From IMG/VR virus record IMGVR_UViG_3300049811_000191, positions 1 to 41,809 of that record: a stretch of DNA of 41,809 nucleotides, one strand, 5' to 3'. The position numbers and the translations under genes are program-made. Of the stretch, positions 1-41,809 are shown piece after piece. Below the pieces are notes generated by a model. It made no database searches and had not been told where the DNA came from. It was given only the letters and a program-made list of their open reading frames with translations. The DNA comes from a virus (lineage: Duplodnaviria; Caudoviricetes). Within the stretch, counting starts at the first letter, position 1. The number at the start of each line of letters is the position of its first letter.

Positions 1-632
1 AGATCTTCCAATAGTGTCTGCTTCACTTAAGCCTATGAATTTTGGTAAAAACATACATATTAAATTAGAAAGGGGTTATGAAGCATACTTCCGGCAAATT
101 CTTGCGGCTCTTGAAGCCAGTACTGCTGATATTATCTACTTTTGCGAACATGATTGGTTGTACCATCCTTCACATTTCTTCTTTACGCCGGAAGATAGAC
201 AAACATTTTATTATAACGATAATTGGTGGCGTGTTAGAGCATCAGACGGCCATGCAGTTAGATATGATACACATCTACTTCCATCTGTTGTTGGATATAG
301 AGAGCTATTTATTGAGTATTACCGGCTTGTCATTAAAAAGCTTGAAGAATTAGGCGGTTTTACAGGGGATAATGCCCGGTTTATTGGGTATGAGCCGGGT
401 ACACACCACAGATTGCCAGAGTTTGAGAAATATAGGGCAAAAAGCTTCAAATCTGAGTATCCTAATATAGACATACGCCATGATACAAATCTCACAACTT
501 CTAAATGGTCACAAAGTGAGTTTAGAAGTCAAAGAAATTGCCGGAATTGGCAAGAAACAGATGACATTCCGGGATGGGGCAAAGTCAAAGGCAACTTTAT
601 TAATTTACTTAAATCTATATGATACCTGTTTT
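1..632. repeat. Imperfect terminal direct repeat, left copy (matches ~41178-41809)
   Basis: Collinear at offset 41177. 593-632 is identical to 41770-41809; the rest has scattered, largely synonymous substitutions. Confidence 0.95.
14..622 (+). CDS. 5'-truncated C-terminal GT-A glycosyltransferase-like domain (variant of the 3' end of 40009..41799)
   Basis: 13 aa differences over 201 aa against the end of 40009..41799. FCEHDWLY is a DxD-like motif. The frame runs off the window start. Confidence 0.8.
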   Translation: MSASLKPMNFGKNIHIKLERGYEAYFRQILAALEASTADIIYFCEHDWLYHPSHFFFTPEDRQTFYYNDNWWRVRASDGHAVRYDTHLLPSVVGYRELFIEYYRLVIKKLEELGGFTGDNARFIGYEPGTHHRLPEFEKYRAKSFKSEYPNIDIRHDTNLTTSKWSQSEFRSQRNCRNWQETDDIPGWGKVKGNFINLLKSI

Positions 633-1728
633 AAAACCTACTCTTGATGAACAAGGCAAGAAAGAGTTGCTTGAAGTTATTGATTCCGGTTGGTGGGGCC
701 AAGGGCCAAAAACGCTTGAATTTGAGCGTAAATTTGCAGAGTATGTAGGATCTAAATATGCAGTTGGCGTAACATCTTGTACAGCAGCACTTGATTTGGC
801 GCTTAAAGTCTATGGCATAAAGGGTGGTGAGCTTATTACTACTCCCATGACATTTGTAGCTGATGCAATAGTTGGAGAATGGAATGGCATGGATGTTACT
901 TTTTGTGATATAGATGCTGATACTTTGTGTCTTGATCCAAGCAAGCTTGTATTAAGCAAAAAGACAAAAGCAATCATTCCGGTTGATTCACATGGCCGGC
1001 TTGCTGATATTGATGGCATAAGAAGGCAGATCAAAAAGTTTAATGAAGATACTAATTCAAACATTAATCCATTGATTATAGAAGATGCGGCCCATGCAAT
1101 GTATACGCCGGGAGCCGGAAAAGGTGGTGATATTACTGTTTGGTCATTTCAGGCGGTAAAGTCTATGCCAACAGGTGATGGCGGCATGATTACAACAAAT
1201 GATGAAAAGATATATAACCGGCTGAGAACTCTTACATGGCTTGGGGTAGAAAAGAATACTTTTGAGCGTGCTGGAGTGAAAAGATACACGTGGGATTATG
1301 ACATTACACAAGCTGAAGGATTAAAGGCATATATGAATGATCTTACAGCTATTATTGGCTTAAATCAATTACGTAGGCTAGAAGACATGAATGCTAAACG
1401 CCGGGCCATTCAAGCGGTATACAATGATGCATTTAAAAATGTGAGAGCCATACAAATCCCTGTATACTCTCACACGGTGCAATATTATACGATGAAATGC
1501 AAAGATCGTGATGCATTATCTGATTACCTTGCTACAAATGGAATTGCTACATCAGTACATTTCAAGCCTCTTAACTTTATGACTTACTGGAAAAAAGGAG
1601 AAAAAACAGAGCTGAAGGTAAATAACAAAGTATGGCGTGAGCTTTTAAGCTTGCCGGTGCATTACGGTTTAACGTGGAGTGAAGTAGATAAAATTATCCA
1701 TTTCGTCAAAAAGTTTTATGCAGCCTAA
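619..1728 (+). CDS. DegT/DnrJ/EryC1/StrS PLP-dependent NDP-sugar aminotransferase
   Basis: SGWWGQGP, FERKFAEYVG, SCTAALDLAL, IIEDAAHA and SFQAVKSMPTGDGGMITTND motifs. ATGA overlap with the upstream stop. Confidence 0.95.
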   Translation: MIPVLKPTLDEQGKKELLEVIDSGWWGQGPKTLEFERKFAEYVGSKYAVGVTSCTAALDLALKVYGIKGGELITTPMTFVADAIVGEWNGMDVTFCDIDADTLCLDPSKLVLSKKTKAIIPVDSHGRLADIDGIRRQIKKFNEDTNSNINPLIIEDAAHAMYTPGAGKGGDITVWSFQAVKSMPTGDGGMITTNDEKIYNRLRTLTWLGVEKNTFERAGVKRYTWDYDITQAEGLKAYMNDLTAIIGLNQLRRLEDMNAKRRAIQAVYNDAFKNVRAIQIPVYSHTVQYYTMKCKDRDALSDYLATNGIATSVHFKPLNFMTYWKKGEKTELKVNNKVWRELLSLPVHYGLTWSEVDKIIHFVKKFYAA

Positions 1729-2380
1729 AATAAAGATTCTTTTAACCGGTGGGAGTGGGTTACTTGGTCAAGAGTTACAAAGAAGGCTTAAAAACTATCC
1801 TAAATATGATGTGTTTGCGCCATCTCATAAGGATTTTGATATTGTAAAGCTTGATTTGTACTCAAATATTTATACATTTGCGCCGGACATTGTGATTCAT
1901 GCGGCGGCGTATACTGATCTTATTGAAGCTGAAAAGGTTAAAAATAGGCAAAAGGTGTATGAGATTAATGTTCTTGGTACTGATAATCTTGTCAGGGCAT
2001 TTCCATCATCATACTTTGTCCACATTTCAACAGAGTATGTGTATAACTACCGGCTTAACTATTATTCATATACAAAAGCGCTTGCAGAGCGTGTTGTTGA
2101 GAACCACAAAGCCCATCTTATTATCCGGACACTATTTAAGCCAAGACCTTTTCCACATAAAAAAGCATTTGTAGATCAATGGACAAAAGGTGATTATGTA
2201 GATGTGATTGCTCCTATGATTCTTTACAGGATGATGAACAAAGATTTGGGAATTGCCAATATTGGAACAGATAGGAAAACAATATTCCATTTAGCTCAAA
2301 AGACTGTACCGGATATTAAGCCTATGTCAATTAAAGACGTTGTTGGTGTTAAGCTTCCGGAAGATTATGAAAAGAATTGA
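1718..2380 (+). CDS. RmlD-like NDP-4-keto-sugar reductase (SDR, short form)
   Basis: ILLTGGSGLLG Rossmann motif, VIHAAAYTD, HISTEYV and catalytic YSYTK. Confidence 0.9.
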   Translation: MQPKIKILLTGGSGLLGQELQRRLKNYPKYDVFAPSHKDFDIVKLDLYSNIYTFAPDIVIHAAAYTDLIEAEKVKNRQKVYEINVLGTDNLVRAFPSSYFVHISTEYVYNYRLNYYSYTKALAERVVENHKAHLIIRTLFKPRPFPHKKAFVDQWTKGDYVDVIAPMILYRMMNKDLGIANIGTDRKTIFHLAQKTVPDIKPMSIKDVVGVKLPEDYEKN

Positions 2381-2405
2381 CAGCTATTATAAATGTATGT
2401 ATGAT
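2377..2405 (+). promoter_or_regulatory. Sigma70-type promoter of the RHH gene, near-leaderless
   Basis: TTGACA-17 bp-TATGAT with the ATG 8 nt downstream. The -35 contains the upstream TGA stop. Confidence 0.8.
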
Positions 2406-2412
2406 GTACATA
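2393..2412. promoter_or_regulatory. Putative RHH operator, copy 1
   Basis: ATGTATGTATGATGTACATA is 19/20 identical to 37216-37235 and overlaps the -10 and start region. Confidence 0.65.
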
Positions 2413-2413
2413 T

Positions 2414-2599
2414 ATGATTAAAAGAACATTCTACATTCCAAATGAACAGGAGCGCCGCTTACGTAGGATGAAGGAATTTACCGTATCAGAGCATATCCGC
2501 CGGGCTATTCATGATTATCTTGAAGCTCACAAACTAGAAGGATTGAATATTAGCATTTCACAATCCAAATCAACCTATGGACACAAAGCCAAAAAATGA
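2414..2599 (+). CDS. Ribbon-helix-helix (CopG/Arc-like) DNA-binding protein
   Basis: N-terminal strand KRTFYI, then helices ending VSEHIRRAIHDYL. Confidence 0.8.
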   Translation: MIKRTFYIPNEQERRLRRMKEFTVSEHIRRAIHDYLEAHKLEGLNISISQSKSTYGHKAKK

Positions 2600-2885
2600 A
2601 GCTGATGATATACGAGCCAGAAACACACCAATTTTTAAGCTTAAAGATAAGCAGGGTAGACGATTTCAGGCTATTCATCTTGTAAAACAGTTTGGATTTG
2701 TACCAGAAGTGATTATTGTAGAGAAAGTGCATGGAATGAATAATGGTTTAATTGTCCGGGCCATTCTTACAAAAGAAGAAAAAGAAAGAGAGGATAAAAT
2801 GCGTGCTGAATTTGCAAAGAAAGTAGAAACTGAAGAATTACCAGTTGAAAACAAAAAAGATGACAAGTCCAATTCCAAATCCTAA
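2577..2885 (+). CDS. Hypothetical protein
   Basis: 102-aa ORF overlapping both neighbours in a packed operon. Confidence 0.7.
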   Translation: MDTKPKNEADDIRARNTPIFKLKDKQGRRFQAIHLVKQFGFVPEVIIVEKVHGMNNGLIVRAILTKEEKEREDKMRAEFAKKVETEELPVENKKDDKSNSKS

Positions 2886-3120
2886 ACCATTTGAAACAAT
2901 ATTAGTTGATAGTGTTGAAGATAAAGAGAGGCAATATAACTTCTATGAGGCTCTAAAGCATATGGTAGAAGGTAAAAAGATTACAAGAATTGAATGGAAC
3001 AGTCAGGAAGAATACGGTTTTATGAAAGATGGCATTGTAATGATACATACTAAGGGCAAAGATCACAGATGGATCATTTCTGAAGCTGATGCGATAGCTG
3101 AAGACTGGATTATTATTTAA
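2860..3120 (+). CDS. tad2: Tad2/DUF2829-like anti-defence nucleotide sponge
   Basis: NFYEALKHMVEGKKITRIEWN...WIISEADAIAEDWIII fits the family pattern. Start taken at ATG 2860. Confidence 0.8.
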   Translation: MTSPIPNPKPFETILVDSVEDKERQYNFYEALKHMVEGKKITRIEWNSQEEYGFMKDGIVMIHTKGKDHRWIISEADAIAEDWIII

Positions 3121-3127
3121 ATAATTT

Positions 3128-3907
3128 ATGAAAGTAGCAGTAATAGGATCTACAGGATGGGTTGGTAAGGCAATGTTGCAACTCTTTCCGGATGCTTACC
3201 AATATACAAGGCATATTGGATTGGTAGCAGAAGTAAATAAATGTGATGTGGCTTTTATTTGCGTGCCAACACCATTAAAAACTAACGGTAGTAGTGATTG
3301 GAGATTAGATACAAGTATTGTTGAAGAGATAGTTTCATGGTGTTCTTGCAAATTGATAGTCATCAGATCAACAGTAAATCCGGGAAATTGTGATTTTTGG
3401 GCTGCAAAATATGGCCGCAATATTGTTCATCAGCCGGAATATCTTGGAGAAACACCAAACCATCCATTACTTAATCAGAAGCACAATCAATTCATAATTA
3501 TAGGCGGTAAGCCTAAAGATAGAAGAATGCTTATAGATCTTTATACAACTACATATAATGCAAATTTAAAAATAAGACAGGTAACATCGCTTGAATCTGA
3601 GATTATAAAGCTATCAGAAAACCGGGCCATAGCTTTTAAGGTTATGCAGTGTCAGGAGCTTTATGATGCATGTGAAGCCGCCGGAGTTGATTATTACACG
3701 ATCCGGGATGCAGTATATGGTGATGATCCCCGGTTTAATTTATGGTTTACTTTTATCTATAAAAATAAACGTGGTTTTCAGTCTTCAAAATGTTTGAGTA
3801 AAGATGTTCCGGCTTGGGCTGCATGGGCTAGAGCAAATAATATTAATCCGCTTCTAACAAATTTATTAGTTAATAGAAGCATAGACTATGTCAACAAATT
3901 ATTATAA
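3128..3907 (+). CDS. UDP-glucose/GDP-mannose dehydrogenase-like protein lacking the C-terminal domain
   Basis: VIGSTGWVG, FICVPTP, IRSTVNPG, QPEYLGE, EIIKLSEN and GFQSSKCLSKD (catalytic Cys position). Only 259 aa. Confidence 0.85.
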   Translation: MKVAVIGSTGWVGKAMLQLFPDAYQYTRHIGLVAEVNKCDVAFICVPTPLKTNGSSDWRLDTSIVEEIVSWCSCKLIVIRSTVNPGNCDFWAAKYGRNIVHQPEYLGETPNHPLLNQKHNQFIIIGGKPKDRRMLIDLYTTTYNANLKIRQVTSLESEIIKLSENRAIAFKVMQCQELYDACEAAGVDYYTIRDAVYGDDPRFNLWFTFIYKNKRGFQSSKCLSKDVPAWAAWARANNINPLLTNLLVNRSIDYVNKLL

Positions 3908-4256
3908 CAGTAGAGAAGGTGTAAGTGGTGATTTCAAATGTGTAGTATTTAATGAGCCGTGGTCAGATTCAGTAAAGGTATACTTAATGAATACTAAAAG
4001 TAGGGAAATTGCGACTATTGATAAAGATGGAATTATAAGATTTGAAGAGATTGAGCAAGGTGCAGATTCAAATAACAAGCCATTGTTTACCATGAGTTAT
4101 TTTGCATGGCAATCAATTTTACAGGCGCTTGGGAGTATAGAGCCGGATGATAAACAAGCAGAGAATAATGGCCGTTTAAAGGCAACACAATATCATCTTG
4201 AGGATTTACGACATTTACTGAAACTTGATCAATTACCATTTAATGTTAAAAAATAA
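3888..4256 (+). CDS. Hypothetical protein
   Basis: 122-aa ORF overlapping the upstream gene. Confidence 0.7.
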   Translation: MSTNYYNSREGVSGDFKCVVFNEPWSDSVKVYLMNTKSREIATIDKDGIIRFEEIEQGADSNNKPLFTMSYFAWQSILQALGSIEPDDKQAENNGRLKATQYHLEDLRHLLKLDQLPFNVKK

Positions 4257-4259
4257 ATT

Positions 4260-4457
4260 ATGGAAGAATCTCATGAACAGGCATTTCAGATATACAAACA
4301 ATTGATTCAACTTTTATCTGAATTTAATAAATCAGAAGGCACAAGATCAAGACCTCTTTCAATTGCAATTACAGATCTAGAAACATCTGCTATGTGGTTT
4401 AATAAACATAGAGCAGAAAAAGGCTATTTACCTAAAAATCCTACGCATATTCAATAA
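4260..4457 (+). CDS. Acb2/Tad1-like cyclic-nucleotide sponge (putative)
   Basis: Helical 65-aa protein with SRPLSIAITDLETSAMWFNK, matching the R..S.A.T.LE...MW.N motif. Confidence 0.65.
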   Translation: MEESHEQAFQIYKQLIQLLSEFNKSEGTRSRPLSIAITDLETSAMWFNKHRAEKGYLPKNPTHIQ

Positions 4458-4473
4458 ATGGCATTTCAGGCTA

Positions 4474-4546
4474 AATGATACAGTTTGATACACCATTATT
4501 TTGACATTTAAGGGCCTTCTAAAAAACTCACAGTACCTTCTATCCT
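4474..4546. repeat. Dispersed intergenic repeat, copy 1
   Basis: 4474-4524 is 48/51 identical to 29436-29486, and similarity continues to CTATCCT. Confidence 0.9.
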
Positions 4547-4569
4547 TCTTTATAACCGTCTTTCTACTA

Positions 4570-4599
4570 TTGCAGAAAGATAGATTTGATGGATATATT
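4570..4599 (+). promoter_or_regulatory. Putative late promoter (ATAG class), near-leaderless
   Basis: TTGCAG-AAAG-ATAG..., 18-bp spacer, TATATT. ATG at 4608. Confidence 0.7.
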
Positions 4600-4607
4600 T
4601 TGTGTAT

Positions 4608-7409
4608 ATGGCAACAATAGTAGATAGCTATAGTGAAAGCAATCAAAGTTCGCAATATTTGTTGAACAGTGAGCAAAATCAATATGCCGGTCAAACATTT
4701 ACTGGTAATGGTGGTGTTCTTGATAGTGTCAAGTTCTATAGTAGAAAAAATGGCCTTCCTACCGGAAATGCTTATGCAGAAATCTATGAACATACCGGCA
4801 CATTCGGATCAACTGGATTGCCTACAGGCTCACCATTAGCCACATCTGGTGCATTTGATGTTTCAACATTATCTGATAGTTATGGATTAATCACGTTGAA
4901 TTTTACTGGCGGTAATAGGATTACACTTTCTAACGGTACTAAATATTGCGTAGTCTTAAATTATGGTGGTGCATCTGGTACTACTTTCGTATTCATTGGA
5001 ATTGACAATTCAAGTTCTTCACATGCTGGTAATGGAATAAGAAAATCTGGATCAACTTGGTCTTATGATTCTAGTTATGATGCGTGTTTTTATGTTTATT
5101 CAGAAGGATCATCAGTATCATTATCTCCATCCTTATCACCATCTACAACTCCATCAACTTCAGTATCACTTTCTGCATCTACAACACCATCTGTATCTGT
5201 TTCTTTATCTCCATCACTGAGTATAAGTAGATCTCCATCACTTTCTGCATCTACAACACCATCTGTATCTGTTTCTTTATCTCCATCCTTATCACCATCG
5301 CCAACAGAATCTCCATCTCCATCAGCCGGAACAGATACTATTCTTGTAAATTCGGCAATTAATGATACTGCTTCTGCATCTTCACTAGCTTGTAATAAAC
5401 CAACAAATACTGCTGAGGGTGATTTGATGTTTGCTCTTGTAACACATGATGGTACGACTGCTCCAAATTCTGTTCCTTCTGATTGGAATTTAATAGGAAT
5501 AAGAGAATCTACATATTCTTGGCGGCTATATTACAAAGTTGCAGGAGCATCAGAGCCGGCAAGTTATACATGGGGTTGGGCTTCTGCAACTAAAATAAGA
5601 ATAACTATTGCTTCATATAGATATGGATTCAGTAAAGGAAATCCAATACAAACGTATTCTAATACAGCATATGTTACTAATAATGCAACACTCAGAGCAG
5701 CACAAGTAACAACATTATATTCTTCACAAACACTTCTTCATATAGGAGCTTTTAGAACAACAACTGTAAGAACATTTACAAAGCCATCAGGACAGGATAA
5801 TGATTGGGTAGAAGACGTAGATTCTGGTAATACTAATTCTGATTATTCACATAATTTTAATAGATGTGATTGGTCTGGTTCTGGTGCAACAGGGGTAGTT
5901 GATTCAACAGGTTCAGCATCAAGTACTACTAAACATGCTTTTCTTGTTGCTTTAAATCCAGTAGGAATATCACCAAGCATTTCTATATCTCTTTCTCCAT
6001 CTGTTACTCCATCAAGCAGTATTAGTTTATCTCAATCCTTATCACCATCTCTTTCTCTATCTTTATCTCCTTCAATAAGTGTGTCTTTGTCAGCTTCATT
6101 AAGTCCAAGTTCATCTTCATCATCATCTACAAGTCCTAGCTCAAGCGTAAGTTTGTCAGTCAGTTTATCACCATCACTTTCATTTTCTGTAAGTGAATCA
6201 TTATCTATTTCACTTTCACCATCAAGCAGTAGTAGTTCATCACAAAGTCCAAGTAGCAGTATATCGCTTTCGCCTTCTGTATCAATGTCTTTAAGTCCTT
6301 CTCTAAGCTTTTCACTTTCATCATCATTATCTGAATCAATATCTTCTAGTAGTAGTGTCAGCCCATCTTCAAGTATTAGTTTATCTGAATCCACATCAGA
6401 ATCATCATCACAAAGCCCTAGTAGTAGCGTTTCACTTTCACCATCAAGCTCTGTATCTTTAAGTCCTTCACTGTCTTTAAGTTTGTCACCATCTTTAAGT
6501 CCAAGCACATCTACATCAAGCTCAATAAGTCCATCATCAAGTGTGAGTTTATCACCAAGTTTATCTATTAGTCTTTCACCAAGCTCATCACAAAGTCCAA
6601 GTAGTAGTATTTCATCTTCTGTTTCCTTATCTTCATCCTTATCACCAAGTCTTTCTATTTCATCATCGTCAAGTTCATCAGTATCGCCATCAAGTTCTTC
6701 ATCATCATCAATAAGTCCAAGTAGCAGTGTTTCTTTATCTCCATCCGGATCTTCTTCTGCATCTGTTTCACCAAGCAGCAGCGTTTCACTTTCAGTTTCA
6801 TTATCTCCAAGCTCTTCAGCAAGTCCATCAAGTAGTAGTAGTTTATCCGCATCTCTATCTCCATCCCTGTCTTTATCCTTATCTCCAAGTTTGTCAATTT
6901 CAAGCTCAACTTCACCATCTTCTAGTGCAAGTTTAAGTGTAAGTAGTAGCCCATCACTTTCACCATCTGCTACTCCTAGCGCATCACCTTCTGTTTCCAC
7001 ATCTTTCTCACCATCTTTATCTTTATCTGCAACACCTAGTTTTTCACCATCAAGCTCACAATCTCCATCATCTTCAATCTCACTTAGTCAAAGTGTTTCA
7101 ATCTCTTTATCTTCTTCATTGTCCATCTCTTTATCACCATCTCTTTCATCTTCTCTGTCTTTAAGCGCAACAGAAAGCTCTAGTCAATCACTTTCAATAT
7201 CTTTATCACTATCTCTTTCTCCAAGCGCATCATTATCTTTCTCACCATCTCTATCTGCATCTTTATCTCCATCAAAATCTGTAAGTGCAAGTCCTTCAAA
7301 AGCTGAATATGAAGATAAATACGAAAAGAAAAATACCGGGTATGGCAGTAAATACAGCGCAAACAAGCCAACGTATACCAAAAAATATGCAGATTCCATG
7401 ACAAGGTAG
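4608..7409 (+). CDS. Serine-rich-repeat (mucin-like) putative virion fibre/adhesin 1
   Basis: Two beta-rich globular domains, a ~70-aa Ser/Pro linker, a ~440-aa S/P/L/V/I tract (~5969-7300) and a C-terminal YxxKY repeat. Start taken at ATG 4608. Confidence 0.8.
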   Translation: MATIVDSYSESNQSSQYLLNSEQNQYAGQTFTGNGGVLDSVKFYSRKNGLPTGNAYAEIYEHTGTFGSTGLPTGSPLATSGAFDVSTLSDSYGLITLNFTGGNRITLSNGTKYCVVLNYGGASGTTFVFIGIDNSSSSHAGNGIRKSGSTWSYDSSYDACFYVYSEGSSVSLSPSLSPSTTPSTSVSLSASTTPSVSVSLSPSLSISRSPSLSASTTPSVSVSLSPSLSPSPTESPSPSAGTDTILVNSAINDTASASSLACNKPTNTAEGDLMFALVTHDGTTAPNSVPSDWNLIGIRESTYSWRLYYKVAGASEPASYTWGWASATKIRITIASYRYGFSKGNPIQTYSNTAYVTNNATLRAAQVTTLYSSQTLLHIGAFRTTTVRTFTKPSGQDNDWVEDVDSGNTNSDYSHNFNRCDWSGSGATGVVDSTGSASSTTKHAFLVALNPVGISPSISISLSPSVTPSSSISLSQSLSPSLSLSLSPSISVSLSASLSPSSSSSSSTSPSSSVSLSVSLSPSLSFSVSESLSISLSPSSSSSSSQSPSSSISLSPSVSMSLSPSLSFSLSSSLSESISSSSSVSPSSSISLSESTSESSSQSPSSSVSLSPSSSVSLSPSLSLSLSPSLSPSTSTSSSISPSSSVSLSPSLSISLSPSSSQSPSSSISSSVSLSSSLSPSLSISSSSSSSVSPSSSSSSSISPSSSVSLSPSGSSSASVSPSSSVSLSVSLSPSSSASPSSSSSLSASLSPSLSLSLSPSLSISSSTSPSSSASLSVSSSPSLSPSATPSASPSVSTSFSPSLSLSATPSFSPSSSQSPSSSISLSQSVSISLSSSLSISLSPSLSSSLSLSATESSSQSLSISLSLSLSPSASLSFSPSLSASLSPSKSVSASPSKAEYEDKYEKKNTGYGSKYSANKPTYTKKYADSMTR
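5165..5287 (+). repeat. Exact 51-bp duplication in a Ser-rich linker
   Basis: 5165-5215 = 5237-5287, 72-bp in-frame period. Confidence 0.9.
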
Positions 7410-7436
7410 ACAGCAAATAGTTTTAAGCTATACACT
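7407..7436 (+). promoter_or_regulatory. Putative late promoter (ATAG class), leaderless
   Basis: TAGACA-GCAA-ATAG..., 18-bp spacer, TACACT. ATG at 7443. Confidence 0.7.
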
Positions 7437-7442
7437 TTGTGC

Positions 7443-8993
7443 ATGTCAGTAGTAAATCAATCACAAACAGGATATTCTTGGTCATTTTCCGGTTTTGATG
7501 AAGGTAATTCAGGAACTTACGCTTGGGCGCAATCTTTTACACCTTCTTCTAACGGTAGACTACATTCAATAAACTTGAGATTCTACAAAAACGGTTCACC
7601 TACCGGGAATATACATGCAAAAATATACAGCGATAATTCAAATACACCAGACAGCGCAATAGGTGAAGCAGATAGTGTGGTTACATTTGGTTCAGTAAGT
7701 GAATCCGGAACAGAAGTTTTATTTGAGTTTTTTAATTCGCAAATTGATCTTGTTGCAAGCACAAGATATTGGATTGTGTATTACGTAACTGATTACACCT
7801 ATGGACAATACAATAATATTGGGGCAATGGGTGAAACTTCAGAATCTTCCAATCCATATTCTTCCGGAAAGCTGATGTTTAGCACAAACTTTGATCAGGA
7901 AACGCCATCTTGGAATGATAATAATGCGTATGAAGGAGCAAGTGGATGGGATGATGCGTACTTTGTTCAGTATTATGCAGAATCATCATTAAGTGCTTCA
8001 CCAAGCGTAACTCCAAGCTCAAGTATTAGTCTATCACCAAGCTCTTCTTTATCACCATCATCTTCTGTATCTTCTTCACCATCTGAAGGATCATCACCAT
8101 CACTTTCACCAAGCTTATCTCCAAGCGTAACTCCAAGCTCAAGTGTCAGTCTATCTGTATCTTTGTCTATAAGCAGGTCATATAGCGCTTCTGTTTCTCC
8201 AAGTTCTTCTCTTTCATCATCAATTTCACCTAGCCCATCCCCGGCGTATATATGTCAACCAGTGCAGCTTATTGCAGAATCACTTAATACAAATGGCATA
8301 TCCTCAGAAAATGGTGGTTTATGGGCCTATGGCCAGTCATTTAAAAGAAGCACAGATGAGCCAATAAGTAAGATTACAGTTGCGGTATACAAGACCGGCA
8401 CTAATATATCCGGGAGCTTGAGGTTGCTACTTATGTCATCAAATTTAGGCGCTCCACAGTCCATAATTTCAACTTCTACCAATACACATGACATTGCAAA
8501 TTTAGATGAAGTCACAGTTGAATATCTTGATTTTTACTTTACGCCAATTTACCTAAATCCAAACACCACATATTTTTGGGTAATAGATGGGGTAGATATA
8601 GGTGTCACAAGCACAGCCGCTATAGTGCCATGTGGTTATGAAGCATTTACATTAGCTGAGGATTCATATACAGACGGCAAATTGATGTTCACACAAGCAT
8701 TTGATGGTATTGGTGATACATGGCTTGATGCAGCGCCGGGTGGTGAAGGAATAGGTGAGTGGATGGATGCATATTTCAGAGTTTGTTATGATCCGGAAGC
8801 ATTTTCTAAGTCACTATCTGTTTCTTTATCATCTTCTGCATCAATTTCACCAAGCGCTACACCATCTGCATCTTATTCTTTAAGTCCATCTCTATCACCT
8901 TCCATATCACCAAGCCCATCAAGATCACAGTATGAGGATATGTATCAGAAGAAAAATACCATCTACACTGATAAATACCGGGTTTGGGTGTAG
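7443..8993 (+). CDS. Serine-rich-repeat putative virion fibre/adhesin 2
   Basis: Two homologous beta domains (QSF...KxG...DAYF), two Ser/Pro tracts and C-terminal YEDMYQKKNTIYTDKY. Start taken at ATG 7443. Confidence 0.8.
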   Translation: MSVVNQSQTGYSWSFSGFDEGNSGTYAWAQSFTPSSNGRLHSINLRFYKNGSPTGNIHAKIYSDNSNTPDSAIGEADSVVTFGSVSESGTEVLFEFFNSQIDLVASTRYWIVYYVTDYTYGQYNNIGAMGETSESSNPYSSGKLMFSTNFDQETPSWNDNNAYEGASGWDDAYFVQYYAESSLSASPSVTPSSSISLSPSSSLSPSSSVSSSPSEGSSPSLSPSLSPSVTPSSSVSLSVSLSISRSYSASVSPSSSLSSSISPSPSPAYICQPVQLIAESLNTNGISSENGGLWAYGQSFKRSTDEPISKITVAVYKTGTNISGSLRLLLMSSNLGAPQSIISTSTNTHDIANLDEVTVEYLDFYFTPIYLNPNTTYFWVIDGVDIGVTSTAAIVPCGYEAFTLAEDSYTDGKLMFTQAFDGIGDTWLDAAPGGEGIGEWMDAYFRVCYDPEAFSKSLSVSLSSSASISPSATPSASYSLSPSLSPSISPSPSRSQYEDMYQKKNTIYTDKYRVWV

Positions 8994-9023
8994 TTGCAGA
9001 AAAATAGTTTAGCAGTTTACTAT
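8994..9023 (+). promoter_or_regulatory. Putative late promoter (ATAG class), leaderless
   Basis: TTGCAG-AAAA-ATAG..., 18-bp spacer, TACTAT. ATG at 9031. Confidence 0.7.
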
Positions 9024-9030
9024 ATGAGAT

Positions 9031-10698
9031 ATGTCAATGTATGAAGTAACATCATTTATAGGCGGTCTTTCAGATTATGAAGACAGGGGAGTTAGAGGCT
9101 CATTTAAGTTTGGAGCCAATCTTAATGTCCGGCGCAATCGTGATAGTCTATATCCTAACCAAGCATTAATAGATGAGGGTTTAAAAGAATATAGCCAATC
9201 ACCATCAGCTTCCGTTTCACCTTCTGCATCAGCCAGTAGGAGCATATCACCAAGTCCATCTGCTTCTCCAAGCTCAGTAAGTCCAAGCAGAAGCCCATCT
9301 ATATCCGTGTCTTTGTCACCTTCTCCATCAACAGGTGCTTCTTCATCACCTTCCGCATCAGTTTCACTTTCGCCAAGCTTTTCTCCATCTATTACTCCAT
9401 CATCAAGTATTTCACCAAGTCCATCACCATCAGGCGGTGCAGGTATAACTACAGTATTTCAAGACTTAATCAGGTTTTATGTGAAATGCACAGATGGGTA
9501 TACCTATGGATTTGGATCAACCGGGTATATCTATAGGCGTGATCAGGGCAGTTCATGGGTTCAGGTGTATAAAGATCCGGATGGTGAGATTAAAGGAGCC
9601 GCAGAATGGCCAAGTGCATCCGGATCAACTTTCCTGTATTGGGCTACAGATAAAAAGCTAAATCGCAAGCTTATTCCGGGCCTTGGTAACTGGAATGATG
9701 TCAATCAGGGTGGCTTGGGAGTATGGCCAAAAACAGATCTGCAAAGCTCACCTTGGCACACTATGAGAGAATGCGGCGGCTCACTTATCATTGCAAATGG
9801 GCCGTATTTGGCGCTTGTTGGCTATGATCAGTCATATGCAAATGAAGCGCTTGATCTTATACCCGGAAACATTGCAACAACTCTAGTTGAAAGAAACGGT
9901 AGAACAATAATTGGCACATCACGAAAGGACAATCCATCTAAAAGCGTGAATGCTGCAATAGATTGTGAAGTTCCGCTTGCACAAATAGGAGATGATGGCG
10001 GAATATTCTTTGCTAACATGACAGACACCATTCCAGTTAAAGCATTTCCCGGAGGTGGGAAATGTAATCCGGGTGGTGTCTGTAACTCTTTTAATCCGGT
10101 AACTTTCTTTGAATGGGAACAAACGGCCCTAAATTGGATAGATAAGCAAGAGGTGGGTAATTTGGCATTATTTGGCGTATACAGCGCAATTACCGGCAAA
10201 AATGGGGTATACAGCTATGGAAGGACAGACAAAAACAAGCCATTTATATTGAATCTTGAATATGAGCTTGATGTTGATGAAATCGGAGCAATTACGATGG
10301 TTGATGATTTGCTTCTCATATCTTACCGGGATGGATCATCATTTGGAGTAAAAGCAGTAGATCCAAATAACAAAGCTACAGGAACATATGAAGGTTTGGA
10401 GTTTAAAGCGCCGCCAAAAATACCGGAAAAGATTACAGTTTGGAACAAAGTAGAGCTATGGATGGCTCCATTGCCAGCAAATACCAGTGTTGAATACTAT
10501 TATCGGTTAAACAAGACAGGTAATTATGTTAAGGCAAAAACGGCGCTTGGAGATGATGCACATGATATTGTTGGATCTCAGCAAGCAGTTTTTTCTATAG
10601 CCGGGGCCGGTGAAGTATACGAGCATCAAATAAAGCTTATTCCATCAGGTAATACAGCGCCGGAGATATTTAGAGAAAGAGTATTTTTTGATGTTTAA
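9031..10698 (+). CDS. Putative tail nozzle/hub protein with an inserted Ser/Pro tract
   Basis: N-terminal SFIGGLSD resembles podovirus nozzle starts. Beta-rich body, ~80-aa SPS insert (~9193-9432), located in the tail module. Confidence 0.6.
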   Translation: MSMYEVTSFIGGLSDYEDRGVRGSFKFGANLNVRRNRDSLYPNQALIDEGLKEYSQSPSASVSPSASASRSISPSPSASPSSVSPSRSPSISVSLSPSPSTGASSSPSASVSLSPSFSPSITPSSSISPSPSPSGGAGITTVFQDLIRFYVKCTDGYTYGFGSTGYIYRRDQGSSWVQVYKDPDGEIKGAAEWPSASGSTFLYWATDKKLNRKLIPGLGNWNDVNQGGLGVWPKTDLQSSPWHTMRECGGSLIIANGPYLALVGYDQSYANEALDLIPGNIATTLVERNGRTIIGTSRKDNPSKSVNAAIDCEVPLAQIGDDGGIFFANMTDTIPVKAFPGGGKCNPGGVCNSFNPVTFFEWEQTALNWIDKQEVGNLALFGVYSAITGKNGVYSYGRTDKNKPFILNLEYELDVDEIGAITMVDDLLLISYRDGSSFGVKAVDPNNKATGTYEGLEFKAPPKIPEKITVWNKVELWMAPLPANTSVEYYYRLNKTGNYVKAKTALGDDAHDIVGSQQAVFSIAGAGEVYEHQIKLIPSGNTAPEIFRERVFFDV

Positions 10699-10700
10699 TT

Positions 10701-11774
10701 ATGGCAGAAGTTAAAGTTTATACACCAGAGGTTATAGAAGACAAGCCGTTTCCAATAAGCGGTGATCAGCCAGTTCTTGAATCTAATTCATCATCTACTC
10801 AAAAGCAGCAAGTATTTGCGCCAAAAGAAACACAGGAACAAGGTTTTCCGCTTAAAATGGTGGCAAAAGAGCTATTTTCTACAGCCATTAATACCATAAG
10901 CAAAAAGATTCTAAAAACATTTGAATTTGCCAAATCAGGCGCTTTGCAGATAGGAGAATACATACATGGCGTGGGTGGTGAGATAAAAATATCACCAGAT
11001 GGGATAGTAGCAAAGAACAAAGATGGTAACACTACATTTGCACTTGATGGAACAACCGGGGATGCGATATTTTCAGGTGATGTAAGAGCTGCTACATTTA
11101 CTTCAGATTATTTTACTGTTGATAATAAGGGAAATGTTATTGCGAGAAGCATCAGGTTTATTAATCAAGAACAGACCGTAAAGGAAGATGCAAATGGCTT
11201 TATGGAGATATATTCAAGTAAAGATTACACACCAAATACTCCGCCATATGATCCGGAATTTGCTTCATCTGTACCAAATCCAACACTTATTGAAGATGTA
11301 GAGGTAAAAATAGATCTTCTTAATCGTTCTTATGTCAATTTTGATATAACTGTAGATGCAGACATTTTACAATCAGCAGCAGAATTAGCGGCTGATACTA
11401 CTTTTTGGTTACAATGCCCTATTTACGTAGTAGAGATTAAAAATGGAACATATGTGACTGATCCTTATGGGTATATTATTAATGCAATAACAGGCGGTAG
11501 AATAGGTCTTGATACTGATGTTACTGGAAATTCATACGTATCATATGATGCAGATTACAGAAATGATATTACTGCTTATAGCGGTGTAGATTCATATGGT
11601 AGAGTTGCTGGAAAAAGAAGAACATATGATATTGCAAAAGTTGATGTGGGAGAGCATGTATATAGACTATTGGTTCTTCCTAAGACTTGGCGGCATGATG
11701 GTACATGGGATAGTGAAGCTCACTTGTTTATAAGAGCAGCTAAATTATCGGTGTTTACTCTTGGTACTGTTTAA
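10701..11774 (+). CDS. Putative tail fibre/needle protein
   Basis: ISPDGIVAKNKDGNTTFALDGTTGDAIFSGDV resembles triple-beta fibre shafts. Beta-rich C-terminus. Confidence 0.55.
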   Translation: MAEVKVYTPEVIEDKPFPISGDQPVLESNSSSTQKQQVFAPKETQEQGFPLKMVAKELFSTAINTISKKILKTFEFAKSGALQIGEYIHGVGGEIKISPDGIVAKNKDGNTTFALDGTTGDAIFSGDVRAATFTSDYFTVDNKGNVIARSIRFINQEQTVKEDANGFMEIYSSKDYTPNTPPYDPEFASSVPNPTLIEDVEVKIDLLNRSYVNFDITVDADILQSAAELAADTTFWLQCPIYVVEIKNGTYVTDPYGYIINAITGGRIGLDTDVTGNSYVSYDADYRNDITAYSGVDSYGRVAGKRRTYDIAKVDVGEHVYRLLVLPKTWRHDGTWDSEAHLFIRAAKLSVFTLGTV

Positions 11775-11778
11775 TCTC

Positions 11779-11808
11779 TTGCACATAAATAGATCTGAGA
11801 TATATCCT
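11779..11808 (+). promoter_or_regulatory. Putative late promoter (ATAG class), leaderless
   Basis: TTGCAC-ATAA-ATAG..., 18-bp spacer, TATCCT. ATG at 11816. Confidence 0.7.
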
Positions 11809-11815
11809 TATTCTC

Positions 11816-12487
11816 ATGGATACACTTTCAGAGATGCGAACAGCATTATATTCAGACTTAAACGCCAACAATCAAAGTACGCTATTTACTACAGATGTTG
11901 TTGATCTAGCGCTAAATAGAGCCTACAGAAAAGCCGGAGCCTTGTATCTATGGCCGGAAACTGAAGATGCAAAGAAAACCACAACACAGATAAATCAGGA
12001 ATATTATGATTTTCCGGACAATTGGGTTCCGGATTCTATGTGGAAACTTACGGTAGCCGGTGAAGATTATGGTGATCCTCTTGAATTTAAAGATTATCTA
12101 TATGAAAAAGAAAATGATATTCCATCCGGTGCTGATAATCTTTGGTCTATGCAGTGGAGAAGGTTCTTTTTGTATCCAACTCCAACTTCAGCCGGAGTTG
12201 AGATAAGTATTTGGGGCCAGAAAGTAGTTGATAAGATGGTAGAAGAAGAAGACACAACTATATTCTCTTATGCCATGCCGGAATGTAATGATGCTATCGT
12301 GCTTGAAGCCGGGGCCATTTTAAGAGCTAAAGCAGAAGACAAAGAAACAAGTATTTTCAAGTCAAATGAAGCAAAACAGCTTCTTACTATTTCATATAGC
12401 AAAATAAAGCGGGCCAAGGCAAGGCAAAAGAAAACACAGTCATTTTTTAATGTTCCGGATTTTTTTGGTAAAAATTCAAGCTTTTAA
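11816..12487 (+). CDS. Putative head-tail adaptor (podovirus type)
   Basis: TLSEMRT...LNRAY...EYYDFPD...FFLYPTP pattern, with typical size and position. Confidence 0.65.
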   Translation: MDTLSEMRTALYSDLNANNQSTLFTTDVVDLALNRAYRKAGALYLWPETEDAKKTTTQINQEYYDFPDNWVPDSMWKLTVAGEDYGDPLEFKDYLYEKENDIPSGADNLWSMQWRRFFLYPTPTSAGVEISIWGQKVVDKMVEEEDTTIFSYAMPECNDAIVLEAGAILRAKAEDKETSIFKSNEAKQLLTISYSKIKRAKARQKKTQSFFNVPDFFGKNSSF

Positions 12488-12489
12488 TT

Positions 12490-13674
12490 ATGGGAGTATA
12501 TTCACCAAGTCAACTAGGAATAAACGCTAACACAACCGGCGGCGTGTTTAAAAACGGCGCATGGTATAACGGTAGGCAGTATTGGGATGGCACACTGTCT
12601 GATCCGGGTGTAATTCATCCTAATTCTCCACAGCAAGGGGCCGGACAAGAGGTTTCAAAAGAAGTTGTGCAGCAAACTAATCCTAATAATTGGGATTATA
12701 TACAGAATGAAAAAGCAAGACAGGCTTGGGGCAACATTGATCAAGCTACAGGATTGCCAAAAGTTAATAAGCCAGTAGTTGCAGCACAAGCGCCGGCAGC
12801 AACAAAGCCAACAGCAACAAAGCCAACAGGCTCAGTAACCATGCCGCAAGTACCAACAATTGACTTAAAAACGACATTCAATAGTCTTTGGGAATCATCC
12901 GGAATTGGTGATATAGAGCGAAGCATCTCAGATATTGAAAAGCGCATGGCAAGCAAGCAGCAGGGATATAATACGGCGGCTTCAAACTACAATGATAATC
13001 CATTTTTATCAGAAGGTGACAGAGTGGGTAGAAATCAAAAGCTTGCAACAGACTATCAGAATGCTATAGCCGCAGATCAAAACGAGCTTGCAATGAAGAA
13101 AAATGATCTTGCAACCAAAAAAGCTGATATAGAAACAAAACTTAATATTGAGCTTAAACAGTTTGATATTAATTCAAATGCTGCACAAACAGCTATGCAG
13201 CAATTTAATACGCTTCTATCTATGGGAGCGCTTGATGGGGCCAGTGGTGAGGATATTGCCAACATTACAAGGCAAACAGGGCTATCTAGCACAATGATTC
13301 AGTCAGCAATAAACGCCAAGAATCAAAAAGCTATAGAAACATCTGTTATAAACTTTGACGATGGAGAGAATCAGGGCTTTGTGGTTATAAACAAAGAAAC
13401 AGGAGAGATTATAAACAAAGAAAACATTGCTACTAGCAAGCCAAAAGAGGTAAAAGAGGCTTCTAAAGATGATAAGTCTTCATATTATGCACAGGCATTA
13501 CGAGAAGATGCAGCAAAGGGAATGAAGCTTGGACAAATATTTTCACTGTATACCGGCTATCTTGATCCGGATATGATCTATCAGCTTTACAACGCCAATA
13601 GTAAATATGGGCCAGATACCGGAGATTATGACAAGCTTGTGAAGATGTATGGGCTTAAACAACAAAGTTACTAA
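12490..13674 (+). CDS. Putative internal virion/ejection protein
   Basis: Q/A/N-rich coiled-coil protein between the adaptor and the large internal proteins. Confidence 0.55.
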   Translation: MGVYSPSQLGINANTTGGVFKNGAWYNGRQYWDGTLSDPGVIHPNSPQQGAGQEVSKEVVQQTNPNNWDYIQNEKARQAWGNIDQATGLPKVNKPVVAAQAPAATKPTATKPTGSVTMPQVPTIDLKTTFNSLWESSGIGDIERSISDIEKRMASKQQGYNTAASNYNDNPFLSEGDRVGRNQKLATDYQNAIAADQNELAMKKNDLATKKADIETKLNIELKQFDINSNAAQTAMQQFNTLLSMGALDGASGEDIANITRQTGLSSTMIQSAINAKNQKAIETSVINFDDGENQGFVVINKETGEIINKENIATSKPKEVKEASKDDKSSYYAQALREDAAKGMKLGQIFSLYTGYLDPDMIYQLYNANSKYGPDTGDYDKLVKMYGLKQQSY

Positions 13675-13688
13675 TTGATACCTACTAT

Positions 13689-16600
13689 ATGGCATTTTCT
13701 GATCCGGTATTTGAAAAAAGAAGAGCAACATTTGGTGGCAGCTCACAAGGCAGCACACAAAAAACAACAAATTCAGGTTCTTCTTTTGTAGATCCAGTAT
13801 TTGAAAAGCGCCGCATGGAGATAATCAAAACTCCTTCACAACCTACTAAAAAACAGATCACAGCGCCAGTGACATTATCTCAGCCTAAAAAACAGAATCT
13901 TGTTGAAAGAACTACAGATAATCTTGCATGGGCCGGGAATACGGCTCTTGATAATGCAGCTAGTCTTGTTAAAAAGATAGGCAATTTTACGGTTAAGCTT
14001 GTGACACCAAAACCAACAGCAATGCAGCAAGAGGTGGCAAAACTTACACAAACTCCTATTAAGCTATCCCCGGATCAAAAAAAACTTACTACAGAACAGC
14101 TACAACAGGTTGCAGTACCAAGCGCATCACTAAAGCAGCAAAGTAAGCAAGAGTCACTTAAAAAAGCGCAAGAGATAAGAAAAACTACATCTGAAAAGAT
14201 AAGAGCGCTTGAAAAAGTGTTTGATTCACAAGTGGTTAAGCAAAGAGAAGTTAAAAAGGGATATAAAGAGCCGGGCATATTTGGAGATGCAGTAGAGGCA
14301 CTATCTCAAGGTATAGTTAATACGATGGGAATTATTGGGGCTGGAGTTGAAAAATTAGGTAGACAAGCTAAGCCAAATCCATATGATATTCAGGGTATAA
14401 CAAATAAGTTTTTAATGACAAATGTAGGAAGAAAATTAAGCGCTGAAGCAGATAATATTATTGCTAGTAATCCAGAGTGGAATCCAGATCCAAAAGCGAA
14501 ACCGTATGAAGCAAAAAGCATAGCAAGACTTTGGGCCGCTACGGCTCCTTCTATTTTAATAAACATTGCCGCCACACTAGCTACTTACCCTGTTGGTGGT
14601 GTTGGTGGTTATGTTACTGGTTATCTTATGGAATCAGGAGCAACTTACAAAGAGGCAAAGAAAATGGGCGTAAGTGAAGAAAAAGCACAATTGTATGGTG
14701 ATATTGTCGGTGTAGTAAATTCAATATTTGAACATCTTTTGCCGGGGAGCATGACTTATGGAAAAAAAATAGTTAAGGGTATGTTTATGTCAGGAGCTAA
14801 AGAAGTTGTGGAACAAGGGGTAAAAGAAACAACAAAAAAAAGTGTTGACATTATAAGCAAATCTCTTGCAAAAGAAGTATTAAAAAATTTAGGTAAATTT
14901 GGTCTAAAAATGGCTAAAAACGGAGCCATAGAAGGTGGAACGGAAGCAATACAAGAGATGTGGGCAAATGTTATAGCGATGAATTACGATAAAAATAGAA
15001 AATATTATGATAATGCATTTACATCTGCAATAGGTGGATTTCTGGGTGGAGCAACATTTGGTGGTGGATCAGAAGAGGCCATTCAGCAATCAGGCATAAT
15101 TCCAGACGGTACATATACGCCGGAGCAGGTTATAGGCAAGCTCATCCAAACGAAAATGAATGAAACTACAGAAGGTAAAGAGCTTATGAAAACAGCCTTA
15201 CAAGCTAAGGAAACCGGACAACAAATTGAAGTTAAAAATGACGCTATAGTTAATAGTGAAGTGCAAACTATAAACCAAGAAGAAGTAAAATCAGTTGAGA
15301 AAGAAAGCGGCAAGCAATCATCAGCTTCATCACTACAAAAAGAGATAGATCAGATACTTGGAGTAGATGAAAGCATAAAAAATATAGTCAAAAAAGACGG
15401 TGTAAGAGGTAAAAGCTATTTGGCAATGCAAAAGGCGGCAGATGCAGGTGATAAGCAAGTAATGGCAAATATAGATAGAATAGTTGAGCTTCAAACAAAG
15501 ATTGATGATTTACAAGAAACTAAACGCAAAAATACAAAAGCTAAAAAGAAAACTATTAATAAAAAACAGTCAGCAAAAGAATACATAGAAAAAACGGTGA
15601 AAGAAAGAACAACGAAGTTCAGAATCAGCAAAGAAGAGCAACAAAACATAGATCAGGAAGCAGATGTTCTGCAACAACTACTTGCTAAAGATGAAGTAAA
15701 TACCAGATTGTTTCATGATGCAAAAAGTGTTAATCCAATAGAAAACTTTGAAGACATGGAATACATTGTTAGAAGGATAGGACAAGGTAAAGCAACAATG
15801 GAAGATATAAGTGCCGGATTCGCAATACTTGAACAAAATGGATATACGCCGGGCCTTATTAAAGCAATGGTAACAGCAGATGCATATATAAAAAACAAGA
15901 AAGGCCCTAGATTTAGAGAAGAAACAGATCAAAATAAACAGTTGGAAGAACTGCTTGCTATAGAACGGCCAAATTTGGAACAAATCAAGCTCATTAATAA
16001 ACTTCGTGCTGAACAGATGGCACAAAAACAGGCCAAATCAGCAGAAGACATAGGAGAAGAAAAAATGGGTTGGAAAGATGGACGAAAGGATGAGTTTGAT
16101 AATGCGGTTGATTTAAAGAATGTAGATAAAGTGCGTGAAATGTTGCCGGAAGTGCCAGCGTATTACAAAGAAGAGTTTAAAGGCAAGATTGATGAAGCAA
16201 TAAGAATGGGCGAATTGATGCAAGAGGCTGAAAAATATAAAACGGCGGAAGAGTTTATAAAAGCACAAAAGCTTGTATATCATGGAACTACTGCTAATTT
16301 AAAAGAATTTAGCAATGACACTGGAACATTCTTTACAGATGATTACATGAACGCTGATGGATATGCGAGTGGTGAAAATGTCTATGAAGGATATATAAGA
16401 TTTATAAATCCTTTAATAATTGATGCAAAGGGAAGGATGCATAATGATATTGATACAGAATACGGCAAAACAACTAGAGAGGTCGTAGCAAATGTTGATA
16501 GTAAAAAATATGACGGAATAATATTTGAAAATATAAAAGACAGTTGGATTGATGATGCAGAAGCTCAAGATCCAAGCACAATATATTATGCTTTTAGGCC

Positions 16601-18395
16601 AAAAGATTCTTTTTTAAACGAATCACAGCTTGAAGAGATTTGGAATGAGGCAAACAAATCTGATACTACCGGGCCTAGGTTTAGGGAAACTAGCGCTATT
16701 GAATCCCTAAATAATGAGGCAAAAAAGTACAAAAATGTAGAAGACTTTATAGAATCTCAAAGTAATTTTAGAGATGGTCATACTGCTCCAAGCTTTGATG
16801 ACACACCTGTTAAGCAACGAATGGAAGATGGTGGTGATTTTAACTTATCAGAAGTAATTAAAGGCCAACACACACAACCATCTGATTATTTTGATCCTAC
16901 AGTTGGGCCAAAATATTATATGTACGATGATAAGGCTGGTATGGAAAGTTTGACAGCAATAAATAATGTCAAGAGAGGTGCTAAAACAATAACGGCATAT
17001 AGGGCTATTCCAAAAGAAATCAATGCTGATAAATTAATTGATGGAGATTGGATCTCTTTTTCTAGAACCTATGCAGAAAATCATGGTTTATCACGTTTTG
17101 GAGAAAACGAGTATAAAATAATTGAACAAGATGTCAATCCAAAAGAAGTTTGGTGGGATGGAAACGATATACGAGAATGGGGGTATGACACAGGAAAAAC
17201 CAACAGATTAAGTAGGTATGATCTAATCAATATCTGGAATAAGGCTAATTTAAAATTAAGGGTTAAAGATGATGTTAAAAAGATAACCGGCAGAACAATC
17301 ACAGATGCACAAGAACAGGAGCTTATAGATCTAAACCGTAAATTCTTTGGAGATGATAAGGTGAACATTACGCTTCAGATTATGGCCAATAGCAAAGCAC
17401 TTGGCCAGTATTACCAGAATATGATTGACATTGTAGATGGCCAAGCAGATCCAAAAGCTACATATCTTCATGAGGCAGTACACAAATATTTAGATGTTTT
17501 TTCTACAACTGAAGAATATGTGCAAGTTTTGGAAGAAGGAGCTAAAAAGTATAAAACAGATGATTATGCAGAGGTTGAAGAGAAAATAGCTGAAGAGTTT
17601 ATTACATACGCCAAAACAAAAGAATCAGCAAACACAGGCATCAAAGGATTCTTTACAAAAATACTAAACCGTATCAAGCTCTACTTTGCCAATAAATCTG
17701 CAATAGAAAGGCTATATAACGAGATTATAGAAGGCAAAGCAGCTAAAAAGGCTGAAACTGCAACAGACAGTAAGCCATTGGCGGCAGATGCTATTCCTTC
17801 AAATGAACAGGCACAAACGCCAGTAGGAGCCGGTAAAAAGGCCAAATCTAAGGCATATACACGTGTTTATGATATGTTGGCTGAAGAAACTAAGCAGGAT
17901 GTGTCATATAACAAGCTTAACATTGAGAAGGATGTAGATGCGGCGGCTGAATTTGCGGCAGCAGATCCAAAAGCGGCAATAAGAGTAGCATTAGGGCTAG
18001 AAGAAGCTCCAAAAGGTCAAACAGAAACAGCAATATCTATTCTTCTTGCTGATAAGGCGGGCCGGGATGGTGATTTTCAGCTTCAGTCACAGCTTGAAGC
18101 GGCCCGGTCACTAAGGCAAACTAGAAGAGGGCAAGAGATTGTTTCAGAGCGTGGCCGGTTTAATGAAGATTCACCACACTTCTTCATACGAAAATTACTT
18201 GATGCACGGCTTAATAATCTTGGTAAAAGTCTTGGTGTGGCAATTGAAGAGTATAGATTAAGGTTAGTAAGCGCAAAAGAGGTGGCCATTAAGAAAATTG
18301 ACAAAGTAAAGAAAAACATTACAGAAAAGATAAAAGCAGACCGGAAAAAAATAGATTTTGCTAAAGATTTCTTATCATCAATTACTTGTAAATAA
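13689..18395 (+). CDS. Large polyvalent internal virion/ejection protein (two ART-like domains, zincin HExxH)
   Basis: 1568 aa with Gly/Ala hydrophobic segments, VYHGT...FFT...YDGIIF, AYRA...GDWISFS...EWGY and YLHEAVH (HEAVH at 17469-17483). Confidence 0.7.
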   Translation: MAFSDPVFEKRRATFGGSSQGSTQKTTNSGSSFVDPVFEKRRMEIIKTPSQPTKKQITAPVTLSQPKKQNLVERTTDNLAWAGNTALDNAASLVKKIGNFTVKLVTPKPTAMQQEVAKLTQTPIKLSPDQKKLTTEQLQQVAVPSASLKQQSKQESLKKAQEIRKTTSEKIRALEKVFDSQVVKQREVKKGYKEPGIFGDAVEALSQGIVNTMGIIGAGVEKLGRQAKPNPYDIQGITNKFLMTNVGRKLSAEADNIIASNPEWNPDPKAKPYEAKSIARLWAATAPSILINIAATLATYPVGGVGGYVTGYLMESGATYKEAKKMGVSEEKAQLYGDIVGVVNSIFEHLLPGSMTYGKKIVKGMFMSGAKEVVEQGVKETTKKSVDIISKSLAKEVLKNLGKFGLKMAKNGAIEGGTEAIQEMWANVIAMNYDKNRKYYDNAFTSAIGGFLGGATFGGGSEEAIQQSGIIPDGTYTPEQVIGKLIQTKMNETTEGKELMKTALQAKETGQQIEVKNDAIVNSEVQTINQEEVKSVEKESGKQSSASSLQKEIDQILGVDESIKNIVKKDGVRGKSYLAMQKAADAGDKQVMANIDRIVELQTKIDDLQETKRKNTKAKKKTINKKQSAKEYIEKTVKERTTKFRISKEEQQNIDQEADVLQQLLAKDEVNTRLFHDAKSVNPIENFEDMEYIVRRIGQGKATMEDISAGFAILEQNGYTPGLIKAMVTADAYIKNKKGPRFREETDQNKQLEELLAIERPNLEQIKLINKLRAEQMAQKQAKSAEDIGEEKMGWKDGRKDEFDNAVDLKNVDKVREMLPEVPAYYKEEFKGKIDEAIRMGELMQEAEKYKTAEEFIKAQKLVYHGTTANLKEFSNDTGTFFTDDYMNADGYASGENVYEGYIRFINPLIIDAKGRMHNDIDTEYGKTTREVVANVDSKKYDGIIFENIKDSWIDDAEAQDPSTIYYAFRPKDSFLNESQLEEIWNEANKSDTTGPRFRETSAIESLNNEAKKYKNVEDFIESQSNFRDGHTAPSFDDTPVKQRMEDGGDFNLSEVIKGQHTQPSDYFDPTVGPKYYMYDDKAGMESLTAINNVKRGAKTITAYRAIPKEINADKLIDGDWISFSRTYAENHGLSRFGENEYKIIEQDVNPKEVWWDGNDIREWGYDTGKTNRLSRYDLINIWNKANLKLRVKDDVKKITGRTITDAQEQELIDLNRKFFGDDKVNITLQIMANSKALGQYYQNMIDIVDGQADPKATYLHEAVHKYLDVFSTTEEYVQVLEEGAKKYKTDDYAEVEEKIAEEFITYAKTKESANTGIKGFFTKILNRIKLYFANKSAIERLYNEIIEGKAAKKAETATDSKPLAADAIPSNEQAQTPVGAGKKAKSKAYTRVYDMLAEETKQDVSYNKLNIEKDVDAAAEFAAADPKAAIRVALGLEEAPKGQTETAISILLADKAGRDGDFQLQSQLEAARSLRQTRRGQEIVSERGRFNEDSPHFFIRKLLDARLNNLGKSLGVAIEEYRLRLVSAKEVAIKKIDKVKKNITEKIKADRKKIDFAKDFLSSITCK

Positions 18396-18397
18396 CT

Positions 18398-20674
18398 ATG
18401 GCAGTCATATGTATTCTAAAAGAAGTTGCAGACAGTTTAAGGGAAGCGCTAACAAAAGGTAATCTAAAGATAGATATTGAATCTATGTATAAGATGACTT
18501 CTAAAGAGCGCCGGGCCTTATTTGCTCCTTTTGTAGATACTGAAACAGCCAAGTTTATAAACTCCAAGTTTGAAAACGCCATGAAATCAAGCAATGAAAA
18601 GGCGCTTGAAAATTGGGCTAAATCAGTTTTTACAGCTCAGGAAAAAAAAAGCGGAAAGTACCAAGATGTTTTAAAAAAGATTGAGAAGCTTAAAGAGCTT
18701 GATGTGCTAGATCCGGAAAACAATGATGCATTTTTAGAAGACCTTGCTGCTACTAAGCTTGGTGCAACCATAACAGCAGATGAAGCTCAAAAAATTAGTG
18801 AAATATCAGGCCGGCTTCAGGAAGAATCAGGGAAATTATCAAAGTTTGGAACACCTACTAAGGAATACTTTAAAGTACGACATGAGATGGATAACTATTT
18901 GGCCTCACTTGTGCCAAGCTCAAGACTTAAAGTAGCAACCTCAGTCATTGCACGTGGCACACTTCTTTTTTCATTTAAATCGCCTTTTTTAAACGTAGAA
19001 TCAAATACTATTCAAGGCGCTATTCAGGCAGCTCAAAGACGGTTTGAAACAAAGACATTGGGCGGCGTAAATAATGATTTTGCGGTTGAGTATATAAAGT
19101 TTGTGAATGATGTATATAAAGACACAGGGTATGACGTTTCAAGAATGCTAACGCTTGATGCAGATCCTAAAATCAAAGGTGAAGAAACTACAACAACTCA
19201 GGGGCCGGGAAAGGTACGTGCAGTTGGCCGCTTTTATGAGGATTTGATCTTTAAAAAAACACAAGGTGCGCCAGATGTGGCATTTTCATCATTTGCTTTT
19301 GCAGACCGGGCCAATTTAGAATCAACTAAGATTGCACAAGGCATGAATCTTAAAGGGGTAGAGCTTAAAGAGAAGGCAATGGCCATATTCAACGATGCAA
19401 CGGCTATAGAGCCGGCAACTGATGAAGGAAAGGCAGTAAGGGCGGCGGCTATTGCGGATGCAACCTATTCAACCTACACAAACAAATCCGGGTATTCTGA
19501 TTTTGCACTTGGAATCCGGAAGCTTTTTAATATGGCTACAGGGGATTTGCGTATTGGTGATCAGATAATGCCATTTGTTAAAACGCCGGCAAACGTGGCC
19601 GGGGCCGGGATAGACGCATCAGGCGTATTAATACCTGTTAAAACAGCCATGAGAACGGCAGAAATGCTTAAAAAAATAAAAGCCGGTGAGCCATTAAAAG
19701 AAGCATTTAAAGAAGCATTTGATGGTTTTGCACGTGAAATAATAAGATCAGGTTTAGGCATGACATTTGCATATCTTGTATCAAACTTGTTTAAGCCGGA
19801 TGATTTTATAGGAGAATACCCGGTATCACAAAAAGAGCGTGAATTACTGCTTGCCAAGCGTGCAACGACAAATTCAGTTAAAATTGGCAATAGATGGGTA
19901 TCGGTTGATTACTTTGGCCCATTGGGAGCGCCAATAGTGGGTATGCTATATGCTAAAAAATACGGTAAAGATCTTCCAAATACGGTTTGGGAGTATTACA
20001 AGGGAATAGGAAGACAGGCTATAAAGATTCCGGGATTTGAAGAGTTTTATTCAACAGTTGAAGCCATAAAACAAGCAGCGCCGGGAGCCGGAAAGACGGT
20101 ATCTGAAGAGGTGGCAGATGTAGCAAATTACATGATTTCATTTATCCGGGCAAGAACTATACCGGCTATGATTTCAGATATTGCAAAAGGAACGGATACT
20201 GTAGAGCGTAAAGCGCCAAGCAAAGATGCATTATCACAGATCAAGTCAGGTATTCCGGGCTTGCGGCAAACACTACCGGAAAAAAAGGATGTATTTGGAG
20301 AAACAGTAACTTCAGAAGGTATTGTGTCAGTACTTTTATCTGGCGCAAGAGTTAAAACAGCAAAAGATGATCCGCTTGTAAATGAGCTTGATAGGCTTGC
20401 TAAAAGTGACAATTTACCATCAATAACAGACATTGAAAAGACTTCACAACGTGCAAAAGATCTAAAAATACAAATAGGAGATGATAAATTTAGTGAGGCC
20501 AAGATTGAATACGGCTCTATGCTTAAAAAGCGGCTTGATAAGTTTGTGCAAAGTGAAACGTACAAAAAGGCAAACGATGAACGCAAAAAGAGCATGATTG
20601 AAAAGATCAAAGATTCTGAGGTCAATAGAATGCTCCGGAAATATGGATATAAACGACCTAAAAATTCTACTTGA
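18398..20674 (+). CDS. Large internal virion/ejection protein
   Basis: 758-aa helical protein with MPFVKTPAN and WVSVDYFGPLG segments. Last gene before lysis. Confidence 0.6.
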   Translation: MAVICILKEVADSLREALTKGNLKIDIESMYKMTSKERRALFAPFVDTETAKFINSKFENAMKSSNEKALENWAKSVFTAQEKKSGKYQDVLKKIEKLKELDVLDPENNDAFLEDLAATKLGATITADEAQKISEISGRLQEESGKLSKFGTPTKEYFKVRHEMDNYLASLVPSSRLKVATSVIARGTLLFSFKSPFLNVESNTIQGAIQAAQRRFETKTLGGVNNDFAVEYIKFVNDVYKDTGYDVSRMLTLDADPKIKGEETTTTQGPGKVRAVGRFYEDLIFKKTQGAPDVAFSSFAFADRANLESTKIAQGMNLKGVELKEKAMAIFNDATAIEPATDEGKAVRAAAIADATYSTYTNKSGYSDFALGIRKLFNMATGDLRIGDQIMPFVKTPANVAGAGIDASGVLIPVKTAMRTAEMLKKIKAGEPLKEAFKEAFDGFAREIIRSGLGMTFAYLVSNLFKPDDFIGEYPVSQKERELLLAKRATTNSVKIGNRWVSVDYFGPLGAPIVGMLYAKKYGKDLPNTVWEYYKGIGRQAIKIPGFEEFYSTVEAIKQAAPGAGKTVSEEVADVANYMISFIRARTIPAMISDIAKGTDTVERKAPSKDALSQIKSGIPGLRQTLPEKKDVFGETVTSEGIVSVLLSGARVKTAKDDPLVNELDRLAKSDNLPSITDIEKTSQRAKDLKIQIGDDKFSEAKIEYGSMLKKRLDKFVQSETYKKANDERKKSMIEKIKDSEVNRMLRKYGYKRPKNST

Positions 20675-20700
20675 GTTAAAATAGATCGGGCCTATAAACT
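20671..20700 (+). promoter_or_regulatory. Putative late promoter (ATAG class) for lysis genes
   Basis: TTGAGT-TAAA-ATAG..., 18-bp spacer, TAAACT. ATG at 20709. Confidence 0.7.
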
Positions 20701-20708
20701 GTTAGTGT

Positions 20709-21356
20709 ATGAAAATAATACTAACTGCATCAGCTAACATTAGGCAAGCTCCAACTACAAACTCCAAAATAATAGGCGCCGCATACATAGGGCAAATATT
20801 TGATTCTTCAGGCATTAAACACGGTGAAAACGTGGCAGCTAACAGCAAATGGTATGAGCTTACAGTGGGTGGCTATATTTGGGCCGGAAACGCAAAAGAA
20901 TATGTAAAAACTGAGATTGTTAAATATAGTCAATCGGATTGGAGATGGTCATGGCGTAAGCTTGGCTATTCATCATGGGCTACACTTGGTGACTTTGGGT
21001 GTGCTTTGACCTCATGTGCAATGCTATGTGGCATAGATCCACACACACTGAATGAATATATGAAGCGTGTAAGGGGGTATGTTCAAGATACCATGCTTGT
21101 CTGGACAGCGCTTGAGAAAGCCACAAACGGTAAATTAAAGTATATAGGCGGATTAGGTGAAGAGTACGATAATGAGCGCTGCAAAGCCATAATTAAGCGT
21201 GAAAAAGCGTGTATTGTTCAGGTTTGGTCATCTAATATTCCTATGCATTTTGTTGTTGCTATTGGAAACGGTGAGATTATTGATCCAATAGACGGCAAAA
21301 TTAAATCATTTGGCACTTATTGGCCGGTAAGTTTGCGAGAAATTACAAGGTTGTGA
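20709..21356 (+). CDS. Putative endolysin: SH3b plus C39-like cysteine peptidase
   Basis: ANIRQAPTTNSKII...WYEL..GGYI (SH3b), then YSQSD.RW...GCALTSCAML...HFVV...IIDP. Confidence 0.75.
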   Translation: MKIILTASANIRQAPTTNSKIIGAAYIGQIFDSSGIKHGENVAANSKWYELTVGGYIWAGNAKEYVKTEIVKYSQSDWRWSWRKLGYSSWATLGDFGCALTSCAMLCGIDPHTLNEYMKRVRGYVQDTMLVWTALEKATNGKLKYIGGLGEEYDNERCKAIIKREKACIVQVWSSNIPMHFVVAIGNGEIIDPIDGKIKSFGTYWPVSLREITRL

Positions 21357-21422
21357 GGCTTAAAAGGTAAACTGTACGTTTTTTATCATAATTACTAAAC
21401 GATTGCTATTTAAAAATGACTT

Positions 21423-21707
21423 ATGGAAGAGAAAAAATCAGACTTAATCCAACTTTTATCAGTCAATAATCTTGTTCCGCTTATAGGAACAATTATTGCG
21501 GCGGTAGTATTTATTTTTAAATTGCAGACAGGTAATGAGCTTATAACGTACAAAATAGATCAACTTAATGTAAAACTTGATAAATTAATTGAAGAACGCA
21601 ATACTTCAGTTGACCGAATGAGAACATTGGTTGATAAAAGAGCTGAGGAGGTAAATAGATTAAATGACAGGATTACCATTGTTGAAACTTATTTAAAATT
21701 ACCATAA
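21423..21707 (+). CDS. Single-TM coiled-coil protein (holin/antiholin-like)
   Basis: Hydrophobic LVPLIGTIIAAVVFIF followed by a coiled coil, next to the endolysin. Confidence 0.55.
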   Translation: MEEKKSDLIQLLSVNNLVPLIGTIIAAVVFIFKLQTGNELITYKIDQLNVKLDKLIEERNTSVDRMRTLVDKRAEEVNRLNDRITIVETYLKLP

Positions 21708-21712
21708 TTCTT

Positions 21713-21964
21713 ATGACAGAAGCTAACAAAAAAGCTTTGCTTGAAGCTATTAAAGAAATAGTTAGAAGCGTGCTTATAGGCATAATTCCTGTTATGTTGC
21801 TTGGAATTGATGTGGTAGCCGGTAAGATTGCTATAAATTGGGCTGTTGTAGGATGCGTGGCGCTTGTAATTTTTCTTAAAAGCATAGATAAATATTTGCA
21901 TATACACGGAAAAGAAGAGCATCCGGAAGCAAGCGGACAAAGCTATGGATTGGTCAGACTATAA
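21713..21964 (+). CDS. Putative holin
   Basis: 83 aa, two TM segments, charged C-terminus. Confidence 0.65.
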   Translation: MTEANKKALLEAIKEIVRSVLIGIIPVMLLGIDVVAGKIAINWAVVGCVALVIFLKSIDKYLHIHGKEEHPEASGQSYGLVRL

Positions 21965-21979
21965 GTAATTTAACGCTTT

Positions 21980-22330
21980 ATGAAGAAAGAACAGGTGGTA
22001 AACACACTTGTTGAAGCAGCCAAGATTGCAATTCCTGTTGGAATAGTAATAACCGGCTCTTTGTTTTCCTTTTCTTCAGGCAGCAGACATAAGATATTAG
22101 AGCGTGATAATTATAGATGTAGGGTATGTGGATCTACAGAACACTTAGAAGCGGCCCATTATAACCACAACAAAAGTAGACCGGATTACAATAGTCCAAA
22201 AAACGGCAGAACACTTTGTACTTATTGCCATCTTCAGGATCACATCAGAAATGCCGGGCATAATGGTTTGCCATATAAAGGTAATATTTGGGCCATAGAA
22301 AAGCTTAAAGAAAAATTAAGAAGTTACTAA
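21980..22330 (+). CDS. HNH endonuclease with a hydrophobic N-terminus
   Basis: ILERDNYRCRVCG...LEAAH...NGRTLCTYCH. Confidence 0.85.
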   Translation: MKKEQVVNTLVEAAKIAIPVGIVITGSLFSFSSGSRHKILERDNYRCRVCGSTEHLEAAHYNHNKSRPDYNSPKNGRTLCTYCHLQDHIRNAGHNGLPYKGNIWAIEKLKEKLRSY

Positions 22331-22339
22331 AATATCTGC

Positions 22340-22369
22340 TTGACAACTTGCAATAAGATTTAGTATTCT
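22340..22369 (+). promoter_or_regulatory. Sigma70-type promoter upstream of a structured leader
   Basis: TTGACA-18 bp-TATTCT. Confidence 0.7.
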
Positions 22370-22420
22370 TATATTTACAAATGGGGAGCGAGTAATAGAA
22401 AGCAGAAAATTATTCTTGGC

Positions 22421-22487
22421 AATCCGTTTAGCGCTAGGGTTTGGGAGCCAAGCCCTATCTGCACCCTAGCGCCAAGCGGATTTTTTT
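22421..22487 (+). terminator. Long hairpin plus T-tract (terminator/attenuator)
   Basis: AATCCGTTTAGCGCTAGGGT pairs with ACCCTAGCGCCAAGCGGATT, then a T run directly before ATG 22488. Confidence 0.75.
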
Positions 22488-22676
22488 ATGGTACGAAAAC
22501 AAACAATCTACAAAGCAGCAAGTGGATACTACAAACTTCATAAGGAAGAGTTACTTCAGAGTGGCTACATAATCACACAAGACACAGAAGAATTTAGCAT
22601 TTTTGAGAAGATAGAACCATCCAAGGGATCAGATGAGGATGTAAAAGCCGTGCAAAACGGCACAAAAACGGCGTAA
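22488..22676 (+). CDS. Hypothetical protein
   Basis: 62-aa ORF after the hairpin. Confidence 0.55.
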   Translation: MVRKQTIYKAASGYYKLHKEELLQSGYIITQDTEEFSIFEKIEPSKGSDEDVKAVQNGTKTA

Positions 22677-22960
22677 GGAACCGTTTTTGGTAATAAGTCT
22701 GAAGGGGTGATGCCTGTATCCCGGCTAGTAGGAACGGATACCCAGATCGCATGTATGGCATTCCCTTCTAACTTCTTTCAGTTTTTCCGGGCCGCCGGAA
22801 TTAAATGAAAGGGGGTAGGGGGGAATGAATACCAGAATGCATATATATCTTTATTATTATAGATAAGAATAATATTTATATGCAAATAGTGTGTAAATAA
22901 AATGTTAGTACATTGTAAGAAAGAAAAGGTGTGATTTATCAAGAAAAGACAACAAAGAAT
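22647..22960. other. Structured largely non-coding region, candidate replication origin
   Basis: Several inverted repeats, a G5-TA-G6 tract at 22811-22823, then an AT-rich block. Longest intergenic stretch. Confidence 0.45.
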
Positions 22961-23008
22961 AAACAAAATCGGCGGCGCAAACTTCAAAATTAGCCTCAAT
23001 TTATCTAC

Positions 23009-23037
23009 TTGACATACTAGCGGTAGTTTGATATTCT
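23009..23037 (+). promoter_or_regulatory. Putative early promoter, leaderless, with a 14-bp shared box
   Basis: TTGACA-17 bp-TATTCT with ATG at 23044. AGCGGTAGTTTGAT at 23019-23032. Confidence 0.8.
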
Positions 23038-23043
23038 TAACTC

Positions 23044-23361
23044 ATGAGTAAGAGAAAAGAAATCAAAAAAAGCGTATACATAATTAAAAAACTGATACCC
23101 GCATCAGATGTTGATGCATCTAAAACAGGGTTTTATGCGGCAGTTCCGGACAAAGGGTATAAAGGACATCCATTTAAGATTAAGCATTTGATAGAAAAAG
23201 ATATAAACGGCGAAAAAAAGTATGTCTTGCTTGAAAAAGTAGTGCCGGATTGGAATAAAGCTGAGATGTTTAGAAGGTTTGAAGATATGTGGGGCCGGGG
23301 AGCATATACGCTTGGTTATTTTAAAATGTCAGAGAATTATGAAAAAACAAATATTGCTTAG
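23044..23361 (+). CDS. Hypothetical protein
   Basis: 105-aa ORF directly after the promoter. Confidence 0.75.
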   Translation: MSKRKEIKKSVYIIKKLIPASDVDASKTGFYAAVPDKGYKGHPFKIKHLIEKDINGEKKYVLLEKVVPDWNKAEMFRRFEDMWGRGAYTLGYFKMSENYEKTNIA

Positions 23362-23440
23362 TTTAATTATTCCGGGCGTGATATTTACCATTATTTTTGT
23401 AGTTTCGTTTATTGGTTGCTTATACCTATTAAATTTATAA
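23339..23440 (+). CDS. Small membrane peptide (33 aa, not in the ORF track)
   Basis: MKKQILLSLIIPGVIFTIIFVVSFIGCLYLLNL fills the gap, and its stop lies 1 nt before the next ATG. Confidence 0.55.
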   Translation: MKKQILLSLIIPGVIFTIIFVVSFIGCLYLLNL

Positions 23441-23441
23441 C

Positions 23442-24029
23442 ATGAACACAAAGCAGAAAATTAAACTGTACTTCTTGGCAGCAGTACTTGGAGCCGGATT
23501 AGCTTTTGAGATTTCAAGGCCGCCAGTTGTATCACAGGTTGAAGCACAGGATGTTGCACAAATTACCATATCTGCAACGCCTACACCAACAATAGTGCAT
23601 CTTGCAACACCTACTTCAACTCCAACACCTGTACCGGAGTATAGATTAGAGAATATTATTAATCATTTCTCACTTAATGGTATACAGTTTGAATATGCCA
23701 ACTACATTTGGGATAAGTGGCAACCTCACGGCAATAGACTTCAGGCGGTAGCAATTTGTACAAACGTAGGTGAAGGACATTTTGATGATGCAGCAACAAA
23801 TGATAATGGCCCGGAAGGAGTAGACCGGGGCTGTTGGCAATGGAACAGTAAGTATCATCCGGAAATCACAGATGAAATGGCCCGGAATTGTAAAACGGCT
23901 ACAGATATTACCTATGCTACTTGGAAAAATAGATACTTTAATCTTGGGCTTGGTGAAGGTTTTTACCCTATGTGGTACGGCGGCGCATCCAAAAACTTTT
24001 ATAAGTGTATGGATATTATTACTAATTAA
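23442..24029 (+). CDS. Membrane-anchored lysozyme-like/lytic transglycosylase
   Basis: N-terminal signal/TM, Thr/Pro linker, then GEGHFDDAATNDN...DRGCWQWN (SLT-like motifs). Confidence 0.7.
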   Translation: MNTKQKIKLYFLAAVLGAGLAFEISRPPVVSQVEAQDVAQITISATPTPTIVHLATPTSTPTPVPEYRLENIINHFSLNGIQFEYANYIWDKWQPHGNRLQAVAICTNVGEGHFDDAATNDNGPEGVDRGCWQWNSKYHPEITDEMARNCKTATDITYATWKNRYFNLGLGEGFYPMWYGGASKNFYKCMDIITN

Positions 24030-24039
24030 TTATTTATTT

Positions 24040-24243
24040 ATGAGTGCAGAATCAGATAAGAAAGCTGTTTTATATCAGCTTAAACAATCATATTTGGCGT
24101 ATGTTATTCAGAATGCTGCTAATAACATAATGAATATGAAGATAGCTGAGTTTAAAAGCTTTATAGCGCCAAAATTTATTGAATTTGCGAAAAAGAAAGG
24201 CTTTACGGATGAAGATCTTAAAAGTATTAATACTTCTTTTTAA
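24040..24243 (+). CDS. Hypothetical protein
   Basis: Start taken at ATG 24040 after an AT-rich leader. Confidence 0.65.
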   Translation: MSAESDKKAVLYQLKQSYLAYVIQNAANNIMNMKIAEFKSFIAPKFIEFAKKKGFTDEDLKSINTSF

Positions 24244-24246
24244 ATT

Positions 24247-24450
24247 ATGGTAAAAATTATTATTCCAGTTGTAGCAGTATTGGTGGTATTTGTTATTACA
24301 ACAATTATAGGGATGTACATTCCTTACGAGAAAACAAGTTGGTATGAAGATTCGTTTCTAGTTTGCAAAGAACAAAAGGCAATTGGATTAGGTACAAGCA
24401 ACATAAAAACCTGTTTTATTATTGAGAATGTTAGAAATATTAAAAAGTAA
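24247..24450 (+). CDS. Small membrane protein
   Basis: N-terminal hydrophobic helix. Confidence 0.65.
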   Translation: MVKIIIPVVAVLVVFVITTIIGMYIPYEKTSWYEDSFLVCKEQKAIGLGTSNIKTCFIIENVRNIKK

Positions 24451-24452
24451 TT

Positions 24453-24665
24453 ATGTCAAAAACAAAATGTATAGTTTGTAACAAAAGGTATGTAATGCAG
24501 CAAAATTGGAAATCAGAAAAGGAAAAATTAGGATGTATGACTTGCAATACAGTATTGGAGATTTTAGAAGAATCTGTTTTAGCTTATCAAAGACTAGCAG
24601 ATTCAAAAGAAATGAATGTAAAGTTTGAAGTCATCGTGCATAAGTTACCAGTTATTAAAAAATAA
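24453..24665 (+). CDS. Small Zn-finger-like protein
   Basis: CIVC...CMTC. Confidence 0.6.
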   Translation: MSKTKCIVCNKRYVMQQNWKSEKEKLGCMTCNTVLEILEESVLAYQRLADSKEMNVKFEVIVHKLPVIKK

Positions 24666-24666
24666 A

Positions 24667-24927
24667 ATGAAAATAGCCGTATTGTTGTTGGCTGATGCTA
24701 AACAGATAATGCTTATGCCGGAGAATGATCATGAAAAGTCAGCTTTAAAATTAATAGCGCCACATGATTCTATAGAGGCGGTAAGTAAGTGGGGAGCTTT
24801 TGACAGGTCACAAGAGGTATATGGATTTGATGTGTTTGAATGTCAGGGTGGTTATTACCGTAGAGAGGTGGATAATGATGCGCTTATGTTAATAGTCAAA
24901 AGTGAGAAGGAAAAGCCCGGAAAGTAA
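24667..24927 (+). CDS. Hypothetical protein
   Basis: Start taken at ATG 24667, tightly packed. Confidence 0.65.
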   Translation: MKIAVLLLADAKQIMLMPENDHEKSALKLIAPHDSIEAVSKWGAFDRSQEVYGFDVFECQGGYYRREVDNDALMLIVKSEKEKPGK

Positions 24928-24957
24928 CATAAGAATATTTATATTTTACTTTGCATT

Positions 24958-25995
24958 ATGAATTTACAAAAATACATAGACGAAAAATACATTTCAGTAC
25001 AGAAGCATCCTACTGAAGATCTGTACATATATAACTATACGCAAAAAGCACAGTTTGATAAATTGTGGACAGAAGAAACATTATTTTGCCGGGGCCTTAT
25101 TATGGATAGCAATGGAAATGTTGTGGCCCGGCCATTCAGTAAATTCTTTAATTATGGAGAATACGCCGGTGAGATTCCAAATACTGATTTTGAAGTAACT
25201 GAAAAGCTTGATGGATCACTTGGAATAATGTACTGGATAGGTAAAACGCCGTACATTGCAACACGTGGATCATTTACATCAGATCAGGCAATAGAAGCAA
25301 CAAAGATATTGCAGGGTTATAGCGCATACTTTGAAGAGCTATATAGCAAAAGACACCTTACCTATTTATTTGAGATTATTTATCCGGAAAATAGAATTGT
25401 GGTTGATTACCGGGGTAGGCGTGACTTAATACTATTGGCAGTCATAGATACAGCAACCGGGCATGAGCTTGATAGATATGAAGAATGTTATGGTTTTCCT
25501 GTTGTATCAACAAAAAGTGGTGTTAATGACATTTCAAAGCTTAAAGAGCTTGAAGAGGATAATAAGGAAGGATTTGTAATAAGATATGCAAACAATTTGA
25601 GATTAAAGGTTAAATTTGATGAATATGTGAGATTGCATAGGCTGATTACAGAGTGCAGCAGCCTTGTTATATGGGATTTATTAAGAAATAAAAAGCCCTT
25701 GGATGAATTGCTTGATAAAGTGCCGGATGAGTTTTATGGTTGGGTTAGAAGTACGGTACATAGTTTGGAGCTTGATTACAAAATGGTATACCGGATAGCC
25801 AGTATGTATTTAGAAACTGAGAATATTAAAAACATGCCAAGCCGGAAGGATCAAGCAATTAAGATCATGTCAGATCCAAAATACCGGAAATATACCGGGA
25901 TAATGTTCAAGATACTTGATGGCAAGTCATATGAGGATGCTATATGGAAATTAATACGGCCAGTGCATCAATTACCATTTAAAAAGGAAATATGA
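24958..25995 (+). CDS. rnl1: T4 Rnl1-family RNA ligase
   Basis: CRGLI...RPFSKFFNYGE, motif I EKLDGSL, ATRGSF, FEII, EGFVI and KVK. Confidence 0.92.
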   Translation: MNLQKYIDEKYISVQKHPTEDLYIYNYTQKAQFDKLWTEETLFCRGLIMDSNGNVVARPFSKFFNYGEYAGEIPNTDFEVTEKLDGSLGIMYWIGKTPYIATRGSFTSDQAIEATKILQGYSAYFEELYSKRHLTYLFEIIYPENRIVVDYRGRRDLILLAVIDTATGHELDRYEECYGFPVVSTKSGVNDISKLKELEEDNKEGFVIRYANNLRLKVKFDEYVRLHRLITECSSLVIWDLLRNKKPLDELLDKVPDEFYGWVRSTVHSLELDYKMVYRIASMYLETENIKNMPSRKDQAIKIMSDPKYRKYTGIMFKILDGKSYEDAIWKLIRPVHQLPFKKEI

Positions 25996-26840
25996 AAAAA
26001 ATCATAATGACTAAAGGATTGCCGGGATCTGGTAAAACATATTGGGCCAAACAGGCGCAGCGCACAGAGCCTACAACTGTACTTGTTAATAAAGACGATT
26101 TAAGAGATATGCTACATCAGGGCGCATGGTCAAGAGATCGTGAAGCATTTGTGCTTAAAGTGCGTGATTTTATAGTTGTAGAAGCTATTAAGGAAAATAA
26201 ACCGGTTATTGTTCATGATACAAACTTAGCGGCAAAACATGAAACTAGATTGCGGCAGTTGGCAAAAGAAAACGGCGCAGAGTTTGAAATTAAAGATTTT
26301 ACGTGGGTATTAGTTGATGATTGTATAAGGCAAGATTTAATGCGTGAAAGATCAGTTGGTGAGAAAGTGATCCGCAAGATGTTTAATCAGTTTTTAAAGC
26401 CAAAAATTAAAGTACAAGGTTATGATGCATCTTTGCCATATTGTGTTATATGTGATCTTGATGGAACACTAGCTTTATTTGGTGATGCAAACCCTTATGA
26501 TCGTGATTTTATGCAAGATCAAATAAATCCGGTCATTAAAAGAATAATAGATGATGTAACTGAAGATTTGGGTAAGCTCATTATTGTTTCCGGCAGAACG
26601 GATAAATTTGCATTTGATACTGGTAAATGGTTGGAAGAAAACAAGATTAACTTTACTTCTTTATACATGAGAAAAGAAGGAGATGTGCGGAAGGATCGCA
26701 TTGTTAAGGAAGAGATTTATAAAGAGCATATTCAAGGCAAATACAATGTGCTATTTGTGCTTGATGATCGCAATCAAGTTGTGGATATGTGGAGATCAAT
26801 GGGCCTTATTTGTTTACAAGTTGCGGATGGAGATTTTTAA
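25992..26840 (+). CDS. pseT: Polynucleotide 5'-kinase/3'-phosphatase (T4 PseT/Pnkp-like)
   Basis: P-loop GLPGSGKT, HAD motif DLDGTL, SGR and LDDR. Confidence 0.93.
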   Translation: MKKIIMTKGLPGSGKTYWAKQAQRTEPTTVLVNKDDLRDMLHQGAWSRDREAFVLKVRDFIVVEAIKENKPVIVHDTNLAAKHETRLRQLAKENGAEFEIKDFTWVLVDDCIRQDLMRERSVGEKVIRKMFNQFLKPKIKVQGYDASLPYCVICDLDGTLALFGDANPYDRDFMQDQINPVIKRIIDDVTEDLGKLIIVSGRTDKFAFDTGKWLEENKINFTSLYMRKEGDVRKDRIVKEEIYKEHIQGKYNVLFVLDDRNQVVDMWRSMGLICLQVADGDF

Positions 26841-27811
26841 TGGACATACTATTTAAATGCCAGTTTGGATCACATCTTTACGGCACAGATACACCAGAAT
26901 CAGATTTGGATTTTAAAGGAATCTACAAAGCAGATATTAGGGATATATTGCTTAATAGATGTGAGGATACAATTATTCAAGATATAAAGGTATCTAAAAC
27001 AGTTAAAAATACCAGTGAGGATCAGGATTGTGAATTTAAGGAATTAAGGTACTTTTTAAAGGAAGCTTCAGAAGGGCAAACATATGCGCTTGATATGCTT
27101 TTTTCACCTTATTCAATAATCACATCTTCCGCATGGGCGGAAATACAAGCTAATAGGCTCAAGCTTATAAGTAAAAAGTGTAAGCCAATCTTAGGATATA
27201 TCCATCAACAGTGTGCAAAATACGCTGTCAAAGGAAGTAGATTAGATGCTTTGGAAGAGGTTATGAAATGGGCCAAATCATTTGATCAGGAAACCAAAAT
27301 AGCTGATATTGTAGATTCCTTTCCGGAAAGATCGCAAGTGGTAGATAGTGAGATAATTTATCATACGAAAAGATTAAACATAATAGAAGGAAAACGAAAT
27401 GGAAAGATCTTTGAAGATAAAACGATTTCAGTACTTGGCGCATCGTTTCAATACGGAACCAGACTAAAATACATAACTAGCGTACTTGAAAAACAACATA
27501 CAAAGTATGGACAAAGAGCAATATTAGCTCAAAAGAACGAAGGAGTTGATTGGAAAGCAGTATCACATGCCGTAAGACTAATATTACAAACTAATGAGCT
27601 TGCTGAAACCGGAAACATAACATTTCCGCTTATTGAGAAAGATTTTGTGATGAAGATTAAGATGGGGCTGGTTGATTGGAATGAAGTAAATGATTGGATA
27701 TATACGCATATAGATCAAGTATTTACAAAAATTAAACATTCAGCTTATTTGTGTGAAGAACCGGATTATGAGTGGATAGAACAGTTTGTTATCAGGACTT
27801 ATTTAAAGTAA
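26840..27811 (+). CDS. Pol-beta-family nucleotidyltransferase (RlaP/PF10127-like)
   Basis: FGSHLYGTDTPESDLDFKGIY and DWKAVSHAVRL. TAATG coupling to the upstream gene. Confidence 0.85.
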   Translation: MDILFKCQFGSHLYGTDTPESDLDFKGIYKADIRDILLNRCEDTIIQDIKVSKTVKNTSEDQDCEFKELRYFLKEASEGQTYALDMLFSPYSIITSSAWAEIQANRLKLISKKCKPILGYIHQQCAKYAVKGSRLDALEEVMKWAKSFDQETKIADIVDSFPERSQVVDSEIIYHTKRLNIIEGKRNGKIFEDKTISVLGASFQYGTRLKYITSVLEKQHTKYGQRAILAQKNEGVDWKAVSHAVRLILQTNELAETGNITFPLIEKDFVMKIKMGLVDWNEVNDWIYTHIDQVFTKIKHSAYLCEEPDYEWIEQFVIRTYLK

Positions 27812-27843
27812 TTTATTTAATTAATATTTATAAATATCAGTAT

Positions 27844-28011
27844 ATGGATTCACATAAAGCAGTATCAGCAGCCGGCGGTAAATCAACGCTTAAAAAGTAC
27901 GGCAAAAAACATTATTCAGAGATGGGTAAAAAGGGGGCCAAGACAAAATTAAAAAAGTACGGCAAGGATTATTTTAAGAAAATTAGAAAGCTTGTTGGGA
28001 AGCGTAAATAA
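27844..28011 (+). CDS. Small basic KGG-repeat-like protein
   Basis: Tandem LKKYGK..Y repeats, AAGGKST and EMGKKG. Confidence 0.65.
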   Translation: MDSHKAVSAAGGKSTLKKYGKKHYSEMGKKGAKTKLKKYGKDYFKKIRKLVGKRK

Positions 28012-28016
28012 TGCTA

Positions 28017-28046
28017 TTGACAAACAAGCGGTAGTTTGATTATAAT
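28017..28046 (+). promoter_or_regulatory. Consensus sigma70 promoter with a 14-bp shared box
   Basis: TTGACA-18 bp-TATAAT, with AGCGGTAGTTTGAT at 28027-28040. Confidence 0.85.
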
Positions 28047-28086
28047 GAATTTGGTTATTCATTAATTATTAATTAATTTTACTTGT

Positions 28087-28797
28087 ATGCAGATTACAAA
28101 AGATTCTTGGGAAACACAGGCACTTGCGGCAGTGTCAAGAAATCCGGTGTTGGCAAAGCTTTTTATGGAGAATGCCAATGTTGGATCAGAAAACCTTTCA
28201 GCCGGCTTACCATTACTTAAAGTTCATTCAACCGGAAGAAGCCAAAAAAACGAGCTTGCAGATGGTGAAGAGCCTAATGATGGCTACTTTTATTACAAGC
28301 CAACTAAAGAGCAGTTTAAAGAGCTTAATTGTCACATTTTGACAATATCAAAAGGATTCCGGGCTGATGGATATGAAGATAAGAAGGATGTGTTCAATCA
28401 AATTGCCGCCGGCGTAATAATTGGTGATGAAGGTGAATTTTTACCTTTCATGATGTACTTTACCGGAATTAAATTACAGAATTTATGGCAGTTTGGTAAG
28501 GATGCATCACTTTATACAAAAGCAAAGCCAATGCCAATCCCGCTTTTTGCTTTGCGTATAAAAATGAGTACTGAGAAAATTAAACATACTCACGGAATGG
28601 GATGGGTTGTTAAGTTTGAAATCTTAAAAGATGAAAGCGGTTTTCCGCTTGTAATATCAGATGAAAAGCTATTTATTCAACTCAGGGATAATGTAGCAAA
28701 GCTTGAAGCAAATATAGCAAGCCTTATTGAAGCAAAGGTGACTGAAGATGCAGCGCCAAGCGCTCCAATTCCAGATGATGCTGATTTTGCGCTTTAA
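28087..28797 (+). CDS. Putative single-stranded DNA-binding protein
   Basis: Beta-rich core, acidic-aromatic tail PIPDDADFAL, strong promoter, near rusA. Confidence 0.55.
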   Translation: MQITKDSWETQALAAVSRNPVLAKLFMENANVGSENLSAGLPLLKVHSTGRSQKNELADGEEPNDGYFYYKPTKEQFKELNCHILTISKGFRADGYEDKKDVFNQIAAGVIIGDEGEFLPFMMYFTGIKLQNLWQFGKDASLYTKAKPMPIPLFALRIKMSTEKIKHTHGMGWVVKFEILKDESGFPLVISDEKLFIQLRDNVAKLEANIASLIEAKVTEDAAPSAPIPDDADFAL

Positions 28798-28839
28798 TGA
28801 TTAGGTCTTGTGCCTTACGGCACAGGCCCTAGCAATTAA
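28794..28839 (+). terminator. Long stem-loop after the SSB-like gene, no U-tract
   Basis: TAGGTCTTGTGCC-TTAC-GGCACAGGCCCTA, extended by TTAAT...ATTAA. Confidence 0.55.
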
Positions 28840-28867
28840 AACCGATTTTTAGTAATTTTATCTATCC

Positions 28868-29083
28868 ATGATTCAATTTACATATGATACGGTTAGAGAA
28901 GATAACAAGATTGTGGTATATGAAACAGGAGAAGGAATACCGAGAAACGGTAATTTCCAAAACAGATATGAATTTAAAACTTTATTGCAAGCTAGACAGA
29001 AAATAAAAGAATGGACACAAGTAGCAAAAGATAAATTTGGTAAAAAGGTAATAATAACTTGGGTAGAATCACCACAATTATGA
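28868..29083 (+). CDS. Hypothetical protein
   Basis: 71 aa, ATGA-coupled to the next gene. Confidence 0.7.
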   Translation: MIQFTYDTVREDNKIVVYETGEGIPRNGNFQNRYEFKTLLQARQKIKEWTQVAKDKFGKKVIITWVESPQL

Positions 29084-29445
29084 AAAAGATAATTTTTGAA
29101 ATAGATCCGATGGGTAAACCAAGAATGGTTAGATCCGATGTTTGGGCTGGAAGAAAATGTGTTGATGATTATTGGGTATTTAAAAAGCGGCTTATTTTTA
29201 TGGCAAATCAGAAAAAGTATGTAGTGGGTGATACTTTGGACATTAAGTTTTTTGTTAAGATGCCGGAATCATGGAGCCTTACTAAAAAAAAGAATAATGA
29301 AAATAGACCACACAAAGCAAAGCCGGATACAGACAACATGGTGAAAGCTTTTCTTGATTCTTTGTGTAAAAATGATAGTAATGTTTGGAAAATTGCTGCT
29401 TCTAAATATTGGGCCAGAAAGGGCCAAATACACGTAATGATATAG
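29080..29445 (+). CDS. rusA: RusA-family Holliday junction resolvase
   Basis: PMGKPR...MPESWS...KPDTDNMVKAFLDSL..ND...KYW. Confidence 0.9.
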   Translation: MKKIIFEIDPMGKPRMVRSDVWAGRKCVDDYWVFKKRLIFMANQKKYVVGDTLDIKFFVKMPESWSLTKKKNNENRPHKAKPDTDNMVKAFLDSLCKNDSNVWKIAASKYWARKGQIHVMI

Positions 29446-29508
29446 TTTGATATACCCTTATTTTGACATTTAAGGGCCTTCTAAAATCTGCATAGTGGGT
29501 ACTATCCT
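29436..29508. repeat. Dispersed intergenic repeat, copy 2
   Basis: Matches 4474-4546. Confidence 0.9.
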
Positions 29509-29531
29509 AAAATGTGAATCGTACTATAACA

Positions 29532-29560
29532 TTGTAAGACAAATGTAAACATGCTAATAT
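29532..29560 (+). promoter_or_regulatory. Putative extended -10 promoter
   Basis: TTGTAA-17 bp-TAATAT with TGn. ATG at 29570. Confidence 0.55.
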
Positions 29561-29569
29561 GTAGAGCTA

Positions 29570-29806
29570 ATGATAAGTGACTTAAATAAACTCCAAACTA
29601 AGATCATGATATTTGTCAAATGGTGGTGTAACGAAAAAAAGACTGTAGTACCTCAGAAATCAATCATAATAGCAATGCAGTCTGAAGGAGTAAAAAGCTA
29701 CACGGCCCTAAATGCCATAAACTCACTGATTACAAAAGGATTTATTAGGAAAGCTTATACAGAACATGCCAATAGAACATTCTATGTGATGATTCGTAAC
29801 ATTTAA
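29570..29806 (+). CDS. Winged helix-turn-helix protein
   Basis: LNKLQTKIMIFV...PQKSI...TALNAINSLITKGFIRK. Confidence 0.7.
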   Translation: MISDLNKLQTKIMIFVKWWCNEKKTVVPQKSIIIAMQSEGVKSYTALNAINSLITKGFIRKAYTEHANRTFYVMIRNI

Positions 29807-29821
29807 TATTTACCTAACCTT

Positions 29822-30322
29822 ATGAAAAAGCCGGTAAAGAAAAAAAAGCTTGTTGTTAATAAACGCAAAGTTACAAGTAACAAACAAAAAGCAAAAATAA
29901 AACTACATTTTAAAAATGATAATGTTCCTACTAAGAAAAAGAAGATAGAGCCGCCAAAAATGGGTAGACCTACAAAATATGATCCTTCATTTGTTGCTAA
30001 AGTTGATGAATATTTACTGCAATGTGGAAGAGAACAAACGATGCTTCCAACTCTTGAACAATTTACTATATTTTTAAATATAAGCATGGATGCGCTTGAA
30101 GATTACCGGGAAAAATATGCAGACTTTAGCGGAGCTTTGGAAAAAATAATGAAATGTCAAAAAATTCAGCTCATAAATGATGGTATTTACGGCGGTAAAG
30201 AAGTTAATTCAACTATAGTTAAACTGCTACTTCAAAATAATCATGGAATGCGAGAAAAAGTAGACACCACAACAGATGGTAAGCCATTGCCTATTCAGGT
30301 AGTTTCATATAAGGATTTATGA
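29822..30322 (+). CDS. terS: Terminase small subunit
   Basis: MGRPTKY...PTLEQF...L.NNHGMREK..TTDGKPL, directly upstream of TerL. Confidence 0.85.
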   Translation: MKKPVKKKKLVVNKRKVTSNKQKAKIKLHFKNDNVPTKKKKIEPPKMGRPTKYDPSFVAKVDEYLLQCGREQTMLPTLEQFTIFLNISMDALEDYREKYADFSGALEKIMKCQKIQLINDGIYGGKEVNSTIVKLLLQNNHGMREKVDTTTDGKPLPIQVVSYKDL

Positions 30323-31677
30323 AGCAAATTATTCCATATAACTTTCATGCCCGGCCATATCAGATTCCTTTTTTGCGGCAAATTGAAGCTTCTATAAATG
30401 GAGAAAGCGATATTAAGTACTTCATGCAGGTTTGGCACAGACGATCAGGAAAGGATAAAACTAATGTTGCTGATGTTGTACCAAGGCGGCTTATCAAAGA
30501 TCCATGTTTGGTTAAATATGTATATCCAACTCTTGTAATGGGCCGGGAAAATCTTTGGAATGGTATAGGCAGTGATGGATTTAGATATTTGGATCATATT
30601 CCGGAGTTTATCAGATCCGGCAATCCAAACGAAACAAGAATGACGGCAAGTATCAAAAATGGCTCACTGTTTCAGGTGTCCGGATCTGATAAGCCGGATT
30701 CATTAAGAGGTGGTAATGCAAAGCTATATATCTTTTCTGAGTGGTCAGAACAAGATCCTTATGCGTGGGATGTGGCAGAGCCAATATTACGTGAAAATGG
30801 CGGCATAGCGGTATTCAACATGACACCTAAAGGAGATAACCATGCAAGAGCGCTTTATGAGTATGCTAAAAACAATCCAAAATGGTATGTACAGCTACTT
30901 ACGGCTTATGATACTAAGATTTGGACAAATGAAGAGATAGAAAGCATAAGAACCGATATTATCTTGCGCTTTTCAGCGCTTGGAAGATCTGAGGCTGAAG
31001 CTATAGCGTATTTTGAACAGGAATATCTGTGCAGCTTTAAATCAGCAGTCATAGGCTCATATTACGGCGCTGCAATTCAAAAAGCAGAGCAAGATGGCCG
31101 GATAGGGATGGTTCCTTACATGCAGGGTTATCCGGTCAACACTTTTTGGGATCTTGGCATGGATGATTCTATGACTATTTGGTTTGAACAAGATATTGGG
31201 TTTGGATTCAATTTCATTGATTATTACGAAAATTCCGGTGAAGGTTTGGCTCATTATGCCAAAATTTTACAAGACAAAGGCTATTTATACGGCAAACATA
31301 CAGCGCCGCATGATATTGCAGTACGTGAGCTTGGCACAGGAAAATCACGGCTTGAAGCGGCAAAGTCATACGGCATAAAGTTTGAGATTGCGCCAATGCT
31401 TGATGTTCAAGATGGCATAGATGCAACAAGAGCCGTATTATCCCGGTGCTATTTTGATGCTAATAAGTGTCATAGGGGCATTAATTGTCTTAAAAACTAT
31501 AAAAAAGATTGGGATGAAAAGAATCAGGTATTCCGCAACAATCCTAAGCATGATTGGGCTTCTCATGGTTCAGATGCTATGCGTGTATTTTCAACTGGAC
31601 ATAAGAAAGTACCACAAAGACAAAAAGTTACTGGATTTGGTGGCGTGAAGCCAATGATGCCGGGAACACTTGCATAG
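30319..31677 (+). CDS. terL: Terminase large subunit
   Basis: RPYQ, WHRRSGKD, LRGGN...FSE, TPKG, WDLGMDD and HDWASHGSDAMR. Confidence 0.95.
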   Translation: MKQIIPYNFHARPYQIPFLRQIEASINGESDIKYFMQVWHRRSGKDKTNVADVVPRRLIKDPCLVKYVYPTLVMGRENLWNGIGSDGFRYLDHIPEFIRSGNPNETRMTASIKNGSLFQVSGSDKPDSLRGGNAKLYIFSEWSEQDPYAWDVAEPILRENGGIAVFNMTPKGDNHARALYEYAKNNPKWYVQLLTAYDTKIWTNEEIESIRTDIILRFSALGRSEAEAIAYFEQEYLCSFKSAVIGSYYGAAIQKAEQDGRIGMVPYMQGYPVNTFWDLGMDDSMTIWFEQDIGFGFNFIDYYENSGEGLAHYAKILQDKGYLYGKHTAPHDIAVRELGTGKSRLEAAKSYGIKFEIAPMLDVQDGIDATRAVLSRCYFDANKCHRGINCLKNYKKDWDEKNQVFRNNPKHDWASHGSDAMRVFSTGHKKVPQRQKVTGFGGVKPMMPGTLA

Positions 31678-31699
31678 ATATAGTTTTGTAGTTTATTCT
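31670..31699 (+). promoter_or_regulatory. Putative late promoter (ATAG class), leaderless
   Basis: TTGCAT-AGAT-ATAG..., 18-bp spacer, TATTCT. ATG at 31707. Confidence 0.7.
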
Positions 31700-31706
31700 T
31701 ATCAAC

Positions 31707-33461
31707 ATGGAAAACATAAATGTTATTGGCCCGGAATTGCAACAACTCATTAATAATGAAGAATCCGGCTACAAATACCGTGAAAGAAGGCATGATTCAT
31801 GGCGAGAAATCTATCATCTCTACAGAGATACAGTACAGGTAAACAGACTTCTACAAAGACAATCTGTACATATGCCGCTAATGAAGCAAACAATAAAAAC
31901 GCTACTTAAAGATATTGATGATATGCCGGTTATTGAGTTTAAAAACCTAGATAATAATGATACGGCAGAGATCTTTTTCAATGAGTACTGGAAGTACACC
32001 ATAGGAGATCACTGCAACAAGATGGAGATTAAAGATGTGGTAGATAAAAAGCAGGTAATGATGTTTGGCCGGTCATTTGATCAGATGCAAATTGCAGATG
32101 GCAAGATCTTTATGGGTATAGTTGATCCAATGGATATATTGGTAGACAGGTATACAGATCCAACAAACATTGATACAACAAGATTTTTAATCCATAACAA
32201 TATATTCAAAACGCTTGCACAACTTGAAGCAAATCCGGATTACGATCAGGAAGAAATAAAGAAATTGCGTAATTATTATCAGACACAAGAAGGATTAGTT
32301 AAGTTGCAGCAGAATGTAGAACAGCTTACGGAGAAAAATAGAAGGCTTGCAGAGATGGGTGATACTCAGGTTGAAGATCCCATTCTTGGTGAAACGTATG
32401 TACAGCTTGCTATGCATTTTGTGTATGATAAAAAAGAAGGTGATGAAGAAGAGCAATACTATCTTAAAGTAGTAGCTGATAATTATGTAGTGCTTCTTAA
32501 TAAGCCGCTTGAAAAAATTATTGGTGTGACAAAAGATCACTATTGGAGAAATCATTTGCCATATAACACATGGGCTGAGGATCTTGATATGCAAGACTTT
32601 TGGGTAGATGGTGTGGGTGACACAGTAAAAACGCCAAATAAGGTTCTTGATGTGTGGCTATCACAGCTTGTGGAGCATAGAACACTAAGAAGTTTTGGAA
32701 TGCATTACTACAACTCAGATGTTGAAGGATTTGTACCACAAACATACGTGCCGCAAGCGTGGGGTTGGTATCCGGTTCCGGGTAATCCAAATGAGCTTAT
32801 TCAAAAAGTAGATATTCCGGATCTTTCAGAATCACTTGATGAAATGCAGTATGTAACAACATTTGTTGAGAAGGCTACAGGCGCAACAGCTACACAGCAG
32901 GGAGCCGCAAGTGAAAGATCAATTACACTTGGTGAGGTTCAATTGGCGCTTGGAGAGGCAAAAGAACGTGTAAAGGGAATGAGTAAATTCTATACGCAAG
33001 TCTGGAAAGAAAGAGCATTTAAATTTATGAAGCTTGTTGAAGCTGGATATGATAGGCTTGATATTGTTACACTTGAGAAAAAAGGTAGAAATACTGATAA
33101 GGTATATAAGCGTGATGTATCACCTAAAGAATATGTAACACAATCCGGCCATTCTGTACGTATTTGGAGCCAAGACGAGAAAAACGAGCAGAACACACAG
33201 AAGCTTGAAAAGATCATGGCCGTGTCACAAAAGATGCCAAACAATATGAAACTTCAGGAGATTATGAAGCGCAGATTGCTTGAATTTGCTGATTTACAAC
33301 CGGATGAAATTAATGAAGTTATGGAGTATGAGATGCAGATGCAAGGGGCTATGGGAATGGGGGCATTGCCGCCGGGAATGCCGGGTGCAGCTATGCCACA
33401 ACCGGGAATGCCGGGCCAAATGATGCAAGGTCAGCAAAATTTACCAGTTGCTACAGCTTAA
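31707..33461 (+). CDS. Portal protein (P22-like)
   Basis: 584 aa after TerL, VDPMDILVD, EKATGATATQQG...TLGEVQL, and an M/G/P/Q-rich tail. Confidence 0.85.
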   Translation: MENINVIGPELQQLINNEESGYKYRERRHDSWREIYHLYRDTVQVNRLLQRQSVHMPLMKQTIKTLLKDIDDMPVIEFKNLDNNDTAEIFFNEYWKYTIGDHCNKMEIKDVVDKKQVMMFGRSFDQMQIADGKIFMGIVDPMDILVDRYTDPTNIDTTRFLIHNNIFKTLAQLEANPDYDQEEIKKLRNYYQTQEGLVKLQQNVEQLTEKNRRLAEMGDTQVEDPILGETYVQLAMHFVYDKKEGDEEEQYYLKVVADNYVVLLNKPLEKIIGVTKDHYWRNHLPYNTWAEDLDMQDFWVDGVGDTVKTPNKVLDVWLSQLVEHRTLRSFGMHYYNSDVEGFVPQTYVPQAWGWYPVPGNPNELIQKVDIPDLSESLDEMQYVTTFVEKATGATATQQGAASERSITLGEVQLALGEAKERVKGMSKFYTQVWKERAFKFMKLVEAGYDRLDIVTLEKKGRNTDKVYKRDVSPKEYVTQSGHSVRIWSQDEKNEQNTQKLEKIMAVSQKMPNNMKLQEIMKRRLLEFADLQPDEINEVMEYEMQMQGAMGMGALPPGMPGAAMPQPGMPGQMMQGQQNLPVATA

Positions 33462-33462
33462 T

Positions 33463-33780
33463 ATGATGGATGAAATACTGTCCAAATTTGGACTTAAATA
33501 CACAGATCTTCTTCCGGAAGAAAAACAAGTACTGAGTAAATGGCTTGATGATTTAAAAACTAATGAGGTCACAATTGAGAAAATTAAAGCATATTTTAAT
33601 GAGATGCGCCGGGCTGTTGAAGATGAGATTACAAAATATGATCTTACATCCAAGCATATTCTATTTTTACAAGCACGGCTTAAAAACTACATGCTTTTTG
33701 TAGACTTTCTATCATCATATGATAAGGCAAAAGCGGCGCTTGAAATTCGGCTTAAAGCAATTAAAAAACAAGGCATTTGA
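33463..33780 (+). CDS. Hypothetical head-module protein
   Basis: Helical ORF 1 nt after the portal stop. Confidence 0.7.
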   Translation: MMDEILSKFGLKYTDLLPEEKQVLSKWLDDLKTNEVTIEKIKAYFNEMRRAVEDEITKYDLTSKHILFLQARLKNYMLFVDFLSSYDKAKAALEIRLKAIKKQGI

Positions 33781-33806
33781 CAAAGTGATATAGTTTGTAT
33801 TATTAT
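33777..33806 (+). promoter_or_regulatory. Sigma70-type promoter, leaderless
   Basis: TTGACA-18 bp-TATTAT with ATG at 33814. The spacer contains TGATATAGTTTG. Confidence 0.75.
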
Positions 33807-33813
33807 TAAGCTC

Positions 33814-34179
33814 ATGAATAAAGAAGCACAATTAATCTTAAACGCAATTGTTAAAAAGGAAATTGCTGCACTCACTCCTTCAGATATTGGATTTCTTAAT
33901 GCTAGAGCTACATATCTTAATGAAGAGCAACTACATAAATTCGGCCCGGTTCTTACATTTGTACAAGGCAGATCAGATAATGAAGAATACGGCTTTGAAC
34001 AAAAAGAACAGGATAAAGAGATGATTCAGGAAATAGATCTTAAATTGGCACAGAAAAATAAACTTTCAGGGATGAAGTATAACGATTTACTAAATCTTGC
34101 CAAAGAGGTTGGTTTTATCCAAAAAAAGGGAAAGCCAAAGCGTGAAGATTTGGAATTATACGTAAGTCAGAATACTTGA
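33814..34179 (+). CDS. Hypothetical protein with a C-terminal Rho-N/HeH-like motif
   Basis: LSGMKYNDLLNLAKEVG...KREDL. Confidence 0.6.
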   Translation: MNKEAQLILNAIVKKEIAALTPSDIGFLNARATYLNEEQLHKFGPVLTFVQGRSDNEEYGFEQKEQDKEMIQEIDLKLAQKNKLSGMKYNDLLNLAKEVGFIQKKGKPKREDLELYVSQNT

Positions 34180-34196
34180 TCTTTATTTACAATTTG

Positions 34197-34220
34197 CCTA
34201 ACCCTTTTAAAAGGACTGGA
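34197..34220 (+). promoter_or_regulatory. 5'-UTR hairpin motif upstream of scaffold
   Basis: CCTAAC-CCTTTTAAAAGG-ACTGGA, same framework as 35144-35166. Confidence 0.55.
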
Positions 34221-34228
34221 TTAAATCT

Positions 34229-35092
34229 ATGACACTACATACTAAACCAACTGATGCGGAACTTGCTGCACAACTTGAAGCTTCACTTGCAGAACTTGAT
34301 AAATTAGAAACTAAGCTGGATGAAAAAAAGCCGGATGAGAAATCTACTGAAACTCCACAGGATATAAAGCCAACAGATGAAAAAAAGGAAGAAGGCAAAG
34401 CGGCTGATGGTGACACTCTAACTGATGATAAGAAAGATGATCAGAAGCCGGATACTGAGCCAAAGAAAACGCCAGAGCAGCAAAAACAGGATGATATAGA
34501 TTACAAGAAAAAGTTTGTAAGCTCTACACGTGAGGGCCAAATACTTTACCATCAATCACAAAGACTTGTCAAAGCTATAGAAGATGCAAATGCTATTCCG
34601 GAGCCAACAGAAGAAGAGATGACAAAAGAATATGCAGATTGGGAAGTGATGGATGATGCACAAAAGAAGATGGCAAAAGAAACGGTGAGAAATAGAAGGG
34701 CTTTAAATGCACTATCTGAAGTTGCGAAAGCAACAAAAGATATTCAAGCATGGAATGACAAGGTGGATACATACATTGCAGATTCAAAGACACTTTCACA
34801 ATATCCGGGGCTTGAAGGAAAGGAAGAGGACTTTAAAATATTTGCTGGTAAGCCAACAAGAATTGGTGCTGATTTAGAGCTTCTTGCCGGCGCATTCTTA
34901 AATGATTACACCACAAGTCAGATCAAGCACAAAGGCTCTATGTTTGAAAAGCCAAATGCCGGACTAAATGATAAGCCAAAAAATAAAACAGATAAATTAT
35001 CTACTGCTGAAGCAGAAGTTATAAGAAAAACAGACTACAAAAAATACACAGAACTTCTTAAAGCCGGAAAGATAGAAACAAGCATTGAATAA
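34229..35092 (+). CDS. Capsid scaffolding protein
   Basis: Charged low-complexity N-terminus, DYKKKF..S.REGQ coiled coil, directly upstream of the coat gene. Confidence 0.8.
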   Translation: MTLHTKPTDAELAAQLEASLAELDKLETKLDEKKPDEKSTETPQDIKPTDEKKEEGKAADGDTLTDDKKDDQKPDTEPKKTPEQQKQDDIDYKKKFVSSTREGQILYHQSQRLVKAIEDANAIPEPTEEEMTKEYADWEVMDDAQKKMAKETVRNRRALNALSEVAKATKDIQAWNDKVDTYIADSKTLSQYPGLEGKEEDFKIFAGKPTRIGADLELLAGAFLNDYTTSQIKHKGSMFEKPNAGLNDKPKNKTDKLSTAEAEVIRKTDYKKYTELLKAGKIETSIE

Positions 35093-35098
35093 ATGTGC

Positions 35099-35128
35099 TT
35101 GACTTGTAATAGAATTGATCTGTATTCT
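35099..35128 (+). promoter_or_regulatory. Putative late promoter (ATAG class) for major capsid
   Basis: TTGACT-TGTA-ATAG..., 18-bp spacer, TATTCT, with a ~65-nt leader. Confidence 0.75.
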
Positions 35129-35143
35129 TTCTTTGAAAGCACT

Positions 35144-35166
35144 CCTAACCTCTACATGAGTCTGGA
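35144..35166 (+). promoter_or_regulatory. 5'-UTR hairpin motif upstream of major capsid
   Basis: CCTAAC-CTCTACATGAG-TCTGGA. Confidence 0.55.
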
Positions 35167-35199
35167 AAAAGCTGCTAATTAATATTTATTTATTTTATT

Positions 35200-36318
35200 A
35201 TGGCAAGCGCCAGAGCTACTACACTAGCACAAGGTTTTTCAACCAAACTCCTCAAAGAAGTTTATGATAAGTCTTTGATTGACTACATCGTAAATCGTGA
35301 TTATGAGGGTGAGATTAATGCCGTTGGTTCAAAGTTGAACATTGGCAACATTGCACGTATATCTGAAAAGACATACGCCGGATCTGCTCTTGCGGCTGAT
35401 TCTCTAGGTGAGAATACAACCGTTTTAACAATTGATCAGTTTAAGTCTTTCTACTGGAAAGAAAAAACACTTGATAACTGGAAGTCATATATCAAGAATC
35501 CACATCCAACTGTAGTTGTACAGAAAGCGGATGAAAGAAATCGCAACATGGATGTTTACGCTCTTGGATTCTACACTGATGTGGCTGCTGGAAATCGTGT
35601 GGGAACTTCTTACACGACTGGAACTGTTGAAATTGCTAATACCACAGGTGTTGTAACAGGTGGTGGAACAACTTTTACATCAGCAATGGTGGGAAGAGGT
35701 TTTAAAGCAACAGGACACTCCAAATGGTATCGTGTGAAAGCAGTGAATAGTACGACTGAATTAGTTATTGAAGATGATCTTGATGATGTTGCATCTGCCT
35801 ATACAGGTGGTGCAATAAACGCCGGAGCAACTTACGAGATTGAAGCCGTAACTGCTTTGTCAGTCACCAAGGCCAACTTGCTTAACACTATTGCCAAACT
35901 TCGTGAGAAGCTTGACACAGCAGAGCGAAATGGCATGTCAGCAGTACCGGATAGCGGTAGATGGCTTGTTGTTCCGCCAGAGTTTGAAACAAAGCTTGTT
36001 CAGGCAACAGGTATTGCACTTCATGTACCCGCAGTTTATGAGGAACTTGTGAAGAAAGGCATGATCACTGAACTCTTAGGCTTTAAAGTCTTTAAGTCAA
36101 ACAGATTGACCGGCAACAACACAGATGGATTTAGAGTACTTGCTGGACATTCAAACTGGATGACGTTTGCAGAGAAGTTACTAGAGGCAACTATTGAAGA
36201 AGACCTGCCCGGTGACTTTGGAACTGCTTACAAAGACTTGTTCGTGTACGGAGCTAAAGTACCAGATGTCAGAAGGCATTATGCGGCTGAACTCTTATGC
36301 ACATTCGCAGCAGAATAA
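35200..36318 (+). CDS. Major capsid protein (P22-coat-like) with an insertion domain
   Basis: VNRDYEGEI..VG, LTIDQ, VP.SGRWLVV.P, LGFKVFKSN and L.VYGAKV. Confidence 0.9.
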   Translation: MASARATTLAQGFSTKLLKEVYDKSLIDYIVNRDYEGEINAVGSKLNIGNIARISEKTYAGSALAADSLGENTTVLTIDQFKSFYWKEKTLDNWKSYIKNPHPTVVVQKADERNRNMDVYALGFYTDVAAGNRVGTSYTTGTVEIANTTGVVTGGGTTFTSAMVGRGFKATGHSKWYRVKAVNSTTELVIEDDLDDVASAYTGGAINAGATYEIEAVTALSVTKANLLNTIAKLREKLDTAERNGMSAVPDSGRWLVVPPEFETKLVQATGIALHVPAVYEELVKKGMITELLGFKVFKSNRLTGNNTDGFRVLAGHSNWMTFAEKLLEATIEEDLPGDFGTAYKDLFVYGAKVPDVRRHYAAELLCTFAAE

Positions 36319-36330
36319 ACCATTAGAAAT

Positions 36331-36359
36331 TGGCCCGGTAGGTAAAAACTGCCGGGCCA
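36331..36359 (+). terminator. GC-rich stem-loop after major capsid, no U-tract
   Basis: TGGCCCGGTAG-GTAAAAA-CTGCCGGGCCA. Confidence 0.6.
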
Positions 36360-36389
36360 TAGCAGAGTGTTATATATAACTATATATTT

Positions 36390-37184
36390 ATGGCCACATT
36401 TGAACTCATATCACAACTACCAAAAGCTGATCAGGATGAAATTTTAAGAATCCTCAGCATTGCAGCAGCGCAAAGAACGGCTACAGAAGTAGCTTTTCTA
36501 GCCGCAAGATTGCCATATCAAACAAATGTAGTATTGCGATCTGATTCAAATGGACTTATTTTAGAAGCTGAAGGAAATACGCCGCCAACTGGTTACACTG
36601 GATTTAAAAAAGGCGCAATGTTCAGAGATTTAGATAAGTCAGGGATGAACATATATATAAACACTGGTAATGAAAATGGCGCTGTTTGGTCACTTTTGGG
36701 TGGTCAGATAATATCTGCTTCACCAAGCTTGTCACCATCTGTAAGCGCTTCACTTTCACCAAGTGTTTCAGCATCAAGATCAGCAAGTGCGTCTACATCT
36801 CCAAGTGTGAGTGTATCAAGATCACCAAGCCTTTCACCTTCTATATCTGTATCACTTTCACCATCAGTAAGCGTATCAAGATCACCATCAACAACGCCTT
36901 CTGTATCAGTGAGTTTGTCACCAAGCGCATCAACATCACCAAGCACAAGTGTATCTGTTTCAGCAAGCAGATCAGTGAGTTTGTCACCATCGGTCACACC
37001 AAGCTCAAGCATAAGCGTTTCAGCAAGCAGATCAGTGAGTTTGTCACCATCATTAAGTGCATCACTTTCAGCAAGCGCATCAACATCACCATCAGTCAGC
37101 GTAAGCAGCTCATACAGTGCTTCAGTATCACCAAGCACATCTGTAAGCTCTTCTGCCTCACCATCACCAAGCTTTCCAAACTAA
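36390..37184 (+). CDS. Putative capsid decoration protein with a ~155-aa Ser-rich tail
   Basis: Follows the coat gene. Globular N-terminus, SxSxSPS tract ~36714-37175, and a 35-bp repeat 36957-36991 = 37017-37051. Confidence 0.7.
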   Translation: MATFELISQLPKADQDEILRILSIAAAQRTATEVAFLAARLPYQTNVVLRSDSNGLILEAEGNTPPTGYTGFKKGAMFRDLDKSGMNIYINTGNENGAVWSLLGGQIISASPSLSPSVSASLSPSVSASRSASASTSPSVSVSRSPSLSPSISVSLSPSVSVSRSPSTTPSVSVSLSPSASTSPSTSVSVSASRSVSLSPSVTPSSSISVSASRSVSLSPSLSASLSASASTSPSVSVSSSYSASVSPSTSVSSSASPSPSFPN

Positions 37185-37187
37185 AGC

Positions 37188-37217
37188 TTGACATGATTGT
37201 TGATGAGATGATAAGAT
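37188..37217 (+). promoter_or_regulatory. Promoter of the glycosyltransferase operon, leaderless
   Basis: TTGACA-18 bp-TAAGAT with ATG at 37224. Confidence 0.75.
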
Positions 37218-37237
37218 GTATGTATGTTGTACATACA
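37216..37237. promoter_or_regulatory. Putative RHH operator, copy 2
   Basis: Inverted repeat TGTATGT-TGT-ACATACA over the start codon. 19/20 match to 2393-2412. Confidence 0.65.
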
Positions 37238-38072
37238 AAAGGATCTTACAAGTATTGTTATTCCTTCACGTAATGAAAAATATCTTCAGAAAACTATTCA
37301 GGATCTTCTCACAAATGCTAGAGGCTCTATTGAAATATTAGCCGTACTTGATGGCTATTGGCCGGAAGTTGGCGAAATAGTACTTGATGCAAGAGTGCAT
37401 TATCTTCATATACCGGTTGCACAGGGCATGAGAAATGCCATAAATAAAGCGGTTGCAGTAGCAAGAGGTGAATATATTTTAAAAACGGATGCACATTGTA
37501 TGTTTGATGTTGGGTATGACACCACACTTAGGCACGATATAGGCGCAGATTGGGTTATTGTACCAAGAAGATTCAGACTAGATGTTGATAAATGGGAAAT
37601 AATCAAAGATGGTAGGCCGCCAATTGATTACATGACACTAGGCCCGGATTTGAAAGGGTATGAAGACCGGGCAAAGAATGAACTATCTGCTAAAAAAGAA
37701 TTGGGTGGTATTGATGATCTTATGACTTCACAAGGCTCATGTTGGTTTATGAAGCGTGAATATTATGACTACTTAGAATTGCTTGATGAAAAGACATATG
37801 GGCCGTTTTATAAAGAGATGCAAGAGATAGGCTTAAAATGTTGGTTATCAGGCGGTAGGATGGTAGTAAACAAAAATACATGGTATGCACATTGGCATAA
37901 GCCAAAGTCAGTAGGGAGGGGCTATAAACTTGATAAAACGGCTGATGAAATAGCAAACAAGGCAATGTTGGGATGGAAAACGGACATGAAGTTTTGGCAT
38001 AAAACAAAATATCCGCTTCCTTGGTTATTTGAAAAGTTTAATATCAAATTTGATTACGAACTCAAAATATGA
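37224..38072 (+). CDS. GT2-family glycosyltransferase
   Basis: SIVIPSRNE, VLDG, GMRNAIN, GEYILKTDAH and GSCWFM. Confidence 0.92.
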   Translation: MLYIQKDLTSIVIPSRNEKYLQKTIQDLLTNARGSIEILAVLDGYWPEVGEIVLDARVHYLHIPVAQGMRNAINKAVAVARGEYILKTDAHCMFDVGYDTTLRHDIGADWVIVPRRFRLDVDKWEIIKDGRPPIDYMTLGPDLKGYEDRAKNELSAKKELGGIDDLMTSQGSCWFMKREYYDYLELLDEKTYGPFYKEMQEIGLKCWLSGGRMVVNKNTWYAHWHKPKSVGRGYKLDKTADEIANKAMLGWKTDMKFWHKTKYPLPWLFEKFNIKFDYELKI

Positions 38073-38812
38073 ACAATCTTTCTGTCATTTATTACACAAG
38101 TAACTTTTTGGATGATACAAATCCTTACTTTTTGGCAAATACCCGGAAGCAGCTATTGTTTGCAGCCGGTGATCTACCAATTGTTGTAGTATCACAAAAG
38201 CCAACACGATTTGAATGGCGTGAAGAAAGGTTTAAAAACATTGTGATAGGTGATATAGGCCGGTCACATTTAAATATTTATAGACAGATATTAGAAGGCT
38301 GCAAGGCTGCGACTACTGAATATGTGGCAATGGCTGAAGATGATATTTTATACTCACATGAACATTTTCACAATGAATATATTGGTAAATATGATTGCTT
38401 CTTGTATGACATGAATAAAGTTTCTATATTCACTTGGATTAGACCTGCCATATATTCTTTTCGGCATGACAGGATGGTTATTAATCAGCTCATAGCGCCT
38501 AGAAAGCTACTCATAGAGGCGCTTGAAGAAAGATTTAAAAGATTTGATGAGCTTATTAAACAGGGCAAAAAAGAAAGTCAAATCATAAAGTATTGGGGTG
38601 ATATGTCAAGATACGAAGACTTGTTGGGTGTAACGGTAAGACCAGCTAAAACCTTTATGTGCAAAATGCCAAGCTTAGTTTTTTCACATGAACATGCCTT
38701 TGGATACCTAAATCATGGGAAGAGAAAAAGATTAGGAGATTTGAGGATTATTAAATTAGTTGGTTGGGGCGATGCAGAAAATATAATCAGATTATTCTAT
38801 GAGAAAAATTAA
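38069..38812 (+). CDS. GT-A fold glycosyltransferase-like protein
   Basis: YVAMAEDDILY. Paralogous to the C-terminal half of 40009..41799. Confidence 0.75.
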   Translation: MNNLSVIYYTSNFLDDTNPYFLANTRKQLLFAAGDLPIVVVSQKPTRFEWREERFKNIVIGDIGRSHLNIYRQILEGCKAATTEYVAMAEDDILYSHEHFHNEYIGKYDCFLYDMNKVSIFTWIRPAIYSFRHDRMVINQLIAPRKLLIEALEERFKRFDELIKQGKKESQIIKYWGDMSRYEDLLGVTVRPAKTFMCKMPSLVFSHEHAFGYLNHGKRKRLGDLRIIKLVGWGDAENIIRLFYEKN

Positions 38813-39266
38813 TTTAACAGGTAAAAAAGGTGAGGGCAAATGTGCATTGGTGGATGATGATGATTTTGAAGAGATGAATGCACACAAATGGTATCTAAAT
38901 TGCAAGGGTTATGCTGCTCGTACAACACATACCAGCAGAAGACATGGCAGAATTGATAAAACAATTTTTATGCACAGAGAAATAAATAAAACTAAGGATG
39001 GATTGTTTACTGATCATATTAATAGGAATAAACTTGATAATAGGAAAAAGAATTTAAGAGTGGCTACCAACACACAAAATCAGCTTAATAAAGGGTTACA
39101 AAAGAATAATGTGTCAGGTATTGCTGGTGTTAGTTGGCATAAACAAAACAAATCTTGGTGGGTAAGAATCAATGTAAAAAATGTCCAATATAGTTGTGGA
39201 TGTTATAAATCGCTAAAAGAAGCTGCTTTAGCTAGAGAACAAGCAGAAAATAAATACTATGCTTAA
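38799..39266 (+). CDS. HNH-AP2 homing endonuclease
   Basis: ALVDDDD, MHREI, DHINRNKLDNRKKNLR and an AP2-like GVSW...W.VRI...EAALAR. Confidence 0.9.
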   Translation: MRKINLTGKKGEGKCALVDDDDFEEMNAHKWYLNCKGYAARTTHTSRRHGRIDKTIFMHREINKTKDGLFTDHINRNKLDNRKKNLRVATNTQNQLNKGLQKNNVSGIAGVSWHKQNKSWWVRINVKNVQYSCGCYKSLKEAALAREQAENKYYA

Positions 39267-39744
39267 AGATGATCTGTATGCATCACATTTGCCAATACTT
39301 GCAAAAGTAGTTGAGAAGACTACAGGGCCAATACTTGAGTATGGTATGGGATTTTCTACTACACTTTTTCATACGATGTGCAAACAGTCAAAGCGGCTTG
39401 TTGTTTCATATGAAAATGATAGAAAGTGGTATGAAAGGTTTAGAGAATACAATTGTGATTGGCATTTTATTAAGTATGTAGAAGATTGGGATTCAATACC
39501 GACAGACTATATAGATTGGGGCCTTGTCTTTCTTGATCATAGGCCGGCAAGAAGAAGAAGAATAGATGCTTTGAAGTATAAGGATAAGGCTGATTACATC
39601 TTGCTTCATGATAGCGAGCCGGAACAGGATAAGTTTTTTGGGTATAAAAAAATCTATCCGGAATTTAAGCACAGGTATCAATACTTAGATTGTAAGCCAA
39701 ACACAACTGTATTGAGCAACTTTAAAAGTGTCATATGGTTATGA
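39259..39744 (+). CDS. Class I SAM-dependent methyltransferase-like protein
   Basis: ILEYGMGFST, VSYEND, VFLD and LLHD. Confidence 0.7.
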   Translation: MLKDDLYASHLPILAKVVEKTTGPILEYGMGFSTTLFHTMCKQSKRLVVSYENDRKWYERFREYNCDWHFIKYVEDWDSIPTDYIDWGLVFLDHRPARRRRIDALKYKDKADYILLHDSEPEQDKFFGYKKIYPEFKHRYQYLDCKPNTTVLSNFKSVIWL

Positions 39745-40007
39745 ATCAAATATTCTTTAAAACTATAGCGCAAGCGGCCCGGCAGATTGAAGTATTAAGT
39801 GAGAAGAACAAAAGGGAGCAGACAAATCTAGCCATGCAGATTTATTGGCAAACATACGTGGCATTGGCTATAGAAGAAGGATTCTCAGACTTAGATATAA
39901 GCTATGCATTAGATAAATTGGTGAAGTCTGGTATTAAAAATTGTGTTGATTTGGTGTTTTCTCCGGGAACAGGTACACCAAAAATTTATTCAATTGGCAA
40001 ATCATAA
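39741..40007 (+). CDS. Hypothetical protein
   Basis: ATGA-coupled, fills the gap in the operon. Confidence 0.6.
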   Translation: MNQIFFKTIAQAARQIEVLSEKNKREQTNLAMQIYWQTYVALAIEEGFSDLDISYALDKLVKSGIKNCVDLVFSPGTGTPKIYSIGKS

Positions 40008-40008
40008 T

Positions 40009-41799
40009 ATGTACGACCTATCTATTTTAATTCCGGCACGGAATGAGATGTTTTTAGCAAAAACGGTTGAAAATATCTTAAAAAACATCCGGGGTAATAC
40101 TGAAGTTATAGTTGGGCTTGATGGTGAGTGGGCTAATCCGCCGCTTGAAGAGCATAAAAGGCTTACAGTTGTATATTTTGGAGAATCTATTGGTCAAAGG
40201 GCTGCAACTAATAGGCTTTGTGATCTTTCAATCGCTAAATATGTCATGAAGATTGATGCACATTGCGCCGTAGATGAAGGATTTGATGTGAAGATGATGG
40301 AAGAGATGCAAGATGATATAACAATGATTCCAACAATGTACAACCTTCACGGCTTTAATTGGGTGTGTACTGGTAAAAATGCGAAATATAGCGTGGCATA
40401 TACAGAAGATGAGGCTGTTTTAAAGATGGGATGTGGTCATACGATCTATCAAGGGCCAACTCCGGCATCTTGTGAGAAGTGTGGCGGCAACATGGTCAGG
40501 CTTCTTGTCTGGAAACCAAGATTAAGCCGGAAGAGTGAGTTTTATAGATTTGATACAACCTTACACTTTCAATATCACGGTGAAAGAAAGAAGCAGGTTA
40601 ATAAAAAAGATACACTTGTTGAAACTATGAGCGCTCAAGGTTCATGTTTTATGCTTACCCGGAAGAAATATTGGGAGCTAAACATTTGTGATGAAAAACA
40701 TGGTTCATGGGGCCAACAGGGAACAGAAGTAGCATGTAAAACATGGCTATCAGGTGGCCGGCTGGTAACAAACCGAAAAACGTGGTATTCACATATGTTT
40801 AGAACTCAAGGCGGCGATTTTGGTTTTCCATATGAAATATCAAATAAACAGGTTGCTACATCAAGAAAATATAGCCGGGAACTCTTTATGGAAAATACAT
40901 GGAATAAGCAGATCTATCCGCTTTCATGGCTTATAGAGAAGTTTAAACCTCTTCCGGATTGGCATGATGAAAAAGGTAAGAAGGTGCTTGAGTATGTGAA
41001 TAAGAAAGGACAGGAATTTTACTTTACTGAAGTTGCTGCAACTAATACATTGTCAATTAAAGATTTAAGAAAAGGGATAGCATTATTAAGAGGTGATACT
41101 AAAGGCATAATTTACTACACAGATAATAAGGTAAATATGTACTTGGGCCATAAGGTGAGAAAACAGATACTTAAATCAAAGCTTCCTGTAGTGTCTGCAT
41201 CACTTAAACCTATGGATTTTGGTAAAAACATACATATCAAATTAGAAAGAGGGTATGAAGCATACTTCCGGCAAATTCTTGCGGCTCTTGAAGCCAGTAC
41301 TGCTGATATTATCTTCTTTTGTGAACATGATTGGTTATACCATCCTTCACATTTCTGCTTTACGCCGGAAGATAGACACACATTTTATTATAACGACAAC
41401 TGGTGGCGTGTTAGAGCGTCAGACGGCCATGCGGTGAGATATGATACCCATCTTTTACCTTCTGTTGTTGGGTATAGAGAACTGTTTATTGATTATTACC
41501 GGCTTATTATAGGAAAGCTTGAAAAACTAGGCGGTTTTACAGGCGAAAATGCCCGGTTTATTGGCTTTGAGCCGGGTACTCATCATAGATTACCTGATTT
41601 TGAGAAATATAAGGTTAAAAGCTTCAAATCTGAGTATCCTAATATAGACATACGCCATGACACAAATCTTACGACTTCCAAATGGTCACAAAGTGAGTTT
41701 AGAAGTCAAAGAAATTGCCGGAATTGGCAAGAAACAGATGATATTCCGGGATGGGGCAAAGTCAAAGGAAACTTTATTAATTTACTTAAATCTATATGA
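40009..41799 (+). CDS. Two-domain glycosyltransferase (GT2 with a Cys-rich insert, plus GT-A)
   Basis: DLSILIPARNE, MKIDAHC, QGSCFM, a C...CGH...CEKC insert, and a second domain with FCEHDWLY. Start taken at ATG 40009. Confidence 0.9.
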   Translation: MYDLSILIPARNEMFLAKTVENILKNIRGNTEVIVGLDGEWANPPLEEHKRLTVVYFGESIGQRAATNRLCDLSIAKYVMKIDAHCAVDEGFDVKMMEEMQDDITMIPTMYNLHGFNWVCTGKNAKYSVAYTEDEAVLKMGCGHTIYQGPTPASCEKCGGNMVRLLVWKPRLSRKSEFYRFDTTLHFQYHGERKKQVNKKDTLVETMSAQGSCFMLTRKKYWELNICDEKHGSWGQQGTEVACKTWLSGGRLVTNRKTWYSHMFRTQGGDFGFPYEISNKQVATSRKYSRELFMENTWNKQIYPLSWLIEKFKPLPDWHDEKGKKVLEYVNKKGQEFYFTEVAATNTLSIKDLRKGIALLRGDTKGIIYYTDNKVNMYLGHKVRKQILKSKLPVVSASLKPMDFGKNIHIKLERGYEAYFRQILAALEASTADIIFFCEHDWLYHPSHFCFTPEDRHTFYYNDNWWRVRASDGHAVRYDTHLLPSVVGYRELFIDYYRLIIGKLEKLGGFTGENARFIGFEPGTHHRLPDFEKYKVKSFKSEYPNIDIRHDTNLTTSKWSQSEFRSQRNCRNWQETDDIPGWGKVKGNFINLLKSI

Positions 41800-41809
41800 T
41801 ACCTGTTTT
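41178..41809. repeat. Imperfect terminal direct repeat, right copy
   Basis: Ends in ATGATACCTGTTTT, the start of the aminotransferase gene at 619. Confidence 0.95.

Follow-up and report, generated by a model that had tools for sequence, protein, structure and literature searches.

The locus analysed here raises the question of why a phage would place a cluster of sugar genes among its morphogenesis genes, close to four genes with long, serine-alternating tracts, and on what acceptor the encoded enzymes act. In the window, that is, the whole 41,809-nucleotide stretch of DNA that was analysed, the sugar cluster and the tract genes share one strand and are located between the capsid and tail-hub genes; every feature given below with its start and end is on the plus strand. 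Sequence comparison and structural models suggest that the phage probably encodes its own mucin-type O-glycosylation, acting in the cytoplasm, by which predicted head and tail proteins acquire a glycan brush.

Serine/proline tracts and the proteins that carry them

Period-2 Ser/Pro tracts were found in four genes, as the earlier note had claimed, and the longest, estimated there at about 440 aa, measures 443 aa. Together they comprise 870 residues, of which 479 are Ser and 110 are Pro. They were located in 4608-7409 (aa 168-239, nt 5109-5324, and aa 455-897, nt 5970-7298, the latter being the 443-aa tract with 59% Ser), 7443-8993 (aa 181-267, nt 7983-8243, and aa 457-493, nt 8811-8921), 9031-10698 (aa 57-134, nt 9199-9432), and 36390-37184 (aa 109-261, nt 36714-37172; 153 aa with 78 Ser). 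The probability of Ser at i+2 given Ser at i was 0.75-0.94, versus 0.03-0.33 at i+1, and the peak density was 21-29 Ser per 40 aa, versus a maximum of 10 in a control in which 5,964 aa taken from 11 other genes of the window were shuffled 300 times. Moreover, none of the 156 identical 8-aa repeat pairs in the long tract had identical DNA (third-position identity, 0.44), AGY codons accounted for 142 of the 479 tract Ser codons, and Tandem Repeats Finder detected only short, weak arrays. Such scrambled codons and weak arrays show that the tracts are not derived from DNA slippage; they are maintained by selection on the protein, not on the DNA.

A virion location of the tract proteins is suggested by gene position together with weak atlas leads. 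The earlier description of all four as structural agrees with the virion-gene slots that they occupy and holds as a prediction, their globular parts having no direct family match at the cut-off. The protein at 36390..37184 is a putative capsid decoration protein or head fibre, with a conserved N-terminal domain of ~107 aa and a free C-terminal tract with which the protein ends, no domain lying beyond; in relatives, its homologue is directly 3' of the major capsid gene (35200..36318 in the window; PF25209, phrog_267 major head protein). Its nearest named atlas clusters were PTL_trimer (0.91), T4_gp9_10_N (0.88), and Mtd_N (0.85), which serve only as a lead because the best matches disagree on the family. 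The gene at 4608..7409 encodes a putative tail fibre with two globular domains, two tracts, and C-terminal YxDKY-type repeats, whose N-terminal domain is shared by 16 tract ORFs from loci of phages and MAGs. A second putative tail fibre (7443..8993), directly 5' of the hub gene, has two DUF4082-like domains (the DUF4082 match being below the cut-off) and a YxDKY-type C-terminus. The hub gene itself (9031..10698) encodes a putative P22 gp10-like tail hub/nozzle with an inserted Ser/Pro loop; the nearest named atlas cluster, again a lead, was PF11134 Phage_stabilise (score, 0.87; 171 shared features). A head-tail adaptor gene (PF24175 SU10_adaptor) is found at 11816..12487.

Enzymes of the sugar cluster

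The earlier note had drawn the cluster across a circular map. Its contiguity is borne out by contigs of 2,761 and 6,899 nt from two public runs of one study, each of which covers both window ends and reads from the fused glycosyltransferase (GT) gene into the DegT gene. The window ends, however, overlap by 628 bp with 92% identity, so that the window is not an exact circle and the overlap represents two strain alleles. Thus, 2..622, a candidate fifth GT domain, was rejected as an assembly overlap: it has 92% DNA identity to the 3' end of the fused GT gene, of which it is the second allele, and the join is spanned by the contigs. The cluster is interrupted by an HNH gene, a Tad2-like gene (2845), and small ORFs; the former encodes an HNH-AP2 homing endonuclease (38799..39266), inserted in the cluster without being part of the module, and this interval is skipped in the contig from one run.

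Profile and fold searches confirmed the four GT-A domains ascribed to the cluster. The gene at 37224..38072 encodes a stand-alone GT27-like GT-A protein, a candidate peptide-priming HexNAc transferase, which belongs to alignment A1 and carries KTDAHC and a C-terminal His. The gene at 38069..38812 represents a second GT-A family (A2), a candidate chain extender; Pfam and PDB sequence searches gave no match, and the assignment comes from the AlphaFold model (pLDDT, 94.2), which matches the GT-A folds SpsA and WrtF (E 1e-7; TM about 0.5). The fused two-domain GT (40009..41799) combines an N-terminal GT27-like domain with a C-terminal A2 GT-A domain; its reading frame is open from GTG at 39943, with the first ATG at 40009.

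Two of the four domains are closest to the eukaryotic polypeptide GalNAc-transferases (ppGalNAc-Ts; GT27) by both profile and fold. In phmmer searches, the best matches of the fused GT were ppGalNAc-Ts (E 2e-4), and with its model (pLDDT, 94.5) all 33 of the Foldseek PDB matches listed were ppGalNAc-Ts (best E 3.7e-14; TM 0.59). The first 14 PDB matches of the A1 profile were ppGalNAc-T sequences (best E 1.3e-16, the alignment covering positions 4-253 of 284), whereas generic GT2 proteins matched over only about 100 N-terminal positions (E >= 2e-9). In further support, four of the seven top viral fold matches are named 'Glycosyltransferase, GlcNAc' (9-15% identity). Against it, the identity of the GT27-like domain to ppGalNAc-Ts is only 13-18%, and Pfam assigns all A1 members to plain GT2; none of the 71 matched PF11397, the GT60 family profile, at E 0.01. 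DxH and the C-terminal His are invariant (71/71); passages of PMC7185993 describe DxH as a variation confined to GT27 and GT60, both of which carry out polypeptide Ser/Thr O-glycosylation. In the WGGE motif, the fused type keeps the W, G, and later E (28/28), with Q/M at the Glu position of ppGalNAc-Ts, and the stand-alone type keeps the Glu (41/42) without the W-G. With these complementary halves, the two GT27-like domains may differ in donor or act in sequence.

The three sugar-modifying enzymes of the earlier note were supported by family matches: a DegT/DnrJ-family sugar aminotransferase (619..1728; PF01041, E 3e-82), an RmlD-like NDP-sugar reductase (1718..2380; PF04321, E 1e-20; TIGR01214 below cut-off), and a short UDP-sugar dehydrogenase-like protein with N and central domains only (3128..3907; PF03721, PF00984), whose homologues in relatives have about 250-320 aa. 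The methyltransferase claimed for the cluster is a putative SAM-dependent enzyme by motif only (39259..39744): VLELGxG and D/HD motifs are conserved, but Pfam, NCBIfam, and PDB gave no match and a profile match was insignificant.

The sugar genes might instead be auxiliary, serving to alter the host envelope (O-antigen-like or surface glycans) so as to exclude superinfection or to aid attachment by the symbiotic host, with the tracts as plain linkers. In favour of this reading, DegT, RmlD, and UDP-sugar dehydrogenases are typical of envelope-glycan gene sets. Nucleotide-sugar genes of CPR phages are read as auxiliary metabolic genes for host surface modification in passages of a preprint (10.1101/2025.02.25.640227). 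Against this, the cluster enzymes are soluble, with no membrane segment (maximum 19-residue hydropathy, 1.3), no flippase, lipid-carrier, or polymerase gene was found among the ORFs scanned, and the cluster lies between capsid and tail genes. Hypermodification of phage DNA against restriction, for which virus-encoded DNA-glycosylating GTs offer a precedent (passages of PMC12619734), is extremely improbable: the ORFs scanned, several small ones of which have no family, include no gene for a base-hydroxymethylase, TET/JBP, or DNA methyltransferase; the cluster is placed among morphogenesis genes; peptides are the acceptors of the closest enzymes; and such a role would leave the link with Ser tracts unexplained.

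Co-occurrence of tracts and enzymes

The earlier note had proposed comparing Ser-rich genes with GTs across relatives, and the association proved near-perfect. With the capsid gene as anchor, 34 of 80 relatives were informative under fixed inclusion rules (46 were too short), of which 30 had tracts and enzyme, four had neither, and none had only one. Anchoring on the hub gene under fixed inclusion rules (36 of 52 informative; 16 too short) gave 29 with both, seven with neither, and none with one only, and the hub's own insert was present in 24/29 GT-positive versus 0/7 GT-negative loci, being missing, for example, in L013 and L021 (53-54% identity). All 21 near-complete hub-family records tested contained the enzyme; the most complete relative without GT and tract reaches 88%, below the 90% level. 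In tract-less relatives with 68-72% capsid identity, tracts were lost in three separate genes together with the enzymes. Where the GT is absent, the slot of 4608 is occupied by tail spike or fibre genes, and in one such relative (L258) the 36390-type N-terminal domain is followed by a non-repetitive domain in place of the tract. Tracts and enzymes being present or absent together in close relatives, the phage likely sugar-coats its own particle; envelope remodelling leaves unexplained why tract inserts in virion genes vanish along with the enzymes.

Searches from either partner extended the comparison. Starting from the GT (loci with at least 6 kb downstream), a tract was found in 41/44 viral and 29/34 MAG loci; six of the eight exceptions have a tract further off in the same record and L146 has a short one. 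L305 (25% complete) and L297, the contig of which stops within a fibre-like gene, contain the enzyme but show no tract. Starting from the tract, the enzyme was found in 8/21 loci with long tracts and 0/102 with short or no tracts. On the opposing side, nine of ten tract records without the enzyme at the locus also lack it across the whole record. Eight of these nine are 10-56% complete, and the ninth, a complete provirus, has an (SP)n linker of another type. G841 encodes three tract proteins around a P22-like coat gene, with no recognised GT in 20 kb.

The tract-bearing records without enzyme would suit modification of the tracts mainly by host enzymes or by other chemistry (phosphate, methyl), with the role of the phage GTs limited to chain extension or capping; glycosylation of Ser/Thr-rich regions by GT2 enzymes is reported in streptococci (PMC12041528). 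This is very unlikely in view of the enzyme in all near-complete hub-family records tested; moreover, only 7/401 genomes of the probable host phylum contain it, so that most hosts searched could not supply it.

In a capsid tree of 67 rows, the tract/enzyme state changes four times, at least three of which are forced; these few changes and the adjoining of tract genes and enzymes indicate that block co-inheritance accounts for part of the pattern. The tracts might accordingly be unmodified flexible spacers in one co-inherited mobile block, the true acceptor being another virion site, with which the incomplete tract records without enzyme also agree. We regard this as unlikely. The tract/enzyme pair recurs in unrelated phages, which represent five different capsid families, plus one that carries a tape measure gene, where the tracts are in different, non-homologous proteins, including a tail-tube protein; in G832, G833, G645, and G834, the tract gene is at least 10 kb from the enzyme in the same record; the hub insert is inside a conserved core gene; and strict Ser alternation is kept despite scrambled codons.

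The module is not confined to phages, the pair occurring also in Patescibacteria chromosomes, and tblastn against 50,697 GenBank phages gave no match to it. The presence of the same GT families in host chromosomes is in favour of envelope remodelling, but the chromosomal copies also adjoin a giant tract gene, and together with the evidence above this makes that reading quite improbable.

Relation to known systems and proposed function

The predicted glycosylation resembles that by GT27 and GT60 in the GT-A fold, DxH, C-terminal metal His, and, in part, the W-G-x-x-x-x-E...K-x-W-x-x-G-G segment, and in a Ser/Pro-rich repetitive candidate acceptor. Unlike GT27 enzymes, the phage enzymes have no membrane anchor, one is fused to a second GT-A domain, and no ricin-type lectin domain was found in the two GT27-like proteins of the window or the 71 catalytic-domain rows; GT60 likewise has none, and its Skp1 member is soluble and cytosolic (passages of PMC8724618). 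The two phage paralogues also differ from both families in splitting the WGGE motif, in being encoded by phages and ultra-small bacteria, and in a candidate acceptor that is nearly all Ser.

The analogy drawn earlier with the serine-rich repeat proteins (SRRPs) Fap1, GspB, and PsrP holds for the acceptor sequence only. Long alternating-Ser tracts adjoin a glycosylation gene cluster, and Ser-x repeats flank a non-repeat region in 4608 and 7443, the globular domains of 4608 lying between its short and long tracts; a tract match to NF033849 was composition-driven and far below the cut-off. SRRP systems are defined by a signal peptide, LPxTG, SecA2/SecY2/Asp, and GtfA/GtfB (passages of PMC6973325). 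Sequences, hydropathy, and family searches of the window revealed no signal peptide, LPxTG anchor, or SecA2/SecY2/Asp, and there was no GtfA-type family match, all four GT domains being GT-A. In contrast to SRRPs, the phage tracts are Pro-rich, predicted virion proteins are the putative acceptors, and priming is likely by GT27-like enzymes.

Mycobacteriophages Che8, Corndog, and Myrna (Freeman et al. 2023) encode GTs that act on capsid and tail proteins of the same phage, and passages of PMC11256854, PMC12363180, and PMC12619734 interpret the glycans as a shield. The likeness is in phage-encoded GTs with virion proteins of the phage itself as acceptors, predicted ones in the present case; the mycobacteriophage glycans are described there at the C-termini of capsid and tail-tube subunits, whereas here the predicted sites are dedicated tracts, the longest of 443 aa. 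Che8 gp108 shares with A1 the generic N-terminal GT-A part only (19.5 bits), and gp109 and gp110 match neither A1 nor A2. The Megavirinae cluster (12 genes in Mimivirus) encodes nucleotide-sugar enzymes, an aminotransferase, a methyltransferase, and GTs; according to passages of PMC10117803, it differs from clade to clade and provides the coat of the particle. It is likened by description only: these are giant eukaryotic viruses with polysaccharides on fibril proteins, and those passages contain no mention of an alternating-Ser acceptor. A phage pairing of tracts with GT27-like enzymes was not found in the literature searched.

In the proposed mucin-type O-glycosylation, the GT27-like domains (37224 and the N-terminal half of 40009) would, late in infection and in the cytoplasm, move the first HexNAc from a UDP-sugar to Ser of SxSxSP, and the two A2 GT-A domains would extend the chain. 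The variable accessory genes (aminotransferase, reductase, dehydrogenase, and methyltransferase-like) may diversify the sugars between strains, and dense glycans would stiffen the tracts. Of the four proteins, only 4608 and 7443 could fit the earlier picture of stalks that present binding domains; their tracts may be spacers holding N-terminal domains away from a C-terminal anchor. The tract of 36390 would instead form free hairs on the capsid, and that of 9031 a tail-hub loop. The most likely purpose is a shield, protective and non-stick, that would also maintain the solubility and protease resistance of the tracts, because two of these have no domain distal to them. For 4608 and 7443, reach for receptor-binding domains may be another, and mimicry of a matching host coat is the least supported.

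More tentatively, the animal mucin-initiating enzymes could have a prokaryotic sister lineage that works in phages as a portable 'mucin kit', which Patescibacteria captured, with phage fibre domains, for giant mucin-like surface proteins. If so, any capsid, hub, tube, or fibre gene that received a Ser-alternating tract would gain a glycan bottle-brush, a 40-kb phage would carry a glycocalyx with a depth close to the width of its head, and virus and host would wear related coats. The phage system would then be a cytoplasmic, virus-borne counterpart of mucin-type O-glycosylation, perhaps of an age that makes it relevant to how GT27 arose.

Serine/proline tracts and the proteins that carry them

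Six alternating Ser/Pro tracts in the window comprise 870 residues, including 479 Ser residues in strict alternation with small hydrophobic residues in between, and 108 of the 110 tract prolines directly precede Ser. The Ser content is 21–29 per 40 residues, as compared with a chance maximum of 10. Within a tract, identical 8-residue repeats were encoded by identical DNA in none of 156 pairs, with both Ser codon classes present; DNA slippage was rejected as their origin, and the tracts are real and selected at the protein level. The acidic minus-strand ORFs at 6032–7000 and 36704–37138 were likewise rejected as genes, being shadows of the tracts.

The carriers are presumably virion proteins: two putative tail fibres (4608 and 7443), a putative tail hub (9031), and a putative capsid decoration (36390). 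The 36390 gene lies directly 3′ of the major capsid gene and encodes a conserved N-domain (55% mean column identity, 60 sequences), whose nearest named look-alikes, as a lead only, are virion trimerisation domains, followed by the tract as the C-terminal end. In L258, a relative devoid of glycosyltransferases (GTs), the same type of N-domain is joined to a non-repetitive domain in place of the tract. The 9031 protein resembles a P22 gp10-type hub (again a lead) into which the tract is cleanly inserted; the GT-less L013 and L021 lack this insert. The 4608 and 7443 proteins terminate in Tyr/Lys repeats (YxDKY), which may be a C-terminal anchor holding their globular domains outward. By a loose count, such ends occur in 41 of 51 genes directly 5′ of the hub gene, GT-less L013, L238, L239, and L211 included (55 loci looked at, 4 of them with no gene in that position; L267 and L268 probably miscounted). 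In GT-less relatives this slot is occupied by tail spike or fibre genes. Pfam matches were obtained for 29 of 90 non-tract segments (drawn from 142) of viral tract proteins: 12 LamG/ConA-like, 8 Gly_rich_2, 2 beta-helix, 1 F5/8, 1 tail tube, and 5 others; the window's own non-tract domains of these proteins gave none at the cut-off.

An extended glycosylated chain rises 0.25–0.35 nm per residue, and a head of 55–60 nm goes with a genome of this size. The 153-residue tract of 36390 would thus span about 40–50 nm and the 443-residue tract more than 100 nm, against that head diameter.

Tract placement varies in the family. L048:4540–8703 encodes a 1,387-residue tract protein between portal and scaffold, and L069:8657–16701 is without a 36390 homologue, yet keeps the GTs and a 991-residue tract protein. 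Outside the family, at L322:11259–12440 and following, a short Ser tract is borne by a tail-tube-family protein (PF18906), recalling the tail-tube glycosylation of mycobacteriophages.

Gene order and glycosyltransferases

The 41.8-kb record is 98% complete (CheckV), with nearly every gene on the same strand and family matches to small terminase, major capsid protein, SU10-type adaptor, RNA ligase, polynucleotide kinase, and RusA; we assigned the large terminase, portal, scaffold, and three ejection-like proteins from their location and length. A search of the window turned up no tape measure gene, which points to a short tail. The two window ends share a 628-bp overlap (92% identity), and two contigs from one study (2,761 nt, run X1; 6,899 nt, run X2) bridge both ends from the fused GT to the aminotransferase. 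These contigs give the order in close relatives as capsid, 36390, GT cluster, sugar genes, 4608, 7443, 9031, and adaptor. From the end overlap and the bridging contigs, the ORF at 2–622 was rejected as a fifth GT domain and assigned as a strain allele. Wastewater and sludge are among the sources in which close relatives are present.

Several other features of the window were observed. A gene similar to Tad2 (Thoeris anti-defence 2) lies within the sugar cluster (2845–3120), and adjoins the GTs in many relatives too. An RNA repair cassette (24958–27811) in this 42-kb phage consecutively encodes RNA ligase, polynucleotide kinase/phosphatase, and an RlaP-like nucleotidyltransferase. The ejection-like protein of 1,568 residues (13689–18395) contains an ART-PolyVal domain (residues 861–972) and a ParB-like region. 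An insertion in the capsid protein (35200–36318; residues 137–253), possibly a surface domain, gave weak matches to tail and tail-fibre PHROGs. The 21 bases 5′ of 11 gene starts are AT-rich, with no evident Shine-Dalgarno motif.

The GT domains of the cluster fall into two GT-A families. The first, A1, was aligned from 71 sequences of the stand-alone 37224 type and the N-half of the fused 40009 type. Its profile retrieved polypeptide GalNAc-transferases as all of the first 14 PDB matches (best E 1.3e-16, 250 of 284 positions), and the structural model of 40009 (pLDDT 94.5) likewise matched only these enzymes among the 33 matches listed. DxH and a C-terminal His are invariant across A1; DxH is described as confined to GT27 and GT60, which share Ser/Thr O-glycosylation of polypeptides (PMC7185993). 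The WGGE motif is split: the fused enzymes have W-G and a later Glu without the WGGE Glu, and the stand-alone enzymes have that Glu without W-G. Since a lectin domain and a membrane anchor are absent from A1 enzymes, we file the family as GT27-like, not as GT27. The second family, A2 (38069 and the C-half of 40009), has a GT-A fold nearest to SpsA and WrtF; it was present alongside A1 in 76 of the 80 viral loci and 75 of the 80 loci from metagenome-assembled genomes (MAGs). Its profile comparison with A1 was not significant, and the A2, A3, and hub alignments gave no PDB sequence match.

Accessory genes vary among the 80 viral loci: dehydrogenase in at least 21, methyltransferase-like in at least 19, DegT (619 in the window) in at least 12, and RmlD (RmlD-like 1718) in at least 8, all lower bounds because the loci end at 10 kb. 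Profile comparison did not confirm the methyltransferase assignment of the window gene (39259). The UDP-sugar dehydrogenase-like protein (3128–3907) showed no match for the C-terminal domain; it is similarly short across relatives and hence probably functional in this form.

The A1-type enzyme was found in at least 702 of 733 pattern-matching viral stretches among the matches listed, and the family forms 573 clusters at 50% identity with E ≤ 1e-30; no GenBank phage matched these enzymes. Virion glycosylation in phages has been described for a few mycobacteriophages, at terminal sites (PMC11256854, PMC12363180, PMC12619734). Che8 gp108–110, from a mycobacteriophage, belong to neither A1 nor A2.

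Co-occurrence of tracts and enzymes

The earlier note had suggested testing whether Ser-rich structural genes and these GTs co-occur across related phages, and within the family they do. With the capsid and hub genes as anchors, independent of tract and GT, and an inclusion rule set in advance, 30 capsid-anchored loci contained tract and enzyme, 4 neither, and none were discordant (34 of 80 loci; the other 46 had less than 6 kb downstream). Hub-anchored loci gave 29 with both, 7 with neither, and 0 discordant (36 of 52). Some loci belong to both sets, and two negatives are near-identical. Whole-record search found no A1 in the negatives, the GT-negative records being 19–88% complete, and tracts were absent too in the six records read whole. 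Among the 50 records searched, A1 was present in all 21 that are at least 90% complete. A capsid tree by a quick method (67 rows after near-copy removal, GT-anchored loci included, 22 short loci dropped) requires 4 state changes, at least 3 of them forced; L013 and L020 branch from within the positives. L106, a candidate for GTs without tracts, was rejected, as its record is permuted and has the tract genes at the opposite end.

GT-anchored loci also occur beyond the family, in phages whose capsids belong to phrog_1005, phrog_10, phrog_9953, and phrog_1328 and in one with a tape measure gene; the tracts there sit in unrelated proteins. Where at least 6 kb follow the last enzyme, a tract was seen in 41 of the 44 viral loci and in 29 of the 34 MAG loci. 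Five of the eight exceptions (L114, L140, L170, L172, and L326) have tract genes farther away in the same record; L146 has a short tract, L297 ends within a fibre-like gene, and L305, from a 25%-complete record, has none.

In the reverse direction, the Ser/Pro pattern was applied to 4 of the 64 parts into which the viral collection is divided: 8 of the 21 loci whose alternating tracts are long contained A1, against 0 of 102 others, only 22 of which reach 15 kb. Whole-record search of 10 of the 13 tract-positive, A1-negative loci recovered A1 in one; the nine remaining records are 10–56% complete, except for one provirus with an (SP)n linker, and one of the nine has A2 at its edge. G841 speaks most clearly against a strict tract–GT link: in this virus record, three tract proteins surround a P22-like coat gene, and no GT was recognised within 20 kb. 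The tract-bearing G844 (L507–L508; 56% complete) encodes an epimerase, a PfkB kinase, a sulfotransferase, and four RCC1-repeat proteins, with no recognised GT in 35 kb.

The core idea of the earlier note, a phage cluster glycosylating Ser-rich virion proteins, survived tests able to refute it; judged by enzyme identity, the kit is nearer to eukaryotic mucin initiation than to serine-rich repeat protein glycosylation. The analysis shows the tracts, the order of the genes, the folds, the motifs, and the co-occurrence directly, whereas the virion location, the glycosylation, the identity of the sugar, and the purpose are inferred from them. We consider it probable that the enzymes of this cluster glycosylate the tracts. 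The tract–GT pairing was not found in the literature searched, mostly papers open without subscription.

Hosts and chromosomal relatives of the module

The class that includes a genome titled Candidatus Woesebacteria was searched with the window capsid protein, and 2 of its 401 genomes gave a match: a 33-kb phage contig carrying the whole module (63% identity) and a prophage in a 149-kb contig with host-like genes on either side (44%). The best evidence for the host group is the integrated relative (G593:C1, about 32,700–67,000; L210–L212), itself without tracts or A1. Judged from such capsid-matched relatives, the host is likely Patescibacteria (Microgenomates-type); one family contig, L160, was binned with an Anaerolineales MAG.

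A genome scan for the module gave 252 stretches, many of the best 80 titled as Patescibacteria groups. A1 occurred in 6 of 400 sampled genomes of the phylum, indicating a patchy island and not a core trait. The Ser-tract protein query is too insensitive for counting tracts, finding only 3 in 401 genomes and missing known positives; its sole match without the enzyme, G352, may be an acidic-repeat shadow. Cell-type neighbours were found in 32 of the best 80 loci, with TatC in 13 of those 32; 3 of 35 "chromosomal" loci are doubtful, since one marker counted as "cellular" (L174:5547) matches a phage cement family in Pfam. Adjacent tract proteins reach at least 2,660 residues, with starts lacking an evident signal peptide, and the 4608 N-domain recurs in some cellular tract loci (34–44% identity). 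In FastTree trees of the nearest 80 sequences per collection, most of the fused-type enzymes from chromosomes fall into a single well-supported group nested within viral branches, also with the root placed on the paralogue at the tree's own 100% branch, which suggests capture from phages.

Six MAG islands (L135, L177, L184, L185, L124, and L174; titled WWE3, Zambryskibacteria, Woesebacteria, Parcubacteria, and Niyogibacteria) contain both GT families together with numerous methyltransferases and a giant Ser-tract protein of phage-fibre-like domains, often near TatC; possibly they are a domesticated phage module. Several MAG tract proteins end in W...GRP...G.GFN, which we take to resemble fibre trimerisation domains. 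The 1.1-Mb genome G834 (L170/L172) and other MAGs titled "uncultured Gammaproteobacteria" show gene contexts like those of Patescibacteria loci, and the titles may be mislabels.

Collectively, hundreds of environmental phage contigs have the GT27-like family, and dedicated acceptor-like tracts adjoin it in most informative loci. If active, the enzyme would be a soluble, lectin-free one priming mucin-like repeats in the bacterial cytoplasm, and would be useful for producing defined mucin mimics. For sugar genes of CPR phages, currently classed as auxiliary metabolic genes, the pairing also offers a competing reading, and in some Patescibacteria it points to a candidate surface structure.
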